A DNA stretch of 64,000 bases from Escherichia phage NHEP1. The stretch lies in sequence record PQ511146.1. One strand, 5' to 3'. The translations under genes were made by a program, and so were the position numbers. The notes beneath the pieces were generated by a model, which was given only the letters and a program-made list of their open reading frames with translations, did not search any database and was not told the DNA's origin. Of the stretch, positions 1 to 64,000 are shown one piece after another; the first letter of the stretch is position 1, and each line of letters begins with the position of its first letter.

Positions 1-1467
1 CAACAATCACGTGGCGGTTCTGCAACAGTATCATTCCTTGCACTGGACCCGCAGATTGATGAGCTAATCCGTTTGAGAAACCCTATGACTGTTGCTTCAA
101 AAAGAATCAACACCATGGACTACTCTATAGGTATTAATAGGTCGTTTATCAACCGTGTGGCTAAGAATTTAGATTGGATGCTTGTTTCTTATAAGCACGC
201 GCCTCAACTGCATGAGGGTATCTTCACCATGTCTATGGAGGAGTTTGATGCAGAGGTTGATCGTATCGCTAAAGATGACAGTATTCCTAAAACATGGATC
301 CGAGCTAGAGATCTTGCTGTTGAGCTGATCACGCAGCGTACCGAGGTTGGAAGGCTGTACGTATACTGGACAGATGAGATGAATAGACATACACCTTTTA
401 AAGATGTAATCTATTCAAGTAACCTGTGTGCAGAAATAGCCCTCCCGACAAAAGGCTATTCAGATATGCGTAATATCTTCAAGTACGATGTTGATGATGG
501 CGAAGTTGCATTGTGCTTCCTGTCATCTCTTGTAGCTGGAAGGGTTACCCCAGAGGAGTATGAGGATGTTGCATACTACACGGTGCTTATGATTGACAAT
601 GTTATGGAAATCATGACATATCCGTATGAAAATATGGAGAGCACTGTTAAAAAACGCAGATCCATTGGGGTTGGCCTTACTAATGTTGCACATTTTATTG
701 CCAGCCACAAGGTTACTTACGGATCTCCTGAAAGTAAACAGCTTGTTCACGATCTTGCAGAGCTCCACAGCTACAGCTTGCATAAGGCAAGTTTACGATT
801 GGCAAAAGAGCGTGGTGTCTGTGAGTGGATGCATAAAACAAAATACCCGGAGGGTTGGTTACCAATCGACACCTATAACAAAGAGGTCGATAGTGTGGTG
901 AAAGATCCTTCTCTTAAGCAGGATTGGGAAGGGTTACGTAAAGAAATCATTGAAAATGGTGGGCTACGTAATAGCGTTCTTGAAGCATATATGCCTAATG
1001 AAAGCTCTTCGCTGGCAACAAACACCACTAACGGGGTTTATCCTGTCCGTGAGCACATTATCTTTAAAAAGTCGCCACAAGGTCAGGTGCTGTTTATCGT
1101 TCCTGAATATGATGAACTGAAAGAGTATTATACCTCGGCTTGGGACGTTGATACTAACGACATGATTGATATGTATGCTGTGATTCAAAAATTCACAGGG
1201 CAGGCAATCAGTGCTGACCTATATATTGATTACACCAAGTTGAAAGATGGTAAAATTTCAATGAAGGAGCAGCTGGGGTATCTTATCCGTGCTACTAAAT
1301 TCGGGATGAAGACATGGTATTACTTAAACTCTCGGGTTGGTGCTGGTGACTCTTTGACAGAGGAGCTTCACGCGAAGAAACAGGCTGAAGATGAAACCAG
1401 AAAGAACTATCCTTTGATTGCAGATAGTTCAGTTGAAGGTCCATATTGCGAAAGTTGTGCACTGTAA
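1..1467 (+). CDS. nrdA: Ribonucleotide reductase class I large subunit, 3' portion (gene begins upstream of window)
   Basis: Frame open from nt 1; active-site-like NLCAEI motif; C-terminal Cys pair CESCAL; followed by nrdB. Confidence 0.9.
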   Translation, partial: QQSRGGSATVSFLALDPQIDELIRLRNPMTVASKRINTMDYSIGINRSFINRVAKNLDWMLVSYKHAPQLHEGIFTMSMEEFDAEVDRIAKDDSIPKTWIRARDLAVELITQRTEVGRLYVYWTDEMNRHTPFKDVIYSSNLCAEIALPTKGYSDMRNIFKYDVDDGEVALCFLSSLVAGRVTPEEYEDVAYYTVLMIDNVMEIMTYPYENMESTVKKRRSIGVGLTNVAHFIASHKVTYGSPESKQLVHDLAELHSYSLHKASLRLAKERGVCEWMHKTKYPEGWLPIDTYNKEVDSVVKDPSLKQDWEGLRKEIIENGGLRNSVLEAYMPNESSSLATNTTNGVYPVREHIIFKKSPQGQVLFIVPEYDELKEYYTSAWDVDTNDMIDMYAVIQKFTGQAISADLYIDYTKLKDGKISMKEQLGYLIRATKFGMKTWYYLNSRVGAGDSLTEELHAKKQAEDETRKNYPLIADSSVEGPYCESCAL

Positions 1468-1475
1468 TTTAAAAA

Positions 1476-1495
1476 GGGGCTTCGGCCCCATTTTA
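1476..1495 (+). terminator. Stem-loop GGGGC-TTCG-GCCCC plus T-run between nrdA and nrdB (terminator or attenuator)
   Basis: Inverted repeat followed by ATTTT seen directly. Confidence 0.5.
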
Positions 1496-1506
1496 GAGGT
1501 AGAATA

Positions 1507-2595
1507 ATGGCTGTATTTAATACTGAGAACACTGCTCATAAAACTGGTGATTATCCGCTGTTTTTAGGACAGCAGATGGGGATGTACGACTCTATTAACA
1601 AAAAGTACCCACAGCTGTTTGAACTATACAAAAAACAAAAAGAACAAGATTGGGCAGAGGACGAAGTAGATTTGTCACAGTCTATTTCGGATTTCGTAAC
1701 ATGCTCAAAGTCAACTTACGATGTGATGGTGCAGACACTTATGTGGCAATGGGAGGCAGACAGTGTTGCAGCAAGATCTATCATTTGTCTGTTTTCACCA
1801 TTTATCACCAATAGTGAACTTTTCACCTTGTTGATGAAGCAGTCTGAGATTGAGGTTCTTCATGCACTAACTTACTCAGAGATTGTTAGACAATGCCTTC
1901 CTAATGCTCGTGAGATTATAGAAGAGATTCAGGAAAACCAGAACGTGCTGAGCAGATCTGGAGTTATTGTCAAATACATGCAAGAGCTTGAGGTTATTGG
2001 TGCAAAATACCGACTGGATCCTTCCAGTGTTGAAGAAGATGTTGTACGGAAATGTATCCTTAGAGCACTTTTTGCACTTTTAGCTCTAGAAAGTATTGAG
2101 TTTATTGCAAGTTTTGCATGTACGTTCGCAGTAGCTGAGCAAGGTATTTTTGTTCAAGTTGCACAACTCGTTCAAAAAATTATGCTTGATGAAATGCTGC
2201 ATTCGAAAGGCGATTTTGCTATCATCGATATCCTGCTTGATGATCCTGCATGGGAGCAAAGCTTTCTTGAGATTAAGGGTGAGTTAAAAGAAATTCTTGA
2301 CGAAGTGCGAATCAAGGAGTACGGTTGGAGTGACTATATTTTCAGCGAAGGAAGAGCAATTATAGGTCTTAACTCACCATTACTTAAAGAATGGGTTGAC
2401 TATAACTGCTCACCGATTTATGATTACTACAACATCGACAAAGACTTTGTGCCGCCAACAAAGGACCCGTTACCGTTTATGCAGGTGTGGATGAAACCTT
2501 CACTGCAACAGACGGCTAACCAGGAAATGTCTAACACCGACTACCGCGTCAACACAACTGTTAATGACGCTGAAGAAGAAATTTGGGAGTTTTAA
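1507..2595 (+). CDS. nrdB: Ribonucleotide reductase class I small subunit
   Basis: 362 aa, immediately downstream of nrdA, size and position typical of R2; no intron-like interruption seen. Confidence 0.8.
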   Translation: MAVFNTENTAHKTGDYPLFLGQQMGMYDSINKKYPQLFELYKKQKEQDWAEDEVDLSQSISDFVTCSKSTYDVMVQTLMWQWEADSVAARSIICLFSPFITNSELFTLLMKQSEIEVLHALTYSEIVRQCLPNAREIIEEIQENQNVLSRSGVIVKYMQELEVIGAKYRLDPSSVEEDVVRKCILRALFALLALESIEFIASFACTFAVAEQGIFVQVAQLVQKIMLDEMLHSKGDFAIIDILLDDPAWEQSFLEIKGELKEILDEVRIKEYGWSDYIFSEGRAIIGLNSPLLKEWVDYNCSPIYDYYNIDKDFVPPTKDPLPFMQVWMKPSLQQTANQEMSNTDYRVNTTVNDAEEEIWEF

Positions 2596-2598
2596 TAT

Positions 2599-2877
2599 AT
2601 GAGCTGTGAAAAATCTTTTTTCATTATCATCTACGGTAAGGATAACTGCCCACATTGTGTAAGAGCAAAAGAATTTGCAGCAAGCAAAGGTATACCTTTC
2701 GTATACAAGACGCTTGGTGAAGGATACACAAAAGAAGAGCTTATTGAGAAGTGTAGTCCATTTGTTCCCAGAACGTTGCCTCAGATCTTCTTGGAAAGCA
2801 ACCTTGATAGTGTCCACATCGGTGGTGCTGACGATTTCATCTCTTTTGTTAAGAATGGTTTTGGAGAGAAAAAGTGA
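2599..2877 (+). CDS. Glutaredoxin/NrdH-like thiol-disulfide oxidoreductase
   Basis: 92 aa with CPHC redox motif near N-terminus; sits between nrdB and nrdD. Confidence 0.7.
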   Translation: MSCEKSFFIIIYGKDNCPHCVRAKEFAASKGIPFVYKTLGEGYTKEELIEKCSPFVPRTLPQIFLESNLDSVHIGGADDFISFVKNGFGEKK

Positions 2878-4997
2878 AAATTGTAAAACGGGACGGTAGA
2901 GAAGAGGTCTATAACGGAGTTAAGGTAATCAAGGCGGCAGAGTCCGCCTTACTTGAGTCTGGGCATACTGAAGAAGAAGCTTACCGGATCGCTTGTACGG
3001 TTAATGAAGTTGTTGCCAACAATCTACCAACCGACCAGTGCACGATCTCTGTAAAAAATATCCATATCCTTGTTGAAGATGCTCTTATGGATATGGGTTT
3101 AAAATGTGCAGCCAGAGAATATATCCAGTATAGACAGACAAGAGATAATAACAGAGAGGCAGGTGGAAAACTGCTTGCAGATATTAGTGGCTTCTTGGAT
3201 CGAACTTGTGATGAATTTACAAAAGAAAACGCAAATAAGCCCACTAATCATGTACATACTCATCGTGACCTGCTTGCAGGTATCCTTAGCAAACACCTTG
3301 CATCAACACAGATACTGCCAGATCGTGTCTCCGAAGAGCACAACAAGGGATTCATCCATGTGCATGATCTTGACTATCTGATCAGTCCGTTAACAAACTG
3401 CTGTTTGGTGAATTATCCGGATATGCTGGAAAACGGATTCAACATTGGCAACGCCCATGTCAGTAAGCCGAAGTCAATAGGGGTTGCAACAACAATCCTC
3501 AGCCAAATCTCTAGTGCAGTAGCTAGTGCTCAATATGGTGGTCAGACCATGAGCCATATTGATCATTACCTGGCGCAGTATGCTGAAGCAACCTATGAGA
3601 AGAATCTTAAATTTTGTCAGGAACATTGGTTGCCGGATGCTGAGACTGTTGCAATGCAAATGACGGATAAAGACGTGTTTGATAGTATGCAAACTTTGCT
3701 ATACCAAATCAATACGTTAACTTCTGTCAACGGGCAAACCCCATTCATCACATTAAGTTTAGGACTGGATACCTCAATCTTTGGTAGAATGATTACCAAA
3801 AACTACCTGAAAGTCCACAAAATGGGTCTTGGTGAAGAACGTATCACACCTGTGTTCCCTAAGGTGCTGTTCTTCCTGGAGGAGGGTATCAACATGAACC
3901 CTGGGGATCCTAACTATGATTTGAAACGATTAGCTCTGGAATGCTCTGCAGAGCGGATTTATCCTGACTTCGTATCTGTACCACTAAATAGAAAAGTGAC
4001 AGGTTCAACAGAAGGTAATGTCACAAGCATGGGTTGCCGGAGTTTTCTTAGCAAATACAATGACTTGGAAACAGGAGAGGAGAAATACCTTGGCAGATTT
4101 AACTTAGGTGTTGTTAGCCTTAACCTACCAATGATTGCGGCAAAAGCTAAAACGGAAGGTGTTGATTTCTTTGCAGTTCTTGACGAGTACTTGGATCTGG
4201 CATACGAGGCTCACCTTGTAAGGGTTAACCGTCTAAAAGGAACAAAGGCAGGGCAGAACCCCATCATGTGGTGTGAAGGAGCCCTTGCTCGCCTGGATCC
4301 TGAAGAGAGCATTGATAAACTCTTCTATGACGGGTATGCTTCCATAAGTATTGGGTATATTGGTGTGTATGAAACCTGCCAGATTTTAGGCAGAGAGGGA
4401 GACAAGTCCTTAGCTCTTGGGATCCTTCAACACATGAAAGACGCTTGTGATCGGTACAAAAAAGAAAGTGGTCTGGCATTCAGCTTGTACGGCACTCCTT
4501 CAGAGAGCTTGTGCTATAAGGCTGCAACATGTCTAGATCGTGAATACCCTGAAGTGTTGAAGCACGAGCACGAATACCTTACCAACAGTTTCCACCAACC
4601 CGTGTGGATCAATAGCTCACCTTTTGACAAGTGGAAGTATGAGGAAGGTTTTGCTATGATCTCTTCTGGCGGCAACATTGGATACATAGAAACACCTAAC
4701 CTGAAAAACAACCTGGATGCTTTGGAATCCCTTGTCGATTTCGGGTATAAACACATTATGTATTTTGGTATTAACCAACCTGTGGATAAATGTCTTAAGT
4801 GCGGATTCTCTGGTGAGTTCAGTGCAACAGCTAAAGGCTTTGTATGCCCAGAGTGCGGAAACCATGAAGAGGGAACGATCAGTGTGATTAGACGTGTATC
4901 TGGGTATCTGTCCAGTCCAAACTCCCGCCCTTACAATAAGGGTAAGCAGGCTGAGGTTATAGAACGGGTTAAGCACTACGGAAGTTGTGGTTGCTGA
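2874..4997 (+). CDS. nrdD: Anaerobic ribonucleoside-triphosphate reductase (class III)
   Basis: 707 aa; C-terminal zinc ribbon CLKCGF...CPECG and glycyl-radical motif RVSGY. Confidence 0.9.
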   Translation: MKIVKRDGREEVYNGVKVIKAAESALLESGHTEEEAYRIACTVNEVVANNLPTDQCTISVKNIHILVEDALMDMGLKCAAREYIQYRQTRDNNREAGGKLLADISGFLDRTCDEFTKENANKPTNHVHTHRDLLAGILSKHLASTQILPDRVSEEHNKGFIHVHDLDYLISPLTNCCLVNYPDMLENGFNIGNAHVSKPKSIGVATTILSQISSAVASAQYGGQTMSHIDHYLAQYAEATYEKNLKFCQEHWLPDAETVAMQMTDKDVFDSMQTLLYQINTLTSVNGQTPFITLSLGLDTSIFGRMITKNYLKVHKMGLGEERITPVFPKVLFFLEEGINMNPGDPNYDLKRLALECSAERIYPDFVSVPLNRKVTGSTEGNVTSMGCRSFLSKYNDLETGEEKYLGRFNLGVVSLNLPMIAAKAKTEGVDFFAVLDEYLDLAYEAHLVRVNRLKGTKAGQNPIMWCEGALARLDPEESIDKLFYDGYASISIGYIGVYETCQILGREGDKSLALGILQHMKDACDRYKKESGLAFSLYGTPSESLCYKAATCLDREYPEVLKHEHEYLTNSFHQPVWINSSPFDKWKYEEGFAMISSGGNIGYIETPNLKNNLDALESLVDFGYKHIMYFGINQPVDKCLKCGFSGEFSATAKGFVCPECGNHEEGTISVIRRVSGYLSSPNSRPYNKGKQAEVIERVKHYGSCGC

Positions 4998-5060
4998 TAC
5001 TTGACAAAAGTCACAAGGATGTGGCATATTGTTGTCACACAGTAAACTAGGAGGTGCAAT

Positions 5061-5177
5061 ATGTCTACAGGTATTTATAAAATTTGCAAGTGTGGTTGTC
5101 ATTGCAATCTTCGTTGGTGTAAGGCACTGGACGATTTTATTTGGCATTGTCCTAAATGCGATGCGGAGTACGTATGA
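5061..5177 (+). CDS. Small Cys-rich zinc-ribbon-like protein (38 aa), stop overlaps nrdG start
   Basis: AGGAGG 6 nt upstream of ATG; translation MSTGIYKICKCGCHCNLRWCKALDDFIWHCPKCDAEYV; ATGA overlap with nrdG; below the 60-aa track cutoff. Confidence 0.5.
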   Translation: MSTGIYKICKCGCHCNLRWCKALDDFIWHCPKCDAEYV

Positions 5178-5647
5178 ATATTGTCGGGTATACAGAGATA
5201 TCTTACACCGAGGGGCCAGGCATTAGGACAGCTTTGTGGGTATCTGGGTGCCCACACGCTTGTCCTGGTTGCTTTAATCAAGCATTTTGGTCAAAAGATA
5301 AAGGAAGAGAGTTCACCGAAGAAGATTTGCAGAAAATTTTGTCGGATTTAGACAATGAATCTGTATGCGGTATTTCTTTGCTTGGTGGAGAGCCTTTGGC
5401 TACGTATAATGAGCCCGGTATTATTAAACTTATGAGGAGAATTAAGGAAAAGTTTGGTGACAAGAAAACTATTCTTGTGTATACTGGGTTCACATTTGAG
5501 CATATCTCTAGTGATGTTCTTGAGCTGGCTGATATCATCATTGATGGCAAGTATGTAAAAGATTTACCAACAAAGAAACCATTCCGAGGCAGCGATAACC
5601 AAAGAATGTTTAAAAAGGTAGCAGGCGGTTGGGTTCAGGTTGACTAA
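5174..5647 (+). CDS. nrdG: Anaerobic RNR activating enzyme (radical SAM)
   Basis: CPHACPGC (CxxxCxxC) cluster motif; start moved to ATG 5174 (MNIVGY). Confidence 0.85.
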   Translation: MNIVGYTEISYTEGPGIRTALWVSGCPHACPGCFNQAFWSKDKGREFTEEDLQKILSDLDNESVCGISLLGGEPLATYNEPGIIKLMRRIKEKFGDKKTILVYTGFTFEHISSDVLELADIIIDGKYVKDLPTKKPFRGSDNQRMFKKVAGGWVQVD

Positions 5648-5650
5648 TCG

Positions 5651-5680
5651 TTGACAAAGCTTTGGTAAGTTGGTTATAAT
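5651..5680 (+). promoter_or_regulatory. Sigma70-like promoter TTGACA-N18-TATAAT
   Basis: Consensus hexamers seen at 5651-5656 and 5675-5680. Confidence 0.5.
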
Positions 5681-5709
5681 TATCGTAATGAAAGCAGAGG
5701 AGGTGCCAA

Positions 5710-5823
5710 ATGGCTAAAAAAGCCTTGAAGAAGGCGTACAAGAAAGAGATTGCGCTTGAGCTTAAGAAAAAACACAAGCGTGAAAAGAAATATCATGAAG
5801 ATGAAGAGGGGGTGCAACAGTGA
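5710..5823 (+). CDS. Small lysine-rich protein (37 aa)
   Basis: GAGGAGG 6 nt upstream of ATG; MAKKALKKAYKKEIALELKKKHKREKKYHEDEEGVQQ; stop overlaps GTG start of next ORF. Confidence 0.4.
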   Translation: MAKKALKKAYKKEIALELKKKHKREKKYHEDEEGVQQ

Positions 5824-6170
5824 CACAAGAGCGTATTGATTTAGCCAGTAAGTTTGTAGATCTCATTTTGCCACGGTTGGTTACTCAACATGCAGACGCT
5901 ATTTCTACTAATCTTGATGGCTTACGCCTAATGCTGAACCGAACAGATGACCCACGTATTCGGGCCGATTTAGAGGCCTCTGCCAACAAACTGGAAAAGT
6001 TCTTGCAAGTAGACACGCAAGAAGCCTTGCACAAGATTATGGTGGAAGGTTTCTCTAAAGAATTCACCGTTAAAGAGCTTAAGGAGCTGATCCGCCAAGA
6101 AGAGATGAATATCCGAGTTCAGGCTGTTGCAAGCAGCATGGAAGCGGCTATTGAAAAACTGTTGCAGTAA
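5820..6170 (+). CDS. Hypothetical protein (GTG start)
   Basis: Track ORF, 116 aa, coupled to upstream small ORF. Confidence 0.5.
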   Translation: MTQERIDLASKFVDLILPRLVTQHADAISTNLDGLRLMLNRTDDPRIRADLEASANKLEKFLQVDTQEALHKIMVEGFSKEFTVKELKELIRQEEMNIRVQAVASSMEAAIEKLLQ

Positions 6171-6208
6171 AAGTCCTTGACACATCTCAATCTGAAAGGA
6201 GTCCCAAC

Positions 6209-6997
6209 ATGGGTCGAGCTAAAGAAACAAAACGCATGCGTGATGAAGCCAGAGAGGCTCGCAAATCTGATCGCCTGCGTAAGGCTGCTGAGAAATTTGC
6301 TGACGAACGAGAGCACACAGCTCCAGCTCTCCGACCAATGAACAAAAAGCAGCAAAAGTATCTTGATTATCTAGGATCGCGTAAGATTATTATTGTAAAC
6401 GGTGTGTTTGGATCCGGTAAGACATTCATGGCATCCGCATATGCAGGTGATCTTTTGCGTAAGAACGAGATTGATAAGATCATTGTTGCACGCCCTTACG
6501 TTCAGACAGGAAAGACTTCAGGGTTTAAACCTGGAAACGCAATGCAGAAACTGTGGCCCTATCTCCGAAGCATGATGGACACGATTTGTCGTCGTGTTGG
6601 CAAAGGTGCTTTTGCCGCAATGCTGGGAGATGGTCAGAACAGTCGTATCGAGATCTGTGAAGTTGAAAGCATTCGTGGTCGTAGTTTCGATGAGCGGTGC
6701 TTTGTCCTAATTGACGAGGCACAGCAAACTAACCCTGAAGAAATGTTGTCAATTATCACAAGGATCTCTGATCAGGCCACACTTGTAATCATGGGTGATA
6801 ATAGCCAACGTGACATCCCTGGTAAGTCTGGACTTGCATGGGTAACGGATTTCTTTACTCGTCATCCAGATCCTGAGGTTGGGATGATTAGCTTTGATAG
6901 CCCAGATGATGTCGTTCGTTCCGGGTTGGGTCGTCAGATTGCACTCAATCTTATCGAGGATCGTGCAAATCATATTTGGACCCCTGTTTCCGAGTAA
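6209..6997 (+). CDS. phoH: PhoH-like ATPase
   Basis: Walker A GVFGSGKT and PhoH-like downstream motifs; RBS AAAGGAG upstream. Confidence 0.9.
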   Translation: MGRAKETKRMRDEAREARKSDRLRKAAEKFADEREHTAPALRPMNKKQQKYLDYLGSRKIIIVNGVFGSGKTFMASAYAGDLLRKNEIDKIIVARPYVQTGKTSGFKPGNAMQKLWPYLRSMMDTICRRVGKGAFAAMLGDGQNSRIEICEVESIRGRSFDERCFVLIDEAQQTNPEEMLSIITRISDQATLVIMGDNSQRDIPGKSGLAWVTDFFTRHPDPEVGMISFDSPDDVVRSGLGRQIALNLIEDRANHIWTPVSE

Positions 6998-7042
6998 TAC
7001 AGAAGGGTGGTTATTCCACCCTTAAATATCTAAAACGATTAT

Positions 7043-7070
7043 TGACAAACAGATAAGTTTTAGGTATTAT
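7043..7070 (+). promoter_or_regulatory. Sigma70-like promoter TTGACA-N16-TATTAT
   Basis: Hexamers seen upstream of 7096 ORF. Confidence 0.4.
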
Positions 7071-7095
7071 CGAACAAAACAAGGAGAATGACAGT

Positions 7096-7407
7096 ATGGC
7101 TACAATACAAGAGAGACTGAATAAGATATACTGCCTATTTGTCTATAACGGTGAGACAATTTTGGCAAACAAAGGATACAAGAATGTGTGGATTAAGGAC
7201 AGCGGTGGTAACATAATCAACTTGGCGCTACTACGTGAGCGAAGACACCGATTCTTCACTGAGTCCCGTGTTATTGAAAGCAACACATTTTACAGAACAG
7301 GGGATAAAGTAATTGTTGACAATGACACGTGGTATGTGGTAGACTGGCAATCGTTGACCTGTGATGCTTCTGACAATTGTAAGTATTCCATGGTAATTGC
7401 TAAATAA
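7096..7407 (+). CDS. Hypothetical protein
   Basis: Track ORF 103 aa with AAGGAG RBS. Confidence 0.5.
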   Translation: MATIQERLNKIYCLFVYNGETILANKGYKNVWIKDSGGNIINLALLRERRHRFFTESRVIESNTFYRTGDKVIVDNDTWYVVDWQSLTCDASDNCKYSMVIAK

Positions 7408-7468
7408 AGGCAAATGAGAATCAGGTTTAAATAGATCGCTTTTAACTTTCCAACATTAAGGACCTCAC

Positions 7469-8518
7469 ATGAATTTAACACCTCGCAGCACCATGGTACA
7501 CGGCATGAAAGAAAAACAGAACGGCTTCGAACCGATGAGTAATAAAATGTTTGGTATGCCTGGTGGTATTATGGAAACATACAGCTACCCAACGCCAGTT
7601 GTTGACCACGTGCTTTATATTGACGATCTTGAGGATTTGCAGGATCATATGTCCCGTTTGCAAACAATTCGTATGGCACAGCCGGAAGAAAGTATCCGTG
7701 TAATTGTTAACAGCCCTGGTGGTTGCGTCCACATTGCCATGGCGTATTTGCAGGCATTCCGCGAGTCTCAGGCAAGCGTTGTTGTACACGCTGAAGGGAT
7801 GTGCTGCTCAGCAGGAACAATCTTATGGCTGGGTTGCAAAGAACGAACTGTGGCTCCGGACACAGAGTTTATGTTCCACTACTATCAAGGTGGCACCTAT
7901 GGCAACGGTGTGAACATGAATACTCAGGTCAACTACTGGAAGAAACGTTTTGAACGCCTGATCGAAAAATACTACGGTGGGGTTCTGACAGAAGATGAGA
8001 TCGCATCCATCACGGCTGGTGGAGAAGTGTGGTTGGATGGAGAAGAGCTGGCAGCTCGAACTGGTGCTATCATTCTGGACGATGAAAACATTCAGCGCAT
8101 TCAGAATGGGCAGAAACCGAAAAAGCTTTTGGCAAAAAGTGATGAAGAAGGTGTGCTAGGCGAAGCAGGCCTGCCAGAGATTCACCAATGCACATCTCTG
8201 GACGAGCTGGTTCACGCTGTTGAGTCTGCAAAAGCAAATGGTATGAAAGGTGATGTTCACACTGTGTTCCTGAATCTGCAGATGGAGAGTGGTGAGACCG
8301 TTAAGATTGCACTGGGTGAGATTACCTCGGAAGATCTGCAGCGATTCTCTGTGGTAGAGCTTCAGGACATTTTGTCCCAATTGAAAACCACCCTGAACGG
8401 AGGTGAAGAAGTTCAGGTTAAAGATAAGACCCGCAAGCGTCTGGTGGACAATATTATTAAAACAGCAAAAGAGCTCAATGAAAAAATCCTGGGCGCAGGA
8501 ATTATCGAAGAAGCTTAA
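7469..8518 (+). CDS. ClpP-family serine peptidase-like protein with C-terminal extension
   Basis: VNSPGG motif, candidate Ser in MCCSAG and His in MFHYYQGG spaced as in ClpP. Confidence 0.65.
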   Translation: MNLTPRSTMVHGMKEKQNGFEPMSNKMFGMPGGIMETYSYPTPVVDHVLYIDDLEDLQDHMSRLQTIRMAQPEESIRVIVNSPGGCVHIAMAYLQAFRESQASVVVHAEGMCCSAGTILWLGCKERTVAPDTEFMFHYYQGGTYGNGVNMNTQVNYWKKRFERLIEKYYGGVLTEDEIASITAGGEVWLDGEELAARTGAIILDDENIQRIQNGQKPKKLLAKSDEEGVLGEAGLPEIHQCTSLDELVHAVESAKANGMKGDVHTVFLNLQMESGETVKIALGEITSEDLQRFSVVELQDILSQLKTTLNGGEEVQVKDKTRKRLVDNIIKTAKELNEKILGAGIIEEA

Positions 8519-8530
8519 ACATTAATCTTA

Positions 8531-8556
8531 AAGCCCTCTTCGGAGGGCTTTTATGA
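8531..8556 (+). terminator. Rho-independent terminator
   Basis: AAGCCCTC-TTCG-GAGGGCTT followed by TTTAT. Confidence 0.6.
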
Positions 8557-8569
8557 TCTGGAGATTTGC

Positions 8570-9103
8570 ATGACTTGTGCTAGAAAACCTGACGAACAAC
8601 GTAACGCCTATGATGAATATGTGACACCAGAGTGGTGTGCAGAAGGGTTGTATGACCTCATTCCGTTCCCAGAAGATTGGACCTATTTGGAGCCTTGCAG
8701 GAATAGCGCCTCAGGTGTGTTCTACTCCCGTATGCCGTTAGGATCTGCATGGGGAGAAATCCAAGAAGGTGTTGACTATCTGAATACAGAATACAACCAT
8801 GTTGACTGTATTATCACCAACCCGCCGTACAGCCTGGCTCGTGAGTTTGTGGACAAGGCGTTGAAAGATGCCGACGTAGTTATTATGCTTTTGCGTCTTA
8901 ATTTTCTGGAAAGCAAGGCCAGATTTGAATGGTGGCTTGATAATGCCCCTACCACTGTGATCACAATATCTAAGCGTCCATCATTCCAATCGAATGGCAG
9001 AACTGACGGGCAAGCATATGCATATTTTGTGTGGGACAAGAAGAACCGTTTAGACCTACCACCATTTATGTGGTTGGCACCTCCGGAGGCAGATTTGAAA
9101 TGA
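8570..9103 (+). CDS. Small phage Dam-like DNA N6-adenine methyltransferase
   Basis: NPPY catalytic motif (ITNPPYS) and N-terminal W..TPEW-type motif typical of small phage Dam proteins. Confidence 0.65.
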   Translation: MTCARKPDEQRNAYDEYVTPEWCAEGLYDLIPFPEDWTYLEPCRNSASGVFYSRMPLGSAWGEIQEGVDYLNTEYNHVDCIITNPPYSLAREFVDKALKDADVVIMLLRLNFLESKARFEWWLDNAPTTVITISKRPSFQSNGRTDGQAYAYFVWDKKNRLDLPPFMWLAPPEADLK

Positions 9104-9384
9104 AAATGAGTGCTAAGGACAAGTTGCACCAGTTAGCGCTAAAACGTCCTGTAACTCTCCCTGACGAGCTTAACTCCATTTATGATGCGATTGTAGGGGA
9201 GATACAAAATAAGGCGTTAGCAGGCTTTCTGGGATGCGGATTTTCGATAAATCTTCCATCACACCTCTCAGACTACTTCCCACACATCGTTGGGGATTTG
9301 AGGGCAGGAGGTCTGCAGGTGGATGTTGTTGGCATCTCCCCGGAGAAAAATAACACAGTTGCCTACTTGACAGTGACCTGGTAG
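9100..9384 (+). CDS. Hypothetical protein
   Basis: ATGA start/stop overlap with preceding gene; start moved to ATG 9100. Confidence 0.5.
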   Translation: MKMSAKDKLHQLALKRPVTLPDELNSIYDAIVGEIQNKALAGFLGCGFSINLPSHLSDYFPHIVGDLRAGGLQVDVVGISPEKNNTVAYLTVTW

Positions 9385-9419
9385 TAGTGTATTTTGTTTT
9401 CAACAAGAGGGGGTCATCT

Positions 9420-9659
9420 ATGTATAAGTCATTTTCAATTTACTCAAGACAGGCAAAACACTACACAGAGATTCTGATCACTCAGAAAAAATCTGTGGAA
9501 GGTGAGTGGGAATATCATCATAAAATGTTGCGTCCAGACTGGGTTTTTGATAGGCTTATTGCTATGATCCCTCTTGGAGAAGTATACCCTCTGACAGGTC
9601 ATAGGGATGCTTGGGATTTAATTGACTATATAGATTCATTTAAGGAGCCTAGATTATGA
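9420..9659 (+). CDS. Hypothetical protein
   Basis: In-frame ATG at 9420 preceded by GAGGGGG. Confidence 0.5.
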   Translation: MYKSFSIYSRQAKHYTEILITQKKSVEGEWEYHHKMLRPDWVFDRLIAMIPLGEVYPLTGHRDAWDLIDYIDSFKEPRL

Positions 9660-10054
9660 AGATTGAGATTACTGAAGAAGGTAAGAAAGTCTCTGGTAAC
9701 TATGCAACAGTTATCCGTGATGTAATGTTCGAAGTCACTAAGATTGGCACATCCAAGGTTGGTCAAACGGTGAGTGTGCAAGGTAATATCACCTCAGGAG
9801 AGAAGATATTCATCGTGATAAAAGGCCAGGATCCTGTAGAAGGGACAGTTGGACGTGGTGGATACTTGTGTATCTCTGAAGAGCCTCGCATGCTAGTTGC
9901 TGATAACTCCACAGGTAAAAAGCGAGTATGTAACACGGACGAGGTGATGATTATCTATCCAGTCAACCCGGATGATCCGGCAACATGGATTGTGGGAAAT
10001 GAAATCTTCTCTTTAGAAGAGTTATCCTTCCCAGCTCCGCGATCTGTTCAGTAA
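9656..10054 (+). CDS. Hypothetical protein
   Basis: Track ORF 132 aa, ATGA overlap with upstream gene. Confidence 0.55.
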   Translation: MKIEITEEGKKVSGNYATVIRDVMFEVTKIGTSKVGQTVSVQGNITSGEKIFIVIKGQDPVEGTVGRGGYLCISEEPRMLVADNSTGKKRVCNTDEVMIIYPVNPDDPATWIVGNEIFSLEELSFPAPRSVQ

Positions 10055-10093
10055 TAATTTATCTTACCAGGGACGGTAAAAGCAGGAGGTAGC

Positions 10094-10327
10094 ATGAAAG
10101 TTAAATTTCTTACAGATTTAGGGTACCCTTCCTTGGTTGACTGCGTTGGTAAAATTGTGGAAGCAAAACGGCTATCTGCAAACGATAATGTTGTCATGGT
10201 TAAGGGAAAAGATTTACTAGCTGCAGGTGCAGAGTCTGGCAGGATCTCTCCTGACTATACGTATTACCTGTCTTTAAGTAATCTACCAGAACGAGGCGGC
10301 AAAGGCCTTGAAGTTGTGGAGGAGTGA
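10094..10327 (+). CDS. Small acidic protein, paralog family A (MKVK...KG.DL.AAGA...VVEE)
   Basis: Shares N-terminal MKVK, KGxDLxAAGA core and acidic C-terminus with 13749, 13966, 15838, 16106 ORFs. Confidence 0.55.
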   Translation: MKVKFLTDLGYPSLVDCVGKIVEAKRLSANDNVVMVKGKDLLAAGAESGRISPDYTYYLSLSNLPERGGKGLEVVEE

Positions 10328-10869
10328 CAGGTATGCTTCTGATTAACTGGGAAGACCTCTATGGGGACAAAGACCCTGTTGCGTTTGTTGATCGTAGGTG
10401 GAGATACACTGAAGAACAACTGGCTGCAAAAAATTTAACTGCAAAACGCAGAAAGATCATCCAGTGCAAGTACAAATACGCACAGTTTGCTGCAAAAGTG
10501 TCTCCACAAATCGAGAGTTTTGTACTTAAATTGTATGACGAGTACCTCAAATTCAAATTGGATTTTGTACAGGTATACCGTGCACAGGTACGTCCAGATA
10601 CCAACATCTGTAGATGGAAGGTTGTTTGTGATGGTAAAGATTTGCCGCTCAGTTTGACAATTGAGTGGCGTTGGGGGTATCATGAGTGCGGTTTGTGTGA
10701 TATTTGGGATGTCATTGTAGATCCTGCTAAGTACCTGAACACAGAGGAGCTGGAATATATCAATAAGGTTATTCTAGATATGTTTTTCAGCTACACCCGT
10801 GAAAACTCTGAGAAAGAACGGGATAATTTTCTTGACACCCTCGGCAACCACCTGCAGTGTACAATTTAA
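10324..10869 (+). CDS. Hypothetical protein
   Basis: Track ORF 181 aa. Confidence 0.55.
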   Translation: MTGMLLINWEDLYGDKDPVAFVDRRWRYTEEQLAAKNLTAKRRKIIQCKYKYAQFAAKVSPQIESFVLKLYDEYLKFKLDFVQVYRAQVRPDTNICRWKVVCDGKDLPLSLTIEWRWGYHECGLCDIWDVIVDPAKYLNTEELEYINKVILDMFFSYTRENSEKERDNFLDTLGNHLQCTI

Positions 10870-10887
10870 CCTACAAAGGAGGAGCCA

Positions 10888-11124
10888 ATGAGTATAGATG
10901 CTGTGCTGATAGGTTACCTGGTAGTAGCTGTTATAACAGCAGTAATCTTGGCAGGTATATGCATCGTGTCTACACGAAGGGTGAAGTTTGATGATTTTAT
11001 CACCATCATCACTGCTGCGCCCTTTTGGCCTGTTGTTATCTTCATCGTAATAATGTGCCTAGTTGATTACCACAAGAATACCCGTAAGGAGAAAAAGGAG
11101 AGTAGGGATGGATACCGCACCTAA
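10888..11124 (+). CDS. Small membrane protein
   Basis: Hydrophobic N-terminal segments; RBS AAGGAGGAG. Confidence 0.5.
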   Translation: MSIDAVLIGYLVVAVITAVILAGICIVSTRRVKFDDFITIITAAPFWPVVIFIVIMCLVDYHKNTRKEKKESRDGYRT

Positions 11125-11239
11125 AACTGTTTATACTGTTCTTAAAGAGATTGCGTTCTACGCAGATCTTAGCCGGGCACCTTTATGGGAAAAGAATATG
11201 TATTTAAAATGGTGCGTGAAATTAGAGGGGGCCTTCTAA
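11108..11239 (+). CDS. Small ORF (43 aa)
   Basis: AAGGAGAG RBS 7 nt upstream; TAATG overlap with next small ORF. Confidence 0.3.
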   Translation: MDTAPKTVYTVLKEIAFYADLSRAPLWEKNMYLKWCVKLEGAF

Positions 11240-11358
11240 TGTTTCAAGCCATGTTTATTGAAATGCTCTCTGGGGTATTACTGCTGGTAGCCATTTTGGG
11301 TGGCGCGGCACTGATGTATAATTATCTTGAAAAAGGAGACAGTAATGACAAAAAATAA
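11239..11358 (+). CDS. Hydrophobic micro-protein (39 aa)
   Basis: MFQAMFIEMLSGVLLLVAILGGAALMYNYLEKGDSNDKK; overlaps next gene by 14 nt; junction sequence repeated at 18635-18659. Confidence 0.35.
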   Translation: MFQAMFIEMLSGVLLLVAILGGAALMYNYLEKGDSNDKK

Positions 11359-11530
11359 ATCCTTAGAACAGGCTGAAAACCTTCTCCACGAGCTGGTAAA
11401 GGAGTGGAAAGTTGAATACTCAGATTTTAATGCAAGAGAGGGGGAAGATTATTGGCCTACGGAGCGCTCAGAGGGAGAGTGGTATCAAGATTTCATAGAA
11501 TGGCTATATCAGACGTGCGATGAGGGGTGA
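11345..11530 (+). CDS. Hypothetical protein
   Basis: ATG 11345 with AAAGGAG RBS; track start 11327 is TTG. Confidence 0.45.
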   Translation: MTKNKSLEQAENLLHELVKEWKVEYSDFNAREGEDYWPTERSEGEWYQDFIEWLYQTCDEG

Positions 11531-11988
11531 CGATGTTTGTTAAATATGTAAAAACGTGCCTCAACAACCTTGGTAGAGAGCATTGGTACACACTGCTTGA
11601 AAAAGGAGAAATTTTAACAAAATCTGGAAAGATAACTTTGATACCTTTGGACGATAAAGACCCGTCACTACTTGTCATAGATGATTACGTTACAGGTGTG
11701 TCGTACGAGGTATCTGTGGAGAGGTTAATACGCAGATCTGGAGGTCCTTATGACCGAAGAGAGTATGTTTTCGATTCCGTTACAGAGAAGGAAGATCCGT
11801 CCCTGATGTTTAGGATGGTAATCAGGGATATGAAATCATCTATAAATAGGATCGTAAAGGACATTAAGGAGCCTTTTAGGGTAAAAGTTAAGAAGTTTTT
11901 TGATTCTAAGATCAACATACTCGCCGTTGTGCTGGGCGTAATTCAACTTCTGTTAATTTTGCACTATTTTGAACTGTTGTTTAAGTAA
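11527..11988 (+). CDS. Hypothetical protein with C-terminal hydrophobic segment
   Basis: Track ORF 153 aa. Confidence 0.5.
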   Translation: MTMFVKYVKTCLNNLGREHWYTLLEKGEILTKSGKITLIPLDDKDPSLLVIDDYVTGVSYEVSVERLIRRSGGPYDRREYVFDSVTEKEDPSLMFRMVIRDMKSSINRIVKDIKEPFRVKVKKFFDSKINILAVVLGVIQLLLILHYFELLFK

Positions 11989-12048
11989 TGTGCATTATGG
12001 CACAAAGGATGTGCCATAATTAAATAAACTAAGAAAGAGGTAGAGAGA

Positions 12049-12396
12049 ATGTCAAAGATTAAATCGATATTAATGTGGGTGTCTGTTGTAGCTTTTGTAG
12101 GATACTGGACTTGGGAAACTGAATTAAAAGATATTGGGTATACCAGCCTTGAGAGTAAGGCGTGCATTGGCATAACCGATGCATTCAGGCAGAATGCTAT
12201 GGATCACGAATGTGTCGATGCAGATATAGATGAGAAACTGTCTAAGGACAAAGATTTTTACCATGGTCATGCCTTGCTTGATAGTGGTGACACTGTAGAA
12301 TTCTGGTCGTGGTTCCGTGAAGATGGGACAATAAAGACAGCAGTAAAGATTTCCAACAAAGAGTTGATGCTGTTGCAGCAGAAGGAGGTGCAATGA
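12049..12396 (+). CDS. Hypothetical protein with N-terminal signal/TM segment
   Basis: Track ORF 115 aa; AAAGAGG RBS. Confidence 0.5.
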   Translation: MSKIKSILMWVSVVAFVGYWTWETELKDIGYTSLESKACIGITDAFRQNAMDHECVDADIDEKLSKDKDFYHGHALLDSGDTVEFWSWFREDGTIKTAVKISNKELMLLQQKEVQ

Positions 12397-12680
12397 TCTG
12401 GATATCCTACGCTGATGGCACCATGCTGTATACTGCAGGTACTAGATATGAAGTTAAGGAGGACGATAAAAAATTTATCGTAAAAACATTTGACAAGGAC
12501 GACAACCTTTTGCTAGAATTGACTTACAAGGTTGGGGATGTATCTAGCATCCAATTGGATTGCGGTCATAAAGATAACCCGCTCAAGAAACCTGGGGTAG
12601 GTAAAGCTTCAGAAGAACGCCTGTCTCGTATTGCAGAAAGCGTTTCTGCACAAAAATCTAAAAAGGGGACTAGAAAATGA
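12393..12680 (+). CDS. Hypothetical protein
   Basis: Track ORF 95 aa. Confidence 0.5.
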   Translation: MIWISYADGTMLYTAGTRYEVKEDDKKFIVKTFDKDDNLLLELTYKVGDVSSIQLDCGHKDNPLKKPGVGKASEERLSRIAESVSAQKSKKGTRK

Positions 12681-12871
12681 AAAACTTACATTTTAACACT
12701 TATTACTACAACACTTTGAATGATTTGTATTATATTGTTCGAAGTAAAAATCCTGAAACAGTCCTATTCTGCCGCGAACCTTTCAAAGGAGAGGAAGTGG
12801 AGTCTGAGATGAATGTTAGCCAGATTACCTCTTTGTTGCTCTCAGGTGCAATGGAAGAAGCAATATTCTAA
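12677..12871 (+). CDS. Hypothetical protein
   Basis: Track ORF 64 aa. Confidence 0.4.
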   Translation: MKNLHFNTYYYNTLNDLYYIVRSKNPETVLFCREPFKGEEVESEMNVSQITSLLLSGAMEEAIF

Positions 12872-12889
12872 ACCAGGCGGGAGGGTTTT

Positions 12890-13075
12890 ATGAAGCACTA
12901 TTGTCTGTCTGGTAGGATGGGGGTGGATTGTGATTGGGTTTTCTTAAAACTTGTCAGCGTTCGAGAGTCCATTCCAGAGGAAGAGCAAGAAAGTGAGCTG
13001 ATGTCATGGATCAACTATTACGGCAACACTTTCCGGTATGTCAAAATGGAAGAGCTGCCAAACGAGGATGATTGA
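12890..13075 (+). CDS. Hypothetical protein
   Basis: Track ORF 61 aa. Confidence 0.4.
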   Translation: MKHYCLSGRMGVDCDWVFLKLVSVRESIPEEEQESELMSWINYYGNTFRYVKMEELPNEDD

Positions 13076-13170
13076 TTATGGTAGCATCAATATTAACGTT
13101 TATGGGTGGCGTGGCATTCGGATTCATTCTTTGTCTGTTTATAGTTATTATGGCTATGCGAGGCTGAATT

Positions 13171-13455
13171 ATGAAACTGTTCGAGTGGTTTAAAAAGTTT
13201 AAATACCAGGCTGTTGCTGTATCGAAATGGACCGTCCGCTGGGTGGACGATGATGGAACACAAATTCCTGGTGATCAGGATACCGGATACTGGGTTATGA
13301 TGGAGAACGGATTTGGGAAAAGGAAGTTTAAATGTGCTGGCGCTCCTACTCTTTTAAATGTTAGGAATGTACCAGGGTACAGCACTATGGTTGTTTGGGA
13401 GCTATCCGGTGTTCCTCCTGCCAATGTGCAATATCTGCCAAACCCAGAAAAATAA
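13171..13455 (+). CDS. Hypothetical protein
   Basis: Track ORF 94 aa. Confidence 0.5.
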   Translation: MKLFEWFKKFKYQAVAVSKWTVRWVDDDGTQIPGDQDTGYWVMMENGFGKRKFKCAGAPTLLNVRNVPGYSTMVVWELSGVPPANVQYLPNPEK

Positions 13456-13467
13456 AAGGAGAAGATA

Positions 13468-13752
13468 ATGAGCAATGGTGTCAGCAACAGTGCTGCAGAG
13501 TTTAAAGTGATCTGTAAAGGAACTTATTGGATAGTGAAACAGAAGGTGTACCTATTCGGTTTCATACCGTTTTGGCAGAGATTTTGCTGGGGAGCTAACG
13601 AGCTTAAGAGATACGCCACCAAGGCTATGGCACTTATTGGTATAGCTGAATACATTGCTGCCAGGGACAGAGAGGGGAAAACTTGTTACTACACTGCTGA
13701 CGAGATTCGTAACAGTGTTTACGTTCCACAACCGCCTGAGGGAGACCGTTGA
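13468..13752 (+). CDS. Hypothetical protein
   Basis: Track ORF 94 aa with AAGGAG RBS. Confidence 0.5.
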   Translation: MSNGVSNSAAEFKVICKGTYWIVKQKVYLFGFIPFWQRFCWGANELKRYATKAMALIGIAEYIAARDREGKTCYYTADEIRNSVYVPQPPEGDR

Positions 13753-13976
13753 TGAAAGTTAAAGTTTTAGATTCAAGCTTCTATATTGGTCAGGAGCCCT
13801 TAGTGGGGAAAGTGTTTACCGCTATCCCTAACGAAGATTATCCTGACCTTTTAAAAATAAAAGGTGCAGATCTTATTGCCGCTGGTGCATCCCAGGAATG
13901 CTTTGACAGTCAGTGGACCTACAACTTTGCCCTAGGAGAGGATGTGGAGATAGTGGAGGACGATCATGAAGGTTAA
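13749..13976 (+). CDS. Small acidic protein, paralog family A
   Basis: MMKVKVLDSSFYIGQ...IKGADLIAAGA motif. Confidence 0.55.
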   Translation: MMKVKVLDSSFYIGQEPLVGKVFTAIPNEDYPDLLKIKGADLIAAGASQECFDSQWTYNFALGEDVEIVEDDHEG

Positions 13977-14220
13977 AATTCTTGACTCTAACGTCTACTT
14001 GGGACAATCCTTCCTGAAAGGAAAGGTCGTACCTGCTGTATACTTCGAAGGGTTGCCGTGGGACGATCCTGTGCGGCAAAATCACAGCCATGTAGGCCAC
14101 AATGTGGTGTTCATCTTGGGATCAGACCTGATCGCGGCTGGTGCCCCGGAATATTATTTCGGAGAGGACTTGTATTATGCCTTTGGGGCAGGGTCAGATG
14201 CGGATATTTTAGAGCTGTGA
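13966..14220 (+). CDS. Small acidic protein, paralog family A
   Basis: MKVKILDSNVYLGQ...GSDLIAAGA motif; tandem to 13749. Confidence 0.55.
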   Translation: MKVKILDSNVYLGQSFLKGKVVPAVYFEGLPWDDPVRQNHSHVGHNVVFILGSDLIAAGAPEYYFGEDLYYAFGAGSDADILEL

Positions 14221-14232
14221 TGGGGAACTATT

Positions 14233-14631
14233 GTGAAAAATAAACTGTTCAAAGTTACAATGAAAATTCGCGGAGCTTGGAGCGTAAAGCAAGGGCGTAT
14301 CCCCGAATTTGAGAAAGACTTCTACGTAGTCTCCACCTCGGAGGAGGCTGCATGCTGGCAGGCTGGCTATGCCTATGCAAGAACCTGGTACGAAGGATAC
14401 CAGACTGGTGGCTATGACGGAGAAATTATCAGCAAGGGTGTAGAAGAAATTAATGTGTTGACAAGTGAAAAAGTTTTTGTTATAGTGCATCCAGATTCCA
14501 GAGTGAAGCATTACTGGAATGCCAGAACAAAAACTTGGACACCGTTTGCAGATTCTGCTACACCACTTTTAAGCCAGAAAGCTCTTGACTCTGCTCCAAG
14601 CTACGGGGTTGTTGAAGAAAAGCTAAACTGA
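14233..14631 (+). CDS. Hypothetical protein, paralog family B
   Basis: C-terminal half similar to 16438..16833 (HP.S...YYW.....W TP motif). Confidence 0.55.
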   Translation: MKNKLFKVTMKIRGAWSVKQGRIPEFEKDFYVVSTSEEAACWQAGYAYARTWYEGYQTGGYDGEIISKGVEEINVLTSEKVFVIVHPDSRVKHYWNARTKTWTPFADSATPLLSQKALDSAPSYGVVEEKLN

Positions 14632-14648
14632 AACAGTGAGGTACCAAC

Positions 14649-14939
14649 ATGATGGATTTAGTTCTGGACACTGATAACACCGGAGCGTTTAAAAAGGATG
14701 GTGCAATAAGCATTGACCAATTCTTCCCTGCCAAGATTGACTCAAAATGGACCTACAAGTTTGACGGTGAGATCTTCGCAAATGATGAGAAGGTCGTGGA
14801 TGCTGTAGCCATTTTAAACGCTTTAGGGTATGACCCTGTGAACTCATTGATCAAGGATCCTGTTGAGTTTGCAGAGTATGTTCGTAAAATGGCAGATCTT
14901 GCAGTAGATATTTTAAAAACTATCGACAACAAGTTGTAA
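14649..14939 (+). CDS. Hypothetical protein
   Basis: Track ORF 96 aa. Confidence 0.5.
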   Translation: MMDLVLDTDNTGAFKKDGAISIDQFFPAKIDSKWTYKFDGEIFANDEKVVDAVAILNALGYDPVNSLIKDPVEFAEYVRKMADLAVDILKTIDNKL

Positions 14940-14945
14940 AAACTG

Positions 14946-15001
14946 TTGACACAACGCTTCAGATTTAGTATCATTGTTTTCAAAGAGGGTTGGTTCCCTC
15001 T
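14946..15001 (+). promoter_or_regulatory. Sigma70-like promoter (TTGACA-N17-TATCAT) followed by 5'UTR stem-loop AGAGGG/CCCTCT
   Basis: Hexamers at 14946-14951 and 14969-14974; hairpin 14984-15001; precedes HPF-like gene. Confidence 0.5.
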
Positions 15002-15020
15002 TCTTTAAAAGGAACACATT

Positions 15021-15338
15021 ATGCAAATTGAAATCACTGGCAACGTAGAGATCACTGAAGGTATGGTGTCTTTCATTTCCAACAAAATGTCCAAGCTGGA
15101 GCGTTTGCACCCCTCTGCCAACTATGCACGTGTGAGTGTAAAAGTTGAAAATGATCACCAGGAAGTTATGGCTTTCATTTTTGACAATTCTGGGAAAGAA
15201 GTTATCGCCAAAGCTAAAGGCAGCGATGCTTACGAGGCAACTGACCGTATGGTGGATGTTGCAGCACGCCAGTTGGCTAAATGCGGTGGAAAGAAAGGTA
15301 AGGGAAAAGGTAAAGTAAAGATTGACTTTTTAGATTGA
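15021..15338 (+). CDS. Ribosome hibernation promoting factor / RaiA (S30Ae family) homolog
   Basis: MQIEITGNVEITEG...KLERL...VKVE...ARQLAK pattern matches bacterial HPF/YfiA; Lys/Gly-rich tail. Confidence 0.8.
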   Translation: MQIEITGNVEITEGMVSFISNKMSKLERLHPSANYARVSVKVENDHQEVMAFIFDNSGKEVIAKAKGSDAYEATDRMVDVAARQLAKCGGKKGKGKGKVKIDFLD

Positions 15339-15475
15339 GGTGCTACAATGGGCATGATTAAGAAATTAGTCCCAAATGTAGAGATTGCATGCTTTGAAAT
15401 TATGTTTGCAATCGCAGTTGTAGTTAATGTGTTAGGTTACGGCTATTAATATCAAATAATTGAGGAGACCTCTAA

Positions 15476-15745
15476 ATGAAAATTAAATTATTCCAAACTG
15501 AGCTGGCAGACAAAAACTGTGGACTGGTTGAAGGCATGATCGTTGAAGCACAACCAGTTGACTACATGAAGGTGGTTCGTGATGCCCTGGGTGAAGGTTT
15601 TGATCTGATGGAGCCAGCTCTGCGAGAAGATGTCATCGAGATGGCTAAAAAGCACACACCGGAAGGTTTGGTAGTGTTTGTTGCACCAGGTAACGGGGAA
15701 GAGTTGATTGTAACTCCGGATGTGTATGAGGTTGTAGAAGAGTAA
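15476..15745 (+). CDS. Small acidic protein (C-terminal YEVVEE), paralog subfamily
   Basis: MKIKLF start and C-terminal VYEVVEE shared with 16913 ORF. Confidence 0.5.
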   Translation: MKIKLFQTELADKNCGLVEGMIVEAQPVDYMKVVRDALGEGFDLMEPALREDVIEMAKKHTPEGLVVFVAPGNGEELIVTPDVYEVVEE

Positions 15746-15837
15746 TCCTGCTTGGGTTAGCATACTTTCCTCTACAAGAAAGGTTTGTAATTATTTGTGG
15801 GAAAGGAATCCCCATCTCTTACCAGAGGTGATACTAT

Positions 15838-16101
15838 ATGATTGTTTATTTTAAAACTTCAGGTGGATACCCTGATTCTCAAAGCTTGATTGGAAAAACG
15901 TGCACAGCATACTCACCTCTTGATGAGGAGGTAAGCAATATCCTACGAGATATGTATCGGATTGATCCCCAAGAAGCTTTTGATCAAAACCTTGTATTTG
16001 TCAAGGGATCAGACATAAAGTCTTTGGGGGCATTCCCTGAAGCAGATGATGATGCTGTTTATTCGTTTATGACACCTTTTGAAGCTATGATTGTGGGGTG
16101 A
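15838..16101 (+). CDS. Small acidic protein, paralog family A-like
   Basis: VFVKGSDIKSLGA core motif. Confidence 0.5.
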   Translation: MIVYFKTSGGYPDSQSLIGKTCTAYSPLDEEVSNILRDMYRIDPQEAFDQNLVFVKGSDIKSLGAFPEADDDAVYSFMTPFEAMIVG

Positions 16102-16105
16102 GAAT

Positions 16106-16438
16106 ATGAAAGTACGCTTTATTGGTGAAACAATTCCTGTGCATCTCCGGTCTCCTGAAGACTCTGCAGATCTTGCATCTCAAAAGGCGAGAGGGTATGA
16201 TAAGAAAGTGATCTCAAGCAATGTAGAGCTTGAGGCCACCAGTCTACCTGACCCAGCTGCATTCTTCAATCATTATGGCTACTATTTTAGCAATCTGATG
16301 AATATTGGTGAGCTTGTGTTTATTAGTGGTGGAGAGATAGTTAGCAAGCTTGGTGGAGATCCGGATATCTTTCATGAAACCTGCCCTTTTGCATTTGTGG
16401 TGGGTTCAGATGTGGAAGTTATTGAGGAGGTTCGGTAA
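16106..16438 (+). CDS. Small acidic protein, paralog family A-like
   Basis: ATG 16106 (MKVRF) after GGGGTGAG; C-terminal VEVIEEVR. Confidence 0.5.
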   Translation: MKVRFIGETIPVHLRSPEDSADLASQKARGYDKKVISSNVELEATSLPDPAAFFNHYGYYFSNLMNIGELVFISGGEIVSKLGGDPDIFHETCPFAFVVGSDVEVIEEVR

Positions 16439-16833
16439 TGGTAAGTCTATACCGTGTTGAGTATAGCTCGGATACTGTATACAATGTAAGAAGCAAAGAT
16501 CGCAGTGACAGAGTGCAAGAAATGTATGTTCTTGCAGACAGTCCGTTATCTGCAGCGTTCAAGGCAGGAGCTCTTGCATCTCGTTGGAAATTTGAGGGTG
16601 GATCTTTCTATGAAGAAACCCTTGAAGATTCTGTTGTTATTTCTTCTGTAGAGGTTTCAACCGACTACGAAGGGAAAAAGTTCGTAATGCGGCACCCACA
16701 CAGCAACATTGCGTACTACTGGGATGTTCTGAACAATGAGTGGACCCCTGATCTTCAGAAGGCCACTGTTCTAACCCCATTCCTGGCAGATAAGTTTCCA
16801 CCAGAAGGTAATTTATCTGCACTGTTTCAGTAA
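16438..16833 (+). CDS. Hypothetical protein, paralog family B
   Basis: Similar to 14233..14631 over C-terminal half. Confidence 0.55.
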   Translation: MVSLYRVEYSSDTVYNVRSKDRSDRVQEMYVLADSPLSAAFKAGALASRWKFEGGSFYEETLEDSVVISSVEVSTDYEGKKFVMRHPHSNIAYYWDVLNNEWTPDLQKATVLTPFLADKFPPEGNLSALFQ

Positions 16834-16842
16834 TTTTATGCC

Positions 16843-16880
16843 ACACAGGTGTTGACAACACCAACCCTGTGTGCAATAAT
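16843..16880 (+). promoter_or_regulatory. Promoter TTGACA-N17-AATAAT embedded in a 12-bp-arm palindrome
   Basis: CACACAGGTGTTG...CAACCCTGTGTG inverted repeat overlapping the -35. Confidence 0.4.
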
Positions 16881-16912
16881 ACCTTCATCTTAACAAGATA
16901 GGAGACCGATTG

Positions 16913-17170
16913 ATGAAGATTAAATTGAAAAACCTTGAAACGGCAGAGATTCAGGAAGGTATTGATTTCCGTTCTAAAGATGGAGACATCCTGGAGGCGA
17001 ATGTCCCGACATATAAGTTGATTAAAGGTTTTGGCAACGTTCCGGAGGAGGATATTACAGACATTCTTATGATGTTGATCCTTGACGGGACTGTGTTTGT
17101 AGGTGAAGGTGAGAACGCTATTGCAATCCCGAGCCATTTTTATGAAGTAGTTGACGAAGAGGTGCTGTAA
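16913..17170 (+). CDS. Small acidic protein (C-terminal YEVVDEEVL)
   Basis: ATG 16913 after AGGAG RBS. Confidence 0.5.
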   Translation: MKIKLKNLETAEIQEGIDFRSKDGDILEANVPTYKLIKGFGNVPEEDITDILMMLILDGTVFVGEGENAIAIPSHFYEVVDEEVL

Positions 17171-17521
17171 ATGAAAGTAGAGATCACAGGTTTTGATATG
17201 AATGCGGTTCCGGAAGATATTTTAGCTAAACTCCCGGAAGGTTTTGGTAACGGTGTTGTGGTTGATGCTGTTCCTCCTACCAAAGACATCCTGCTGCAGT
17301 ATGGTGTGGCAGAGGAAGATGTTGATAAAGTTCTTACAATGATGGCAATCGACCGTGTTGTCGTTGTTAAAGGTCTTGAAGGTTTTGATAACGATCCTCT
17401 GATTATTCGTGGTGATGACTATCATGTCATCGACAACGAAGGCCAAGAGTTCTACGAACCTTCTGCTGAAGATGTTCTTAACTTACTACTGGAAGCAGGC
17501 ACCGAAGAGGAGGAAGAATAA
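17171..17521 (+). CDS. Small acidic protein with poly-Glu C-terminus
   Basis: Track ORF 116 aa ending EEEEE. Confidence 0.5.
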   Translation: MKVEITGFDMNAVPEDILAKLPEGFGNGVVVDAVPPTKDILLQYGVAEEDVDKVLTMMAIDRVVVVKGLEGFDNDPLIIRGDDYHVIDNEGQEFYEPSAEDVLNLLLEAGTEEEEE

Positions 17522-17850
17522 TGAAAATTGATCCGTTACTGAAGGCTCGTGCAGAAAAAGCATACACTATCAAGCTGACCTCTCTGGTCCCTACTTGTCA
17601 TCCGGATGTAGGTTGGCCTGAAGGCTTGGTAGAGGGGACTGTAACAGCTGCATACCTTCCTAACATCAAATACCTCATGGAGATCTTGGAGATGGATGAG
17701 GAAACGGCAGAACAGTTCCAGTTAGACATGAAGCAAAGTGGGACTCTGGTTATTCACGGGTGGTATAATACTAAAGATGCAGAAGATCCCCTGGTAACTT
17801 CTAATCTGGCATATGAGATCTTAGGGCCTTTGAACTTGGGGGAAGACTAA
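17521..17850 (+). CDS. Hypothetical protein
   Basis: Track ORF 109 aa, ATGA overlap. Confidence 0.5.
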   Translation: MKIDPLLKARAEKAYTIKLTSLVPTCHPDVGWPEGLVEGTVTAAYLPNIKYLMEILEMDEETAEQFQLDMKQSGTLVIHGWYNTKDAEDPLVTSNLAYEILGPLNLGED

Positions 17851-18137
17851 TGAAAGATTTGGTTAAGATCAAGATTAAAGACACCAATGGAGAACTCAGC
17901 CATTTTGGAATTAACGATGGTGACGAGCTGATCGCCCACCTGCCTACCAAGGAAGTTGTAAGCAAAGCGGTTGCCGGAGAAGAAGATGCAATGCAGGCTG
18001 CAGGTGTGGATGAAAGCTATGTAGCAATGTGTATGTGCCGAGATCAGGTTGTTCTGTATAAAGCGTATCGACCAAATGGAGCACCTGAGTGGCTTGTTTT
18101 CCGACCCGAAGGGTATGAAATTTTAGAGACGCTATGA
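17850..18137 (+). CDS. Hypothetical protein
   Basis: Track ORF 95 aa. Confidence 0.5.
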   Translation: MKDLVKIKIKDTNGELSHFGINDGDELIAHLPTKEVVSKAVAGEEDAMQAAGVDESYVAMCMCRDQVVLYKAYRPNGAPEWLVFRPEGYEILETL

Positions 18138-18226
18138 TAAATCTTGCCAAGGTTGCAACGGCACTGTTAATTATTTGCTGGATAGTGACCTTGGCACTAT
18201 GTCTTGTATTTCATTAAGGGGGCTAT

Positions 18227-18490
18227 ATGAACATCTTGGTGTGGGTTGTAGCAGTAGCGTTTGTTGCGTGCCTCTCTTGTTGGGTTGCTGTGAGGATTTC
18301 TATAGCCACTCTTCGGAAATTAGGGTTCTCAGAGTGGGATATTAATATCCTTTCTTTTCGCAATGAGACAATCTCAGCCGCCCTGCTGTGTAAGAAGTTT
18401 AAGTGGGAACCTTGTGAGGTCATGAACTATCTAAGAACAGGAGATATTCCTGAGAGATTTAAAAAAGTTCTTGACGGCAAAGACAAATGA
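18227..18490 (+). CDS. Small membrane protein
   Basis: Hydrophobic N-terminus ILVWVVAVAFVACLSCWVAV. Confidence 0.5.
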   Translation: MNILVWVVAVAFVACLSCWVAVRISIATLRKLGFSEWDINILSFRNETISAALLCKKFKWEPCEVMNYLRTGDIPERFKKVLDGKDK

Positions 18491-18518
18491 TAGTATAGTG
18501 ACTAACAAGAGGTGAGGA

Positions 18519-18659
18519 ATGACTGATTTTACTGAAGCTTTAATGATGGCCTTATCTGTTTTAGCGCTATCGGTGTGTTTTGGGGCGTTATTCACATCTC
18601 TGGTTAAAGTTTTACATACCATATTCTCACCCAAGGAGCACAGTAATGACGAAGATTGA
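18519..18659 (+). CDS. Hydrophobic micro-protein (46 aa)
   Basis: GAGGTGAGGA RBS; overlaps next gene by 14 nt; C-terminus HSNDED resembles 11239 ORF C-terminus SNDKK. Confidence 0.35.
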   Translation: MTDFTEALMMALSVLALSVCFGALFTSLVKVLHTIFSPKEHSNDED

Positions 18660-18897
18660 CTTAAATGCTGGCGACCATGTTGTTGTCAAATGCATCGGGG
18701 ATTATCTTGGATTCACAATCGGCAATACTTACGAGGCAGTGGTGGCGAAGGTTTATCATGATAAAGTCCTCAGCCTTGTATTTGACTGCGATGATGACGG
18801 AGATGACCGTTACGTCTGTGAGGTGCTGGCACGTGACGATAGTGAAGACCAAAAATTCCTGGTTATTGAACTGAACGGTATTTTTGTAGAACGTTAA
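18646..18897 (+). CDS. Hypothetical protein
   Basis: ATG 18646 with AAGGAG RBS; track start is upstream alternative codon. Confidence 0.5.
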   Translation: MTKIDLNAGDHVVVKCIGDYLGFTIGNTYEAVVAKVYHDKVLSLVFDCDDDGDDRYVCEVLARDDSEDQKFLVIELNGIFVER

Positions 18898-18925
18898 TTT
18901 AAAACAATATAAGGAGACTCTTACT

Positions 18926-19231
18926 ATGGCTAAATCTAAAGTTGAACTGTTCACCTCTCTGCCTTCTGACATTGCAGAGCGTGATCGCCTCCGTAAAACA
19001 ATTGAAGAGCTGGTGGAACTTCAGCTTCAGATTAAAGATCTGAAAGATGCTATCAAAGATATTATTCTTGTCGAGAAGCAGGATCACTTGTATTCTCCTA
19101 AGTTTATCAAGTCATTGGTGGCTACCGAGTTCGATATCCGCTACGAAGCTGAAAAACGTCGAGCTAAAATCGAAGAGGAGGTTGAGCACATGTCTGAAGC
19201 AGACATTCTGTTCAAACGCTCTGCAGAATAA
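18926..19231 (+). CDS. Hypothetical coiled-coil-like protein
   Basis: Track ORF 101 aa; AAGGAG RBS. Confidence 0.5.
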   Translation: MAKSKVELFTSLPSDIAERDRLRKTIEELVELQLQIKDLKDAIKDIILVEKQDHLYSPKFIKSLVATEFDIRYEAEKRRAKIEEEVEHMSEADILFKRSAE

Positions 19232-19235
19232 TGAC

Positions 19236-19262
19236 AAAGAGGGGTCTTGGCCCCTCTTTTTA
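19236..19262 (+). terminator. Rho-independent terminator
   Basis: AGAGGGGTC-TTGG-CCCCTCT followed by TTTTT. Confidence 0.6.
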
Positions 19263-19284
19263 CTATCTATGAAGGAGATCAGAG

Positions 19285-19611
19285 ATGCTAATGCCGATTA
19301 CTGTAAAAGAACTAAATGAACGTGATGCAGGAGGCCTGTGGCCTGCACGGAAAATACGCTGCGTTTATATGAAAGAGAATCTTGAACACCTTGATCAACA
19401 GATTGCGGTTGGCGATATTTTCGAAGTTCTCTATTCTAATCGCCGCAACTGGGAAACCATTCAACCTTCCGGTTTTGTTCTTGCCAGACTTGATACCGGA
19501 GAAGTGATTATCCCCGGGCTGGATATTGTCTTCGAAATTATCCAGGAGTGGGATCCTGATAAGATTAAATATGAAGAGTTATTCGGCGAAGGTATTATCA
19601 AGCCTGTGTGA
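19285..19611 (+). CDS. Hypothetical protein
   Basis: Track ORF 108 aa; GAAGGAG RBS. Confidence 0.5.
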   Translation: MLMPITVKELNERDAGGLWPARKIRCVYMKENLEHLDQQIAVGDIFEVLYSNRRNWETIQPSGFVLARLDTGEVIIPGLDIVFEIIQEWDPDKIKYEELFGEGIIKPV

Positions 19612-19619
19612 GGTGGATT

Positions 19620-19919
19620 ATGTCTACAACGACAGCTAAATACTCCTATATGCCAGCAACCTCAGCAGAAATAGACTTCAGTTTCGATGTGTTTCCATTG
19701 TTTGAGATAGTCCTGGCATACCCAACAATTCTATCTACTCCTGAATCACTTGTACCTGTTAAGTTGCAGAACGCTATGCATTCCATGCACTACAACAATA
19801 AATGCAGGCACAGATGGTGTCAGGACGAGGAAAAAGATCTGGAGAGTTTGAAAGATTTTGACAGTCACCTTTTGACACCTTTTAGTTACTCAAACCTAGA
19901 CAAGCCTTCATGGGTATAG
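19620..19919 (+). CDS. Hypothetical protein
   Basis: ATG 19620; track start 19608 is GTG. Confidence 0.5.
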   Translation: MSTTTAKYSYMPATSAEIDFSFDVFPLFEIVLAYPTILSTPESLVPVKLQNAMHSMHYNNKCRHRWCQDEEKDLESLKDFDSHLLTPFSYSNLDKPSWV

Positions 19920-19943
19920 CAAAGTATCAAATTTAAGGCACAT

Positions 19944-19970
19944 AGGACGCTCTGTGGCGTCCTTTTCTTT
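19944..19970 (+). terminator. Rho-independent terminator
   Basis: AGGACGC-TCTGT-GGCGTCCT followed by TTTTCTTT. Confidence 0.6.
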
Positions 19971-20547
19971 ATCTGGTGAACGATTCCATACCTTAAGCAG
20001 TTAATATCATTACAGAGCGTTTAAAGGCGGCTTACAAGCAACTCTCTATTTCGAGCGTAGCGAGAACGCACGTCCGTTTTGACCCAAATCACCATACGCT
20101 CGGATTTTAACCAAACCCTCGCGGTGTTTCTGTTGACACATTACCGCTCCTGAAATATGCTTATAGCATCGACACGTTCCAGCCATATGTCGATAAAGTC
20201 TTATTTTTTAAACATGTTGCCGGAATACTCACGGGTGGAACATGACCAACACACATGCATCTACAGAAACATCTGGAGGAGTGAAAGAGGAAAACTTCAA
20301 TTCTGAGGATTCTCTATCTCCGTCCCAGGTGGATCCTGAGGCTGATGACCTAACGTGGGAGGATATCATAGCCATCTGGTTCTCTATTATGCCTGAGCAC
20401 GAAGAGTTCAGAGGTGGGAGACTATAAAGCACCGAGCCCACATAAGTTTATCATGCTAAAGCATGGCCTGAAGAGGCAAACGTGCATAATTCCATCGTAT
20501 TGGAACGTGTAAACCCTGTTCACACTCTCATTTCCAGAGGAGATTCC

Positions 20548-20763
20548 ATGAAAATAGAGATATTTGGTGGGGCTGACAACACTCGTGGCCTGATTTACCT
20601 TGAATTCGATGAATCATACCTGCCAGAGGTGTTAAATATAGATGCTGTTGCGGAAGCCCTTGATGTAGACCCTAAAGATCTCTACTCCCGTGCTGAGATT
20701 GATGGTTGGGAAGAGACTCTGAACATTGATTTCAGTGAAGTAGTAGATGAACCTTTGGACTGA
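20548..20763 (+). CDS. Small acidic hypothetical protein
   Basis: ATG 20548 after GAGGAG; 71 aa. Confidence 0.4.
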   Translation: MKIEIFGGADNTRGLIYLEFDESYLPEVLNIDAVAEALDVDPKDLYSRAEIDGWEETLNIDFSEVVDEPLD

Positions 20764-23270
20764 CACACAAGTCTGCTTTGCAGGTTTAGCTGCTCAGCTA
20801 AGGTTCTGGAGGCACCTATAACATCTTCCAACTAAATTTCCTACCAACACAGTTACTTACCTACCACACATGACTGTTTGCTTGTTTAGTGAGCAGTCAT
20901 CACTTGACATTCTTGCCTATCTTGATAAAATTAAGTTCTTCTCTTTTCTTTTACCGAGTAATTCGGGTTTTCTGTTCTCTTCGGTTTGAAGGGGTATGGA
21001 GATACACCTGAGTGAACAGGGTGAACAACCGAACCTTTAGCTATGGCATTAGCATGGCGAAGCGGACGGGTGACGAAAGAGGGGCCGGAGGACACCAGTC
21101 ACTGCCATATAGTATATGGGTGATAACCTGAAGAGTCTGAATAAGTGTTTAAGTACCAGTCAGAGGAAAAGGTGAATGGTAGCCGAAGGGGGAGGGGGGT
21201 TTCTTATATCTTTAATTTGTATACTTTATATACACTTGTAAACCAATTCAATTAGAATCTGTTTACCACACAAAGGGGATGGAGACAAATATCACCTATT
21301 AAACTTGAATTATTTATAGAAAATACCACAACACCCGTTAAGTCTTTGATTTTACACACAAATCTTACAAATATCCTACCTCCACATTTAACATACTTGT
21401 AACATATTCCATATCCTACCTGCCTGATCAATTTACTCCATCACATTCCCACATTTTCCCTGTCTGTACTACCCCACCCCCGCCGGGAGTCCCGTCATAT
21501 CTGGCTTTCCAGCAAATATCACACCAACAAATATCATCACCTGAAGAGGGTTTCATCCCATAATACCTGCCTTACCTGAAGAGCGCTTCATACACCACGT
21601 AAATTTTTTAATTGACCCCTCCCCGCCGCCAGAGAGGTTGGCTTTTCCCACACAGGCCTGAAGAGTCAGCCAGAAATATCTGAACAGGCAGTTATGTCCC
21701 GATTTTGTGCTTGTCCTACAGGAGTGCTGCCAGGCGGACGGAATGGGAATACTTCTCATTCTTATAATAATTCTCAAATATCGAGGCAGTGAGGCAAATT
21801 AATAGGCCAGGCCGTTCACACAGTGGCACAACATTTGCAATCTATCTTGTGTGGATGAATGAGAATACCTATCATTGTGAGAATGGTTATCATTACGGGC
21901 AATTTAACATAATACCCATTATGCGCACCACTGGCGATACATACAGGGATTGATAACATGGGTTACTGTTTACGCATATAACAATTATATTTCTTACTAT
22001 TTGTGTGGGATATAGTTAGCAACCAATAGATTAGATATTGACCTGCAGACTTCTGACCGTCCAGACGTCTAAACGCCCACACAACAAGGATTATACATAC
22101 ACTCCTGCATGTAACCAGGGCCGCAAAAATGCTACCATACCAGTTTGTAAATTTTTCATGCAGCACTTGACAAAGAGGAGAAAAACTTGTCTGACACAAT
22201 GTGACAATTTTGTCACTTTTGACACTTTTACCTTTGACACAATATGACACAATAACGGCTGTTACTATTCCATATCTCACTGTTTACGCCTGAATAGTTT
22301 ACGCAAAAACTGTTTACACAGAGATGATAAGCCATGCCATTCGTTTGCATGAAAACAATTAACAAGATAACAATTGACAAGCTAACAGCCAACAAGCTGA
22401 CAGTTAATAAGTTAATAAGTTATGACATAATATAAAAGCAGGGCAACTATTAGAAGATCTATAGTTGCCTTGCTTGTTATGTCATGATTAACTAAATACA
22501 AGGCAACTATGATCTGAATAATAGATTGCAGACAAACTATCACGGGGGTGATTGTTACTGCTTTTATATTATGTCGCGACTCCGTCGCGCCATGCCATTC
22601 GTTTGCATAGTTGCCTTATTGTTACAGGTAAAACAATTACATTATTAATTATTTCTTATCTTTCTCTTAGTCATCTAATGATTCCAGTCAGTATAGTAAT
22701 GTACAGTAAACATTAGACGACTAAATATTTCTCTGTGTATAATAACTTATCGTGACAATTTCGAACTGTTTACGAAAAATGTTGACACCTGAGCTGATTT
22801 ATGTTATGCAGTTTACACGAATAATTATTTTATGCAGGTATTGACTATTCCGTTATTCTGTGGTTGGAATAAATACTTTGCAGACTATAGAATGGCGTGC
22901 GTACGTGAATTCTGAGATCTGGCGGCTATAGTTATACTCGATTTTTCGCGTAGAACACGCTTTCGATGCTGTGTAAGTGTATGACTTATAAAGATTTTTA
23001 GTTGTTGACAAGATATTGGAGATGTGCATCAGGTTAAAATTTGTGCAATAGCGGCATTACGTGCACTTTTGGGAGAGAAAACGGGTAAAAATGGCCCTGC
23101 TACCACACAATGAAAGATTATGCAATAGTTATTTTCCATGTATATTTGTACAGTATGTGGGATTGATGGCTAGTCAATTATTCCACTTGCCAGGTAGGGC
23201 CGTTTATGGTAGGAGAAGAGCAGACAAAAAGAAAGGGGCCTTTAAGCCCCTTGATAATTCAGTTAAGAAA
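20764..23270. repeat. ORF-poor, repeat-dense non-coding zone at the convergence of plus and minus transcription blocks
   Basis: No convincing ORF of 100 aa or more; at least five short repeat families seen (see findings). Confidence 0.6.
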
Positions 23271-23690
23271 TTATAATGATTCGTATATTTCAAAAATCCG
23301 ATTTGCCAGGTCGTTACGGTAGCGGAATTTTTCATCGCGCTTGATCATTAAATCCTTATAGCCGTACTCTTTAAGCACTTCATTAACTTTATAGCGGCAT
23401 ACCTGCATATTATCTTGAGCGTCACCAATAAACTTGTTGCTGTGGTGCATTGCTTTAATTTCTTCTTCCAGGACCAGGGCAACTACCCGGACCGGATCAA
23501 GCTGATAGGCGGTAACATCTATGCGGCATTGTAGACGGCTTTTAACGTCTGCCACCGGATATACTGCAACCTCTTCCCCGTCAACATTGACAATAATTAG
23601 TTTACCATCGATTTCGAATCCTTTCGCCGCCGGACCGTGACAAAAAGCGTTATCAAAGCTATATGCCGGATTATCAGATTTAATGTTCAT
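23271..23690 (-). CDS. Hypothetical protein
   Basis: Track ORF 139 aa; ATG with AGAGG RBS. Confidence 0.5.
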   Translation of the reverse strand: MNIKSDNPAYSFDNAFCHGPAAKGFEIDGKLIIVNVDGEEVAVYPVADVKSRLQCRIDVTAYQLDPVRVVALVLEEEIKAMHHSNKFIGDAQDNMQVCRYKVNEVLKEYGYKDLMIKRDEKFRYRNDLANRIFEIYESL

Positions 23691-23834
23691 GGTGTTTTTA
23701 CCTCTTAGTTAATTTTCTTACAACTTCCCTTCAAAAAAGAATATAGCAAAACTGCCGATCCCTGTCAACAAGGGATAGCATAATTTTTATGTGATCAAGG
23801 GGCTTTATCGCCCCTGACCATGCAACCTGTTGTA

Positions 23835-24098
23835 TTATTTGTTGCTCATCCAGTTTTCCCAAGCTGCCTGATAATCTGCCTCACTACGGCGGATCTCTTC
23901 TTGTTCTTCAAGCCGGATCTCTTCTTCCAGGTACCCCAAGATGTCAGCCTTTTTAGTCTGGCGCAACATCCAATCGTCTTTTTTGCGAGTAAAGATCTTG
24001 TACGCTTTCTCGCAAACTTCTTTTTTGCTACCTTTTTGGACTTCAAGAATTCTGTAAGCCATGTACTGAACTAGTTTGAGCTGGTCAAGACGTTTCAT
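23835..24098 (-). CDS. Hypothetical protein
   Basis: Track ORF 87 aa; promoter and hairpin upstream. Confidence 0.45.
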   Translation of the reverse strand: MKRLDQLKLVQYMAYRILEVQKGSKKEVCEKAYKIFTRKKDDWMLRQTKKADILGYLEEEIRLEEQEEIRRSEADYQAAWENWMSNK

Positions 24099-24161
24099 GA
24101 TGTTTTCCTCTTTATGGGGTTCTGGTTTGGTGGGGGCCTTTTGGCCCGTGTCATTATCTTA

Positions 24162-24434
24162 TTACTTACGGCGGCAAAATTCAAGTGTTTTTAATTGATA
24201 ATCTTCCTCAGCCTGGAGTACAACCGCCTCGATCATTTCGTTGGCATTGTTGAAGCCATACCCTTGAGCGAACTCATCCGCGCCACCTTTGTGATCATGT
24301 TCTGCGTTCATCGCTTCCACAAAATGGAATTCAAGATTATTGAGGTAGGGGCTTGATGTTCCGTCCTCTTTTTCGATGAGATCCCAGATAGCGTTAAAAC
24401 GTGATTCGACTTCTTGGTTAATCCAGCTTGACAC
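24162..24434 (-). CDS. Hypothetical protein
   Basis: Track ORF 90 aa. Confidence 0.5.
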   Translation of the reverse strand: MSSWINQEVESRFNAIWDLIEKEDGTSSPYLNNLEFHFVEAMNAEHDHKGGADEFAQGYGFNNANEMIEAVVLQAEEDYQLKTLEFCRRK

Positions 24435-24537
24435 GGCGTTTTCCTCTCTTCTGGTTGTTGTGTGGGCACTTTTGCCCCTTCAAGGTAAATGCTACCCCAC
24501 CACCCGGCAGATGTCAACGGTTTTTATAGTTTTTTAT

Positions 24538-24588
24538 ATGACAGGCACCCCCGGTGATTGTCTCCCCCCGTCGCCAGGTGCCTGCCGT
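24538..24588. repeat. Imperfect hairpin element (copy A), related in inverted orientation to 33699-33880
   Basis: ACAGGCACCCCCGGTGATTGTCTCCC is the exact reverse complement of GGGAGACAATCACCGGGGGTGCCTGT at 33854-33879. Confidence 0.6.
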
Positions 24589-24639
24589 GAAATAAGCATA
24601 ACAAAAAACAGGACAAAAACAAGCCCTGTTTTGTAAAGA

Positions 24640-24843
24640 TTAGATGATCTGCATATCCTCCACGATAATTTCTAATTTCCAAATAAGATGATCTAAGCTC
24701 CCTGATAAAAATGATTCCGATACATAACCGCCATCGGATACCGTAGCAAGGATCTCGCCATTTGCTTGCTCTTTGATTTGAACATCCAGGCGGTTAGCCT
24801 TTGCTTTATTCAGGACGGCGATCAGGCGGTTAGCTGTAGTCAT
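24640..24843 (-). CDS. Hypothetical protein
   Basis: Track ORF 67 aa. Confidence 0.45.
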   Translation of the reverse strand: MTTANRLIAVLNKAKANRLDVQIKEQANGEILATVSDGGYVSESFLSGSLDHLIWKLEIIVEDMQII

Positions 24844-24927
24844 GGTGTTTTCCTTCCAGTTGTGAGCGGCACTATTGCCGCCCTACGTGATACATCTTAC
24901 ACTATCCGGCACATCATGCAAGCTATT

Positions 24928-25119
24928 TTATACTTCCTCACCTATAAAGTCGGATCTATTCTTCTCCGTCATGCGTTTAAGTAGTTCTTGCATGTTGCTG
25001 ATAGCTTGCAATGTATCTTCTTCCAGGCTTGAATCAAGATAATCAGGATCATTCTTCACCTTGCTATGATTGTGATACCGCAACGCTGCTAATACCTTTC
25101 TAACTTGTTCTGCATTCAT
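24928..25119 (-). CDS. Hypothetical protein
   Basis: Track ORF 63 aa. Confidence 0.45.
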   Translation of the reverse strand: MNAEQVRKVLAALRYHNHSKVKNDPDYLDSSLEEDTLQAISNMQELLKRMTEKNRSDFIGEEV

Positions 25120-25131
25120 TTTTATTACTCC

Positions 25132-25344
25132 TTAAAACCAGGTGCCAACCGTTTCCAATAGGTCACTGACTACCAGAACAACACCGATTAGCACATATTT
25201 AATCAGGAAGGGGATTAGCGCCAGCGCCGCTACTATGATCCCCATTGTCATGATTATTTTTCTCATGGTTAACGGTTCACGTAAGTTTTTTTTTCCCATC
25301 TTCTGATCCTCTGTTAGCATACGATAGCGATCACGCCGCCACAA
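25132..25344 (-). CDS. Small membrane protein
   Basis: Two hydrophobic segments. Confidence 0.45.
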   Translation of the reverse strand: MWRRDRYRMLTEDQKMGKKNLREPLTMRKIIMTMGIIVAALALIPFLIKYVLIGVVLVVSDLLETVGTWF

Positions 25345-25577
25345 ATAGAAGGTAAATCAAAACGGTCTAACTTGCAAGCTATTTTTAAACGAAAGGCAAC
25401 ATAAAAGAAAATTTGCAAACAATCGATCATTGTGTTAGCTGTTGAAACGCTGCCAGCATTAAACACCACCCCGCCCACGGCGTTAAACGTTGCGTTACTC
25501 ACGAAAGCGGAAAGGCAAGCGATCACGGTGGCGATCATAATGTTGCGTTTTGTCAATCTGTAGATGATGTTTTTCAT
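25314..25577 (-). CDS. Hypothetical membrane-like protein
   Basis: Start moved to ATG (MKNIIY) downstream of the promoter and GGCGGCAGCATTGCCGCC hairpin that the longer track ORF reads through. Confidence 0.45.
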   Translation of the reverse strand: MKNIIYRLTKRNIMIATVIACLSAFVSNATFNAVGGVVFNAGSVSTANTMIDCLQIFFYVAFRLKIACKLDRFDLPSICGGVIAIVC

Positions 25578-25646
25578 TCTGTCATGTTGGCGGCAGCATT
25601 GCCGCCCTACGAAATACATTCTACCCGATTTGTAATTGTTGTCAAA

Positions 25647-25916
25647 CTAATTTTTCAAGCTCGACCAGTCAAAACACGGCGGGATCTCGTTAAAACTTGT
25701 GCCCTGTAAAGCACATAATTTTTTAGCAATAGCCGCCGTGACCTGGCGCTGTACGCGCGGATCTGCTACTGATTGGAGAAAGTAGGCGGCTTTATACGTG
25801 ATCATGCTTTCGCCTGTTTCCTTGCTAACATGATGCACTATTTTAGCCTTATCATCTTTTACCAGGGTGTAACCGGATTCGATGGCCTTGATTGCAACGT
25901 CCAATGATATTTTCAT
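25647..25916 (-). CDS. Hypothetical protein
   Basis: Track ORF 89 aa. Confidence 0.5.
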   Translation of the reverse strand: MKISLDVAIKAIESGYTLVKDDKAKIVHHVSKETGESMITYKAAYFLQSVADPRVQRQVTAAIAKKLCALQGTSFNEIPPCFDWSSLKN

Positions 25917-25963
25917 GATTTATCTCTTTATTGATGGCGGGGAATACTCCCCCGCCTTATTAA

Positions 25964-26134
25964 TTACTCTTCATCGTCGCCGTTATAGTATTCAATGCCG
26001 TTTTCATCGGTTACGGTAATATTAACGCCACCGATAGCAACACGATCACGGGCAAACGTCATGGCTTCATTTAAATCTTCAGACCAAAAAATATTGTGAC
26101 CTTTGCGCGATACGTAAAACATAGTCGGGATCAT
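25964..26134 (-). CDS. Small ORF (56 aa)
   Basis: Not in track; ATG preceded by promoter plus GC-clamp hairpin cassette; translation MIPTMFYVSRKGHNIFWSEDLNEAMTFARDRVAIGGVNITVTDENGIEYYNGDDEE. Confidence 0.4.
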   Translation of the reverse strand: MIPTMFYVSRKGHNIFWSEDLNEAMTFARDRVAIGGVNITVTDENGIEYYNGDDEE

Positions 26135-26216
26135 GATTTGTTTCTCTTTTGTTGTGAGCGGGAAACCATTTCCCGCCCTATGTGATACATCTTAAACTAA
26201 TTTAAAACGTTGTCAA
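26135..26216 (-). promoter_or_regulatory. Promoter (TTGACA-N16-TAAGAT) followed by GC-clamp 5'UTR stem-loop (PeSL-like cassette)
   Basis: Minus-strand hexamers map to plus 26211-26216 and 26189-26194; hairpin GAGCGGGAAACCATTTCCCGCCC at 26156-26178. Confidence 0.5.
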
Positions 26217-26446
26217 TTATTTTCAAAAAATTTTTCTGCCGTGATATTCTTCCCGGTAGGGTTCGCTACTTTCAAAATTTTATCATGCACTGGACGCCCA
26301 AAAGAATAAGCGCCGTACACAGTGCACCAATAATCGCCGTCAGGCTGTACTATTACCGCCGCATAGGGTACGCCTTTTTCGTTTTTGCTGACAAAATAGA
26401 TCACATTGCCATTAATAGCCTCAGCGCGTTTAATTTGTTCCATCAT
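26213..26446 (-). CDS. Hypothetical protein
   Basis: Track ORF 77 aa. Confidence 0.5.
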   Translation of the reverse strand: MMEQIKRAEAINGNVIYFVSKNEKGVPYAAVIVQPDGDYWCTVYGAYSFGRPVHDKILKVANPTGKNITAEKFFENN

Positions 26447-26509
26447 GATGATTCACCTATCTTTATTTTTTCATAGTTTCAGGAGGGGCCTTTTTCGGCC
26501 CCGCCAGGC

Positions 26510-26794
26510 TTATTTATTGATGGCGTGCAGCGGGAAAGGTACGCCAGGTTGATAGATAACTTTTACAACCTCATCAGGGCAAAAGAAGTTACAAAATTCA
26601 CCCCGATAAGCTTCATCTTCTTTTAATTCTTCATCAACATACTCAAAAAAGTAGTCGATGCTTGGATAATCCTGGCCGGGATTATAGTCAACCATTGTCA
26701 GGACCAGTTCAAGATCGTTGCGTAGGATATGCATACCTGCTTTTAAGTATTTTGCTTCCATTTCTACTACATCGCCAACGGTAACAATAGCCAT
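26510..26794 (-). CDS. Hypothetical protein
   Basis: Track ORF 94 aa. Confidence 0.5.
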   Translation of the reverse strand: MAIVTVGDVVEMEAKYLKAGMHILRNDLELVLTMVDYNPGQDYPSIDYFFEYVDEELKEDEAYRGEFCNFFCPDEVVKVIYQPGVPFPLHAINK

Positions 26795-26998
26795 GGTTTT
26801 AACTCCTATCTATCTGGTTAATGATTGGAGGCCTCACCGCTCCCCCGACACCCTTTATTATCCATATTGTAGGACTTGATGCAAGTACTTCTTTAAAAAT
26901 TTTTAAGCGCCTTGAGGCCGCTGTAACGCCAAAATAATAAAGGCCATGCGGTTGCATAGCCATTAGATGATTATATCGCTGTAGGCCCTGCTGGGGCC

Positions 26999-27349
26999 TT
27001 ATTTTGCATTATTTCCTATATTGCCGCTACGGTACCAGCGTTTACGGTGAAAATGGTAATAATCGCCATCGGCATTAAACATCAGATGGTTTTCAATAAC
27101 CAGCTTACGAAGGTGGGCCGGATCTTGTTCCATTCTTGCCAGATTCTGGCGGCTGTTACGTAAGCGGATAAATTCCATATTCAGGCCGTTGATTGCAGCA
27201 TGGATGTCAAAGTAACCACCTTTGAGACGTTCACGCATGGCGTTAATCTCAACACAATATACAGATTTCTCACAAATCAAGGTATTAGCCAGGGCGCGGA
27301 CCTGGGCAAGGGGGTTAAGCTCATTAAGGTAATATAGTTTTACTTTCAT
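26999..27349 (-). CDS. Hypothetical protein
   Basis: Track ORF 116 aa. Confidence 0.5.
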   Translation of the reverse strand: MKVKLYYLNELNPLAQVRALANTLICEKSVYCVEINAMRERLKGGYFDIHAAINGLNMEFIRLRNSRQNLARMEQDPAHLRKLVIENHLMFNADGDYYHFHRKRWYRSGNIGNNAK

Positions 27350-27366
27350 AAAATAACCTGCTGAAA

Positions 27367-27672
27367 CTAGTTTGAGAAAACATCGTTCACAATAGCGATC
27401 ACAATGCCGTTCACCTTGTCACGGTCAACAATGCACAAATCACCATAGATCATGTGGTAGTCTGGATGATCTTTGACGGAATAGTCAATCAATGTTTTCT
27501 TATCATCCAGCTTACCAACTTCCATTCTCATAACGATATGAGAATCATCAAAGGCATTATTCCGAAAAGTCATAACCTGACCGCCAGGGCACCCAGTGAT
27601 TTCCACCTCCACGCCGTCTACGATCTGACCATCAAAGAAATAAAGATTATTAGCCTGGATAAACATGATCAT
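27367..27672 (-). CDS. Hypothetical protein
   Basis: Track ORF 101 aa. Confidence 0.5.
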   Translation of the reverse strand: MIMFIQANNLYFFDGQIVDGVEVEITGCPGGQVMTFRNNAFDDSHIVMRMEVGKLDDKKTLIDYSVKDHPDYHMIYGDLCIVDRDKVNGIVIAIVNDVFSN

Positions 27673-27716
27673 TACTCCTTTTTTGCACTGATTATTTTAA
27701 CAGGGTTTAAATTTAC

Positions 27717-27756
27717 TTTATTGATGGCCCTGGAATCAAGGCCATCTAAAAATAAA
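27717..27756. repeat. Conserved 40-bp hairpin cassette TTTATTGATGGCCCTG..CAAGGCCATCTAAAAATAAA (copy 1 of 3)
   Basis: Near-identical copies at 31423-31462 and 32045-32084. Confidence 0.6.
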
Positions 27757-27758
27757 TT

Positions 27759-27959
27759 TTACAGGCCTACAATCTCTTTAATTCGTTTTACTGCTGCCTC
27801 AGCGCCTTGAGGGTAAAAATTATGGTAACCAATCACGCGAGTGATACTAATCGCCGTTTGATGATCTTCATAATCACCTTTAAAGATTTCTTGACCGTCA
27901 ATCAGCACGGCAATTTTTTCTTCTTTTTTGAAGTTAATAACGCGGATATTGTTGCTCAT
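27759..27959 (-). CDS. Hypothetical protein
   Basis: Track ORF 66 aa; promoter, GGGGAGCAATCCCC hairpin and AAAGGAG RBS upstream. Confidence 0.5.
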   Translation of the reverse strand: MSNNIRVINFKKEEKIAVLIDGQEIFKGDYEDHQTAISITRVIGYHNFYPQGAEAAVKRIKEIVGL

Positions 27960-28434
27960 TTTGTTTCTCCTTTCTAGTCTTTGTGGTGGGGATTGCTCCC
28001 CGTTGATTGTTATTATCCATATTCCGGACCGGATTGCAACACCCTAGAAGAAAAATTTTTGAAAAAGTTAAGCCCCCAGGGATTGGGGGCCGTTATCAGT
28101 TACTTACAGCGATAAAGTACATCCCTACGCCTAACAATATTTCAAGAGCGATGATCTCAAGCCATACCGTAACACGGCGCACCTTATCGGTGCGGGGCTT
28201 ATCCTTGGGTGTCATCGTCTCCCCCTTTCCTCCTGTTAGCAGTTACGTGGTTTGCAATGGTCCCCAGGAGTATTATCACCACGCACATTACAAGAAAAAT
28301 TATCTCTGTCGTTGTTCGATCCATTGTTATAAAATTCCTTAAGATCAGGCCTGAAAATAAAGCTTTCGTTATTGAATCCATCCCGCCAGGCGGCTGGCTT
28401 CAAATCTTCACTAAATGGATTAATTAACGTGGCA

Positions 28435-28836
28435 TTATTTCGGCTGGCCCACATATTTTCTATTCCTCTTAAATAAGCGATCCGCCTCAGTTAAACAAAT
28501 CTCATGGGCGTGATCTCTGGTTTTAGCTTCATCGAAAACCTGTTGTGCAAGGCTGCAACGTAGGGAGACTGGAAGATCACTATAATAGGCGTTGACAAAC
28601 GTTTGAGCGTCGTACAGGTCTGAAAATACTTTACCCTTTCTATTATTCCCCTTGTCAACAATTGCAAGGATAACCAATACAATAGTTGCAACCACCCCCA
28701 GGAAAATAGATATAATAAACCATAAAAAGGCGGATCTTCCCATCTTGCCAGCGATCCAGGCGTTAAACAAGGCAACCAATACAGCCAAAATAATAAATTC
28801 CATTCTATGTACCTCTTTTACAGTTCTGATTAACAA
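28435..28836 (-). CDS. Membrane protein (two predicted TM segments)
   Basis: Hydrophobic stretches FIILAVLVALFNAWIAG and FLWFIISIFLGVVATIVLVILAIV. Confidence 0.5.
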   Translation of the reverse strand: MLIRTVKEVHRMEFIILAVLVALFNAWIAGKMGRSAFLWFIISIFLGVVATIVLVILAIVDKGNNRKGKVFSDLYDAQTFVNAYYSDLPVSLRCSLAQQVFDEAKTRDHAHEICLTEADRLFKRNRKYVGQPK

Positions 28837-28867
28837 TAAGGCGGCAAATATGCCGCCTGTTACCTGA

Positions 28868-29248
28868 TTAAAAATTATCGCCGTAAATCTTTCCGCTTTC
28901 TACCCATACCACCACGCGAGGCATACTATCCCACACGTCTTGTTTTAGATTGAGCGCGTGCAATTCTTCGGTGGTGCTCATACCAGGCACGGGCTGATTG
29001 TATACTGCAAAACGACCACCCGCATAATCATAGGCCAGGGTTAAATCACACTGGATCATCTTTTTGATCATGGCATTAAGCATGGCGTTAGCCGCATATT
29101 GATCACGTTTTAAAGGCAACTCTTTGATTAGTTTGCGATAGTTTTCGATATGGTCGCACACTGTTTCACGCGGAAGATCTTTCATATCTTCACGGAATGT
29201 GACCAGGTTAAACATAACGGTGTCAATAGCCTTGGTAGTGTTTTTCAT
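28868..29248 (-). CDS. Hypothetical protein
   Basis: Track ORF 126 aa. Confidence 0.5.
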   Translation of the reverse strand: MKNTTKAIDTVMFNLVTFREDMKDLPRETVCDHIENYRKLIKELPLKRDQYAANAMLNAMIKKMIQCDLTLAYDYAGGRFAVYNQPVPGMSTTEELHALNLKQDVWDSMPRVVVWVESGKIYGDNF

Positions 29249-29338
29249 GATGTTATCCTCTTTGTTTTGTGTTGGGGCAAACGTCTTGCCCCCTTGAGTT
29301 TTAATATAGCAGGTTTTTAGGTTATTGCAACACTTTAT

Positions 29339-29962
29339 TTATGAAAAAGTCATCTCACCATATTCATCGACATCAAACCGCCAATCATTGGCCTCGATAA
29401 GGCCGATCAGGTTTTCTGCGGTGAACTGTTCTAGATAGGCCTCCTCCAGGTCTACGTAAACCTTGCGGGATAGCTCCCGTGCCGTCTCGGTGATCAGTTC
29501 TTCCAGGTCTTCCACTTTGTTTTCTTGTTTGGCGGTCAGATCTAGCCAAGTGGTATCAATGTACCCGTTTACAGTGTTTTCATGGCTGTAATGGCTGTAC
29601 TTGTCGCGTTCAATACTGGCGGATAGTTCGCCATCGTGCATTGTGCCGAACAAGTGACGAATTGATCTGAACTTGGTCAGGGCCTTGACTTTACGCAAGA
29701 ATTTTTCTAAGTCTACATTTTCAGCACTGATCGATGCGCCATCGCCTTGACACCAAAAGCCGGACCAATGTACTTCGGTATCTTCAAGGCCGTACTCTGG
29801 AAAGATATATTCTTTGTAGTATTCAATTACATTTTCTGCAAAAAAGTCATCCCCGCTGCGTTCTTCTCTTTCGCGTACCATTTCAATGGCTTTTTCTTTT
29901 TGTTCGTCGGTCAGCACGTCGAAAGATAAATTGTAACCTGTGGTAATGTTAACGGTGGTCAT
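29339..29962 (-). CDS. Hypothetical protein
   Basis: Track ORF 207 aa; preceded by promoter and hairpin cassette. Confidence 0.55.
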   Translation of the reverse strand: MTTVNITTGYNLSFDVLTDEQKEKAIEMVREREERSGDDFFAENVIEYYKEYIFPEYGLEDTEVHWSGFWCQGDGASISAENVDLEKFLRKVKALTKFRSIRHLFGTMHDGELSASIERDKYSHYSHENTVNGYIDTTWLDLTAKQENKVEDLEELITETARELSRKVYVDLEEAYLEQFTAENLIGLIEANDWRFDVDEYGEMTFS

Positions 29963-30048
29963 GATATTTTCTCCTGTTTTCTTTGTTAGTGGCGGGAAGT
30001 TTTCCCGCCTGCGTGTTTAATTATACTTATTGGGATTTACTTGTCAAC
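29963..30048 (-). promoter_or_regulatory. Promoter (TTGACA-N16-TATAAT) followed by 5'UTR stem-loop GGCGGGAAGTTTTCCCGCC (PeSL-like cassette)
   Basis: Minus-strand hexamers map to plus 30042-30047 and 30020-30025; hairpin at 29991-30009. Confidence 0.55.
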
Positions 30049-30297
30049 ACTATTTTTTAAATTATTGTGGCGCAAAATGTTTAAAATCTCCTCAACGTCA
30101 TCAACACGGCGGCAATTTTTAAACGCTACCAATTGCCCCATGATTTTAATCACTGGGCGGCCTTGCCAGTGCCCCTGAAGAAAGCGCGCCTTGACTTTAT
30201 CGGTGGAACTATCACGCCACCAAATAGCCTTGTTGTTGCAGTAGTAAAAATTATTCAGGATAACATCAACTTTATCAAAATTTTTTAATTTACGCAT
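30037..30297 (-). CDS. Hypothetical protein
   Basis: Track ORF 86 aa. Confidence 0.5.
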   Translation of the reverse strand: MRKLKNFDKVDVILNNFYYCNNKAIWWRDSSTDKVKARFLQGHWQGRPVIKIMGQLVAFKNCRRVDDVEEILNILRHNNLKNSVDK

Positions 30298-30516
30298 GGC
30301 GTTTACTCCTTTCTCTCTTTGATGTGGTTAGTATAGCTAACCTGTTGACGATGTCAATGATATTTTTAACGCCATAAAACGGCCCTGGGCGATGTTTTCA
30401 GGTTAAAGGGGGGCGATTGCATAGGTGGGGGCCTTTTTGGCACTTACAGGGCCAACCAGGGGCGCTATTCGTAGGATAGAAATAAAAAGCCCCGCACAAT
30501 GGCGGGGCGTTGGTTG

Positions 30517-30738
30517 TTATTTGTCTTTATGGCGGTATCGTTCTGCCTGTCGTTCACGTTCCAAAAGTAGGCAGGGCAATTTACGATCATAATGATTCCG
30601 CCAGATCTTCCCAAACCTTTTTGGCTTATTCAGTTTATTGTTACGCTGTCGGCGTTCTGGCAGCTCTTCGGAATCATGAGGGCGCTTTACAATTTTCTCG
30701 AAATTAATTTTCATATATTCCCCCCTTGCTAACTTCAA
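30517..30738 (-). CDS. Small basic hypothetical protein
   Basis: Track ORF 73 aa, Arg/Lys-rich; chosen over the overlapping plus-strand ORF for strand consistency. Confidence 0.4.
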   Translation of the reverse strand: MKLARGEYMKINFEKIVKRPHDSEELPERRQRNNKLNKPKRFGKIWRNHYDRKLPCLLLERERQAERYRHKDK

Positions 30739-31075
30739 TATTGGCCTGAATGGCCCGGATACGGCGCTTTATAACTTCCTGATCTGTGTGGTCGTATCCC
30801 CAAAAGTCCACAATTTTTGCGCCCCCAGCCTCCAGGCGGTATAGTGTTTCCTGCATTTTGTAAGCCGGGATCGGTCGCGGTGTTACTTGGTCACCTTCTT
30901 TATTTTTATACTTTATAATATAATCTTCGTTATCGTTGAATTCCCAAAATGGATATTCTGCAAGGGCGGTACTTCCTCTTTCCTTTTTATCCTGGATCTT
31001 ATTTACAATTAAAGCCGTAGCAATAGCGCCAATAATAAAACTAGCCCCGCTGATCATGTTACTTTCTCCTTTCAT
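30704..31075 (-). CDS. Hypothetical protein with N-terminal TM segment
   Basis: Track ORF 123 aa. Confidence 0.5.
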   Translation of the reverse strand: MKGESNMISGASFIIGAIATALIVNKIQDKKERGSTALAEYPFWEFNDNEDYIIKYKNKEGDQVTPRPIPAYKMQETLYRLEAGGAKIVDFWGYDHTDQEVIKRRIRAIQANIEVSKGGIYEN

Positions 31076-31131
31076 GGTGTTAATAAATTATCTTTATAGA
31101 TGGCCCTGCAACCAGGACCACCGAAAAATAA

Positions 31132-31377
31132 CTATTTCACAATGCCTACAAAACAGATCCCGCCTTCACCTATGTAAGCAATATCGGTCACTTTGTAGTC
31201 GGTTAAGATCTGTTTATTCAGATCATTAATAAAATCGGTCATTGCGTTGGTGTAGTTGTCTTCTGTATCTAAGGCATAATCCCAGGTGTAAACCTTTTTA
31301 CGTCCGAAGCCTTTTACCATGATACGGGCGCTTTTGGTGTTAGTAGGGGCATAATACTTGGTGATTAGTGCTGCCAT
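31132..31377 (-). CDS. Hypothetical protein
   Basis: Track ORF 81 aa; GAGGAG RBS. Confidence 0.5.
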   Translation of the reverse strand: MAALITKYYAPTNTKSARIMVKGFGRKKVYTWDYALDTEDNYTNAMTDFINDLNKQILTDYKVTDIAYIGEGGICFVGIVK

Positions 31378-31422
31378 GGTTTTAACTCCTCATTAGTTCA
31401 GTGTTAACAGTGTAAAGTTTAC

Positions 31423-31462
31423 TTTATTGATGGCCCTGAAGTCAAGGCCATCTAAAAATAAA
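31423..31462. repeat. Conserved 40-bp hairpin cassette (copy 2) carrying a minus-strand TTGACT -35 in its loop
   Basis: Minus strand reads TTGACT-N18-TAAACT upstream of gene 31132..31377. Confidence 0.55.
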
Positions 31463-31464
31463 TT

Positions 31465-31806
31465 TTACTCGTTTTCTTCCAGCTTTGAAAGCTCTTCTTT
31501 CACTTCTTCAAGCTCTGTCTGCAATTCTTGGTATTCTTCGTCGTCCTCAATATCCAGGCTGTCGATGTAGTCGCTAAATCCGCAGCGGTAAGCGATAGGA
31601 TCTAACTCCTTGAGGATACGCGACGGAAGAAAAGAAATGCTTCCGATCATAATTTCGCCGTAGATCTCGTCTAACCATTCATCATAGTTTTCGTCGTACT
31701 TGTCCTCGTCGATTTCAAAGTTATCGATCTTGTTCTCAAGGTCTGCGATCTGTTTTTTCAGCGCGGCGATCTGCATAGCTTTTTCTGCGGCGGTCATAGT
31801 AGTCAT
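31465..31806 (-). CDS. Acidic coiled-coil-like hypothetical protein
   Basis: Track ORF 113 aa. Confidence 0.5.
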   Translation of the reverse strand: MTTMTAAEKAMQIAALKKQIADLENKIDNFEIDEDKYDENYDEWLDEIYGEIMIGSISFLPSRILKELDPIAYRCGFSDYIDSLDIEDDEEYQELQTELEEVKEELSKLEENE

Positions 31807-32044
31807 GGTGTTTTCTCCTTTTGTGTATTCTGGGAAGTTTTCCCGTTTACGTGTTTAAGTATATCAATCTAAGTTAGCTTGTCAATTAAAAATTTAAGAA
31901 AAATTTTGCAAAACTGTTAGCGCTACTCATTAACATTTGCGCCAGGATGTAACCGACAACGCAAACGATAATAGTTACCTTTGTGTATTGGCGTGTAGTG
32001 CTCATCTTAAAGCCCCCTTTTTCGCTTAGTTGAGACTAGTTTAC

Positions 32045-32084
32045 TTTATTGATGGCCCTGGAGTCAAGGCCATCTAAAAATAAA
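32045..32084. repeat. Conserved 40-bp hairpin cassette (copy 3)
   Basis: Same sequence family as 27717 and 31423. Confidence 0.55.
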
Positions 32085-32085
32085 C

Positions 32086-32490
32086 TTAATAAGTTTTCAG
32101 TACTTTACCGTCCAACCTGTCAAGCTGGATCTCAATAGCTGCAGAAAACCTATTGTACACCACGTCGCCCATGGAATCCAACCAGTCTATGACGTTATAC
32201 ACCTGCTCTTTGTTCTTGCAGGTCCGGATCCGTTTCATGATGTAAGCCGGATCAATATTGGTACTTTCGTTGGTGTTCCCCTGTACCTGATTTGCCGTAT
32301 TAGTTACATCTTTAATGGCCTTTACCACCACCTGGAAGGGCTTTAAGGTGCCTTTTGCGTTCATCTCACGCACTTTTGCGGCGCGGTTGTTATAGGTTAC
32401 ACAACGGCGGCAAATGTTCACTAAGTGCATGTCAATAATTTTTTCATCGTTTGCCAGTTCGTTCATGATGCGGCGTACGTTCTTATTCAT
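32086..32490 (-). CDS. Hypothetical protein
   Basis: Track ORF 134 aa. Confidence 0.5.
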   Translation of the reverse strand: MNKNVRRIMNELANDEKIIDMHLVNICRRCVTYNNRAAKVREMNAKGTLKPFQVVVKAIKDVTNTANQVQGNTNESTNIDPAYIMKRIRTCKNKEQVYNVIDWLDSMGDVVYNRFSAAIEIQLDRLDGKVLKTY

Positions 32491-32566
32491 GATCTTTTTC
32501 CTTTGTGTTGGCGGGAAACATTCCCGCCTTTTGTGATTAGTTTACTTGAATTTTGCAGCGTGTCAA
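32491..32566 (-). promoter_or_regulatory. Promoter (TTGACA-N16-TAAACT) followed by stem-loop GGCGGGAAACATTCCCGCC
   Basis: Minus-strand hexamers map to plus 32561-32566 and 32539-32544; hairpin 32510-32528. Confidence 0.5.
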
Positions 32567-32572
32567 CAATTT

Positions 32573-32971
32573 TTATTCGTGGGCGCATGTTACAATGTGC
32601 TTTTTATAGCCCAGGTGGTTAGCAAGTGCCGACAAAAACTCTTCTTCATAGATCCAGCCGTTGGCAGTGATCCCCATAGCATTTAATGCGCTCTCAAGTG
32701 CTGCATTAGCTTTATCGTAACCGTGACCGCTCGCCTTCCCGCCAGTATAACCGTACTTATTGTTCTTGTTGTCGTGAATCCAAAAAACACAGTATTGAGT
32801 GTTCCCGCTGGCGGCGGCATAATACCGGATCTCAGCTACTTCGTGCAAATTATTGTCATCGTCCAGGCCCACCAGATTATAAGCCTTGTAAAATCCACGA
32901 TCACGGCGGCAGTTCTTGACATCAGAAAAAGAAAAGTCCGCATTATCAAAATTAAAGGTAGTGGTTTTCAT
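32573..32971 (-). CDS. Hypothetical protein
   Basis: Track ORF 132 aa. Confidence 0.5.
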   Translation of the reverse strand: MKTTTFNFDNADFSFSDVKNCRRDRGFYKAYNLVGLDDDNNLHEVAEIRYYAAASGNTQYCVFWIHDNKNNKYGYTGGKASGHGYDKANAALESALNAMGITANGWIYEEEFLSALANHLGYKKHIVTCAHE

Positions 32972-33035
32972 GATTTTATCCTCTTAGTGTCTTTTGTGCT
33001 TTTAGTGTATTTGGTGTCAGAATGTATGTCAATAC

Positions 33036-33233
33036 TTATTTTTTATTAAACCAGTGGTTGATCTGGCCTTTTGTCAGGGCGCAACGATTAAGCTGTTGCC
33101 GGGTGTAGCTCTGACCGCGACGGAATTTATAAAGGCCTTGCCCGTTGTTGATGGTTACGTCCACCTGGCAAATCATTTGATCGGTGACGGCCTGGCGAGT
33201 GTTGCGACGTACTTTAATTCCGTAGGCGTTCAT
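33036..33233 (-). CDS. Hypothetical protein
   Basis: Track ORF 65 aa. Confidence 0.45.
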   Translation of the reverse strand: MNAYGIKVRRNTRQAVTDQMICQVDVTINNGQGLYKFRRGQSYTRQQLNRCALTKGQINHWFNKK

Positions 33234-33633
33234 GATTTTTATCCTCTCTGTTAATTAGTGTGGTGTTGTTCACCTTGCGAGGATAAGAATAACAGAACTA
33301 TCCGAGCTGTCAACCATTAGTTAGAATTATTTTTTGGGCAGAATTCTCCAGCCGCCGCCACTGCCAGGTTAACCATCATTTTTTCGTACTCTTCTTTATG
33401 TTCCAACGCTCCCGCCATAGCCTTTTCAACCAGGGCGATAGCCTCAGCGTCATTAATCGCTACATTTTCCAGGGGGGATCCTATTACCTTTCATTTTTGT
33501 ACCTCTTCTTCAGTTGTTGCCTACCCTGCATAGGCCCACCAGGTTTGCAAGCCTTCATTCTCCCCTACCTGGTCAGTTAGGTCCTGCCAGGCTGGCCCCG
33601 CCAGGTTGCAACGGTTAGCGCATCAGGTTAGAA

Positions 33634-34510
33634 TTTTTTTTTTTTTTGAAAGTGTTGACAGCGGCCCCGCCAGGTGGCACAATATACCTATCGAAAGGAC
33701 GGCAGGCACCGGTGACGGGGGAGACAACCACCGGGGATGGGCGCTGCATAAAATGAGAACGGTTATCATTATCATTTAAAAATTTATGCAAAAAATCCTT
33801 GCTCTCTTTGTCCTGTGTGATACTATAATAACAAGCCGGGGCAACAGGGGCCGGGAGACAATCACCGGGGGTGCCTGTTATTCTGCAAACGAGAATGATT
33901 ATCATTCAAAATTCTAAATGAGAACTTCTCGCATTTCATAAATTTAATTAGCATGCTAATTACCTACCGTGACAATTCTATATAAAATAATACCTCCTTA
34001 AGTATTTCCATATACAAATTTTAAAAATCCATTTCCGAAAACGAAAAATCGCTTTCGTTCCCAAAAATTTCAGGTCGAGCGCCGGAACGATTTCCAGAAA
34101 ATCTGATTCAGAAAACGAAAAACAGATCGAGTACTGAGAAATTTATCGAGAAAAATTTTCAGAAAATTCAATCTTTGAAATGAAAAACAGATCGAGTACT
34201 GAGAGAGATGTGCCTAAACTTCCTGATAATGATGGGCTTATTGTTATAAAAGGCCAGAAGTAAGTTGGGAAAGTTCTGGTAGATGGGTGAGAGTGTGTGC
34301 GGAAAATCTGGAACGGTGATTTGAAGTACGGTGCGAATGATAGAATGAGTAGCGCAGCTTATCGTGCCTGTCTTGAAAAAATCCATTTTAGTTTTCGATC
34401 CATTTTCTGATTTTCTAAGAATTTTAAAATATCCGACTAGGTAAAATATCAAAAGGAGGAAATCTATTTTAGAAACCCTCCTTATACTTGATGTGCCAGG
34501 GATTTTCAAG
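33634..34510. repeat. Repeat-dense non-coding hub: T14 tract, split hairpin element (copy B), direct repeats, 18-bp perfect palindrome
   Basis: T-run 33634-33647; GGGAGACAAYCACCGGGG twice; TAATTAGCATGCTAATTA at 33945-33962; GAAAAACAGATCGAGTACTGAGA twice. Confidence 0.55.
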
Positions 34511-34512
34511 TA

Positions 34513-34842
34513 TCAACTATCTTTGTTTTTAGGCTTGTACATGCGTAGAGGTATAGTTTTTATAACACTCCATCTCCCCAGCCCTTCCCAGTTCCAGTTG
34601 TGGGCATGGTACCCGGTTATGCATGCACTGCTGGCGTGATCATAAGCATAAGAGAACGCTATGCGTAACAAACGAGGCCAGTCTTTCCATGGTTGTGGTC
34701 CGTAAGCTTTTCTCCAACACCGACACAAACTAAATGTCTCAAGAATAGGCAGGATAACAAATCCATACACCGCCACCAGAATGGTCAGCGCAATGATTGT
34801 CAGGAATACATACCCTGCAGTTGAAATAATGATCTCTGTCAT
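34513..34842 (-). CDS. Hypothetical protein with N-terminal TM segment
   Basis: Track ORF 109 aa. Confidence 0.45.
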   Translation of the reverse strand: MTEIIISTAGYVFLTIIALTILVAVYGFVILPILETFSLCRCWRKAYGPQPWKDWPRLLRIAFSYAYDHASSACITGYHAHNWNWEGLGRWSVIKTIPLRMYKPKNKDS

Positions 34843-35042
34843 TTGTCATCCCCTTTCTTACGGATATAGATGTGAGAGCCTGCTTGTACATAAATTTCCC
34901 GACCATCTTCTGCAAAGATGTGGAATACACGGTCACCTTCGTATTCAATACGAGATATCTTCATAACGGTCTTCCCACCCGGAATGCGGATCTCATCGCC
35001 TACAGCAATGTTCCATGCAGATTTAAGCTTAAACATCGTCAC
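34839..35042 (-). CDS. Hypothetical protein
   Basis: Track ORF 67 aa. Confidence 0.45.
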   Translation of the reverse strand: MTMFKLKSAWNIAVGDEIRIPGGKTVMKISRIEYEGDRVFHIFAEDGREIYVQAGSHIYIRKKGDDK

Positions 35043-35274
35043 CCTCCTTTGGGAACTTGAACTCTGGCATAGCCATATACGCTACAACAGGGTTGTGATC
35101 AAAGTAGAACTGACCATTAATTATCCCAGTTTTTTGCACATAGTCACCAGATCCTGCAAGAACAACCTCGCAAGCTCCGAAATCTACATTGCCATTCTCG
35201 TCAGCCATGGCTACGATATACTTTCCGAGAGGCATGTTTTTAACGCCGTCTACAAATGTCCACCCTTTGTTCAT
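35029..35274 (-). CDS. Hypothetical protein
   Basis: Track ORF 81 aa. Confidence 0.45.
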   Translation of the reverse strand: MNKGWTFVDGVKNMPLGKYIVAMADENGNVDFGACEVVLAGSGDYVQKTGIINGQFYFDHNPVVAYMAMPEFKFPKEGDDV

Positions 35275-35294
35275 ACTTTATCTCCTGCACTTTC

Positions 35295-35627
35295 TTAAGG
35301 TAACCAGTAAACAATCTCGCCTTTCAGTTCCATACCATTACCTACATAAATTTGCCAGCCATCCATCTTAGCTGCTGCAGGAGTAAAATCTTCAGAGCCT
35401 CTAACCTCTTTCCATGAGCCATAGTCTGGCTGCCAGATATAAAATCCACCTTCTTTGTCCCATGCGCAATACACCACGTTCAACCAGTTACCCATTGCAA
35501 CAATGGTGGGCCGTGGGAATAATACATCTACAGATGCGCAGCAATATCGGGTATCTTTTAAATTGCAATCCCAAAAGATGTCTGCCAGTGTGGCGGCGAT
35601 AGCTTTACGTCTTTCTAATGTTACCAT
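35295..35627 (-). CDS. Hypothetical protein
   Basis: Track ORF 110 aa. Confidence 0.5.
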   Translation of the reverse strand: MVTLERRKAIAATLADIFWDCNLKDTRYCCASVDVLFPRPTIVAMGNWLNVVYCAWDKEGGFYIWQPDYGSWKEVRGSEDFTPAAAKMDGWQIYVGNGMELKGEIVYWLP

Positions 35628-35637
35628 GGTACGATAC

Positions 35638-35829
35638 TCACTTGTTGTTAAGAAGTTCTAAAACTTTCTGTTTTACTTTATCAAGATCTGTTGATTCAAA
35701 AACTGTGCGATATCCCCAACTTTGCCCATAGGAATGACTGCAATCACCGTAACACCATTGCTCAACCTGATAGTATTCAAGGAATGGGTGCTGTCTAACT
35801 ATGATACCGTCTCGATTAAAAATTACCAT
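35638..35829 (-). CDS. Hypothetical protein
   Basis: Track ORF 63 aa. Confidence 0.45.
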   Translation of the reverse strand: MVIFNRDGIIVRQHPFLEYYQVEQWCYGDCSHSYGQSWGYRTVFESTDLDKVKQKVLELLNNK

Positions 35830-35892
35830 AATTTATCCCTCTCTGCTAGTTTATGTTTATATTATATACCGCAGTTTTCAGATGTCAACCTT

Positions 35893-36144
35893 TTACAGGT
35901 TACTCCAGTATACTCGGCATTTACACTTCGGGCAATGAGGTTCTTTTATGTAATAACCGTCAGTCTTTGGAACACTTTTTGGTGCAGTTTTAAGATTGTA
36001 CCGAGTAAAGCAACGGAAGCAGGTTACCTCTCCTACCTGTTGATCGTTTATCCACTCGCCAGAGTAAAGCTCTTTCTTGTTTCTCATAATTATCTCCCCA
36101 AGCCTCTGCAATCTTCTACCAGAATCTCCAGCCAGAAAGCACAC
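35893..36144 (-). CDS. Small Cys-rich zinc-ribbon-like protein
   Basis: CFRCF...CPKCKC motif pairs. Confidence 0.5.
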   Translation of the reverse strand: MCFLAGDSGRRLQRLGEIIMRNKKELYSGEWINDQQVGEVTCFRCFTRYNLKTAPKSVPKTDGYYIKEPHCPKCKCRVYWSNL

Positions 36145-36338
36145 GGGAACACTTTGATGATTGAATCTTCACTCGGCTCGGAAGTTCTTTTTCCGTAGGG
36201 CAGGTAGAAATACCCTCCTGCAGATTCAAACATGGCTCCTTCTGTTGTATCTATCACAGCTAGAATTAAGATTTTAGTCTCCATAGTGCTCCCCTGTCTT
36301 AATCGTTGTGGTGACTATACCACCTTAAAATATAGCTG

Positions 36339-36878
36339 TCAACACTCTTTGTACTCCACCACGATAATATCTATATCAAAAGTGGCAAGGTTAATAATGT
36401 CCTCTACATGTTCCCACTTCAAACCGCCTATGCCGCACCCGATCTTAGGGATGTAGAATGGTAAAATCGACCCCTCAAATACTTCATTGACTCGCTCAAA
36501 TCCTTTCAGTATTGAGAAATATTCAGCATTAGGCCCTGGGTAGAACTGAGTATACAGATTTATTCCGTAGACAATACCTCTCGGAGATAAGTGCTCCCAG
36601 CGGGAGAACGCGCCCAGTTTACTTAGGCAACCGTGCATAGTCATTTTATCAGCTTCCAATGCTTGAGGGAACTCACGGGCAATCTGTTTTGCTACACCCT
36701 TACCCATTGTGTGGAAGCAGTTACAACCGTGGATCAGGTGACCATCACCGCTCTTAAAAAGGGAGATTAAATCTCCCTCTACAGTATCAATAATCACGAT
36801 ATTCCAGCTCCTCTTCCACAATTTCAAAAAACTCAGTCCAGCACTGTGGCATATTGGAGTTACCGAAGTGGCTTTCAT
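36339..36878 (-). CDS. Macro-domain-like protein (putative ADP-ribose binding/processing)
   Basis: GDLI...HGCNC...MGKGVAKQI and later GCGIGG glycine-rich motif, in the order expected for macro domains. Confidence 0.5.
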   Translation of the reverse strand: MKATSVTPICHSAGLSFLKLWKRSWNIVIIDTVEGDLISLFKSGDGHLIHGCNCFHTMGKGVAKQIAREFPQALEADKMTMHGCLSKLGAFSRWEHLSPRGIVYGINLYTQFYPGPNAEYFSILKGFERVNEVFEGSILPFYIPKIGCGIGGLKWEHVEDIINLATFDIDIIVVEYKEC

Positions 36879-37212
36879 AGTAAAGGTTTTTACCGCTCGG
36901 AAGATAAAAATCTGTTACCTCATAAAATCCACAATCGTCGCACTCTCCCTCTTCAAACTTGGCCTTAACCTTAATGCCGAGGAAGGTGAAAAGTTTATGG
37001 ATATCTTCGGTCTCGAACTCCCAATTAATGTTGTTTTCCGCATCGGTGTAAAACTGGATCAGTAGGCCATCATCCATTTTTCCAAAATATTCTGTGAAGT
37101 AGCTTCCTTCCCAGAAGTCTTTGTGACAAATAATATCCATGCGCTTGCCCATAATAAAGGTGTGGGCGTTTCGTGCATCGTCACGAATCAGTTTTGGCAT
37201 TTCATAAATCAT
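36787..37212 (-). CDS. Hypothetical protein
   Basis: Track ORF 141 aa. Confidence 0.5.
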   Translation of the reverse strand: MIYEMPKLIRDDARNAHTFIMGKRMDIICHKDFWEGSYFTEYFGKMDDGLLIQFYTDAENNINWEFETEDIHKLFTFLGIKVKAKFEEGECDDCGFYEVTDFYLPSGKNLYYESHFGNSNMPQCWTEFFEIVEEELEYRDY

Positions 37213-37277
37213 CGTAGTTCTCCAGGATCAATAGGTGGTGCTACAGGAAGATCATAAAACATGGCGATCACATTCTC

Positions 37278-37475
37278 TTACGCAGGGATTGCTTCAAACA
37301 GGCCGTTATCGATACCATCCTTCAAGTAAAGATTATACTCTATGTCAGTATCTGTGTAAAGGGCAGCATCTAGCATTCTATCTGTTAGTCCATCCATTGG
37401 GTGGAGAAACCACCACCCACGCCAGTCAAAGTAACAACCTGGTGCATCTTCTCTCACACGGATTCGATAAATCAT
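37278..37475 (-). CDS. Hypothetical protein
   Basis: Track ORF 65 aa; AGGAGG RBS. Confidence 0.4.
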   Translation of the reverse strand: MIYRIRVREDAPGCYFDWRGWWFLHPMDGLTDRMLDAALYTDTDIEYNLYLKDGIDNGLFEAIPA

Positions 37476-37571
37476 GGGCAGTGGCCTCCTGTTAGTTACA
37501 CATCCCAGTTTTCTTCGTTCATTACATCCTCCAGCTCAACAAGGTTATAATTGCACACCTTACAACCCGTG

Positions 37572-37988
37572 TCAACAGAAAACTTCAACAAATTCTTCCA
37601 CAGTTTTAATGTCGTGGGAAAAAGGTTTGCGGCTATAACGGGCAATAGCACTGTCAACCACCGCCCGGTACTCCAAATCTTCAGAATATTTCATGAAGCA
37701 TTGCAACGTCTCTGGACAGATAGCCAGATAGCTCCACCACCCCTCTTCAGATTGGTAGTCAAATCCCATACTCTCTAGCCACGAAGCGTATACACCTGCA
37801 CCTTCCAGCCAGTGAGTATTTTCATCAAGGAACTTGTTCACAGTCATGTGAGCTTCTAAGCATTTATCCAACTCTTTTCCGTTAACCAGCCACGCACTGA
37901 CAGTGGCGCATCCAAGGTCCACAGATTGGGTTGATAGATTGTATTGGTCATAGTTCTCAGGTTTAACAATGATATCTTCTAATGTCAT
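37572..37988 (-). CDS. Hypothetical protein
   Basis: Track ORF 138 aa. Confidence 0.5.
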   Translation of the reverse strand: MTLEDIIVKPENYDQYNLSTQSVDLGCATVSAWLVNGKELDKCLEAHMTVNKFLDENTHWLEGAGVYASWLESMGFDYQSEEGWWSYLAICPETLQCFMKYSEDLEYRAVVDSAIARYSRKPFSHDIKTVEEFVEVFC

Positions 37989-38007
37989 TTTTCAGTCCTC
38001 TCTATAC

Positions 38008-38035
38008 AAAAATGCCCCACCCTTTCGGGCAGGGC
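38008..38035 (-). terminator. Rho-independent terminator (minus strand)
   Basis: Minus strand GCCCTGCCC-GAAA-GGGTGGGGC followed by ATTTTTGT; identical hairpin recurs at 49129-49150. Confidence 0.6.
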
Positions 38036-38050
38036 TATGTTGACTAGATG

Positions 38051-39277
38051 TTAAAAAGGTATGTCATCATCAAAGGCGTACTGTGCCGGATTCTGATCCA
38101 TCGGGTCGTCTTCCGCATCATCTACAGGAGGAGCGTCTACAGTGTTTTGCTGTGGGGCGGCTTCCTGTTTGGCAGCTTGAGGCTCTTGATGGTCAGTGAC
38201 TCCAGCACCGTTCTTGATCCAATCATACAACGGTTCAGCAAGATTAGTCAAGACATCTTTTGCCTCTGCAGTAATTGCTACTGCAAAATCATCAACTTTC
38301 GTTTTCTTGTCAATACGGCGACAAGCGTTCAATACCGCATTACCAACACTGGCACCTACTTCATCTTCAGTTCGGTTAGTGGCTTGAGCGTACTCTTTCT
38401 TAAGCTCGATGGTGACCACGTGCAGTGTTTTAGCCACATCTAAAGGACTGTCAATCTTAAACCCGCGATCCAGGATGATCTGCAATGCATTGATACTGTG
38501 CCCTGTCTCTACACCGATGGGGTCGTAAGAGGATTTACGCTTACCACCAGAACCTTGTGTACCGTTCTCTGCTTTAGGCGGGTAGGCCTTGAAGCCGCTG
38601 ATAATATTCCCGGTGTCTTTGTCAACAATAGCTGCAACACGACCACCTACCACCAGGTCTTTAAGCTGCTCATCAGAGACAACCATAGCACCTTCACCAA
38701 TCTTGTGATCATTGACAGTAACCACGTTGCCAACAATCTGAGTCACATCGCCATAGATGCGTAAAACGTCCTGATTGGCATTCTGCTGAGGTTTCTGCTT
38801 CTGGCCTTGTGATTGTGCACCTTGTTGCTGTTTTTGCTGCTGAGTCGCTGCTGGAGCCTCTCCTGCACCCAGCTTGACCATCTTAGCCAGGGAGCCTTTG
38901 TAATAGATCTTACCGTTATGCTCGTTTGCCTTCAAAGGGATATTTACGATCCATCCTGGCGTTACAGTTTCCCACTTGTCATCAATTTTAACAGAGACAG
39001 AGTCTTGATGACCCGGTTTAAGCAGCTTATCACCCATACTGATCCAAACTTCTTCACCACCTTGAAGCAGGTTATCAGAGGAATCCAGTTCAGAAATCAG
39101 TAAAGAGATGGTGTGGCTGGATTCAATTTTCTTACCTTGCCACACAGTGGTTTTAATACCTGTTGTAGGATCAGCACCTTTGATAGGCTTGATGCTGACA
39201 CGTTTAATCATGCCGTGAGCCAGTAAAACAGTTTCACGCGGATTCATCGGGTTAGCGAATTGTTGAATAACGCTCAT
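38051..39277 (-). CDS. Hypothetical protein with Gln-rich linkers and bacterial SSB-type C-terminal tail (DDDIPF)
   Basis: 408 aa; C-terminus ...AQYAFDDDIPF; N-terminal region unlike a canonical SSB OB fold by eye. Confidence 0.6.
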   Translation of the reverse strand: MSVIQQFANPMNPRETVLLAHGMIKRVSIKPIKGADPTTGIKTTVWQGKKIESSHTISLLISELDSSDNLLQGGEEVWISMGDKLLKPGHQDSVSVKIDDKWETVTPGWIVNIPLKANEHNGKIYYKGSLAKMVKLGAGEAPAATQQQKQQQGAQSQGQKQKPQQNANQDVLRIYGDVTQIVGNVVTVNDHKIGEGAMVVSDEQLKDLVVGGRVAAIVDKDTGNIISGFKAYPPKAENGTQGSGGKRKSSYDPIGVETGHSINALQIILDRGFKIDSPLDVAKTLHVVTIELKKEYAQATNRTEDEVGASVGNAVLNACRRIDKKTKVDDFAVAITAEAKDVLTNLAEPLYDWIKNGAGVTDHQEPQAAKQEAAPQQNTVDAPPVDDAEDDPMDQNPAQYAFDDDIPF

Positions 39278-39753
39278 TATTTATCTCCTTGTTCTTCGTT
39301 AGTGTTTGCCGTGTGTGCAAACCCTGCTTGAATTAATTTGTCCTGAACTTGAGCCAACAGGCCCATTGCAAAACTTGTGGTCCCAGAGAGGGCCATCAGC
39401 ATATCTCGTTGTTGAGCTACCCAACCTAAGGCATAGTCCAAACGACGATATTTTTCTTCTTCACGCAGAGCCTGGAATAATTGTTCAGCCTCTGGCTGTT
39501 GTGTAAGCTCCTGAAGTCTTCCCATGAAAGAAGAAAGCACTAGCAGAAGAGACACTTGATCTTTACTTAACCCTAAGAAAAATTCTTGAGGTTGTTCTTG
39601 CTCGTTCATCGCAACCGACGCTTGATCGTTCATTTGTTCCATTATGGAATCTCCGATTTTATTTGAACAACATAGAAGGAGACACCATTTTAGCATCTCC
39701 TTCTGCAAATTACAACAGGTATTTGTTAGCCAATTACTTCGAAAGTACCCCAA
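39277..39753 (-). CDS. Hypothetical protein
   Basis: Track ORF 158 aa. Confidence 0.5.
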   Translation of the reverse strand: MGYFRSNWLTNTCCNLQKEMLKWCLLLCCSNKIGDSIMEQMNDQASVAMNEQEQPQEFFLGLSKDQVSLLLVLSSFMGRLQELTQQPEAEQLFQALREEEKYRRLDYALGWVAQQRDMLMALSGTTSFAMGLLAQVQDKLIQAGFAHTANTNEEQGDK

Positions 39754-39971
39754 CTCCCGTTCAGCAGGCAGGTGATCGGATCACCATCATCGTCAATTAT
39801 TTCAAAGTTTTCAACATCCAGAATATGGTCATCGAACACAATGCTCTTATCGCCACCACCAGAAATAACAGCGTATTCCTTACCTTGTGTTAGGTTCTGG
39901 CAACCTTTGCCGCCGAAACCAACTTCAACACAACGTACTTTCTGTCCTGCGCGAGCAACTACTCCAGCCAT
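39726..39971 (-). CDS. Hypothetical protein
   Basis: Track ORF 81 aa. Confidence 0.45.
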   Translation of the reverse strand: MAGVVARAGQKVRCVEVGFGGKGCQNLTQGKEYAVISGGGDKSIVFDDHILDVENFEIIDDDGDPITCLLNGSWGTFEVIG

Positions 39972-39988
39972 CTTAAGGTCTCCTGATA

Positions 39989-40309
39989 TTAATCGTCAAG
40001 TTCAAAATAGATTTTAACAGCTTCATCAAAGATTGGAATCCCGATGTTGTTGATAAGCTGCCAAACTACCATATCTTTTCCTGGATCTGGGAGAATGTCA
40101 ACCTTTCTCCATGCGCTATATATCCAGTTCGGACCGCCTTCTGCACTAACTGGTAGATTTTCACCAGCTTCTTGTAAATACTTATACAGCAAAAGGTATT
40201 CTGGGTACTCTAGAACACTGTCCTCTGTAGTATATAGCAGTTCACGGTATACTTTCAAGAATCCTGTTGGGTTGATGTTTTCAGTCTTCATTTGCTGCTT
40301 CTCCTGCAT
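39989..40309 (-). CDS. Hypothetical protein
   Basis: Track ORF 106 aa. Confidence 0.5.
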   Translation of the reverse strand: MQEKQQMKTENINPTGFLKVYRELLYTTEDSVLEYPEYLLLYKYLQEAGENLPVSAEGGPNWIYSAWRKVDILPDPGKDMVVWQLINNIGIPIFDEAVKIYFELDD

Positions 40310-40685
40310 TCATCAGATCTGCCATAGCGTCACCAACGAAGAGGACAACCACGTCGTTGACAGCGTCAGCATCATCTTTATTGATGTTGCTGAATTTGGG
40401 GCACACTGCAATGACCATATAGACCCCGTTGCCCAACTGAACAGTGCGTGTAGTGCACATTAGTGTGGTGCTTGTGCCTTCTTTAAAGGCAAATCCTTGC
40501 AGACGTTCTTCCAGAGAGTCACCTGTGGATTTCAACAAGGCAAGATCGCCCAATGCGTAGGTAGTGTCCTCATAGGTCAGTCCAGAGGTCAATGTTGCCT
40601 TTCCATCAGAAACTATAATAACCCCATCGGCACCGTCAAGCTCAGAGGCTTCAAAGATATTAATATCCCAAATGTTTTTCATCAC
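40281..40685 (-). CDS. Hypothetical protein
   Basis: Track ORF 134 aa. Confidence 0.5.
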   Translation of the reverse strand: MMKNIWDINIFEASELDGADGVIIVSDGKATLTSGLTYEDTTYALGDLALLKSTGDSLEERLQGFAFKEGTSTTLMCTTRTVQLGNGVYMVIAVCPKFSNINKDDADAVNDVVVLFVGDAMADLMNAGEAANED

Positions 40686-41002
40686 GCTTCCTCGTCATCT
40701 AATGGGTTGAAGATTTCACCGAAGTATTCTAAGACTTCCAGCTCACGGGTGGTGCAGAAAACACAGTCCCCGTTGTCATCTTCGATAACGGCCTCTTTAC
40801 CAAGAACATCAACTTCAAATTCGTCGTTTAACAGAACGGAACCTGTGTAAACTTTATCTGCCGTGCAGTCCCGAAAAGCAGAGTCCTTCTCCAAGTAGTC
40901 TGGCTTAACCTTGGCTTTAATTCGTTGATATTGTTTGGTCATTGCTGTGGTCCCCTTTCGTTTTGATAGGGCCATTATATTAGGCCCTATCGCTATTGTC
41001 AA
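40682..41002 (-). CDS. Hypothetical protein (paralog of 41006..41260)
   Basis: Shared AF(R/K)DCT and DD(N/E)GD.V(F/W)CT motifs. Confidence 0.5.
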   Translation of the reverse strand: MTIAIGPNIMALSKRKGTTAMTKQYQRIKAKVKPDYLEKDSAFRDCTADKVYTGSVLLNDEFEVDVLGKEAVIEDDNGDCVFCTTRELEVLEYFGEIFNPLDDEEA

Positions 41003-41005
41003 GTA

Positions 41006-41260
41006 TTAATGCTCAGGTTTTACAAAAACTACTTCGTTAACAGTGCACCAGACAGAATCCCCTTCATCATCTTTAAAGGTAAGACACTGGGCCGAGTTTT
41101 CCAACTCATCAAGTTCTTCTTGTGATAAATAGGTCCCTTCTTCCAGAAGGGCTTTTACCAGAGGGTTCTCACAAAACTCTGCTTCATAAATTGCACCGAG
41201 TGTGCAATCTTTAAAAGCTCGGTCATTTGCAACGCATTCTGGCTTCAAAGTAATTTTCAT
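41006..41260 (-). CDS. Hypothetical protein (paralog of 40682..41002)
   Basis: Shared motifs with the upstream neighbour. Confidence 0.5.
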   Translation of the reverse strand: MKITLKPECVANDRAFKDCTLGAIYEAEFCENPLVKALLEEGTYLSQEELDELENSAQCLTFKDDEGDSVWCTVNEVVFVKPEH

Positions 41261-41335
41261 CTTGGCGGTCTCCTTAATTATTTAAAATCAACGCTCTGTC
41301 TGTGTGGGGTATCTTACATCTACCCCAACTTGTTG

Positions 41336-41734
41336 TCAACGACTATTTTCAATCATCCACCAAGGATCGAGATAAGTTTGTTGACTTTTTGCCCACTGGC
41401 AAACTTCATTGTACATCTGGATCTCTTTGTCCGTCAGTTCACGAATAGGCTCATCTATACCCTCATTTTTGTGGTAATCCCAGTCGGCATCGATTTCCCA
41501 CAACCATGACTTACGATCTTCACGTTTACGCACACAGAAGTCCCCAGGACGGCCTGCCAGTGCATTTAGGAACTCGTTCTCCGCTCGCTCCTGGAGAATA
41601 CTAAGGAGCAAAACGTTGGAGCATGACCGTAAAATATGCTTCAGCTCACAATCATCGATCTCAACTTCAATACGTTGCTTGACTGTGTGGGTACCTTTTA
41701 CTAACATTCTACCTCCTCTAGACGAACTCTGCAA
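41336..41734 (-). CDS. Hypothetical protein
   Basis: Track ORF 132 aa; consensus promoter upstream. Confidence 0.5.
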   Translation of the reverse strand: MQSSSRGGRMLVKGTHTVKQRIEVEIDDCELKHILRSCSNVLLLSILQERAENEFLNALAGRPGDFCVRKREDRKSWLWEIDADWDYHKNEGIDEPIRELTDKEIQMYNEVCQWAKSQQTYLDPWWMIENSR

Positions 41735-41912
41735 GGGTTGTGTTGTTCACTGCACCGCAGTAGATGGAGTATCCCAACCCGTTAGGGTGTAGAAACCACG
41801 GCACACCTTGATCATCCTTCACGTATACATCTCCATTTTCCGTAAAGGGCCAATACTCTTCTCCAAGGGTAAAATACCTACTCATACCTTCAGCCAGATA
41901 CTTTACTTTCAT
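41718..41912 (-). CDS. Small protein, DDxGxxW(F/Y)L paralog family
   Basis: KDDQGVPWFLHPNGLGYSIY motif shared with the next two ORFs. Confidence 0.45.
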   Translation of the reverse strand: MKVKYLAEGMSRYFTLGEEYWPFTENGDVYVKDDQGVPWFLHPNGLGYSIYCGAVNNTTLAEFV

Positions 41913-42136
41913 AGATCCTCTTCAACAGCTACAAACTTGGCAAGTAGGGTGGTTCCATAGATATGATACTCACCGTTTGCCAGATGGGAGATAAACCAGG
42001 CAACACCGTCCTCGTCTTCGATCATATTGTTTCTGCGATCCTCGTCGTAATAAACCTTGTAGACCTTACCTTCTTCAAAGAATGATAGGTCTGTCATCTT
42101 CTCTTCTACAAATGTCGCTTTAACCAAAGTTGTCAT
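41909..42136 (-). CDS. Small protein, DDxGxxW(F/Y)L paralog family
   Basis: DEDGVAWFISHLANGEYHIY. Confidence 0.45.
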   Translation of the reverse strand: MTTLVKATFVEEKMTDLSFFEEGKVYKVYYDEDRRNNMIEDEDGVAWFISHLANGEYHIYGTTLLAKFVAVEEDL

Positions 42137-42507
42137 TGATCTGCCTCCTTCTTGTTGAGCCGGAACACTGCAATAATAGCATTTCCAAGATGCAGTGTCA
42201 AATCATTTCCCAGATACCATAACATTCCACGGTCATCTTTAATGAAAGGGTAACAATCCGGTGCCTTCCAGACATTATACACTTTGCCGACCTGAAAGAA
42301 ATCAGGCCCTGTTGGAATTTTAGTACCGGGCCATACTTGGGACACCTGAACGCATTCTACCTGCATAATGACAGGGATAGTCATGGAGGTAAATGTTTTT
42401 GTTGGTTCTACTACCATAAAAGTCTCCTCTCTGTCTAACAACACTTCCGTGTGTTGATAGTTTACATTAGTGACAATCACCCCAGTTACGACCGCACAAG
42501 TATTCAC
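42133..42507 (-). CDS. Small protein, DDxGxxW(F/Y)L paralog family
   Basis: KDDRGMLWYLGNDLTLHLG. Confidence 0.5.
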   Translation of the reverse strand: MNTCAVVTGVIVTNVNYQHTEVLLDREETFMVVEPTKTFTSMTIPVIMQVECVQVSQVWPGTKIPTGPDFFQVGKVYNVWKAPDCYPFIKDDRGMLWYLGNDLTLHLGNAIIAVFRLNKKEADQ

Positions 42508-45500
42508 CTGTGATCTGGAACGGAACGCCCATCATTTTAGAAGCCTGCCAGAAGCAATGCACCACCATTTCGCCCACAGGGCTCCAGATAAGCTCAAGCT
42601 TTCCGTCATCATTCAAGATAGGATCGTATACCGTATTTCCATCCTTGTCAACCACTTCGTTTCCGTCCTCATCTTTGCGTGCCTTTTTGTACTTATGACC
42701 GTCGAACACATGAAGTTTAGCCTCTTGTTGGGCTTTAAATGTTTCCAGCTCTTCAATTGTGTCGAAGGTGTATACGGTTTTATACTTAGGTGTGTCAGGC
42801 ACTTGAAGCTGATATTCGTCATGGTAATAGATAATACGACGAACACCCTCATCATACCATCCACGCTTCACCATCTGGTGGTGCATGAGGATTCCGACCA
42901 AGTCGCACAACGATGCACCGCCATTTTGCTGATATGCATTAAGCAAAGAGTGTTTAGAGCGGGTCCAAATGGCATGCCCGTCAAAAGAGTAGATAAATTT
43001 CTTACCTGTTGCTTCCCAGAATTTCTCCAGATCCTCTTTACGCCCCTTAAGGCCCGGGTTGGCATCCCAGAGAGCATCAATTACTCTCTGTCCAAGTTCT
43101 GGAGAGATATCTAGCATATCTGCAACTTTATCTTTTTGTGCCCCGTACATAACCCCATATGTGACAGGCTTACCATCGTTACGGGAAATCTCCTTGCCTG
43201 CTACAGAAGAGTAAGCTTTGGCGTTATTACAGTTACCGCACACTGCCACTTTACCATTCCTTCTCACAATGATTGCTCCAGAAGGGACGGTAACGCAATA
43301 AACCAAAGAACCGCTCACCTCGACAGACTCTTTAGATAGTGTCAGCAACCCTGCTCTCTGTTTGCTACCAATCGTGATTCTGTGCTGTACGGAACGACCT
43401 TTTTTGTGAATCGCCACCGTATTATTCCGTAAACCACACTGAGTAGCCAGCGCAGACACAACCTCTACAGATTTCTTCCTGCACCCGGCCTGAGAGTAGT
43501 AGGCAACTTTTCCACCTTCGGAAGATACCCACCCGTCCCAGTTAGATAAAGAAGCTATAAACAGGTTTTTAGATTCTTTATCAAGGTCCATCAGGTTGTA
43601 GGTGAAATCCTTATTGCTGTCCAAAAACTCAAATACCCAGGACGGAACGTGGAATTGGAACCTTCTCGCCAGTAAGCCCCCTTTTGTGGTTTTCCCGCTC
43701 TGCTCTACATAACTAAGGCTTAGAGCAGAAAAAGTATCTAAAAGCGTTGCAACTTTTCTGCCCTTCCCGACCTGAATCCTGCACACGATGCTGCCGTCCT
43801 TATTTGTATGCAAGTGCCCATCATCGTGAATAGCAATAAGCAAATTAACCTGGGCAGGAGATAAGGTTGTATTCCCATAAAACTCTGCCGCATGGATAAA
43901 CCTTCTTCCTGAATTAGACCCTTTACCTGCTTTCAGGTCTTTTGCCAAATCTTCAAACAATTTATTGCTTCTGTGATCCACGGTCAGCATCCTGTGTTGA
44001 TCTGTAACCATAAAATCCACACTGCTGTTGTGGAAATGATACATATCCCCACAATAACTACGCTTAACGTAATTTAATGGAGTAACAAGGTTCATCGACG
44101 AGGTGTTGTGATCGTACTGGAACACCTGTGTTCCCGGATCAAGATCTTCAAACCTCACCCACCCTTTCTCCGTGAGAATTTGTGTATCTCCTGAATAACA
44201 GTGTGCATCGCCGTTACTTACAACATCATAATACAGACCGTTGTCAAACTCAAAGGCACCCCAGGCCCCGATGAGCTGCTCTAAGTTGGACCCGTCAATA
44301 CCGATCTCAAAGTATCCTGGAGGAACACCCCACAGACTACGCATCTCTTTACCCATAACCACTTTAGGAGATGGTTTAGGCATGTTTGCACAAATACTAT
44401 GTTTCTGTCTGGAAGTGTTTGTTAATCCAGAACTTTTAGCAGGAAGCTTGTGGTCAATCTTCAAACGTGGATGATTAAGAAGACCAGTATCAACCTTATC
44501 TTCCTTGATTGGATCAAGGACCGATCTGCGGTTTCGCAATGATAACCACAAAACGATATCTTTAGCCATCTCTCCGTTCAATTTTTCAAGATTCGGGCAC
44601 AGGTGTCCAAACGTATCTTTCAGTTGCGGAGAAGTAATAAGCGCTCTGGCTTTTCTACGTATCTTCCCAAACACTTCCTTTTTAATCCTTTCTGAGTTAG
44701 GGAAGCTTCGGAACTTATGCACAGTTGTCTGGAACTTGGCATCAGTTTTGTTCCAGAAGTTGATAATTAGATCACAATACTCTGACTCCAAAAGCTCGTC
44801 CATATATGCATATACTCGTGCATCAACATCTGCATCAGGTAAAGCTTTCTTCTTGCTGTCTTTAGTTACATCTTTAGTTCTCCACATTGTTGGGAGCCAA
44901 CCAGCACTGATCAGGTATCGCTTGATGTCGTCCTGATTGCTGATTTTCATAGGTATCTTGCAGTCAGGCATTCGCTTCTGCTGTAGGTCACTTATCGCCT
45001 GATCCATCAGCTCTTTAGGTAAAGGGTGTGGTGTAGAAGTTCCTTTGATATACCCCCTCAAGAAATCAGCCATCTTATCGGGGTCTTTACAGCCCATCTC
45101 TTCACACCATTTTATCCCCATCTTACTTACATCCCCTGTGGAGGTAAATGCTCGCTTAGGAGGAGCTTTGAACTCTAAAGCACTCATGTCCACAGGGTAG
45201 CCAAGCTTGTCTTTTAACCATTTCCAACCATTATTGGAGATTGTCCCATCTTGGTTAAACGGCTTTTCAGGGAACTTAGGCCGCTGAGACATTGATAACT
45301 CTTTTAAAGGAAGTTGTGGTTCAACACGATCAGCGATCTCTTTCATCCACGCATCGCAACGGTCACGTAAAGCAATAGCCCCATCTATGTCGAAATACAC
45401 CCCCTGTCGAGCCTGCAGCTCCATCAGGAAGTGCTGTAACATGCCTCGGCGTAATGCGTTCTTCCAGGTGATCTTCTTGAAGCCTTTCGGCTTCTCTTTG

Positions 45501-46213
45501 GCAGGATCGTACATAAAGTTCTGCATGTCAGATTTGCCGTAGAATACACCTTTTGATTCCGCTACCAACTCCTTCCAGAGCAACTCCTGGATGATAACGT
45601 CCTCGAACACACGATCCACATACTTCCACAGTGGAAGCTCACGCCAGTCATCGATTTGAACTTTCTGGTTACCAAGGGCATAGCCCCATGCCATAAGGCC
45701 ATGAGGCCCAACAGGCTGCATTTTCTTGGTAACTGGATTGAATACTGCGTCCGGACAACCTTTTGGCAAAGGGCGGTCAGGCCACAAGATTCGGCTCATC
45801 GCTAACGTATCAAACAGATTAACCGGGTGGTCGTTGATAGTCCCCATGCATTTAGGATCACGGAACATATCAAAATGAATACCGGATAATCTTTCCATCA
45901 GCATAAAGTCGTAACTGTAGCAGTTATGACAGTTCAAAGCCGTAGGTGACCAGTCTGAATTGCCTGTAAGCCAACCTTCCAACTCTGAAAAATCTGCTAT
46001 GCGAGCCTCAAAATCTGTATAAAGGGTCTTCTTTGCCAGAATGAAGTTCTTAGCTTTCTCCACATCCTCTTCAGAGTAGTGTGTGCGGTCATTTAGAGGA
46101 AGGAACAGCATAAAACGGTTCTTATTCAGCTCTTTAAACAAACCGCAGTGATAATAAAGATCTGGGTCTTCCAGCAGGCCAGAGGCCTCAAAATCGAACG
46201 ACCACATGCTCAT
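42467..46213 (-). CDS. DNA polymerase, family A (T7 gp5-like), intein-containing
   Basis: N-terminal exonuclease motif FDFEASGL and YHCG; motif A-like GIDGSNLEQ...FDNG; motif B-like NAK...YGVMYGA; motif C-like YYHDEYQ; AAGGAG RBS. Confidence 0.85.
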   Translation of the reverse strand: MSMWSFDFEASGLLEDPDLYYHCGLFKELNKNRFMLFLPLNDRTHYSEEDVEKAKNFILAKKTLYTDFEARIADFSELEGWLTGNSDWSPTALNCHNCYSYDFMLMERLSGIHFDMFRDPKCMGTINDHPVNLFDTLAMSRILWPDRPLPKGCPDAVFNPVTKKMQPVGPHGLMAWGYALGNQKVQIDDWRELPLWKYVDRVFEDVIIQELLWKELVAESKGVFYGKSDMQNFMYDPAKEKPKGFKKITWKNALRRGMLQHFLMELQARQGVYFDIDGAIALRDRCDAWMKEIADRVEPQLPLKELSMSQRPKFPEKPFNQDGTISNNGWKWLKDKLGYPVDMSALEFKAPPKRAFTSTGDVSKMGIKWCEEMGCKDPDKMADFLRGYIKGTSTPHPLPKELMDQAISDLQQKRMPDCKIPMKISNQDDIKRYLISAGWLPTMWRTKDVTKDSKKKALPDADVDARVYAYMDELLESEYCDLIINFWNKTDAKFQTTVHKFRSFPNSERIKKEVFGKIRRKARALITSPQLKDTFGHLCPNLEKLNGEMAKDIVLWLSLRNRRSVLDPIKEDKVDTGLLNHPRLKIDHKLPAKSSGLTNTSRQKHSICANMPKPSPKVVMGKEMRSLWGVPPGYFEIGIDGSNLEQLIGAWGAFEFDNGLYYDVVSNGDAHCYSGDTQILTEKGWVRFEDLDPGTQVFQYDHNTSSMNLVTPLNYVKRSYCGDMYHFHNSSVDFMVTDQHRMLTVDHRSNKLFEDLAKDLKAGKGSNSGRRFIHAAEFYGNTTLSPAQVNLLIAIHDDGHLHTNKDGSIVCRIQVGKGRKVATLLDTFSALSLSYVEQSGKTTKGGLLARRFQFHVPSWVFEFLDSNKDFTYNLMDLDKESKNLFIASLSNWDGWVSSEGGKVAYYSQAGCRKKSVEVVSALATQCGLRNNTVAIHKKGRSVQHRITIGSKQRAGLLTLSKESVEVSGSLVYCVTVPSGAIIVRRNGKVAVCGNCNNAKAYSSVAGKEISRNDGKPVTYGVMYGAQKDKVADMLDISPELGQRVIDALWDANPGLKGRKEDLEKFWEATGKKFIYSFDGHAIWTRSKHSLLNAYQQNGGASLCDLVGILMHHQMVKRGWYDEGVRRIIYYHDEYQLQVPDTPKYKTVYTFDTIEELETFKAQQEAKLHVFDGHKYKKARKDEDGNEVVDKDGNTVYDPILNDDGKLELIWSPVGEMVVHCFWQASKMMGVPFQITGEYLCGRNWGDCH
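43232..44200 (-). mobile_element. Intein (about 323 aa) with LAGLIDADG-like endonuclease motifs inside the polymerase gene
   Basis: Begins CYSGDTQIL right after GDAH; T..H block; LIAIHDDGHL and FIASLSNWDGW motifs; ends ...VAVCGN before +1 Cys; extein boundaries by alignment-by-eye. Confidence 0.75.
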
Positions 46214-46219
46214 ATACAG

Positions 46220-46260
46220 TTCTCCTTAAAGGGGAGGCGGTTGTACTACCCCTCCCACTC
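46220..46260 (-). terminator. Stem-loop between primase-helicase and polymerase (terminator or attenuator)
   Basis: Minus strand GGGAGGGGTAGTACAACCGCCTCCCC followed by TTTAAGGAG. Confidence 0.4.
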
Positions 46261-46271
46261 TTGGTTAAACA

Positions 46272-48350
46272 TTAAAAAGGTGTTTCGTCGTCTTCAAAAC
46301 CAGGAACGTGGTTAGAGGACGGATCATCATACTGAAGGTCTTCCTGTGTGTCAACAGGGTTAACAGCAGGGGTTATAACCTTATCAGCCACAACCTTGCC
46401 CACAGGTGTTTCTACAACTGCATGCTCCTGATCCTCAAACATAGCCTGAGGTCTCCAAACAACCTCCCCACCTTCCCCGTCTGTAAACATCTGCATTTCT
46501 TTGTCCCAGTACCAGTTGCTGGCATCATAGAACTTGCCTGTGTGGGGATCCATAACTAGAGTGTCCGCAATACCTAAGGTTTTTGCTGGGCGGTTTTTAA
46601 GACCTACCAGTCGGACACGTCCACGGGAACGATCCACCATCTCCTCTGCCTCTACCCCGACAACCACCCAGCTAAGTTGCTCCAATCCGGCACTACCGCG
46701 AAGGTTCTCTTTTCGTACAGGGTACCAGAAAGGTAACGGATTTCCATCCTTATCCTTCGGAGGTACAATCTCTGTGCGCTTCAGGTGAGCAATCACCAAG
46801 ATAAACACATTAAACTGCTTACAGAACGCGGCTAGTTGAGTCATAGCCATGTCAAGCTCTTTACGCTCATCCTTAACATTAAGCCCTGAAATCACCATAG
46901 ACAGGTGATCCAGCACAATGTAACGGCAGTGATACAGGCACACCATTTGTTTAAGCTTAGTGATCAGCTCATCTACAGGGATGGAGCCGAAATGCTTGAA
47001 CACTTTGATTTTTCCGGCCTTGGCCCAAGATTGATGAATCTCAGCGTGCTCCTGATCGGTCAGGAACTGACTGGGGTCTTCAACAAACTCTTTAACATCA
47101 AACCCCAGCTGGTTAGCGTACAGAGAGTTGATTGCTTCCTCAGGATCCTCTTCAAGGTGAATCAGGCACAGGCGATCATCCTCTTCATAATCATCAGCTT
47201 TAGGGCATGTTGGATCCATCAAGTATCTTGCAATGCAATGTTCCAGCTTCTTGGCTACAGTTGTTTTACCACCGCCAGACGGGCCTGTCAGCATCATCAA
47301 GGTGCCTTTGTGGAGTCCTTTCAGCATCTTCTGCAGTTTAGGGAACTCTGCACTGATATCTACGCCATTGGAAGTCTTCTTACGAAGAGATTCAATGGAG
47401 AAGTCTTCTAAATCAGATACAGCATCAGGCACATATTTGACTGGGTGACGGAACATGTTGACAATATCTTCCAGCTTTTTAGCCTTCAGCATGTCACGAA
47501 TATCTTTTACACCATCAGGGTCGTTTACCTCACCCGGGTATTCCACGTGGTAAACGTTATCAGCCATCAAAAATGCTGCGATATTATGTGTGGCTTCAAC
47601 ACCTTTAATAACGTGTTTTTGCTTCTCTACCTCGTTAGCTGCATCGTTGTCCATTGCAAGGACCACTGTTCCGTAGCTACGGATAAATTTCTCATTGTTC
47701 GCAAAAGTGTCTACGGCGTTTGCACACCCACAGTTAATTCCAACAAAAGGCAGGCATGGTTTTCCTGCCAGATCCCCGCCGTTGATAACTGCATCAATCC
47801 CATCCTGGACTTCTTTAGCCCACTGCTTCACCTTCGCTGGGGCTTTAGCATTGGTGAGAATTCCTTTTACTTGTATCTGATATGCAGCCTGCCACGCTGC
47901 AATAACATCTCCTTCTCCCTCACAAACGTTAATCTGCTTACGGTTGTTGGAGGATGCACACAGCTTTTGACCAAACATCTGGGAGTTGGCCTTTACTATG
48001 CCAACAACCGAGAAATGGCCCCTTTGCTCTTTAGGGATTGTCCAGTCACGCTTTTTAAAGCCAGATAGATTACCGTAGCGGTCATAATACGGAAAGTAGG
48101 TGGCAGTAACAGTTACACCATCCTCTTGGGATAGCGATGATCGTACACCAAAATATTGTGCAGCCATCAGTCCAATATTTTGTTGTGGAACAGGGACAAT
48201 TTTAGTGTTTTCTAAAACAGTCTCCACAGTTTCAACTTCTTTTTCATCACGATAGTCTCGTTTCACACTCCCCCCACTTTTATACTTAGTTGCTTTCGGG
48301 TTTGGCTCACCGAAACGGTTGTATGCAGATGCCATGAATTTACTGCCCAT
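46272..48350 (-). CDS. DNA primase-helicase (TOPRIM plus DnaB-family helicase, T7 gp4-like)
   Basis: TOPRIM-like VCEGEGD and LAMDNDAAN; Walker A GPSGGGKT; Walker B-like FILVIAHL; AAGGAG RBS. Confidence 0.8.
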   Translation of the reverse strand: MGSKFMASAYNRFGEPNPKATKYKSGGSVKRDYRDEKEVETVETVLENTKIVPVPQQNIGLMAAQYFGVRSSLSQEDGVTVTATYFPYYDRYGNLSGFKKRDWTIPKEQRGHFSVVGIVKANSQMFGQKLCASSNNRKQINVCEGEGDVIAAWQAAYQIQVKGILTNAKAPAKVKQWAKEVQDGIDAVINGGDLAGKPCLPFVGINCGCANAVDTFANNEKFIRSYGTVVLAMDNDAANEVEKQKHVIKGVEATHNIAAFLMADNVYHVEYPGEVNDPDGVKDIRDMLKAKKLEDIVNMFRHPVKYVPDAVSDLEDFSIESLRKKTSNGVDISAEFPKLQKMLKGLHKGTLMMLTGPSGGGKTTVAKKLEHCIARYLMDPTCPKADDYEEDDRLCLIHLEEDPEEAINSLYANQLGFDVKEFVEDPSQFLTDQEHAEIHQSWAKAGKIKVFKHFGSIPVDELITKLKQMVCLYHCRYIVLDHLSMVISGLNVKDERKELDMAMTQLAAFCKQFNVFILVIAHLKRTEIVPPKDKDGNPLPFWYPVRKENLRGSAGLEQLSWVVVGVEAEEMVDRSRGRVRLVGLKNRPAKTLGIADTLVMDPHTGKFYDASNWYWDKEMQMFTDGEGGEVVWRPQAMFEDQEHAVVETPVGKVVADKVITPAVNPVDTQEDLQYDDPSSNHVPGFEDDETPF

Positions 48351-49134
48351 TAATTCTTCTCCTTACTGCAGGCTCGTTTGCTAAGAATACAGCTCTTGCC
48401 CAGCCACGTGGTGTAAGGCTTCGAATCATCTTCGTCCTTGCACTCTTTCCACCTAGCTTAGCGTGTTGCATGGAATAACCACTAACCGCATCAACTATTT
48501 GCGGGACAGGTTTTGTGGCGGGGATTATAAATCCATTGCCTATCCAACCGCAAGTTATTTTTGGGTAGGCATCACGTGGAGCTATAAATTCAGGAAACCA
48601 TGGGTTTACATCATCCTCTGGTAAATACCCACCATAATCCGAAGGATGAAAACGGTAATCAGGTTTTCGCCACAGTGTTGACATAACTCCTACAGGGTTC
48701 TCTACATGCCACGGGCAATCGTAAATCTCTCCCAACTCTTCTGCAACCCGAGCATCTTTCACAGCATTAATTTGGATCAGAGGATCCTTAGCCAGCTTTT
48801 TCTTAAAGTGTGCAGCTCCGGATACTGCTAAATGCGTGCACGGAGGAAATGCAAGAATAAAGTCTGGAGCCGGATACATGCAAAAAGTTTCTTGAGGGAA
48901 CCATGGATCAATCCAATAATCCACATAGTGAATGTTAGGATGATCGGTTATCACCTCTACATAACTACCGTGGTCAGCACCTTCTGCATTAAAGCACAGG
49001 CACAGGTACCCAGCTTTTGCCCAGTCAATAACTGCACCACCGGACCCGTCAAATAGACTCCACACGACACCTTTGTGGTAGTGTTCTTTGTAGATAAATT
49101 TCAATTTGCTGTCTCCTAATGCAAAAAGCCCCAC
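48340..49134 (-). CDS. Putative C5-cytosine DNA methyltransferase-like protein (start codon uncertain)
   Basis: Motifs LFDGSGGA (I-like), FPPCTHLAVSGA (PC motif), HVENPVG (ENV-like) in canonical order; track start is GTG inside a terminator hairpin, TTG at 49104 with GGAGA RBS is an alternative. Confidence 0.4.
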   Translation of the reverse strand: MGLFALGDSKLKFIYKEHYHKGVVWSLFDGSGGAVIDWAKAGYLCLCFNAEGADHGSYVEVITDHPNIHYVDYWIDPWFPQETFCMYPAPDFILAFPPCTHLAVSGAAHFKKKLAKDPLIQINAVKDARVAEELGEIYDCPWHVENPVGVMSTLWRKPDYRFHPSDYGGYLPEDDVNPWFPEFIAPRDAYPKITCGWIGNGFIIPATKPVPQIVDAVSGYSMQHAKLGGKSARTKMIRSLTPRGWARAVFLANEPAVRRRINGQ

Positions 49135-49150
49135 CCTTTCGGGCAGGGCA
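49129..49150 (-). terminator. Terminator hairpin identical to the one at 38012-38033
   Basis: GCCCCACCCTTTCGGGCAGGGC on plus strand. Confidence 0.45.
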
Positions 49151-49155
49151 TAGTG

Positions 49156-49638
49156 TTAAACCCGGATACCTATTGTATACTCGGTGGATACCAATGTCAA
49201 ATCTAAATTTAAAATTTCTTGCATCTCATAGTATGCGTCCAGGGTGAGATACATTTCACCATCCTTTTCTACATACTTGTCAAGGTGTTTTAGGCACTTT
49301 GGATAGCTATCAAGGGCAGCCTTTAGGCACTCAAACTCCGTGCTGTTGATGAATCCTTCCATCTTGGCTACCCGTTCCGGAGTAACGATAGCACTGTAGT
49401 GAGATTTAGCTTCCTGAATGCAATGGGTCCAAGCATCAACTTTCTCTTCGAAAAGTCCGAAGAACTTCTTCTTGGTGAGCTTCAGATTCTTTAAGTGCTT
49501 AAGAACTCGGTTGCCGATTACAGACACATCACGAAACTTAAGGATCACTTTGTCAATATCCTCGCGGCCTATTTTCACAAAGCAGGCCTCACACATTTCA
49601 GGAGAGGCATAGCCTACTTTCCACATAAAATCTGACAT
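49156..49638 (-). CDS. Hypothetical protein
   Basis: Track ORF 160 aa. Confidence 0.5.
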   Translation of the reverse strand: MSDFMWKVGYASPEMCEACFVKIGREDIDKVILKFRDVSVIGNRVLKHLKNLKLTKKKFFGLFEEKVDAWTHCIQEAKSHYSAIVTPERVAKMEGFINSTEFECLKAALDSYPKCLKHLDKYVEKDGEMYLTLDAYYEMQEILNLDLTLVSTEYTIGIRV

Positions 49639-49650
49639 AGCACTCCCTCC

Positions 49651-50049
49651 TTATTCCTGAAAAGCAACGATATCGTATGAGCTTGCAGACGAGCCGGGGG
49701 AAGAGTGACTCCAGTCTAGATCATCAGAGAAGTCAGCATACTGTGCACCACTCCGCAGTTTATATTTTACCCACTTACCTGGTGCAGGGTTTTCACCACC
49801 CTCCCATACTTCCCAACCTTCTGGCAAGCCGTTATCTTGGGAGTAACCATCAACTTCACTAGTGATCTCTGGGTTTGGCACCAAGATCCATGCAGGCTCT
49901 TCCTTCTTAGCAAGTGTCCACACAATGTATGTGTCTGAGCAGGAGCATGTCAGTAAAGTATACCCACTGTTCAGAACTTCTGCAAGCTCTTTTTCAGCAT
50001 CTTCTAATTTGGTTAGGTGGTATTGGATAATCTTCACATCTGTAATCAT
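49651..50049 (-). CDS. Hypothetical protein
   Basis: Track ORF 132 aa. Confidence 0.5.
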   Translation of the reverse strand: MITDVKIIQYHLTKLEDAEKELAEVLNSGYTLLTCSCSDTYIVWTLAKKEEPAWILVPNPEITSEVDGYSQDNGLPEGWEVWEGGENPAPGKWVKYKLRSGAQYADFSDDLDWSHSSPGSSASSYDIVAFQE

Positions 50050-50351
50050 TAGAAGCCTCCTACTTCTTCAGCAAATGCTGCCGCTGTCGTCGCTGCATCC
50101 AGATAGGACTCTAGTTCACGTGCTGCACGTTTGTAAATCGAGTGGCGCAGATCGTTTGGTAACTGGTGAAAATCCACCTCTTCTCCGTTGTGGTAAACAT
50201 GCACATCAGTAATCTGTCTAAATCCATAATAATCAACATCAGAATCACGGCACTCCAGATCTGGCAACTGGACAACTGCCTGAGCCTCTACAGTGAGCAT
50301 ATCGTCAAGTTCGAAATCGATTTCAAAAGTGTATGGTTTATAACGCTTCAT
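50049..50351 (-). CDS. Hypothetical protein
   Basis: Track ORF 100 aa. Confidence 0.5.
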   Translation of the reverse strand: MKRYKPYTFEIDFELDDMLTVEAQAVVQLPDLECRDSDVDYYGFRQITDVHVYHNGEEVDFHQLPNDLRHSIYKRAARELESYLDAATTAAAFAEEVGGF

Positions 50352-50410
50352 TATTCGGTGTTCTCCTTATCTTGTGTGAAGAGTAGACCTCTCCTTCGAT
50401 ATTTTAAATA

Positions 50411-51754
50411 TTACTCTAAATCTTCTTCTGAGTCAAGCTTATCTTTCACAGCTAAATTAGGGGCAAGTTTGTAATAGCGAAAGCCCCCACCGCCTTGCCA
50501 GTTTACAGATTTAGAAATACCACTTTGATCTTCACCATCGATCACTTTTTGCAAGCGTGGAATAATATGGGTATGACAATGATCTCCTAGCTCAACCGAG
50601 ATCCAACGTCTTTTCATCTTGTGAGCTACAGCAGCAGTAGTTCCAGAACCACCAAATGAATCCAATACTAAATCTCCTTCTCGCGTACACATTTCTAAAA
50701 TCCGCTTCAAAAGCGCTTCAGGTTTTTTTCCATTTTTGAAACTAACGCCCCCTTCATTTGCTATTCCATTCCAACTAATGTCAGTCCAAACATCAGTTAT
50801 TAGTTCAGCAGGCTGCATCTCACCGTCAATTTCCAAAAGCCTGTTGGAATAAAAGACCATTTGCCTACCATTTGCGATATAAAAGCCTTCGACATCCTCA
50901 TTTGGATGTACATAAACCTTATCCCTATCTTTCTTTGACTTCTCGATAGTTTCTTTTCTCTTTATTTTGGCACCACCGCCAATTGCAACGGATTGAAATA
51001 CACGTTCTGCATTATCAATTGCAAATTGTGCTAATTCATCATCAAATGTATCAGGCAGTTTTTTCTTGGCTTCTTTTGTATCTTTATAGCCATTGGCCTT
51101 TGCAAACGCATCGGCAATACCGCACCACGTCCAACTTTTATAATGGTCATCTGGGTTTAATAGATATTTGTTATATCCCGTATCATACTCTTTAGGTATA
51201 TAGATTTTGTTAAGTGGTTTCTTGGTACGATCTTTTGCATATACAAGCAAAAAGTTTGCTGTGGAGAAAACTGTAGTTCCTGTTGCCTTAAAGCCTGAAG
51301 GGCAATTTGTAGTCATCGATATGGTATTTAACTGATTTGCACGACCAAAAATCTCGTCCATCAAGACTTTTAAATAAGCCATTTCGCAGTCATCTAAGTG
51401 AACGAATATCACTCCATCATCGCTTAGCAGATTACGAATTATTTCTAATCTGTCCCGCATTAAGCCCAGCCAAAGGGAGTGCTCCAGGCTATCATCGTAG
51501 TGCTCAAAATCCCTTCCGGTATTGAATGGCGGGTCTATGTAAACACACTTCACTTTGCCTGCATACTCTTGCTCTAGTGCCTTCAATGCCAGTAAGTTAT
51601 CTCCAAAAATCAGTTTATTATCAAAAATATCGTTTTCGGTCACCTTTTTACTGGCGTGATAAGACTTGCTCGAATCTTCTAACAAAATGTGAGGCTCTAG
51701 CTTTTTGCGCTCGTTCTTACCTATCCAGGTAAGTTCTAATTTGGTTTTACTCAT
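50411..51754 (-). CDS. DNA methyltransferase, beta-class N6-adenine/N4-cytosine type
   Basis: Catalytic DPPF motif (YIDPPFN) preceding SAM-binding FGGSGTT motif. Confidence 0.8.
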   Translation of the reverse strand: MSKTKLELTWIGKNERKKLEPHILLEDSSKSYHASKKVTENDIFDNKLIFGDNLLALKALEQEYAGKVKCVYIDPPFNTGRDFEHYDDSLEHSLWLGLMRDRLEIIRNLLSDDGVIFVHLDDCEMAYLKVLMDEIFGRANQLNTISMTTNCPSGFKATGTTVFSTANFLLVYAKDRTKKPLNKIYIPKEYDTGYNKYLLNPDDHYKSWTWCGIADAFAKANGYKDTKEAKKKLPDTFDDELAQFAIDNAERVFQSVAIGGGAKIKRKETIEKSKKDRDKVYVHPNEDVEGFYIANGRQMVFYSNRLLEIDGEMQPAELITDVWTDISWNGIANEGGVSFKNGKKPEALLKRILEMCTREGDLVLDSFGGSGTTAAVAHKMKRRWISVELGDHCHTHIIPRLQKVIDGEDQSGISKSVNWQGGGGFRYYKLAPNLAVKDKLDSEEDLE

Positions 51755-51815
51755 CGTTTGGTGCTCTCCTTAGTTTTTGTGGGGAGGAGTGCCTCCCCTT
51801 TATACTCACATCTTA

Positions 51816-52157
51816 CTACTCAAGGTCTTCAGAGTCAAGCTCAAAAAGAATCAAACTGTGCATGCCTGCAGAGAGATCAACACACCCTGCAACAATAAGG
51901 GTTTGATAGTAAGGTTCAGCACCCTCAATATCTTCGTTAAAATCCACAACAAGGTAGTCACCTTTGTTAAAGGTGTATTTGTCCGATGTAAACGCAAAAC
52001 CTGCCCAGTCCCCTACTGCAGGATCTTTATCAGTCACCTTTGTTAGCAGTAGATCTTTTTCACGAGATCTTTTAGTAAAATCGTGAATCACAACATCCTT
52101 CTCTTCAGGAGTCGGATTGCCACACACGTAGTTAACGATATTTCTCCACAAACTCAT
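51816..52157 (-). CDS. Hypothetical protein
   Basis: Track ORF 113 aa. Confidence 0.5.
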   Translation of the reverse strand: MSLWRNIVNYVCGNPTPEEKDVVIHDFTKRSREKDLLLTKVTDKDPAVGDWAGFAFTSDKYTFNKGDYLVVDFNEDIEGAEPYYQTLIVAGCVDLSAGMHSLILFELDSEDLE

Positions 52158-53524
52158 ACGTCCCCCTTTTCTGCTCTAGTTTCAAAATCTTTCCTGACTT
52201 TCTCGTCTAAGCCAGGGAAAGTTGTATTATAAAACTCTACGACTCTCGGGTCAACAATAATATCCACCTCTCTTAATGGACGCAACAAGTTTATTCCTTG
52301 TATCGTCTTAACCCGACTCAAGGCAACATACGTCATTCCGGGAGAGAAAGCTCCGTTCTTTCCGAGGTCTAGGTTGTAACAATCTAACGTAAGTCCTTGA
52401 CTTTTATGCGATGTTACTGCGTACCCAGATTTCAAAGGAAGTTGCTCATAAGACCCGATCACAACCCTCTCTATGAACTTCTCCATCTTCCTTTCGGCAA
52501 TATTGTACCTCTGGGAAGGTTTGTACTCGTTATTCTCCCACAATCTCGGCTCAATTTCAACCTGTGTCCCGTCTTCCAGCTCAACCACCACAGACTTGGT
52601 CTTGAATTTTACCACTGTGGCGCGTGTCCCGTTGACATAGTACGGAACTTTATGTGTCGGGTCAACATCGTTTGAGGTTATCATAACCTTCATCCCTATC
52701 TTCAGCCTCATTTCCTGCTCCACAGGCAGTGTGGAGGGGAACTTACCTTTCATTTTACCAATGTAGGTCTTCTCTGGGGCCTTGATGGCATCATAGAAAC
52801 GTCTGTTCACCTCCTCTGCTTGCTTATTGGTGGCACAGATGGTCAAGGCATCTGTTGGGACACCACCATGATAGCAACGAGTGTTAAGCTCTGCTACAAC
52901 CTCTTTTATGCGACGACCTTCACGAACACAGTTCAACATTGTGGCGAAGCGAACAGATTCCTGACGGAACTGGTCTACTAATGCTATATTGTGAAGATTA
53001 AGATCCTCCCAAGATTTTGTATAGCAACACAGGTCTGTGTGGTAGAAGTTGAAGTAGGCTTCTTTCTCCATAGAAGAGACAACTGGGGGTGCTTGGTAGA
53101 AATCTCCAAACAATAGCACCTGAATGCCTCCGAAAGGTTTGTCATTTTTCCGAAGAAAGCGGAGTTTTCTATCCATCTCTATGAACTTGTCAGCACGGAT
53201 CATAGAGATTTCATCGATAATTAGGATGGTAAATGCCTTGCTTTTCAGAGGCTTTGCTGTTTTTGCCCTTATTGCTGTCCAGTCTGACTCCATGCTCACA
53301 CCTGCGGCAAGATCGAAAGTTCGGTGCGCTGTTGCTCCATTAACGTTTAAAGCGGCTACCCCTGTCGGGGCAACCGTTATGCAAGAGTCTCCATACATGG
53401 ACTGGATCATGTTGATAAGATATGTCTTCCCGGTTCCACCGGGTCCACTTACGAAGACATTCTCACCACTCATGATTGCAACAAGGGCAGCATCTGTGCC
53501 TACATCGTACTGCCCTTTTTCCAT
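52154..53524 (-). CDS. SF1 DNA helicase, Dda/RecD-like
   Basis: Walker A GPGGTGKT; IIDEISM Walker B-like; HKSQGLT motif. Confidence 0.85.
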   Translation of the reverse strand: MEKGQYDVGTDAALVAIMSGENVFVSGPGGTGKTYLINMIQSMYGDSCITVAPTGVAALNVNGATAHRTFDLAAGVSMESDWTAIRAKTAKPLKSKAFTILIIDEISMIRADKFIEMDRKLRFLRKNDKPFGGIQVLLFGDFYQAPPVVSSMEKEAYFNFYHTDLCCYTKSWEDLNLHNIALVDQFRQESVRFATMLNCVREGRRIKEVVAELNTRCYHGGVPTDALTICATNKQAEEVNRRFYDAIKAPEKTYIGKMKGKFPSTLPVEQEMRLKIGMKVMITSNDVDPTHKVPYYVNGTRATVVKFKTKSVVVELEDGTQVEIEPRLWENNEYKPSQRYNIAERKMEKFIERVVIGSYEQLPLKSGYAVTSHKSQGLTLDCYNLDLGKNGAFSPGMTYVALSRVKTIQGINLLRPLREVDIIVDPRVVEFYNTTFPGLDEKVRKDFETRAEKGDV

Positions 53525-54765
53525 TACGCCTCCTCGTAGATAATGTCGATAGTATTACCGTCGCGGTCAACCACGTACTCAATTGGGTCGCCATCTTTGC
53601 GTGATTCTGGAGCTACTACGATTTCGTAGCGGCATGCACGGCACTTGGCGCTGTTGTGTTGGTAAGGTACACTAACTACATCAGCAGGGTCAACCATGAC
53701 CGTCATCACAGTTCCGTAGCTCTTTGCATACTCTTTGCTGGCACAGTGCAGGCCATAAGAGCATGCAGCTTCCGGATCATCCTCTACAAAGTTACGGGGC
53801 ATGGATACAAAAGCTCCCTGGTATTGTGGGACTTTACCACTGTGCCAATCCACCCACTTGTCGCCGTTAAACTGAACCCCTTTGTAGCAAATGATTCGAC
53901 CATCTTCTGCAATCTGAATGTCGTTTGCCTGCATAAAATCGTAGAGCATGTTTACAGATTTTGCAGAAGGATTGCGTAGCAGGCGAACGAGGAATTTCAC
54001 ATAGCGGTCATCCAGTGTTCCGTCTGCATAATCTTTCTCAATTTTCTTTGCAATGGTGGATCGCATCTCTACACCGTAGTAGTAGAGCTTACCATCTTTC
54101 ATGATCAGGTTGTCTGCAAGTGTGGTGAACTCATTCTTGCGTTCCAGCCAGACAAGGATTTCACCAATTGCCTCGTCATATTCCTGAACAGAGATATGGT
54201 CGAAGACTTTCTGGTAAACTTCCTCACTTTCACTGCGGCGAATTTCAAAAATACCTTCGTTGCAGGTGATCTGGAGGAGTTCCCCGCAAATAACCACCAA
54301 AGGCTCGATGCTTCGGGTCTGTTGCTGAGACACACTGCTCACCACCTCCAGCACCGGGTCTTTTACTTCTACTAAAGGTTCTTCTGACTTGATTGCTACC
54401 CCAGTGAACCCTACACCGTGAACAACACACAGTGGATATACCACACCCCAACGTTTAACGGAACCTTCTCCTGAATCTAAGATCATGGCGTACTTACCGT
54501 TATCTTCCAGCCCATATCGAAATAAACGGGCCTCTTCACGGGTTTCAAAATCCTCACGGGTGTAGCAGACGCTGTCACGGTCAGGATCGAACAACTCTGG
54601 GGCACCTACTGCCAGTGTCCAGGTTGTGTTACCTTTCTCAATAGCGCATGTGAAACCCTTCTTCTCAAGCTCTGCACGGCGGTCACGTGCTTCTTTACGA
54701 GTTTTGAAATGTTCGTAGATGAAAATCATCTTGGTCTCCTTATTTGATGTTATTCTTTGTATCAA
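53524..54765 (-). CDS. rIIB: rIIB-like protein
   Basis: Motifs LYDFMQANDIQIAEDG and ACSYGLHCASKEY...VVSVPYQHNSAKCRACRYEIV resemble T4 rIIB; adjacent to rIIA. Confidence 0.8.
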   Translation of the reverse strand: MIQRITSNKETKMIFIYEHFKTRKEARDRRAELEKKGFTCAIEKGNTTWTLAVGAPELFDPDRDSVCYTREDFETREEARLFRYGLEDNGKYAMILDSGEGSVKRWGVVYPLCVVHGVGFTGVAIKSEEPLVEVKDPVLEVVSSVSQQQTRSIEPLVVICGELLQITCNEGIFEIRRSESEEVYQKVFDHISVQEYDEAIGEILVWLERKNEFTTLADNLIMKDGKLYYYGVEMRSTIAKKIEKDYADGTLDDRYVKFLVRLLRNPSAKSVNMLYDFMQANDIQIAEDGRIICYKGVQFNGDKWVDWHSGKVPQYQGAFVSMPRNFVEDDPEAACSYGLHCASKEYAKSYGTVMTVMVDPADVVSVPYQHNSAKCRACRYEIVVAPESRKDGDPIEYVVDRDGNTIDIIYEEA

Positions 54766-56722
54766 TCAGTTCACGGTATTCAATCATAGCAGGAGTGTCC
54801 CAATATTTCAAGCCTACATGCTTCAAAAGTGGATATTTCTTTTCCAATCTTGCAATATAGGCCTTCCCGCACTTAACCCGGTTGGCGATTAAGATTTTGG
54901 CACGATGATTTAGCTCACCGTACTTCCACGTGGTGCTACCTTCCCACTTGTGGAAATGTGGCCGATAACTTCCAAAATCCTGCATGGGGATAATTTTACC
55001 TAACTGTCTGTACAGGCTGTCATATGAAGTTTCATTTGCTGCGCGAGTTAGTAAGAATTTCCAAGCATCCTCTTTCAACAAATGTTCCACATTCTTCTCT
55101 GTAACATATTGGCAATCAGGATCAGTCCAAAGCAGACGAGATTCCGACACCAGGTACAGATCTTCCCCTTCAGGAATCTGGAGTGCCGCACGCACACGGT
55201 CATAATCTTGCTGGTAGATGTTGCTCATCTGCCCTAGCCAACAACTTCCGCGTTGGATATCCCCCTCATACGGTATGCAGTGCTTAATCTTCCTGAACTC
55301 TGCCTTAGTAATACGCTCACGCCGGAAGTAACCATCCTTCTCAAGTTTTTTAACCCAATAGCCTGGTTCGTAACGGGTTTTGGTTTCACCTTTCTTCGTA
55401 GGTCGGCGTGGAAGCTCCGATAACAATTTGACCGTATCTGCAAAAAACGGATGGTGTGCCGCCTCTTTAAACTCTTTCACCAGATCCGTGTTACGGCAAT
55501 AGAAAACGTTGCGTCCGGTAATCTCGCTTAAGTAGTTACACTTATTCCGGTTATATTTGCCGTCTCCGTCGTTAAATACTAAATAAACTCCCCGTAAGAA
55601 TTCTACCTTTCCGTAGCAGGCGTAACCTATGCGGCCTTTATTTAAGCCGCCAGCGAAGATCTCGCAGTCCCCCAAATTTCCTAGCCCTGTTTCTTCCCAG
55701 CGGTCATACATAAAATTCTTACCGAAGATGTGCCCGAACACTCCACTGTTCTTCATCATCTCGCGTGCTTCTGAGGATGTTTTTGCTGTCTCCAGTTCTG
55801 CAACAACTTCTGCTCCACGAAGGCGAATGCCTTCTTTGACAAAAGCTTCCAAACGCTCTTGGAATCCACCATCGTCGTGACCTTCTATGGTCCATTCACG
55901 CCCTGGGTTAATATTGCAATCTCCGATAGGGATCTCTACACAAATTGCAGGATAATCTATTAGTGTCTCCAGGAACTTAGAACGGTAAGGTTGGTGACCC
56001 ATTACCACACGACTCTCGTCAGAGCTGGTATAACCCTTCAGGATGGTCATCTTCCAACCATCTTTTTCATAATAATACTGCGCCTCTACTTTGTCTCCCT
56101 CCAGCATCTTGCTCGTCATCGGGTCGGTGACAGTGAACGGAAATTTTGCATAGCGCAGGCATGATGCAATAGCGGTGCGATATTTCAGAACATGCTCTTT
56201 CTTAACATGAAACTGAACTTTTACCCCGTTGTGCTCTTCAGTCTTCCGCTCACGGATCTTGGTGACATTTGGGATACCCTGGTCCAAGAACAATAGGTAT
56301 GTGCTTTCCACACCGTTGTGCACACTGATTACATCGAAAGTGTCCACCATACTGAACGGGGCCTTTGAACCAACACCTTTATTGCCTACCAGAGCGTTGC
56401 TGTTGCGCTTGGTTGACTCTCCGAGGTTCATGAAGGTGTTGCGGACCATCTCTTCTGACATGCCTAATCCAACGTCCTGCACAAAGAAGTATGGTTCAAG
56501 GTCTGTAGGAGAGTGAATGATGATCGGAACATCACCCCGTCCAGACTCAACATGGGAGTCCACAGCATTGAAGATCGGTTCACGGCAGCTTGCCAGCACC
56601 TTATCTTCATAAATCCCTTTGATGATTAGCCCAAAAGTCTCTTTGTTCAGAGAAATTGATCCCCTGGTTACCTCCATATTCCCAGTTAGCACCGCTTTAG
56701 TTTCACTGCTGTTTACAATCAT
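54740..56722 (-). CDS. rIIA: rIIA-like protein (GHKL ATPase-like N-terminus)
   Basis: LEPYFFVQDVGLGMSEEM and VGNKGVGSKA motifs resemble T4 rIIA N-terminal domain. Confidence 0.85.
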   Translation of the reverse strand: MIVNSSETKAVLTGNMEVTRGSISLNKETFGLIIKGIYEDKVLASCREPIFNAVDSHVESGRGDVPIIIHSPTDLEPYFFVQDVGLGMSEEMVRNTFMNLGESTKRNSNALVGNKGVGSKAPFSMVDTFDVISVHNGVESTYLLFLDQGIPNVTKIRERKTEEHNGVKVQFHVKKEHVLKYRTAIASCLRYAKFPFTVTDPMTSKMLEGDKVEAQYYYEKDGWKMTILKGYTSSDESRVVMGHQPYRSKFLETLIDYPAICVEIPIGDCNINPGREWTIEGHDDGGFQERLEAFVKEGIRLRGAEVVAELETAKTSSEAREMMKNSGVFGHIFGKNFMYDRWEETGLGNLGDCEIFAGGLNKGRIGYACYGKVEFLRGVYLVFNDGDGKYNRNKCNYLSEITGRNVFYCRNTDLVKEFKEAAHHPFFADTVKLLSELPRRPTKKGETKTRYEPGYWVKKLEKDGYFRRERITKAEFRKIKHCIPYEGDIQRGSCWLGQMSNIYQQDYDRVRAALQIPEGEDLYLVSESRLLWTDPDCQYVTEKNVEHLLKEDAWKFLLTRAANETSYDSLYRQLGKIIPMQDFGSYRPHFHKWEGSTTWKYGELNHRAKILIANRVKCGKAYIARLEKKYPLLKHVGLKYWDTPAMIEYRELIDTKNNIK

Positions 56723-57219
56723 TTATTGCGCTCCTTGTAGTAGATATGACTCCCGAATTGAGCTGTCCTCTGCATCTTTTTTGCCCATTTCGGTCGTACT
56801 TTTGTTGTATGGTAGTGTGTTGCTCCGCCTGTTATATCCATAGCCATGTATGCAACATGGTTGTTATTATAGACCTTTAGAAGCATCTTTGCAAGACTTT
56901 TAGCGTGATCCCATGAATCTTTTTCTGTCACCTTAAAAGTTTTGCCGTGGTTTGTCCACGAAAACTGGTTAGGTTGGTAGACAATCTTTCTTATAGTGTC
57001 TGGGTATTTGGGGTGAGATTTCCTGTTTAGTGTGGCAAACCCAGATGCCAGCATACCCATCGTGCCATCCCCTCTAGCCTCCCTGTAGATATTGCATGCC
57101 AGAATGTTTTCCTTAGTATCCGACGGCTTGCAGGTGTGATATACTTTTTGTTTTGGTGCTGCAACAACAGGCAGCGATAAAAATGCGCTCAAAATAATAG
57201 CAAAGATCTTAGTTTTCAC
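56719..57219 (-). CDS. Secreted cell-wall hydrolase, SleB/CwlJ (Hydrolase_2) family
   Basis: N-terminal signal-peptide-like segment; NIYREARGDG...ATLNR...IVYQPNQFSW motif. Confidence 0.75.
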   Translation of the reverse strand: MKTKIFAIILSAFLSLPVVAAPKQKVYHTCKPSDTKENILACNIYREARGDGTMGMLASGFATLNRKSHPKYPDTIRKIVYQPNQFSWTNHGKTFKVTEKDSWDHAKSLAKMLLKVYNNNHVAYMAMDITGGATHYHTTKVRPKWAKKMQRTAQFGSHIYYKERNK

Positions 57220-57224
57220 AATAG

Positions 57225-57250
57225 CTCCAAATAGAAAATCCCCGCCGAAG
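57225..57250 (-). terminator. Terminator hairpin (minus strand)
   Basis: Minus strand CCCCGCTTCGGCGGGG followed by ATTTTCTATTT. Confidence 0.5.
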
Positions 57251-57268
57251 CGGGGTGTGTCTTAGAAA

Positions 57269-57649
57269 TTAATCGTAGTGTGCCAAAATCTCTCCATCGT
57301 TGCAAGTCCCCTCTACGAAGTTGTGAAGATTCATGCATTCATCTTGATAGAAGAATTTACCGCTTTTCAGCCGTAGACCAAACAACTCCGCATCTCCACG
57401 ATGGCAAGCCTCTACAAGTTCATAGATTTCATACGGTAACTCTCCATCGTCATGGAAGAACCCCGCTTTATCGTTGACATAGATGAAGAAATAGTCACTG
57501 CTGTCGCAAGCGTCCAGTATTTTAAACCAGATTTCATCCACATCTTTTTCTCGGATATCGATCACACAAGTGGAGCTGCATTCGTACTCCTTCTCCGGCT
57601 CCTCGGTCAATACCACCAAGTAGTTTCCCCGCTTACCTACTTTAGCCAT
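57269..57649 (-). CDS. Hypothetical Cys-containing acidic protein
   Basis: Track ORF 126 aa. Confidence 0.5.
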   Translation of the reverse strand: MAKVGKRGNYLVVLTEEPEKEYECSSTCVIDIREKDVDEIWFKILDACDSSDYFFIYVNDKAGFFHDDGELPYEIYELVEACHRGDAELFGLRLKSGKFFYQDECMNLHNFVEGTCNDGEILAHYD

Positions 57650-57658
57650 ACAACCTCC

Positions 57659-58843
57659 TCAAGCTTTAGCTAAAATGGCGCTAAACTCTTCACCAAACTC
57701 TTTTACAATCTTCATCAGGTTTGGGTATGCTTTGATCAGCTGAGCGACGATCTTGTCCCTGCCTTTACCAATAAGTAAGGCATTTCCTAAGGCGTTAGGT
57801 TTCATCATCGCCATAAAGACTGAGAATACAAAGTCTCGGTTCTCATCCTTGAAATTTTCCCAAAGGAAATCAAGGAAGTTTGCCACACAGCTGACAAGAT
57901 CTTCGTCGGAGATACTTGCATTTTCCATCATATTACGAATAGCGATACAACCTTCTGACCCCAGAATCCACAAGATGTCTGGCTGCTTAGGACCTACATA
58001 TTCTTTGCAGCCTCCTGCCATAATCCGACCGATTTCTGGCAAGTTTCGTTTCTTGGTGTGGTAGGTCCAAATTTCTACCGCTGCAGTGTGACCAATTGCA
58101 CCTTGTAGAAGGACACGGGCCATAGCGTCAGAAATAATACCGCTGTCAAAATCGTGCAGGATGTCAGATGCAGCAACCCAAGATCGCGGTGTGGCAAAAG
58201 ATGGACAATTAATCTCAGCCATGGCCTCATAATTATCAATGGCTGATGGGACTCTTTTCAGATATCCAATTACAGAGGAGTGCACCCCATTAAGGAATGC
58301 ATAGTCCTCAATAAACACCTCTGCACTGCTTGTAACTTCTACAATGATAAAGCGGTTAGCTAGAGGAGCTTCGAGCGCCGAAAGAACAGCACCGTCTGTA
58401 GCACGGTTACCTGCAGCTACAAAAACAGAGCCCTTAGGAAATGCATAGGTGCCGCACTTGTGGTCGAGCATAATTTGCATTGCAACCTTCTGCAGGTAGT
58501 TATCTGCATGAGTAAGCTCGTCTAGAAAGATAATTCCGCTCCAGTCCGGATCTGCAGGCCAAAATTCTGGAATTGCAAACACTGTACGTGTAGTCCCATC
58601 CGACTCTACAGGGATAGGTAGCCCAGATAAGTCAGCAGGGTCTTTATCTGACAGTCGCACGTCAACAAGGTTGTCATCTCGCTCACCGAACATATTATCA
58701 GCGATCTGCTTCATCACCTGACTTTTACCCACACCCATTGGTCCCAAAATTAGGACAGATCGGCTATGACGTTGGGCAAACTGAATAATGGCTGGCAACT
58801 CACGGACAGTGATTTGACCACTTTCGAATACGTTTCTTGACAT
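57659..58843 (-). CDS. MoxR-like AAA+ ATPase
   Basis: Walker A GPMGVGKS; Walker B IIFLDELTHA; about 390 aa. Confidence 0.8.
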   Translation of the reverse strand: MSRNVFESGQITVRELPAIIQFAQRHSRSVLILGPMGVGKSQVMKQIADNMFGERDDNLVDVRLSDKDPADLSGLPIPVESDGTTRTVFAIPEFWPADPDWSGIIFLDELTHADNYLQKVAMQIMLDHKCGTYAFPKGSVFVAAGNRATDGAVLSALEAPLANRFIIVEVTSSAEVFIEDYAFLNGVHSSVIGYLKRVPSAIDNYEAMAEINCPSFATPRSWVAASDILHDFDSGIISDAMARVLLQGAIGHTAAVEIWTYHTKKRNLPEIGRIMAGGCKEYVGPKQPDILWILGSEGCIAIRNMMENASISDEDLVSCVANFLDFLWENFKDENRDFVFSVFMAMMKPNALGNALLIGKGRDKIVAQLIKAYPNLMKIVKEFGEEFSAILAKA

Positions 58844-59145
58844 TAGTAAAAGTCCTCTACTTGTGTGTAAGTGTTTTCAAAGTTTTCCAAAACAGATGTC
58901 ACATCGGATCTGTCAATATCGTACACAACTTCCCAGTTGTATGCAACCCTTTCTGCTGTTGCTTCTTCGGGACTTAACCGCCTACTGGGGTGAAAGAATG
59001 TTGGAGTGCACTTTCTTAGCTGTTTCCCGATTTTCCCATAACAATACCTGTGGATAATTTTGTCAAAATTTAACTCTTTTTCTGCACAAAGTTCATGTTT
59101 CTGGTATAGCATGTTTATTACTCTTTTAAGTGGCCTCCTTGCCAC
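58843..59145 (-). CDS. Hypothetical protein
   Basis: Track ORF 100 aa. Confidence 0.5.
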   Translation of the reverse strand: MARRPLKRVINMLYQKHELCAEKELNFDKIIHRYCYGKIGKQLRKCTPTFFHPSRRLSPEEATAERVAYNWEVVYDIDRSDVTSVLENFENTYTQVEDFY

Positions 59146-59151
59146 TACCTG

Positions 59152-59532
59152 CTAGAATGCAGTTCGAATCCAAACAAGGTTTTTATCTGCCCAATCATAA
59201 AGGCAAGTCATTGCACTGTTGAATTGCTCGCATGGTGGATAATCCTCTTCCATTCGGCGCATACCAGAACCTTGAGGGAAAAGACTCATTGCTGCAAACC
59301 ACGAATCGTAGTCATCCACAGTGTCGAAGTAGTATACAACATCCTCCAATTCAGGGTCGAATTTTAAATTATCAGGATCCAGCAGCTCAGGAAACTTGGC
59401 ACGTAACTTGCCAGCTACGATACTTGCCAGCTCGCTAACATGCTTGTTGTCCCAATCTACCAGTTTCCCGTCTTCATCGATGCGTCCTAGCCACTGTTCA
59501 TGGAGATCAACTGTTGTCTTCCACTGTGCCAT
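59152..59532 (-). CDS. Hypothetical protein
   Basis: Track ORF 126 aa. Confidence 0.5.
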   Translation of the reverse strand: MAQWKTTVDLHEQWLGRIDEDGKLVDWDNKHVSELASIVAGKLRAKFPELLDPDNLKFDPELEDVVYYFDTVDDYDSWFAAMSLFPQGSGMRRMEEDYPPCEQFNSAMTCLYDWADKNLVWIRTAF

Positions 59533-59534
59533 TA

Positions 59535-59792
59535 TCAGTCTACCTCTTCTTCCCGTTGCAGCTCAAGATACCCATAGGTCTGGATATCTTCAAGGGTGTG
59601 AAACTCCCCGTCAGCAGCCAAGGCGCGAACAACTTGGCGCAAAACTTTATGAGGGACTTCATCCAGCCCTAGATTCAGTGCAGGAAACACCTTATCTAAG
59701 TCAACAAAATAAACGAACTGTAGTTCACCAGCTTCAAAAGGTGTATCTTCAATAAACATCTTCTCGGCATTGGTCAAGATCTGCACTTTCAT
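59535..59792 (-). CDS. Hypothetical protein
   Basis: Track ORF 85 aa. Confidence 0.5.
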   Translation of the reverse strand: MKVQILTNAEKMFIEDTPFEAGELQFVYFVDLDKVFPALNLGLDEVPHKVLRQVVRALAADGEFHTLEDIQTYGYLELQREEEVD

Positions 59793-60148
59793 TATTCTAC
59801 CCCCTCTTCTTTTTCTTCAGCATTAGTTTCAGTGCTACCCCACTCTGGAGTTTCCACCTCGATAGTAAACTCACGCACTACACGGTAATTGCCCATGAAG
59901 CGCTCCACTTCTTCAAGGCTTATGGAGAGGCCATTGGCAACCAAGTCTGCAGCACCCTTCTCTACCAGGTAGTCCAGATTGGCTTCCAAGGCTTCAGGCT
60001 CAAACCCTGTCAATGCAATCATATAACCTTCCCCTTCATCAGGGAGGGCAATACAGCCCAACTGATTTTCTTTAAAAAAGCAGTGACCATCATTATTGAT
60101 TGGGTGCTCATTGCAGTAAATAGCTGCACGATAAGTAACTTTAGACAT
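59792..60148 (-). CDS. Hypothetical protein
   Basis: Track ORF 118 aa. Confidence 0.5.
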   Translation of the reverse strand: MSKVTYRAAIYCNEHPINNDGHCFFKENQLGCIALPDEGEGYMIALTGFEPEALEANLDYLVEKGAADLVANGLSISLEEVERFMGNYRVVREFTIEVETPEWGSTETNAEEKEEGVE

Positions 60149-60160
60149 TGATAGGCCTCC

Positions 60161-60439
60161 TTAGGCAACTGTCATTTTACATTCTTTGAATTTTAGCACA
60201 AGACGGTGATTGTGTCTAGTGTCTAAAAAGATTTTTTCAACCATCAGGCACACGGTGTAACCGTCCATCTTATTGACAACAAAATCTCCAGGGTAAGGGA
60301 GAATGTCACCTGGACTGGGGAAACATAGCCCACTCAAGAAGGCATCGTCGGTGGTGGATTTAATGGATTTCCACACACTGTCTGCCTGAATATTTTCACC
60401 CACATAATATACACTACCACATGCCTTCATCATAGTCAA
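60161..60439 (-). CDS. Hypothetical protein
   Basis: Track ORF 92 aa. Confidence 0.5.
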   Translation of the reverse strand: MTMMKACGSVYYVGENIQADSVWKSIKSTTDDAFLSGLCFPSPGDILPYPGDFVVNKMDGYTVCLMVEKIFLDTRHNHRLVLKFKECKMTVA

Positions 60440-61335
60440 ATCTCCGCGTAAATTAAACTGGAATCAGTATACTTCTTTAGTGGGTAAATATCCTGTCCAT
60501 AGATGCCGTCATTAAACACCTCATCTACCCAAAGGCTACACTTATATCCCATCATCTCTAAAACACCCATCTCTTCTTCGGTAAACTTATCACCGCTCTT
60601 GCAAGATGTCAATACCTCATTCTGTACTCTTGCCACCTCGAAGCGGTTATTGGCAATATCGCTATTAGCGATCAAATACTCACCCAAAGGGTGTGCGGCA
60701 TTAAAGATGCACAGTGGACGGTTGACGTAATAGTCTCCAGGTGTATAAAAATTATTGAGGTCTTTCACTAGAACATTCTTATCAGTCACTTCATTCATAA
60801 CATCATGCATATCGCACATCTTTATATGTTTGAGGATTCCATCCCCCATCACAAAATAAAAACTTGCTGAAACACTTTCGGCATAGATCTTACTAGATCC
60901 GTTGTAGTTGTATTTTACTCGGATGCTAACGGGGGTTTTTCCTGTCGCGTTAGCCATCATCCAAAGAAATGGCAGCTCATACTTCTCCTCTGAGGAAACA
61001 AAAGGTGAAGTTGCCAGAGATCGGAAACCTCCAGAGAAGTTGAAAGTTACAGAACCGCTCCGGCGGTATGATACTGCGTATTCCACTTTTATATCAACAT
61101 ATCCGTTGGAGTAAGTATGCCCTCCATTATCAAGGTATGTCCACTTATCGGACCCAGATACCAACCTCCGCTCAATTACCTTCATCACTACAGGGATTAG
61201 CGGATTAGTACAAACCGATTTTGAAGTAGCTTTATCATCCAAAGCCTCGTAAATTGCAGAAAGGATATCACCTGCTGAGAGATTGGTTGTGATATCTTGT
61301 TTCCACCTGGTGCTAAAACTGTTAAGATTTGCCAT
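60436..61335 (-). CDS. Hypothetical protein
   Basis: Track ORF 299 aa; first gene of the minus-strand block. Confidence 0.55.
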   Translation of the reverse strand: MANLNSFSTRWKQDITTNLSAGDILSAIYEALDDKATSKSVCTNPLIPVVMKVIERRLVSGSDKWTYLDNGGHTYSNGYVDIKVEYAVSYRRSGSVTFNFSGGFRSLATSPFVSSEEKYELPFLWMMANATGKTPVSIRVKYNYNGSSKIYAESVSASFYFVMGDGILKHIKMCDMHDVMNEVTDKNVLVKDLNNFYTPGDYYVNRPLCIFNAAHPLGEYLIANSDIANNRFEVARVQNEVLTSCKSGDKFTEEEMGVLEMMGYKCSLWVDEVFNDGIYGQDIYPLKKYTDSSLIYAEI

Positions 61336-61375
61336 GAGTAAGTGCTCCTATGTTAGTTTTCTTTTGAATGGGTGC

Positions 61376-61446
61376 ACTATATCGTGGATTTAGAGTAAAG
61401 TCAACACGTTTTTCAGGTTGACATCTTCTCAGGCACTTGGTAAGAT
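61376..61446. promoter_or_regulatory. Divergent sigma70-like promoter pair
   Basis: Plus: TTGACA (61418-61423)-N17-TAAGAT (61441-61446); minus: TTGACT (plus 61399-61404)-N17-TATAGT (plus 61376-61381). Confidence 0.5.
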
Positions 61447-61477
61447 TTCTCCACCCACAGAGAACAAGAGACAACTC

Positions 61478-62467
61478 ATGAATCTTGAAAAATATTATAC
61501 ACCAGAAGAGTTAGAGCGCTTGCTCAAAAAATACAGACGCAAACAGAATAACGCACGGAAACGGGATATAGAGTTCAACCTGTCATGGGAAGAATATCTC
61601 CTATTTGGTAAAAAACTTTTAGGAGAGGGAGTATGCGACTATACCCTTATACCTTTCGACATGCACACAGATGAAAACGGACTGGGAAATCCTTTCTACC
61701 CATCTCTGGAGCGGATAGATGATGAAGGTCCTTATGCGGTTGACAATTGTTGTGTGGTGGGATTGAGATGCAACTCCCTAAAGGACTGCCTGGTAGATAA
61801 AAAGACCGCAGTCTTGATTAAAGACAAAACTGATCGAAAAATTGTCCAGCAGATGATGCTCCACCTGAGCGAAGAGCGTATGGAGAAATTGAAAGGTGAT
61901 TACACTTTTGAAGATTTCATCTTGCAATATGGAACGGAAGAGGATAAACTAGCACTCTTTGACGAAGAATGGGAGGAAGATATGTCACCGATGCAGGATT
62001 TTAAAAACTTCATGGCTAATCGTGGAGCCAACAAGCACATTTCTGACATTGTAAACGAGCCTGTAGTAGAGGAGATTGGAGAGATGACGCAACAGGCTTA
62101 CGAAGAGGAAAAAGAGCCTCAAGTGGTCGAAGAAGAGCTTACAGAAGAGGTTCCTGCACTGCCTGACGATGTTGAGATTGCCAAAGCTTACACTTTCTAT
62201 TGCCAGACGTTCTACGATGCAGGTATGAAAGTTGATCTGTCATTCAGCCAGTTTAAGAGCACATACATTCGAAAATGTTGTGCTTTAACTGGTGAACGTC
62301 TCGGTGCCGGACTTAAACCCCTATTAGTTACCGACTGGAACAAAGGTTTCACCAAAGGTAACTTCATGGTAGTATCTCCAATCATGGAGAAGGCTATGAC
62401 AGACCTTATGAAGACCACTCGCATGACAATGACCGAGTTGGCTGGTATTTTCAAGCACGTTAAATAA
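61478..62467 (+). CDS. Hypothetical protein
   Basis: ATG 61478 (MNLEKYY); the longer track ORF begins at a TTG that is the promoter -35. Confidence 0.55.
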   Translation: MNLEKYYTPEELERLLKKYRRKQNNARKRDIEFNLSWEEYLLFGKKLLGEGVCDYTLIPFDMHTDENGLGNPFYPSLERIDDEGPYAVDNCCVVGLRCNSLKDCLVDKKTAVLIKDKTDRKIVQQMMLHLSEERMEKLKGDYTFEDFILQYGTEEDKLALFDEEWEEDMSPMQDFKNFMANRGANKHISDIVNEPVVEEIGEMTQQAYEEEKEPQVVEEELTEEVPALPDDVEIAKAYTFYCQTFYDAGMKVDLSFSQFKSTYIRKCCALTGERLGAGLKPLLVTDWNKGFTKGNFMVVSPIMEKAMTDLMKTTRMTMTELAGIFKHVK

Positions 62468-62500
62468 TGACAGGGGCCATTGGCCCCTTCTGGAGTTTTA

Positions 62501-63961
62501 ATGGATAGCAGAAGTTCAGAAATCATTACCGCACAAAAAGATGATGCCTTGCGAATGCTGCAGGCCGCTCGCATGTACCTTCTTGAAAAGCTGCCGTTTT
62601 ATGGCACACTGTTGTCAGGGTTGCAGTTCGTAGAAAACCACACATGGTGCTCCACTATGGCAACAGACCATAAACGCATCTACTACAGCCCTGAGTTCAT
62701 TATGGGGTTGGCAGATGAGCGTAAAACCATTCTTAAAGCATCTCTGACTGACAAGCAGTTTGAGATGGCTGAAGTTTTCTATTCCCCAAAATCTGTGAAA
62801 GAGGTGGCCTTTCTTCTGTCACATGAGGTGGGGCATATTATCTGTGATCATCTGGTCCGTGGTAAAAGCTTTGAGCCGGAACTGTTCAATATTGCTTGTG
62901 ATCACGTTATCAACACAGGTCTTGTGGTTGACTTTAGCAAGCCTCCTTGTGTTTTCTTCCCGAAGGGGAAAAGCACTGAGTTCGTAAAAGGTAAGCCTTT
63001 TGGCTTCTTAGCTAATTGCTACTGCGACATGAAGTTTCATGGATGGATTGCGGAGAACGTCTATGCAGTTCTTGATAAACAAAGAGATCAGAATGGCGGT
63101 AAAAGTAAGAACGGTAAAGGTGAGAACTCCCAAGGAGATAAACGACAAACCGATGATCACATGAGCGGGAACGGTGGCACTAGTGATGATCTTGGAAAGG
63201 CTATGGGGTATGATCAGCCGCAACCAGTAATCAGTCAATCGGATAAAGATCAGGCCATGCAGGACTCTGGTGACATGTTGGAAGCAGCAATGCAAGCTTC
63301 AGGAGGTCGTTGCCCCGAGGCGGTGCGCGAGTTTGTCAAAAACAGAGGCAAGCCTGTAATCAATTATATAGATATTATTAAGCAACGTATGTTATCTAAA
63401 AGAAAGGCTGAGTTAACCTACAGAAAACCTGGTCGCCGATCTGGGTCTTTGACCACCACAATGCGAAAAGTTGGAGCTATAAACAAGAATCAACACGTTA
63501 TTGTTCCTGGTCGTAATCCGGAAAACACTATAGATATTGTAGTGGCTTTAGACGTTTCTGGGTCGATCTCACAAAGAACTTTAAAGAAAATGTTCAATGA
63601 GATCACCGGGTTGTGCAATTTGTATAAAGAGTTTAAGGTTACGATGTTCTGTTGGTCAACCGAGGTTGGAGAGGTTAAAGTATACACTCGCGGTAACATC
63701 GATGAGATGATCAACTATGAGGTCCACTCAACATGGGGCACAACAGCCGCCTGCGTGTTCGAGTATCTTGATGCTAACATACCGAATGCAAAAGATGTCA
63801 TCGTCCTTACCGACCTCTACTTTGAGCATAACTTTGAACAAAAGGCTGTTGACAACAAGTGGAAAAAGTACGATACTTTATGGGTTCTCACCGAAGGGTA
63901 TAATAAAAATTATATCCCGAGCTTTGGGAAAACTGTGGAATTAATCGAGTACGCTAAGTAA
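62501..63961 (+). CDS. VWA-domain protein with N-terminal HExxH metallopeptidase-like motif
   Basis: HEVGHIICDH and MIDAS-like DVSGS motifs; ATG 62501 after GGGGCC/GGCCCC hairpin. Confidence 0.7.
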   Translation: MDSRSSEIITAQKDDALRMLQAARMYLLEKLPFYGTLLSGLQFVENHTWCSTMATDHKRIYYSPEFIMGLADERKTILKASLTDKQFEMAEVFYSPKSVKEVAFLLSHEVGHIICDHLVRGKSFEPELFNIACDHVINTGLVVDFSKPPCVFFPKGKSTEFVKGKPFGFLANCYCDMKFHGWIAENVYAVLDKQRDQNGGKSKNGKGENSQGDKRQTDDHMSGNGGTSDDLGKAMGYDQPQPVISQSDKDQAMQDSGDMLEAAMQASGGRCPEAVREFVKNRGKPVINYIDIIKQRMLSKRKAELTYRKPGRRSGSLTTTMRKVGAINKNQHVIVPGRNPENTIDIVVALDVSGSISQRTLKKMFNEITGLCNLYKEFKVTMFCWSTEVGEVKVYTRGNIDEMINYEVHSTWGTTAACVFEYLDANIPNAKDVIVLTDLYFEHNFEQKAVDNKWKKYDTLWVLTEGYNKNYIPSFGKTVELIEYAK

Positions 63962-63976
63962 GAGAGGATGGTATTT

Positions 63977-64000
63977 ATGGCAACAGAGGTAGTAATTAAA
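63977..64000 (+). CDS. Start of a further plus-strand gene (truncated by window end)
   Basis: AGAGAGGA RBS then ATG; only 8 codons visible. Confidence 0.3.

Follow-up and report, generated by a model that had tools for sequence, protein, structure and literature searches.

Promoter and hairpin cassettes in the small-gene block of an rV5-like coliphage

The 64,000-nt stretch of Escherichia phage NHEP1 DNA that we analysed (PQ511146.1, hereafter the window) is that of an rV5-like coliphage (Vequintavirus). Small genes form a block on its minus strand; a Pfam search of the ten largest gave no significant match. Within this block, nine minus-strand spacers between 24.4 and 32.6 kb exhibited one common architecture (class A; Table 1). 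They begin with the stop codon of the upstream gene, followed by a -35 box (TTGACA or TTGCAA), 16–17 nt and a -10 hexamer, and continue with a GC hairpin devoid of T-tract, an A/C-rich leader (62% A, 21% C), a Shine-Dalgarno (SD) site and the ATG. In A30047, the -35 box lies within the 3' end of the upstream gene. An earlier note on this DNA had quoted six spacers as repeated promoter and stem-loop units; all six are present where it placed them on the minus strand, and A29330, A28039 and A24517 are additional members. The small accessory genes behind the cassettes are presumably expressed early.

Table 1 Features of the small-gene block (energies in kcal/mol).
Feature	Position	Strand	Promoter	Hairpin	Energy	z	Remarks
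Cassette A32566	32491..32566	-	-35 TTGACA 32566-32561; -10 TAAACT 32544-32539; = rV5 P194	GGCGGGAATGTTTCCCGCC 32510-32528	-14.6	-4.8	A/C-rich leader follows; SD present; ATG 32490
Cassette A31885	31807..31885	-	TTGACA-16-TATACT; = rV5 P192	GGGAAAACTTCCC 31832-31844	-5.6	-1.3	Weak hairpin, not significant; ATG 31806
Cassette A30047	29963..30047	-	TTGACA-16-TATAAT (12/12); = rV5 P185	GGCGGGAAAACTTCCCGCC 29991-30009	-14.6	-4.2	ATG 29962
Cassette A29330	29249..29330	-	TTGCAA-16-TATATT with TG	GGGGCAAGACGTTTGCCCC 29274-29292	-12.5	-3.2	ATG 29248
Cassette A28039	27960..28039	-	TTGCAA-16-GATAAT	GGGGAGCAATCCCC 27988-28001	-9.4	-2.45	Terminator 28071-28091 precedes; ATG 27959
Cassette A26216	26135..26216	-	TTGACA-16-TAAGAT	GGGCGGGAAATGGTTTCCCGCTC 26156-26178	-15.8	-5.1	ATG 26134
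Cassette A25645	25578..25645	-	TTGACA-16-TAGAAT	GGCGGCAATGCTGCCGCC 25589-25606	-15.2	-3.2	Probably ATG 25577, poor SD
Cassette A24924	24844..24927	-	TTGCAT (or CTTGCA)-17-TAAGAT with TG	GGGCGGCAATAGTGCCGCTC 24862-24883	-14.9	-3.3	Repeat D2; ATG 24843
Cassette A24517	24435..24517	-	TTGACA-17-TAGCAT; = rV5 P168	GGGCAAAAGTGCCC 24464-24477	-9.0	-1.65	Weak hairpin; GTG 24434
Class B element	32038..32098	-			-25.1	-5.9	Repeat D1
Class B element	31416..31476	-			-25.1	-7.5	Upstream of gene 31132-31377
Class B element, divergent	31086..31146	-			-24.6	-4.7	69% identical to reference copy
Class B element	27710..27770	-			-23.8	-4.2	Upstream of gene 27367-27672
Hairpin without promoter	25936..25956	-		GGCGGGGGAGTATTCCCCGCC	-17.4	-4.0	47-nt spacer before gene 25647-25916
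Hairpin without promoter	26485..26502	-		GGGGCCGAAAAAGGCCCC	-18.9	-2.7	Before gene 26213-26446
Hairpin without promoter	24134..24147	-		GGGCCAAAAGGCCC	-10.6	-2.2	Before gene 23835-24098
Promoter without hairpin	30330..30357	-	TTGACA-16-TATACT; = rV5 P186
Promoter without downstream hairpin	23740..23768	-	TTGACA-17-TATATT; = rV5 P164
Canonical intrinsic terminator	30489..30508	-					6-8 T in 10 nt after stem
T-tract terminator	28071-28091
T-tract terminator	26942-26961
T-tract terminator	24605-24632
T-tract terminator	23233-23252
T-tract terminator	28839-28858

The minus strand between 22800 and 38000 carried 16 sigma70-like sites with at least 10/12 matches against 3.0 ± 1.7 in dinucleotide shuffles (n = 200), an approximately five-fold enrichment, and 8 with at least 11/12 against 0.29. 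These sites agree in strand with gene orientation, with 16 on the minus strand of the minus block and 17 on the plus strand of the plus block, and only one on the wrong strand in each. The minus-strand intergenic promoters claimed by the earlier note are therefore borne out, and the same promoters had already been predicted, independently of our analysis, in rV5 Table S4.

The distance from the -10 hexamer to the class A hairpin was 10, 13, 10, 10, 10, 10, 11, 10 and 11 nt, that is, exactly 10 in six of the nine. Such a near-constant offset would be expected only if the function of the hairpin is tied to the start site. Six of the hairpins are strong (-12.5 to -15.8 kcal/mol, z-scores -3.2 to -5.1), whereas those of A31885, among the examples of the earlier note, and A24517 are weak. 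A helix of this kind at that offset occurred in 0.4% of background 40-nt windows, corresponding to a binomial probability of 3e-11 for at least six of 16 promoters. The GGCGGG..CCCGCC type of clamp first proposed as the general stem proved to be restricted: GGCGGGAA/TTCCCGCC occurs in only three hairpins and a fourth, that of A31885, retains just a GGGAA/TTCCC core, the remaining stems being GGCGGCA, GGGGCAA, GGGGA and GGGCA. When the cassettes were aligned, -35, -10, discriminator and leader lined up, with a column identity of 52–59%, whereas RNAalifold found no single consensus because the stems fall in two registers. The cassettes thus form a family in terms of architecture, in which D2 and D7 are sub-families by sequence, the latter formed by the paralogues A31885 and A30047. 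The spacer 26795-26880 had no significant hairpin (z +0.6), and a strong hairpin was absent at promoters 30357, 23768, 33032, 33313 (a 4-bp helix only, -4.5), 35888 and 36342. None of the plus-strand promoters had a hairpin reaching -12.5, those at 14458 and 14946 bearing moderate helices (-9.9 and -10.5) offset as in class A. Since a strong hairpin is missing at several promoters in the transcription unit of the cassettes, this structure is not generally required for expression.

A second repeat family (class B), absent from the earlier note, comprises four ~60-nt palindromic elements whose hairpin encloses a -35-like TTGACT and precedes the start site predicted for the element itself. The copy at 32038..32098, between genes 32086-32490 and 31886-32005, consists of an AT-rich arm, a 10-bp stem GATGGCCTTG/CAGGGCCATC around TTGACT, and an A-rich arm ending in TAAACT. 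Three canonical copies are 87–100% identical over 61 nt and form a palindrome (10-4-10) with the -35 at its centre; as RNA, this folds into a ~20-bp helix with an internal loop. The divergent copy, whose stem carries G-U, U-G and C-G replacements, retains the extended hairpin.

Three further hairpins have no promoter; that at 25936..25956 also lacks a T-tract after its stem. As the genes behind them do not have their own promoter, these hairpins must be read through. In the 10 nt 3' of the stem, class A hairpins have 0–1 T versus 6–8 for the six terminator-like T-tract hairpins of the block, four of which correspond to rV5 t164, t177, t181 and t184, and a sense-strand terminator scan called no class A hairpin. 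These data bear on the possibility, which we deem rather unlikely, that the cassettes are true promoter-terminator composites of the PeSL (promoter early stem-loop) type, with the hairpin stopping or attenuating upstream transcription, each gene depending on its own promoter, and the 5'UTR location being incidental. The context is certainly PeSL-like (TTGACA after a stop codon and AT-rich tract, stems built of a G-run and a C-run, a leader rich in C and A, 64–90 nt spacers, genes of unknown function), two of the hairpins are labelled putative terminators in the EdH4 GenBank record, and the class B hairpin, transcribed from upstream only, fits a terminator or 3'-end role and recalls promoter-coupled terminators, whose stem-loop DNA supplies the -35. 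Moreover, a PeSL stem-loop without obvious U-tract was reported in RB49 to reduce expression of a downstream lacZ to the same extent as rrnB T1 (PMC2839356), so that the missing T-tract at class A stems is compatible with attenuation. However, in addition to the scarcity of T, a hairpin 3' of the promoter would attenuate the cassette's own transcript too, termination does not need a fixed offset of ~10 nt from the -10, and strong termination at the promoter-less hairpins would silence genes devoid of any other promoter. The class A hairpin is probably not an efficient terminator.

Comparison of the window with 14 related genomes and two IMG/VR metagenome contigs (17 sequence sets in total) revealed that the hairpin position is occupied by 28 variants with ~12 types of stem. 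Loops were inverted with the stem kept (GACGT to ACGTC in FV3 and YN3, where the A29330 hairpin is reverse-complemented; TGT to ACA in slur16 and L012), stems showed G-U replacements, and that of A28039 differed between relatives (GGGGA/TCCCC and GGGGAG/CTCCCC). Stem-breaking substitutions occurred in SophiaRose and A6-1 at A30047 and in JLBYU08 at A32566. Hairpin structure seems to be retained while its sequence varies between relatives. Recognition by a protein, either as a translational repressor or activator site, as a boxB- or put-like antitermination signal or, for class B, as a dimeric-repressor operator overlapping the -35 or an RNase III site as between T7 early genes, appears improbable to us. 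The hairpins do resemble nut and put sites in occupying a constant position immediately 3' of the start site, and a G-run (GGCGG, GGGC or GGGG) opens the 5' arm in nearly all stems. The similarity and palindromy of the three class B copies would suit an operator, and their ~20-bp helix with internal loop is comparable in size to T7 RNase III sites. However, the loops vary (AAC, TGT, TGG, ATGC, ATAG, GACGT, GCAA, AAAG), with inversions even between orthologues, paralogues differ in stem sequence, a boxA-like motif is absent, and Rfam gave one chance-level match and no other family. In addition, the divergent class B copy pairs via G-U wobbles, favouring an RNA structure over a DNA operator, and class A stems (5–10 bp) fall short of the length that RNase III needs.

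The relatives also show that the cassettes are recombination junctions, namely seams of gene swap, loss and gain among sister phages. Cassettes coincide with gene-content breakpoints: homology breaks at 26210/26211 (the -35 edge of A26216, where homology to most relatives ends), 25659/25660, 26140/26141, 24927/24928 and 30350-30358, and 12 genomes show combinatorial gene orders from 24.4 to 26.4 kb. This co-location alone is weak evidence, because breakpoints that leave genes intact must lie in spacers, most of which bear cassettes; the only diagnostic evidence of recombination is provided by chimeric junctions, the type of evidence used in defining PeSLs (PMC2839356). FV3, nimi and YN3 have chimeric cassettes with the crossover in or adjoining the hairpin. 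The 5' half of A26216 is identical to an FV3 cassette in front of a different gene, that of A25645 is found in nimi before another gene, and the 3' half of A25645 is found in YN3 behind another promoter. One cassette type precedes x45, x26 or x30 depending on the phage, and A24924 with its gene is shared by the window, slur16 and contig L013 alone, being deleted or replaced in the other relatives. The modular shuffling of small genes, which the earlier note cited as proposed for PeSLs, is supported here by these chimeras and by phage magaca, where a clean 620-bp deletion removed two genes between class B copies 32038-32098 and 31416-31476. Similarly, S127 BCL3 has a 282-bp gene insertion at promoter 30330..30357 flanked by a direct repeat TTGACAT (duplicated -35), rV5 and magaca have an extra gene just 3' of hairpin 24134..24147 flanked by a 19-nt leader and SD repeat, and a 545-bp gene module (23252-23796, including promoter 23740..23768), bracketed by two similar GGGGC..GCCCCTT hairpins, is missing in four relatives. 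At least two events involved no cassette (an indel of gene 26999-27349 and an in-frame x30-x27 deletion in the window). The inversions and chimeras denote DNA-level activity at palindromes and, together with the promoters lacking hairpins and the broken stems tolerated in some orthologues, might evoke functionless structures, either recombination-prone or selfish GC palindromes (REP- or MITE-like) or chance matches to a loose consensus. This is very improbable: the statistics of positioned hairpins and promoters given above oppose chance, terminal inverted repeats and target duplications are absent, and a selfish element would keep neither the G-rich arm always on the sense strand nor constant distances to -10 and SD.

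We favour, with a probability of roughly 55%, the view that each of these elements is a compact, self-contained unit for expressing a small accessory gene, with a 5'-terminal RNA hairpin, and doubles as a recombination seam. Host sigma70 RNA polymerase would start ~7 nt after the -10 hexamer, so that the transcript would open with 2–5 unpaired bases, then the stable GC hairpin, followed by the unstructured leader and the SD site. Being downstream of the predicted start, the class A hairpin is most plausibly a 5'-terminal element for RNA stability or insulation and not a terminator. It most likely acts in the RNA, where it would impede RppH and RNase E in 5'-end-dependent decay and would insulate the ribosome site from variable upstream sequence; on read-through transcripts, class A and promoter-less hairpins could serve as intercistronic exonuclease barriers. 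E. coli mRNAs, such as those of ompA and papA, are reportedly stabilised by 5'-terminal stem-loops. Emory 1992, Bouvet and Belasco 1992, Arnold 1998 and Bricker 1999 appear as references 92–95 in the bibliography of PMC3997798. Since the literature we searched yielded no start-site, half-life or termination measurement for any rV5-like phage, the 5'-terminal position is deduced from promoter geometry only. The cassettes share 60–90 nt of similar sequence (stop codon and AT-rich tract, -35, -10 and discriminator, G-rich/C-rich stem, leader) and would therefore be the one stretch of homology linking genes that are otherwise unrelated. Cassette-cassette recombination, as a selected function or a by-product, would move, delete or swap gene modules leaving expression intact, and class B palindromes, overlapping a weaker promoter, would play the same recombination role.

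As to the T4-type setting implied by the likeness to PeSLs, it did not hold, the cassettes occurring here in an rV5-like Vequintavirus. PeSL stem-loops either separate the -35 from the -10, overlap the -10 or immediately precede the promoter, and have been proposed to terminate upstream transcription (PMC2839356). Direct inspection of the RB49 sequence placed the hairpin inside the promoter, whereas class A hairpins, 10–13 nt 3' of the -10, belong to the predicted transcript. The likeness thus concerns behaviour, with chimeric cassettes at gene-content breakpoints, but not architecture, with a hairpin 3' of the predicted start and nearly devoid of T after its stem.

The small-gene block at 23691-32566 matches 278 phage records, the best of them at 82-88% coverage and 91-95% identity, and the matching records are all rV5-like coliphages of the genus Vequintavirus (FV3, slur16, YN3, EdH4 and rV5 among them). 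About 20 records titled 'Campylobacter phage' (C2, C5, C9, A13b and others) share 90-97% identity with rV5-like coliphages across the region and are probably mislabelled or co-isolated coliphages. Genes up to ~22.7 kb lie on the plus strand, and those between ~61.4 and 22.8 kb form a leftward unit on the minus strand. The distal end of this unit comprises a run of ~35 small genes, in which nine class A cassettes (promoter, GC hairpin, A/C-rich leader and ribosome site; each named by the position of its -35 box) and four copies of a second element, class B, are packed into 8.2 kb, with variable gene order. The ten largest proteins of the block matched no Pfam family above the curated cut-off. 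One minus-strand gene (29339-29962) encodes a 207-aa protein with homologues 43-61% identical in unrelated jumbo phages (121Q, RaK2, Munch and others); it is named YeeU-like antitoxin in one GenBank record, and Pfam finds no match for it. In GenBank, the entries for EdH4 and for YN3 start at the equivalent of ~21733, in the convergent gap between the plus- and minus-strand gene blocks, which may reflect a physical genome end or a mere annotation convention.

Promoters were strongly enriched in this part of the window. On the minus strand between 22.8 and 38 kb, 16 sigma70-like sites scored at least 10/12, versus 3.0 +/- 1.7 expected from 200 dinucleotide shuffles, and 8 scored at least 11/12, versus 0.29 in the shuffles. 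Predicted promoters agreed with the gene strand by 17 to 1 in the plus block and by 16 to 1 in the minus block. Those of class A have TTGACA or TTGCAA, a 16-17 nt spacer and TAnnnT (score 9-12/12). Several of the predicted minus-strand promoters, with or without a hairpin, are orthologous to sites predicted in rV5 by Kropinski et al. 2013 (PMC3606486, Table S4, and the rV5 GenBank features), namely P164, P168, P185, P186, P192, P194, P195 and P195A, and the rV5 terminators t164, t177, t181 and t184 of the same table are likewise orthologous to terminators of the window. The earlier note had described six minus-strand spacers of the block as consisting of a promoter, a GC-clamp hairpin and a ribosome site, and when read directly all six look that way.

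The class A cassettes share a constant order of parts. The stop codon of the upstream gene lies from 10 nt inside to 9 nt before the -35 box, unless a terminator intervenes, and next to it comes an AT-rich tract (e.g., AAAAATTG, AAATTTTTAA or AAAATAG) ahead of the promoter. The -10 box is followed by a CAC-rich discriminator of ~10 nt, a hairpin (5-10-bp stem, 3-5-nt loop) whose G-rich arm comes first, and a leader composed of 62% A, 21% C and 5% T that ends in the Shine-Dalgarno (SD) sequence and the start codon. In eight of the nine cassettes the SD and an ATG or GTG lie 14-32 nt from the stem, the SD of A25645 being poor; the seven spacers devoid of a terminator are 69-90 nt long. The position of the hairpin is nearly fixed, with stems starting 10, 13, 10, 10, 10, 10, 11, 10 and 11 nt past the -10 hexamer in the nine promoters. 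Six of the hairpins have predicted energies of -12.5 to -15.8 kcal/mol (z -3.2 to -5.1 against shuffles), and a comparable helix at that offset is rare in the background (0.4% of 40-nt windows), which puts the probability of six or more among 16 promoters at 3e-11. Two are weak (31832-31844, z -1.3; 24464-24477, z -1.65), and the spacer 26795-26880 was rejected as a member because its hairpin has a z of +0.6. No strong hairpin accompanies the remaining promoters of the window. On the plus strand, the promoters at 14458 and 14946 are followed by moderate hairpins (-9.9 and -10.5 kcal/mol) with stems starting 9 nt past the -10 box, and the promoter-plus-5'-hairpin design may thus extend in weaker form beyond the block.

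We asked of these cassettes that they align as a family, and they did so in part. MAFFT aligned the -35, -10, discriminator and leader, with column identities of 52% (alignment A1) and 59% (alignment A4), and an unsupervised repeat search retrieved two sub-families, D2 (24.9, 25.6 and 26.2 kb) and D7 (30.0 and 31.9 kb). A single consensus stem did not emerge: RNAalifold returned no consensus pairs from the 17-sequence MAFFT alignment, because the stems occupy two registers offset by a single column, and we therefore used per-sequence folds with a position-specific background test in place of a covariance model. Class A is thus a family defined by its architecture, within which there are sequence sub-families.

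A GC-rich hairpin in an intergenic spacer could be taken for an intrinsic terminator. Within the same block, six terminator-like hairpins carry 6-8 T in the 10 nt past the stem, versus 0-1 in class A; on the sense strand, no class A, class B or promoterless hairpin has the GC stem followed by a U-tract that characterizes intrinsic terminators. A terminator role would also be self-defeating for class A, since the stem is transcribed from the cassette's own promoter. Moreover, three class A-like hairpins (see table) lie ahead of genes without a promoter of their own, so that transcription must pass through them. The lack of T past the stem and this predicted read-through argue against efficient intrinsic termination. 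A terminator acting on the antisense strand was also rejected, as a good plus-strand T-tract exists at A32566 only. Together, the fixed phasing with the -10 box, the missing U-tract and the read-through at promoterless hairpins make an RNA element at the transcript's 5' end the best interpretation of the class A hairpin. Judging from promoter geometry, a start ~7 nt past the -10 box would leave 2-5 unpaired nt before the stem, where 5'-terminal stabilizing stem-loops have about 0-4. The literature searched held no transcriptome or start-site map for any Vequintavirus, and what we say here of RNA-level function we infer from sequence.

The earlier note's account overlooked class B, the second repeat family of the block. 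A 10-bp GC stem (GATGGCCTTG/CAGGGCCATC) surrounds the -35-like TTGACT, with TAAACT 18 nt downstream. In the predicted RNA the two flanks, U-rich on the 5' side and A-rich on the 3' side, pair with each other, giving a ~20-bp helix with an internal loop (-24 to -25 kcal/mol, z -4.2 to -7.5), and a divergent copy retains this fold through G-U, U-G and C-G replacements. There is no T-tract after the element on either strand. An Rfam scan of 20-42 kb at a permissive threshold gave as its sole match the sRNA SurC (27647-27759, plus strand), which overlaps a class B copy; at 30.5 bits, against a gathering score of 80, and an E-value of 0.023, we took it as a chance match.

Class B elements and class A-like hairpins lacking a promoter in the small-gene block
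Feature	Coordinates	Strand	Remark
Class B element	27710-27770	-	~61 nt
Class B element	31086-31146	-	~61 nt
Class B element	31416-31476	-	~61 nt
Class B element	32038-32098	-	~61 nt
Promoterless hairpin, class A-like	25936-25956	-	precedes gene without own promoter
Promoterless hairpin, class A-like	26485-26502	-	precedes gene without own promoter
Promoterless hairpin, class A-like	24134-24147	-	precedes gene without own promoter

Comparison of the region with that of 14 relatives and two IMG/VR contigs bore out the suggestion that gene content is shuffled between cassettes. Among 12 genomes, gene order is combinatorial between the genes 26213-26446 and 24162-24434, and a single cassette type stands before three different genes, depending on the phage. 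Homology breaks at 26210/26211 (the edge of a -35 box), 25659/25660, 26140/26141 and 24927/24928, and several cassettes are chimeric. In FV3, the cassette after gene 26213-26446 is identical to A26216 through GGGCGG and continues with another stem half, another leader and another gene; in nimi, the 5' half of A25645 is joined to an FV3-type 3' half; and in YN3, a third promoter is joined to the A25645 3' half. Class B elements behave alike: magaca has a single chimeric copy where the window has two (those at 32.0 and 31.4 kb fused), with the ~620 bp between them, comprising two genes and A31885, absent. S127 BCL3 has a 282-bp gene insertion between direct repeats of TTGACAT, the -35 of promoter 30357 (a recent move of gene 25964-26134 into this place was rejected, the proteins being only distantly related), and in rV5 and magaca an extra gene sits between copies of a 19-nt repeat of leader plus SD. 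A 545-bp gene module (23252-23796) bounded by two similar hairpins is absent from four relatives. Two events involved no cassette: 26999-27349 is subject to an indel, and the window has undergone an in-frame deletion.

The hairpins themselves also vary. At the same position we counted 28 distinct class A hairpins of about 12 stem types, with a few stem-breaking substitutions. Whole hairpins or loops may be inverted, as in GACGT to ACGTC (FV3 and YN3) or TGT to ACA (slur16 and the compared locus L012); in these orthologues of 29274-29292 and 32510-32528 (loci L002, L003, L004 and L012) the loop is inverted with the stem kept. These inversions are a flip-flop of small palindromes, a sign of hairpin or template-switch events at the DNA level.

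Some further features of the region deserve description. The 55-aa ORF at 25132-25300 (minus strand) looks like an in-frame fusion produced by loss of the three genes x30, x26 and x27, all of which are present between the membrane-protein gene 25314-25577 and the 55-aa ORF in the relatives examined, with the exception of phiWec193, which lacks x30; the old junction TAACCATG persists inside the ORF. At 33500-34520, ~1 kb has no convincing gene and contains direct repeats (families D4 and D8, 34024-34204), 14 consecutive A/T near 33630-33645 and a GC-rich motif that occurs twice, CCCCGGTG(A/G)TTGTCTCCC. It is possible that this stretch is an origin or genome-end region; the authors of the rV5 map, too, marked one stretch as 'non-coding', in the coordinates of that map. 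A 29-nt GC-rich sequence at 24538-24566, in the spacer beyond the terminator 24605-24632, is 97% complementary to 33853-33881 in the same non-coding stretch, 9.3 kb away, and 91% complementary to a second copy at 33717-33739, such that these inverted copies bracket the entire small-gene block.

A pattern scan of IMG/VR for GGCGGGAA-type cassettes retrieved two contigs only, both rV5-like in their matched part, and the 41-kb locus around the homologue of 38051-39277 in a Seunavirus-like Salmonella phage, a more distant member of the Vequintavirinae, showed no class A cassette and a different gene order. A 63-aa gene at 35621-35853 (minus strand), just downstream of the perfect promoter 35888, is shared with the T4-like phage RB49 (compared loci L017, 2097-2288, and L018, 42395-42615). 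Protein identity between rV5 ORF205 and RB49p260 is 90%, and the DNA of the window is 82.8% identical to that of RB49 over 221 nt, ending near the gene borders; the gene is a fairly recent transfer between two unrelated phage families. A shared cassette was rejected as the basis of this link, as the RB49 homologue has no promoter-early stem-loop cassette directly upstream but only a 23-nt gap, and the transfer could thus not be tied to a cassette.

In the literature searched we found no description of class A or class B cassettes in rV5-like phages. The rV5 paper (PMC3606486) differs from our account in giving promoters and terminators in separate lists, with no mention of promoter-proximal hairpins, class B repeats or a link with gene shuffling. 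The boldest reading would be that the cassettes form a dedicated gene-exchange system, being preferred substrates for phage recombination or template-switching that would excise and insert single-gene modules, possibly as RB49-like mini-circles, a currency shared across unrelated families. If true, it would explain near-identical small genes in rV5-like and RB49-like phages such as that of the 63-aa protein (90%), but we consider it improbable, at roughly one chance in eight. In annotation, class A hairpins should not carry a terminator label, as they do in one GenBank record, and differing gene content at 24.4-26.4 kb is to be expected among phages otherwise 90-95% identical. For engineering, the cassettes are ready units of 70-90 bp (promoter, 5' hairpin, leader and ribosome site) and mark natural insertion points in rV5-like phages. 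This work is a comparison of sequences and opens no long-standing question.

Several known systems resemble these elements in part. The 5'-terminal stem-loops of the ompA and papA mRNAs protect from 5'-end-dependent decay by RNase E/RppH, according to references 92-95 of PMC3997798. If its predicted starts are right, class A would have in common with them a stable hairpin a few nt from the 5' end, with an unstructured leader and a strong ribosome site after it, and differs in that the arrangement recurs at some nine adjacent promoters of a single phage, doubles as recombination homology and has predicted starts. The transcript of phage T7 gene 10 also begins with a stem-loop in its leader. RNase III processing hairpins lie between the early genes of T7, and REP-type stabilizers are likewise intercistronic; the elements described here are similarly intercistronic hairpins in a polycistronic, presumably early transcript, class B having a ~20-bp helix with an internal loop, but there is no sequence similarity and RNase III would require longer stems than those of class A. 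We rejected likeness to lambda nut and HK022 put sites, as boxA is absent, loop sequences vary and each element has one short stem only. In promoter-coupled terminators, the DNA of the stem-loop that ends the upstream unit supplies the next -35, a T-tract makes up the spacer and the -10 comes straight after (Fletcher et al., bioRxiv 10.64898/2026.08.19.745784). Class B does carry its -35, TTGACT, within the stem-loop, but AATAAAG follows the stem, with no T-tract between it and the -10, and the U-rich 5' and A-rich 3' arms pair, so that we rejected this identity; in class A the order is reversed, the promoter preceding the hairpin.

The closest comparison is with the promoter-early stem-loop cassettes (PeSLs) of the T4-like phages RB49/phi1, PST/T4 and nt-1/KVP40, each made up of an AT-rich tract and a sigma70 early promoter together with a stem-loop, SD and ATG (Arbiol et al. 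2010, PMC2839356; Comeau et al. 2014, PMC4122927). Their stem-loop, proposed as a terminator or attenuator of upstream transcription, occupies the space between the two hexamers, overlaps the -10 or immediately precedes the promoter (the last in PST and nt-1; PMC4122927), and recombinants and encapsidated mini-circles have been reported (PMC2839356, PMC4122927). In the RB49 spacers that we read directly, those with a promoter and a close GC hairpin have the stem in the -35/-10 spacer or spanning the -10, TTGACAggggatcaccgatccccTATACT being an example of a stem inside the promoter. The elements of the window share with PeSLs a near-consensus sigma70 promoter whose AT-rich tract begins with the stop codon of the gene upstream, a stem-loop with G-run and C-run arms, a CA-rich leader and an SD with ATG at the 3' end, all within 64-90 nt. 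They are also present in numerous similar copies, grouped among small genes of unknown function, and bound indels and replacements between close relatives, with chimeric elements whose crossovers fall in or beside the stem-loop. They differ in that the class A hairpin stands 10-13 nt downstream of the -10, in the predicted 5'UTR, outside all PeSL stem placements; the class B stem, which encloses the -35, is the only near-match, and the lineage is Vequintavirinae, not Straboviridae. The resemblance to PeSLs that had been proposed therefore holds for behaviour, that is, modular shuffling at regulatory cassettes, but not for architecture and probably not for hairpin function. Regulatory cassettes as recombination seams have been described until now only for T4-like phages; if they act as such here, the principle would reach the Vequintavirinae, which are widely isolated for therapy and biocontrol, and the differing placement of the hairpin would make it independent of one architecture, such that any repeated, conserved expression signal can serve as a seam.

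Follow-up and report, generated by a model that had tools for sequence, protein, structure and literature searches.

A conserved motif behind predicted promoters at three sites of an rV5-like phage genome presents as an inverted repeat

What is the nature of a sequence that occurs in opposite orientations on the two sides of a 9-kb block of small phage genes? In the window, i.e., the whole 64-kb stretch of Vequintavirus (rV5-like phage) DNA analyzed here, a repeat finder returned one pair of 29-nt arms at 24538-24566 and 33853-33881 (97% complementary) and a second pair of 23 nt at 24546-24568 and 33717-33739 (91%). An earlier, sequence-only reading had reported 24541-24566 as the exact reverse complement of 33854-33879; the 26-nt match is real, but its position is 33853-33878, one nucleotide to the left. 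The window contains exactly three copies of an 18-nt core, GGGAGACAAYCACCGGGG, all of them exact matches:

24549-24566, minus strand: conserved core of copy A (GGGAGACAATCACCGGGG)
33719-33736, plus strand: core of copy B1
33853-33870, plus strand: core of copy B2

Shuffling gives an expectation of 0.03 matches to this core, and three or more matches were seen in 0 of 100 shuffles. A sequence-only motif model built from 34 distinct homologs likewise identified exactly A (E = 6e-11), B2 (E = 1e-10) and B1 (E = 5e-7), with no further site in the window (next best match E > 2.7). The conserved part is a linear motif of ~20 nt, GG-AGACAA-N-CACCG-N4-TGC, situated within G-rich/C-rich flanks. No description of this motif was found in the literature searched. 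Matching of the flanking arms had been described correctly: the 5′ arm ACGGCAGGCACC is common to B1 and copy A, while the 3′ arm GGTGCCTGT is common to B2 and copy A. However, the right-hand repeat had been regarded as one copy split by ~105 bp of inserted sequence, whereas B1 and B2 are in fact two complete tandem units, 134 nt apart, each with its own predicted promoter and both present in 12 of the 12 Vequintavirus genomes compared.

Short inverted repeats around a multi-kb segment characterize invertible segments of the Gin/Cin/Hin type, and the copies might be the ends of such a segment (24.6-33.7 kb) that is flipped by recombination between them, a possibility that the earlier reading had left open. 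The perfect 26–29-nt inverted repeat at both ends resembles this arrangement. Moreover, short homologies can suffice for phage recombination systems (PMC2839356), so rare inversion isomers may exist within a population. Nevertheless, inversion is a most improbable explanation. Orientation of the segment in relatives had been put forward as the check, and copy A, the interior, B and the flanks proved to be colinear, all on one strand, throughout the sampled Vequintavirus records; a single orientation is seen, at the consensus level, across >200 database genomes. The outward-facing layout of A and B, 7.7–11.9 kb apart, is also kept in another subfamily. That no recombinase is evident nearby was borne out, as none of the ten largest ORFs in the interval 23.2–36.9 kb has a recombinase Pfam domain, and relatives’ annotations in the block comprise small hypothetical proteins only. 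Thus, neither an invertase gene (among the ten ORFs) nor both orientations (among the sampled records) were found, and each copy can instead be accounted for as a separate, promoter-coupled unit.

The surroundings of copy A are as follows:

24605-24632, minus strand: terminator-like hairpin, AAAACAGGGC-TTGTTTTT-GTCCTGTTTT (terminator scan and sequence reading)
24595-24603, minus strand: predicted extended -10 of the copy-A promoter, TGtTATGCT (sequence)
24540-24588, minus strand: copy A, the predicted initially transcribed element, ACGGCAGGCACCTGGCGACGGGGGGAGACAATCACCGGGGGTGCCTGTC (E = 6e-11)
24489-24517, minus strand: predicted next early promoter, TTGACA-17-TAGCAT with an A-tract before it, outside the copy-A element

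The hairpin (24632→24605) directly follows the stop codon of gene 24843→24640, and its loop holds a weak -35 (TTGTTT, 24622→24617) of the copy-A promoter, a layout resembling the promoter-early stem-loop (PeSL) cassettes considered below. Its homolog is an annotated terminator in phAPEC8, and the hairpin is kept in four genera. Homologs of the copy-A promoter have -10 boxes of TGnTATACT, TATTCT or TATTAT and -35 boxes of TTGCAA or TTGACT. Transcription is predicted from the sequence to start near 24588 on the minus strand and to run leftward, in the sense of the early genes. The start of A-type units resembles the generic 5′ leader hairpin of these phages’ early transcripts. Downstream, the next promoter is predicted to drive gene 24434→24162, and phage Gotham has a promoter annotated at the homologous site.

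It had also been suggested that the copies are bidirectional terminators. Rho-independent termination insulating the block would agree with the fold of copy A, whose good, G/C-rich hairpin is stable on either strand (-24.6 kcal/mol; z = -3.4 sense, -5.0 antisense). Such a role is very doubtful, as a T-run is missing after each copy on both strands and the terminator scan returned no terminator at A, B1 or B2. In addition, copy A sits between a genuine terminator-like hairpin and the next promoter, and while B1 folds moderately (z = -2.7), B2 (z = -0.4) and many homologs fold no better than shuffles. Because of the missing T-runs, the Vequintavirus copies have no obvious 3′ end.

The B locus is more elaborate:

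33606-33683, plus strand: predicted tandem rightward promoters upstream of B1 (promoter scan, sequence and repeat D2)
33690-33748, plus strand: copy B1 unit, core 33719-33736 (E = 5e-7)
33751-33771, unstranded: putative palindromic operator O1, AAATGAGAACGGTTATCATTA, just after B1
33799-33826, plus strand: predicted B2 promoter, TTGCTC, 16-nt spacer, extended -10 TGaTACTAT (sequence)
33833-33880, plus strand: copy B2 unit, core 33853-33870 (E = 1e-10)
33887-33935, unstranded: putative operators O2 and O3, just after B2
33900-34204, unstranded: AT-rich stretch and iterons in a gene-free gap

The tandem promoters, which lie on the strand opposite to all neighboring genes, are P0 (TTGCAA-17-TAGAAT, 33606-33634, plus), followed by a T14 run at 33634-33647, and P_B1 (TTGACA-17-TGgCACAAT, 33655-33683, plus). 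Homologs of the B2 promoter occur at the same place in other genera with better matches (CTTGAT, CTTGCA or TTGACA, then TATTAT or TATATT), and the position of B1 is taken there by a different conserved sequence of ~90 nt, “RNA1”. O1 agrees at 16 of 19 positions with the Fur-box consensus (GATAATGATWATCATTATC, i.e., 7-1-7 TGATAAT-N-ATTATCA), 16/19 being the best site in the window; the cross-genus operator consensus, TGAGAAT-N-ATTCTCA, corresponds to a symmetric T-to-G change from the Fur box. O2 is CGAGAATGATTATCA (33890-33904) and the degenerate O3 is TGAGAACTTCTCGCA (33919-33933), and the stretch that holds them is the best-conserved piece across genera (84–89% identity). The operator pattern has 12 matches in the window versus 1.85 expected, and of the motif units, 30 are followed by an operator and nine are preceded by one. 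A 27%-GC stretch (33900-34050) is followed by three iterons of ~63 nt with GATCGAG (34024-34204); GATCGAGACC iterons are also found in phiTE and GAP31. All of these elements are located inside a gene-free gap of ~1.3 kb (33234-34512), which is unannotated in isim. B1 and B2 point rightward, into gene-free DNA and then antisense genes; their predicted transcripts have no target gene and would read antisense into the replication genes.

A sigma70-type -10 box was found 22–38 nt upstream of every genuine copy, reading into it, in all phages examined. When a sigma70 promoter matching at ≥9 of 12 positions was required, 40 of 88 motif matches had a promoter upstream in the sense orientation versus seven in the mirror orientation, and none of the chance motif matches in unrelated contigs did so. 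The promoters of A and B2 fell below the scanner’s threshold in the promoter scan of the window. With a promoter reading into each, A, B1 and B2 are very probably transcribed, and each has, by prediction, the sense-orientation promoter of its own that is expected of a small RNA or leader. No transcriptome study of rV5-like phages was found in the literature searched.

The reading that we regard as probable, though with some reserve, is that A, B1 and B2 are paralogous: each would be a copy of a non-coding cassette, coupled to a promoter and lineage-specific, that rV5-like phages carry as a leader or small-RNA module. In each case, the copy would make up the opening ~50 nt of a transcript from an early promoter of the host type (sigma70, extended -10). 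Copy A would be transcribed leftward from its terminator-hairpin-plus-promoter cassette, in sense with early genes, while B1 and B2 would be transcribed rightward, against all neighbors, out of a gene-free control region with operators, an AT-rich stretch and iterons. The “inverted repeat” would therefore amount to a pair of transcription units facing outward with one leader module in common. The motif may work as RNA, as the 5′ module of a short transcript, either non-coding or leader, and a phage or host factor might recognize this RNA, together with an operator-binding protein. Similarity of the copies could be kept by selection on the motif plus gene conversion.

The earlier suggestion of a structured-RNA element therefore stands in part: the copies are very probably transcribed, but a conserved fold is unsupported statistically. 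The strong hairpin of copy A is lineage-specific, and the individually well-folding copies are the window’s A, the B2 of CR3 and L144. Across homologs, the mean folding z was only -1.0 in the sense versus -0.6 in the antisense direction. RNAalifold returned a consensus structure with 0 pairs, a test of cognate versus non-cognate arms gave p = 0.21, and a flanking-stem test gave a mean z of 0.04 (p = 0.39). Rfam yielded no match at gathering thresholds, with chance-level matches only at E up to 5. Strict conservation of a linear motif would suit a DNA-binding site just as well.

Alternatively, then, the motif could act at the DNA level, within a replication origin or control region. Transcription-primed origins are known in phages, e.g., the T7 primary origin and T4 oriF/oriG, and the B locus resembles them in its tandem promoters followed by an AT-rich stretch and in a G-rich transcript. 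As an origin, the G-run motif after tandem promoters would favor R-loop or primer formation and leading-strand synthesis, with A and B firing outward in opposite directions; as a control element, it would be a binding site or roadblock acting with the palindromic operators. Consistent with either variant, the B locus combines three tandem rightward promoters, a 63%-GC element and two to three palindromic operators with the 27%-GC stretch, the three iterons and the gene-free gap, and the same layout is found in phiTE, GAP31 and ukendt. Furthermore, it is the linear motif that is conserved rather than a fold, and an operator also follows the A-type copy in CR3, FBKp34 and L036. This alternative is considered unlikely, though worth keeping in view. 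The distance from -10 to motif varies (22 to 38 nt). The orientation of the motif relative to the promoter is fixed in all units, a constancy more in keeping with a role of the RNA or the non-template strand than with a site in duplex DNA. Copy A of Vequintavirus has no operators, iterons or AT-rich context nearby, there is no GC-skew switch at 33.7 kb, and short units of the L010 type end in T-runs, as do small-RNA genes.

The motif might also be part of a small protein gene, as a 96-aa ORF (33615-33905, minus strand) is annotated as a CDS in several records and matches PHROG 14993 (E = 4e-63). It is exceedingly improbable that this explains the motif. The antisense ORF over B1-B2 is broken by a frameshift or stop codons in three of seven relatives (EdH4, L009 and L012), it is not preceded by a Shine-Dalgarno sequence, and other genera lack it. 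Moreover, the variable base of the core is, upon reading of the sequence, non-synonymous in the two open frames of the ORF’s strand and falls within a stop codon in the third, and the GAP31 core has a 2-nt insertion. The motif is non-coding.

Conservation extends well beyond the genus. A (minus strand), B1 and B2 (both plus strand) occupy the same places in all 12 Vequintavirus genomes compared. Homologs of A and B2 occur in Seunavirus, Certrevirus, Phapecoctavirus, Justusliebigvirus and uncultured phages, and B2 homologs in the first three of these genera and metagenomic phages. The unit is present two to three times per complete genome. A gapless alignment of 34 distinct units shows eight invariant and nine nearly invariant positions between variable flanks, and the genes beside the unit differ between genera. 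The motif-bearing stretch is an autonomous unit. One uncultured phage possesses five units, each consisting of terminator hairpin, -10, motif and T-run in a small-RNA-like order, and T-runs end the homologs in uncultured phage L010. The motif is not host-derived: it had no match in E. coli genomes, and its matches in 596 Gb of bacterial genomes were scattered and at chance level.

Two further kinds of phage element bear comparison. The nutL/nutR sites of lambda and putL/putR sites of HK022 are short, conserved, outward-facing elements that follow early promoters and are active once transcribed. The motif copies likewise lie just past early promoters, in opposite orientations and outward from a central block. 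However, they have no boxA/boxB, two-stem put structure or Rfam match, no N-like factor was identified, and downstream of B1 and B2 there are no genes to be antiterminated, which does not fit processive antitermination. The small antisense and immunity RNAs of phages (P22 sar, lambda oop, P1 c4 and P4 CI) are also short, promoter-driven non-coding transcripts of a control region, and the inverted-repeat geometry would make a copy-A RNA complementary, over 26–29 nt, to any leftward transcript crossing B2. Here, however, the leftward transcript is hypothetical, the candidate promoter (ATGAAA-17-TAGAAT, 33939→33911) being weak with a -35 that is not conserved, and deep motif conservation is not expected for a purely antisense pair.

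The PeSL cassettes of T4-type phages (Arbiol et al. 2010, PMC2839356; PMC4122927) are another parallel. Both are intergenic composite cassettes among small early ORFans, both join a sigma70-type promoter to a G-tract/C-tract stem-loop upstream of, within or downstream of it, and both coincide with mosaic junctions and serve as linkers in homologous recombination. The copy-A unit is such a promoter with a stem-loop among ORFans, and its cassette is kept in four genera. It is conceivable, then, that the copies are a PeSL-like cassette only, with no function beyond promoter plus stem-loop, and alike through frequent homologous recombination or gene conversion (modular shuffling) rather than selection on the motif. 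Indeed, hairpin-plus-promoter cassettes (families D1–D3) abound in the early region, T4-type PeSLs can have G-tract/C-tract stem-loops downstream of the -10 (PMC2839356), and A and B2 carry the same 3′ allele in 11 of 12 genomes, a concordance that may reflect shared ancestry. This explanation is nonetheless judged rather improbable. PeSLs number in the dozens with ~100-bp similarity, whereas only three motif units exist in the 64 kb, the D1–D3 cassettes of the same region lack the motif, and there are two to three copies per genome at fixed, conserved positions. The lineage (Vequintavirinae/Stephanstirmvirinae) is not T4-type, conservation of the ~20-nt linear motif across subfamilies does not depend on any stem-loop, and B1 and B2 would drive transcription away from any gene. 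The invariant positions also persist between subfamilies with unalignable flanks and in an uncultured phage without DNA similarity to any isolate.

Recombination has left its mark on the unit all the same. A mosaic junction lies inside the copy-A unit, where the match switches from PD06 (Justusliebigvirus) upstream of the unit to EdH4 (Vequintavirus) downstream of the core, and BLAST similarity to other genera begins or breaks off within the core. The idea of a mobile segment boundary thus has some basis in a junction between subfamilies, but one of homologous exchange and not of site-specific inversion. The unit was shown to act as a linker for homologous recombination, where phage subfamilies exchange gene modules.

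The window belongs to a Vequintavirus, an rV5-like myovirus with a genome of ~137 kb, and it contains three paralogous, promoter-coupled non-coding units that share a strictly conserved linear motif. Two of the units are directed rightward out of a gene-free control region, and the third points leftward inside the early gene array. Genes at 1-20.7 kb lie on the + strand, while every annotated gene between ~22 kb and ~61 kb lies on the - strand, with ~25 small hypothetical genes of early type making up the block at 24.6-33.7 kb. The stretch at 23.5-35.0 kb is matched by 284 phage records, the best of which are 91-95% identical across its whole length. About 20 GenBank records of a "Campylobacter phage" (MG0656xx, e.g., L167; UNVERIFIED, host C. 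jejuni) are also ~91-94% identical to this Vequintavirus over the whole region, which is likely a case of host misattribution or contamination.

The sequence GGGAGACAAYCACCGGGG, which includes the 11-nt core GAGACAATCAC, occurs three times in the window against a shuffle expectation of 0.03.

Copies of the conserved motif
24549-24566, - strand: copy A
33719-33736, + strand: copy B1
33853-33870, + strand: copy B2

The longest inverted pair (24538-24566 and 33853-33881) spans 29 nt and is 97% complementary. The sequence-only reading had reported inverted copies, and the 26-nt stretch at 24541-24566 does have an exact complement, although the B coordinates had been placed one nucleotide off (true position 33853-33878). 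A sequence-based model trained on 34 distinct homologs recovers exactly these three sites (E = 6e-11, 1e-10, and 5e-7), all other matches having E > 2.7; a candidate fourth copy at 21281 (E = 7) was set aside as noise. When the 34 distinct units are aligned without gaps, eight positions are invariant (A-G-A-x-A-A-x-C-A-C) and nine nearly so, with variable flanks. A sigma70 promoter (≥9/12) in the sense orientation precedes 40 of 88 motif matches, compared with 7 of 88 in the mirror orientation, and the promoterless matches among the 88 are chance matches in unrelated GC-rich contigs.

Copies A (-), B1 (+), and B2 (+) occupy identical positions in all 12 Vequintavirus genomes examined. In other genera, short pieces carrying the element are 80-94% identical, and the outward-facing A...B order is kept in a different subfamily with a spacing of 7.7-11.9 kb. 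An uncultured phage (L010), with zero DNA relatives among 50,697 phage records, carries five short units laid out as terminator hairpin, -10 box, motif, and T-run. None of 5,426 E. coli genomes matches the motif, and scanning 185,579 bacterial species with a 17-mer returned 85 scattered single matches, about as many as chance predicts and without enrichment in enterobacteria; a host-derived origin was rejected on these grounds.

The B copies lie in a gene-free gap (33234-34512) that is unannotated in isim. The promoters of this locus, together with B1 and B2, are on the + strand, against every neighboring gene.

Features of the B locus
33606-33634, + strand: promoter P0, followed by a T14 run
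33655-33683, + strand: promoter P_B1 (TTGACA-17-TGgCACAAT), followed by B1 and then palindrome O1
+ strand: promoter P_B2 (TTGCTC, 16-nt spacer, TGaTACTAT), followed by B2, palindromes O2 and O3, a 27%-GC stretch, and iterons
34024-34204: three ~63-nt iterons with GATCGAG, after the 27%-GC stretch and within the 1.3-kb gene-free gap

Since B1 and B2 are each preceded by a separate promoter, they are two tandem units rather than the single copy, split by an insertion, that had been proposed. A 96-aa antisense ORF running across them (33615-33905, - strand) matches PHROG 14993 (92 aa). A protein-coding reading of B1-B2 was nonetheless rejected, as the frame is broken in three of seven close relatives (EdH4, L009, and L012) and the ORF has no ribosome-binding site. 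The + strand ORF over copy A (24376-24636) matches the same PHROG only through the repeated element that it contains, and PHROG 14993 is probably a family of over-called ORFs, an artefact laid over the elements.

A homologous gap is present in GAP31 and R7 (Seunavirus-like), phiTE and CR3 (Certrevirus), and ukendt (Phapecoctavirus). In these five phages, a promoter is followed by a conserved sequence of ~90 nt, here called RNA1, and then by a second promoter, a B2 homolog, one to four palindromes, and iterons, with everything opposite in strand to the genes. RNA1 (GCCACCCCACGGCGAAAAGGCGGGGCTAAC...GGTCGGAAGGTGGATCGCCGG) is almost invariant, has a strong promoter of its own, and takes the position of B1 in Seunavirus, Certrevirus, and Phapecoctavirus; it is absent from the window. 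A plausible consensus fold for it comprises 19 pairs and includes one compensatory change, and Rfam has no match to it.

Positions of RNA1 in comparison records
2329-2420: GAP31 (L013)
2849-2940: L014
2338-2430: phiTE (L015)
1096-1190: L171

Iterons are likewise seen in phiTE, where 2680-2990 holds at least six copies of GATCGAGACC, and in GAP31 (2640-2700). With its iterons, tandem promoters, and operators, the B locus resembles an origin of replication or a control center. GC skew, tested as an indicator of an origin, tracks gene orientation only.

The palindromic operator motif, TGAGAAT-N-ATTMTCA, has 12 matches in the window against 1.85 expected. These cluster at only two non-coding places, namely beside B1/B2 (33751-33771 and 33887-33935) and at 21744-21892. 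In 30 units an operator lies within 115 nt on the 3′ side of the motif, and in nine on its 5′ side; ukendt and phiTE have arrays of four sites each. The best site agrees with the Fur box at 16 of 19 positions, whereas the cross-genus consensus, AATGAGAAT-N-ATTCTCATT, carries a symmetric T->G change relative to the Fur 7-1-7 motif. Judging from these sequences, host Fur and a phage protein are both candidates for the operator-binding protein.

Copy A sits in a cassette between two early genes.

Features around copy A, in - strand order
24843->24640, - strand: gene, ending in its stop codon
24632->24605, - strand: terminator-like hairpin, with the weak -35 of the copy-A promoter in its loop
24603->24595, - strand: extended -10 (TGtTATGCT), upstream of copy A
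about 24588->24540, - strand: copy A, with an A-tract downstream
24517->24489, - strand: next promoter (TTGACA-17-TAGCAT)
24434->24162, - strand: next gene

A-type homologs in ukendt, phAPEC8, PD06, CR3, FBKp34, and metagenomic contigs stand behind the same hairpin-plus-promoter cassette, again within the early gene array. When neighbors were compared across genera, the unit showed no tie to any particular gene family; a role as leader of one particular gene was ruled out, as the neighboring families vary between genera. The 87-aa product of a nearby gene (23835-24098, - strand) is called "DNA translocase FtsK" in some relatives, which is implausible at such a size and probably a propagated mis-annotation.

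Gene 24640-24843 (- strand) and the promoter/downstream cassette are nearly identical to those of the Justusliebigvirus PD06 (about three differences in ~230 nt), and an unrelated gene occupies this position in the Vequintavirus EdH4. On the 3′ side of the core, the window goes with EdH4, and PD06 with ukendt. The window is thus recombinant at the copy-A unit, with the mosaic junction inside the unit. As PD06 belongs to a different subfamily, this similarity indicates recent exchange of an early gene module between subfamilies. In 11 of 12 genomes, copies A and B2 agree in their allele, either GGTGCC or CCTGCC (Fisher p about 0.02, calculated by hand on genomes that are not phylogenetically independent), which suggests gene conversion or co-selection.

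Inverted copies bracketing a 9-kb block had raised the prospect of an invertible segment. None of the ten largest nearby ORFs has a recombinase domain, and in every relative sampled A, the interior, B, and both flanks run colinear on a single strand, so that inversion is refuted at the consensus level. The proposal that the copies are terminators also fails, in that no T-run follows any of the three. It is quite probable that they are conserved non-coding units coupled to promoters, as opposed to inversion sites or terminators.

Conservation does not extend to a common fold. The hairpin first noted is real in copy A (folding z = -3.4, a stable hairpin), and B1 scores -2.7, but B2 (-0.4) is no better than its shuffles, and as a conserved structure the hairpin is lineage-specific and statistically unsupported. 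Mean z over 34 units is -1.0 for the sense and -0.6 for the antisense strand. Taken per unit, z is significant only in some lineages, and the homologs of CR3, FBKp34, ukendt, L010, and L038 have no excess stability. RNAalifold on MAFFT alignments gave zero pairs because the 5′ halves misalign. A model of a conserved loop on a variable stem fits single copies well, such as a metagenomic one (L144) in which the core is the loop of a perfect 10-bp stem. It was dropped because both tests for covarying stems were non-significant: outer arms pair no better when cognate than when non-cognate (-14.26 against -13.88 kcal/mol, p = 0.21), and stems flanking the core are only as complementary as expected from G-rich/C-rich composition (mean z = 0.04, p = 0.39). 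Conservation lies in a linear motif within the initially transcribed region. Of 34 units, 26 are more stable in the sense than in the antisense strand, which hints weakly at RNA. A tRNA/tmRNA scan found nothing, and Rfam searches of the window and its relatives at gathering and permissive thresholds gave nothing meaningful. Several resemblances were dropped for similarity of only 5-8 nt, i.e., the P22 boxB loop GACAA, the RfaH ops element, a sigma54 promoter in the 5′ arm, a type I-F CRISPR repeat stem, the preQ1-I tail, the 16S 3′ end, and CsrA sites.

The motif would form the 5′ portion of short non-coding or leader RNAs that host RNA polymerase transcribes from early promoters, and may be recognized by a trans-acting factor together with the operator-binding protein. 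Confidence in the full statement, with action at the RNA level included, is only a little better than even. Alternatively, the motif may act on DNA at a transcription-activated origin. If RNA is the active form, the inverted placement of A would make its RNA complementary over 26-29 nt to any leftward transcript over B2, and c4/CI-like antisense pairing is a possibility, the leftward transcript being hypothetical. A broader reading, rather doubtful at present, is that the units form a new family of phage small RNAs or 5′ leaders across the rV5-like supergroup (Vequintavirinae, Stephanstirmvirinae, and uncultured relatives), and with the TGAGAAT-N-ATTCTCA operators and RNA1 constitute a non-coding control center for early genes and/or replication initiation, possibly responding to a host signal such as Fur/iron.

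Neither Rfam nor the searchable literature yielded a description of the motif, and literature searches found no transcriptomic or sRNA work on rV5-like phages; in the rV5 genome paper, the only mentions are of generic promoters and a "non-coding" box. Phages of this type are in wide use as therapy and biocontrol candidates. What emerges looks like a deeply conserved, unannotated regulatory motif in an apparent non-coding control center of therapeutically relevant phages. A motif conserved above nearby genes and always tied to an early promoter, in a gene-free setting with operators and iterons, offers a concrete handle on their early regulation. It is best classed among regulatory cassettes of the promoter/stem-loop kind and non-coding leader RNAs of phages.

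In these phages, early transcripts generally begin with a 5′ hairpin, GTAGGGCGGCA-ATNG-TGCCGC.

Generic 5′ leader hairpin GTAGGGCGGCAATNGTGCCGC, directly after the -10 box
24866-24886, - strand: window
25590-25610, - strand: window
3529-3548: phAPEC8 (L128)
4944-4963: phAPEC8 (L128)

In phAPEC8, this hairpin is labeled a phage-specific "PHIRE promoter", although it is positioned 3′ of the promoter's -10 box. The A-type unit opens with the same pattern (ACGG-GCGGCA-CC ... TGCC), as though this generic leader hairpin had taken up the motif. It shares its hairpin-plus-promoter design with PeSL cassettes, which serve T4-type phages as recombination linkers (PMC2839356), and a window recombinant at the unit is consistent with such a role. 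Were the motif only a recombination linker, the concept of PeSL modular shuffling would still be widened beyond T4-type phages. For annotation, each upstream hairpin labeled as a terminator is the front half of a promoter cassette.

The early block is also punctuated by several repeated families of hairpin-plus-promoter cassettes, in which a -35 in the hairpin loop is followed by a -10. These are PeSL-like, yet the phage is not T4-type.

Hairpin-plus-promoter cassette families
24861-26200
27710-27770
31086-31146
31416-31476
32038-32098

A large non-coding region (20760-22300) between the convergent + and - gene blocks is dense in short repeats, including ACCTGAAGAG (three to four copies), ACTGTTTACGC (four), and TGACACAATNTGACA (two), and has a DnaA-box-like TGTGGATGA at ~21851. 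The second operator cluster is also inside it. Many GenBank records of the genus are opened ~1.3-2.1 kb before window position 23500, i.e., within this same region.

Follow-up and report, generated by a model that had tools for sequence, protein, structure and literature searches.

Two intergenic spacers of an Escherichia phage genome, here called A and B, lie on either side of three small minus-strand open reading frames (66, 101, and 116 aa) and resemble each other. A sequence-only reading of the 64,000-nucleotide stretch that contains them (PQ511146.1; hereafter, the window) had proposed that they form an extended repeat pair of about 100 bp bracketing the three genes, with a promoter-like element in each copy. 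The question raised by this locus is what the two spacers share: a duplicated sequence or a common function.

The locus and its surroundings

The window belongs to an rV5-like Escherichia phage (Vequintavirus), with 92 to 94% identity to Vequintavirus phages such as nimi, FV3, and ECP26 over the ~5-kb stretch around the two spacers. Its minus-strand genes run from ~20 kb to 61.4 kb, with small ORFs at ~23 to 42 kb, and every gene around the two elements is on the minus strand. The region is the counterpart of the rV5 transcription unit "10-1-238-164." The genes adjoining A and B belong to PHROG families with no assigned function, among them phrog_12610 for the 94-aa gene downstream of A (26510-26794) and phrog_12347 for the 66-aa gene downstream of B (27759-27959), and their homologues are confined to the genus. 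No Pfam domains were found in the adjoining genes, and the phage collection, searched with distant promoter conservation in mind, contained no homologues of the downstream genes beyond the genus. An Rfam scan of the whole window and a tRNA scan gave no matches.

Extent of the shared sequence

The core of the observation held up. A 14-mer, TTATTATCCATATT, occurs exactly twice in the 64-kb window, once in each spacer (Table 1), and allowing as many as 2 mismatches adds no others; each copy sits within a minus-strand TTGCA(T/A)-N16-GATAAT element. These two elements are also the only matches in the window to the looser pattern TTGCA-N15-18-GATAAT, for which 0.31 sites were expected; 4 of 100 shuffles reached two. 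Both spacers in addition carry AAAAATTTTT, at comparable distances upstream of the -35 hexamer, and the motif CGGGG(G)AGC 10 nt downstream of the -10 hexamer.

The extended repeat, on the other hand, was not borne out. Smith-Waterman alignment of the two proposed intervals recovered the 14-mer alone (score 28, reached by 2 of 2,000 dinucleotide shuffles), and their global identity was 64/120, versus 57.6 ± 2.8 in shuffles. Pairwise alignment of the spacers thus yields the 14-mer and a global excess of ~2 standard deviations, but no extended similarity. In blastn searches, each spacer found one site per genome, its own orthologue, across 116 to 118 records, and the other spacer was never matched. 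Exact same-strand repeats of at least 14 nt number 27 in the window, so that a match of this length is by itself unremarkable. A search of IMG/VR with the 14-mer was uninformative because it gave single matches in more than 120 unrelated viral contigs; a 22-mer specific to B matched two rV5-like contigs only. We regard the A/B signal as real because register and position are shared, and not because of the length of the shared sequence.

Table 1. Features of spacers A and B and of the surrounding cassettes (window coordinates)
Feature	Position	Strand	Basis
Cassette family, span	24443..32566	-	minus-strand scan
Cassette family, -35 starts	32566, 31885, 30047, 29330, 28039 (B), 26884 (A), 26216, 25645, 24517	-	
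B intrinsic terminator, GGCCCCCAATCCCTGGGGGCT with a T-rich tail	28061..28091 (scan, 28091-28071)	-	terminator scan
B AAAAATTTTT tract, UP-element-like, 11 nt upstream of -35	28051..28060	-	sequence
B core promoter (candidate), TTGCAA (28039-28034), N16, GATAAT (28017-28012)	28012..28039	-	
B shared 14-mer AATATGGATAATAA	28023-28010	-	within core promoter context
B hairpin GGGGA-GCAA-TCCCC, from 10 nt after -10	27988..28001	-	
B leader, C/A-rich (ACCACAAAGACTAGAA), Shine-Dalgarno AGGAG, ATG of 66-aa gene	27957..27987	-	
A intrinsic terminator, GGCTATGCAACCGCATGGCC plus TTTATTATTTT	26931..26961 (scan, 26961-26942)	-	terminator scan
A AAAAATTTTT tract, UP-element-like, 10 nt upstream of -35	26895..26904	-	sequence, alignment
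A core promoter (candidate), TTGCAT (26884-26879), N16, GATAAT (26862-26857)	26857..26884	-	
A shared 14-mer	26868-26855	-	two-copy TTATTATCCATATT site
A hairpin GGGGG-(loop)-CCTCC, from 10 nt after -10, weak here	26827..26846	-	
A leader, Shine-Dalgarno AGGAG, ATG of 94-aa gene	26792..26826	-	

A family of candidate promoter-plus-hairpin cassettes

Both elements are intergenic, with a Shine-Dalgarno sequence and ATG ~50 to 60 nt downstream, and the two spacers follow a common order: intrinsic terminator, A5T5 tract, -35 hexamer, 16-bp spacer, GATAAT, 10 nt, G/C hairpin, leader, AGGAG, and ATG. This arrangement is not peculiar to A and B. At least nine cassettes (about a dozen) with the same geometry lie between 24.4 and 32.6 kb, most of them with the consensus -35 hexamer TTGACA, so that the supposed repeat pair bracketing three genes consists of two members of this family whose overall likeness falls within the family range. 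In promoter register, A and B agree at 44/98 positions. Cassette pairs as a whole average 38.3 (SD, 6.3), with a maximum of 59/98 for 31885 and 30047. Their core promoters, at 19/28, are nonetheless the most similar of all cassette pairs. What is distinctive about A and B is their -10 context (the 14-mer) only, and the 14-nt identity is best seen as surroundings of the -10 that two presumably weaker members of the family have in common, rather than as a separate repeat element.

The N16 spacing is found in eight neighboring promoters, and it goes together with the same hairpin offset in the TTGACA promoters 32566, 30047, 26216, and 25645 and in promoter 29330, which has TTGCAA as its -35 and TATATT as its -10. 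A/T tracts like AAAAATTTTT also precede the sibling promoters 26216 and 31885. Phage nimi, whose complete genome measures 137 kb, has TTGCA...TGGATAAT at the two orthologous sites only, and its hairpin cassettes are concentrated in the corresponding ~10-kb stretch of ORFans (37.5 to 47.3 kb).

The hairpins are similarly regular in placement. They start 10 nt after the -10 hexamer in six of seven measured cassettes and 13 nt after it in the seventh. Of the 13 promoters located in intergenic DNA from 23.5 to 33.5 kb, 8 have a hairpin with 5 bp or more that begins 9 to 14 nt after the -10; a control set gave 2 of 48, and by chance ~0.6% of sites would carry one (binomial P of ~3 × 10−15). Folding z scores ranged from −2.1 to −5.6 in seven of nine cassettes, including B (−9.4 kcal/mol, z = −3.2); cassette 31885 was marginal, and A stood outside this range, its RNA folding at −8.4 kcal/mol (z = +0.45) no better than its shuffles. 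The A hairpin is cleaner in rV5 and other phages (GGGGG-GCGG-CCCCC). Because the sequences directly after the hairpins, ACCACAAAG in B and AATCATTAAC in A, lack a U-run in the sense direction, these hairpins do not look like classic terminators of read-through; the leaders that follow them are C/A-rich, as in AACACAA and the B leader. A sense-strand wobble test over the distinct hairpins counted 6 G.T versus 1 A.C, which is weakly informative because several of the hairpins are orthologues of one.

Conservation in related phages

In an alignment of 13 related phages, both -35 hexamers and the -10 hexamer of B are unchanged, and the -10 hexamer of A has a single change, in Phage 206, from GATAAT to the consensus TATAAT. 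The invariant columns comprise CTTGCATC and ACAATATG-ATAATA in A and GTGTTGCAATC and TGGATAATAA-AATCAACGGGG in B. Variation is found in the promoter spacers, the hairpin loops, and the leaders, the B leader varying most; the spacer of promoter B, 16 bp in the window, is 17 bp in nimi and ECP32, and the length of the A5T5 tract differs between phages. A module swap at B in phage A51.2 was considered and rejected, the gene being the same and the leader alone different.

The flanking terminators are conserved as well. That of A, which would end the three-gene unit begun at B, shows loop and stem changes that preserve pairing across the 13 phages (e.g., GCAA-CCGC versus GCGG-TTGC), and that of B, which would close the unit of an upstream 39-aa gene, keeps its stem in 13/13. 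Their orthologues are listed as t177 (A) and t181 (B) in Table S4 of the rV5 paper (PMC3606486). Five pairs of the B hairpin are kept in 11 distinct orthologues with no compensatory change, and no covariation was found in the A hairpin among its orthologues (MAFFT/alifold), where variation in the length of the G-run defeats the MAFFT alignment. Covariation among orthologues therefore says nothing for or against the hairpins, because the stems hardly vary.

Proposed promoter activity and mechanism

Taken together, position, N16 spacing, and invariance support the promoter half of the sequence-only reading, though not a discrete repeat pair around three genes; the original observation is in this sense partly confirmed and its first interpretation partly supported. 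Most likely, A and B are host-type (sigma-70) promoters of an ordinary sort. Each has a small RNA hairpin after it and would switch on small early genes. The 16-bp spacers lie in the 16- to 18-bp range of sigma-70 promoters, and the GATAAT -10 hexamers match the consensus at 5/6 positions, including A at position 2 and T at position 6. The -35 hexamers keep TTG but reach only 3/6 (A, TTGCAT) and 4/6 (B, TTGCAA), and such incomplete hexamer matches count against the promoter reading; in the best-supported view, A and B are sigma-70 early promoters that would be weaker than their TTGACA neighbors. A PhagePromoter annotation in phage Gotham overlaps A and lends it weak support, since the hexamers chosen there differ. 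The rV5 "late" motif TGgTAaAAtA was also tried for A and B and rejected, as TGGATAATAA would put a poor ATAATA hexamer after TGn.

At each cassette, the intrinsic terminator would close the preceding unit, and the A5T5 tract, ~10 nt upstream of the -35, would occupy the position of an UP element. Host sigma-70 RNA polymerase would then read the sub-consensus -35, the 16-bp spacer, and GATAAT and begin transcription 7 to 8 nt downstream of the -10, with predicted starts at ~26849 to 26851 for A and ~28004 to 28005 for B. A pyrimidine-purine step at positions 7 and 8 after the -10, present in 8/9 cassettes, suggests a start that leaves 2 to 4 unpaired nt before the hairpin. The predicted RNA would accordingly open with these unpaired nucleotides, followed by the short G/C hairpin, an unstructured C/A-rich leader, and a strong Shine-Dalgarno sequence. 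Promoter B would serve the 66-aa gene and, on the far side of a hairpin within the unit, also the 101- and 116-aa genes, its transcript stopping at the spacer-A terminator, and promoter A would serve the 94- and 77-aa genes.

As for the hairpin, RppH and RNase E require single-stranded 5′ ends, and 5′ secondary structure stabilizes E. coli mRNA (PMC3997798). A protective role, in which the hairpin would shield the 5′ end from both enzymes, is therefore the most economical one and probably the correct one, with the qualification that hairpin A is weak. The 2 to 4 unpaired nt may still admit RppH, and this makes the protective role uncertain. Overall, we consider it probable that A and B act as self-contained sigma-70 early-gene expression cassettes on the minus strand, and they may have parts in hairpin shielding and, like their siblings, in module exchange.

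Module exchange at sibling cassettes

The cassettes would offer short shared sequences for the exchange of gene modules between phages. Such exchange can be seen at the siblings of A and B. Homology between the window and ten relatives stops exactly after the TTGACA of cassette 26216, the same upstream half of this cassette precedes three different downstream modules, and in SYGMH1 cassette 25645 supplies the downstream half joined to it. Behavior of this kind has been described for the PeSLs (promoter-early stem-loops) of T4-type phages (PMC2839356; PMC4122927). For A and B themselves, a role of this kind is suggested by analogy; no mosaic junction was found at either of them in 12 relatives. 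The only indel nearby concerns the 116-aa gene. Phages rV5, Gotham, SYGMH1, HMD6, and JES2013 lack this gene, and the indel is delimited by the gene boundaries 27374/27014, outside the promoters.

Alternative explanations

These observations bear on the reading from which the analysis started, that the spacers are copies of one ~100-bp repeat, arisen by duplication or gene conversion and serving as direct repeats for recombination, so that the three genes could be excised or exchanged in the manner of the mini-circles formed by PeSL pairs in phi1/RB49 (PMC2839356). The direct-repeat layout around three ORFan genes, the top-ranking core identity of A and B, and the recombination visible at sibling cassettes would all fit, and yet the identity is limited to 14 nt within an overall similarity typical of the family, and the A-B segment is neither missing nor swapped at these sites in 12 relatives. 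A, B, and the 66-aa gene are instead found together in ~115 to 118 records, and the one indel respects gene boundaries; we consider such a repeat unlikely. That the likeness of two A/T-rich spacers arose by chance, with shared motifs that have no function, is hardly credible. Exact repeats as long as the 14-mer are indeed common in the window, many unrelated viral contigs contain the 14-mer, and the global excess is just ~2 standard deviations, but the order of the motifs, their register, and their orientation to terminator and start codon are the same in both spacers, conservation in the 13 phages is highest at the hexamers, and the geometry is repeated at seven more cassettes.

Two further possibilities would give A and B a regulation of their own. 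In one, AATATGGATAATAA would serve as an operator or set A and B apart as a promoter class, and a phage factor (a repressor, an anti-sigma or Srd-type modifier, or an activator) would time them unlike the TTGACA cassettes. The shared block does extend past the hexamer and shows almost no variation between phages, both sites pair it with a nonconsensus TTGCA -35, and rV5-like phages encode putative anti-sigma proteins. Against this, there are two sites only, both in the window and in the whole nimi genome, the dyad symmetry of AATATGGATAATAA is weak, relatives tolerate variants such as AATGTGG and GATATGG, and the remaining geometry is that of the sigma-70 cassettes; moreover, cassette 29330 combines a TTGCAA of its own with a different -10. 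We rate this possibility as decidedly unlikely. In the other, the hairpins are cis-acting RNA signals for a phage factor, through boxB/N- or put-like antitermination or through processing, that let polymerase pass the inter-cassette terminators, and A and B, with AATATGGATAATAA and their TTGCA -35, form a separately timed subclass. This seems very improbable to us, because no sequence is common to the loops and the 14-mer is at only two sites genome-wide.

Comparison with known systems

The closest parallel to the sigma-70 cassettes proposed here is offered by the PeSLs of the T4-type phages phi1/RB49, PST/T4, and nt-1/KVP40 (Arbiol et al. 2010, PMC2839356; Comeau et al. 2014, PMC4122927). In both cases, multicopy intergenic cassettes lie upstream of ORFans in a hyperplastic ORFan region. 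Their parts are an A/T-rich tract on the upstream side, an early promoter of the sigma-70 type, a stem-loop of the form G(n)-loop-C(n), and a Shine-Dalgarno sequence with ATG; one PeSL subclass has its stem-loop downstream of the -10, and sibling cassettes here (26216 and 25645) lie at mosaic junctions. There are also differences. PeSL stem-loops have been shown to terminate transcription (PMC2839356; PMC4122927), whereas the hairpin here is always 10 to 13 nt after the -10, in the transcript, without a U-run, and apart from the canonical terminator upstream. A and B have most of the traits that define PeSLs. Since they reside in a Vequintavirus and not in a T4-type genome and have no insertion, deletion, or replacement junction of their own in 12 relatives, we file them as PeSL-like sigma-70 early promoter cassettes, not as PeSLs.

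Within the same genome type and region, promoters have been predicted for rV5 (Kropinski et al. 2013, PMC3606486, Table S4), of which P185, P194, P174, and P168 are orthologues or neighbors of the sibling cassettes. A and B, which lie upstream of rV5 ORF176 and ORF179, are not among the 33 promoters listed, because they match only 8 to 9 of 12 consensus positions and the rule applied there called for at least 10/12 (PMC3606486). The rV5 paper is silent on the downstream hairpins, and our literature search found neither a Vequintavirus transcriptome nor a prior account of these hairpins.

The 5′-terminal stem-loops of the ompA and papA leaders are known mRNA stabilizers (Emory, Bouvet, and Belasco 1992, reviewed in PMC3997798). 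Like them, the hairpins described here would lie a few nucleotides from the predicted 5′ end, at +3/+4 if transcription begins at position 7 to 8 after the -10, and would be followed by an unstructured leader and a ribosome-binding site. The differences are that the predicted 2 to 4 unpaired nt are perhaps too many for full protection and that, while hairpin B is stable, hairpin A folds like its shuffles.

The upstream tracts also have a familiar counterpart. UP elements are a feature of strong E. coli and phage promoters, and Estrem and coworkers reportedly described those of E. coli and phage promoters in 1998. The A-tract/T-tract of AAAAATTTTT ends 10 to 11 nt upstream of the -35, roughly in the alpha-CTD contact zone, a resemblance only; it differs in that its length is not constant between phages.

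Significance

A and B add two unannotated candidate early promoters to the rV5-type transcription map, a modest gain, and leave current understanding unchallenged. The elements look functional and ordinary. Of broader interest is that the early ORFan region of Vequintavirus appears to be built of promoter-plus-hairpin cassettes much like the PeSLs of T4-type phages, with mosaic junctions exactly at a -35 box, which suggests that a PeSL-like architecture extends beyond the relatives of T4. In phage engineering, the cassettes could serve as candidate building blocks of small size (UP tract, promoter, 5′ hairpin, C/A leader, and ribosome-binding site) with graded predicted strength. The promoter-cassette reading would also explain the tiny genes annotated at these spacers in some records: the ORFs that overlap the spacers (window 26799-26963, rV5 gp175, and Gotham F10B_0186) are unconserved or unannotated elsewhere.

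A three-copy hairpin element

The sequence-only reading had singled out 26835-28090 for a look-alike pair of about 100 bp, here spacers A and B, which carry minus-strand promoter cassettes and bracket three small genes (66, 101, and 116 aa). A better repeat than this pair is an element of ~52 nt, TTTATTTTTA-GATGGCCTTGAyTyCAGGGCCATC-AATAAAGTAAA, which occurs three times in the window and has its first copy inside that same interval. Every copy (3/3) starts at the stop codon of the preceding gene. The element was detected and conserved in 11 of the 12 fetched relatives, HMD6 being the one with no match, and nimi carries three copies across its whole genome.

The element folds into an extended hairpin of ~21 bp (free energy of -23.6 to -25.1 kcal/mol; z of -5 to -6). 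Its 10-bp G/C top includes two G.U pairs and is followed by an internal loop and a base of A/U pairs. The Murica record annotates it as a terminator. A classic terminator is ruled out because no U-run follows the hairpin, and its appearance fits an RNase III-type processing site or a 3' stabilizer better. It also contains TTGACT-N18-TAAAyT and in this respect resembles a PeSL (promoter-early stem-loop of T4-type phages) of the form in which the stem-loop covers the -35 box.

Coordinates of the features discussed (L-numbers denote sequences of fetched relatives)
Feature	Coordinates	Strand	Context
~52-nt hairpin element, copies 1-3	27709-27759, 31412-31468, 32038-32086	minus	
Match to rV5 "late promoter" motif, TGTTAAAATA	27693-27702	minus	between 66-aa and 101-aa genes
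116-aa gene (phrog_8549)	26999-27349	minus	indel among relatives
ORFs across spacers	26799-26963 (ORF over A), 27960-28100 (spacer B); L001 1784-1909; L002 1762-1911; L012 1412-1564		
Perfect TATAAT	26970-26975	minus	between two hairpins of spacer A
Mosaic junction	26211-26216 and 25640-25658; L008 3260-3277	minus (window)	homology break
Gene-poor, repeat-bearing stretch	about 20000-23300, especially 22200-22420		
Two tandem promoter-like sites	33606-33700	plus	

Genes, ORFs, and promoter-like sequences around the spacers

The ORFs drawn over spacers A and B are unlikely to be genes. No relative has an annotation for the 54-aa ORF that spans spacer A, and indels in this spacer have lengths that are not multiples of three. 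For spacer B, the records of rV5 (gp175), Gotham, and A51.2 show small coding sequences, and no counterpart ORF to these exists in the window. Spacer A also holds a perfect TATAAT, kept in 12 of 13 phages, with no usable -35 box upstream; an RNA started there would hold the terminator hairpin alone.

Murica, Alma, ECP32, FFH2, Phage 206, nimi, and A51.2 carry the 116-aa gene; rV5, Gotham, SYGMH1, HMD6, and JES2013 lack it, and the indel has its breakpoints at 27374 and 27014. A single site in the window, TGTTAAAATA, matches TGgTAaAAtA, the "late promoter" motif of rV5, which is of the extended -10 type. One match is not a significant count by itself (46 of 100 shuffles also give one); the site is kept in rV5, A51.2, and Gotham.

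A further rearrangement lies in the sibling promoter-and-hairpin units, named by the start of their -35 boxes, where the -35 box of cassette 26216 is the exact site of a mosaic junction. Sequence up to its TTGACA is common to all relatives compared, and past it each relative carries one of three differing downstream modules. In SYGMH1, what follows the shared sequence after this TTGACA is the downstream half of cassette 25645.

About 17 to 22 GenBank records (MG0656xx) are titled "Campylobacter phage," with Campylobacter jejuni given as the host. Over spacers A and B, their DNA is 85 to 93% identical to that of the E. coli rV5-like phage studied here, and the host label is surprising.

A candidate replication origin and opposing promoter-like sites

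The gene-poor stretch has no convincing genes, and plus- and minus-strand transcription units converge on it. It corresponds to an unannotated gap in nimi (34610-37155) and to the box marked "non-coding" in the rV5 paper (Kropinski et al. 2013, PMC3606486). Short tandem or iteron-like repeats cluster within it (TGACACTTT x4.7, ACTGTTTACGCAAAA x2.6, AACAATTAACAAGAT x2.3, and AGTTAATA x2.6), in the lowest-GC kilobase (0.36) and near the turn of the cumulative GC skew. The stretch is a candidate replication origin.

Finally, the two tandem promoter-like sites read TTGCAA-N17-TAGAAT and TTGACA-N17-CACAAT. They have a tract of 13 T's between them and a repeated GGCCCCGCCAGG on their flanks, and they are oriented opposite to the neighboring minus-strand genes.
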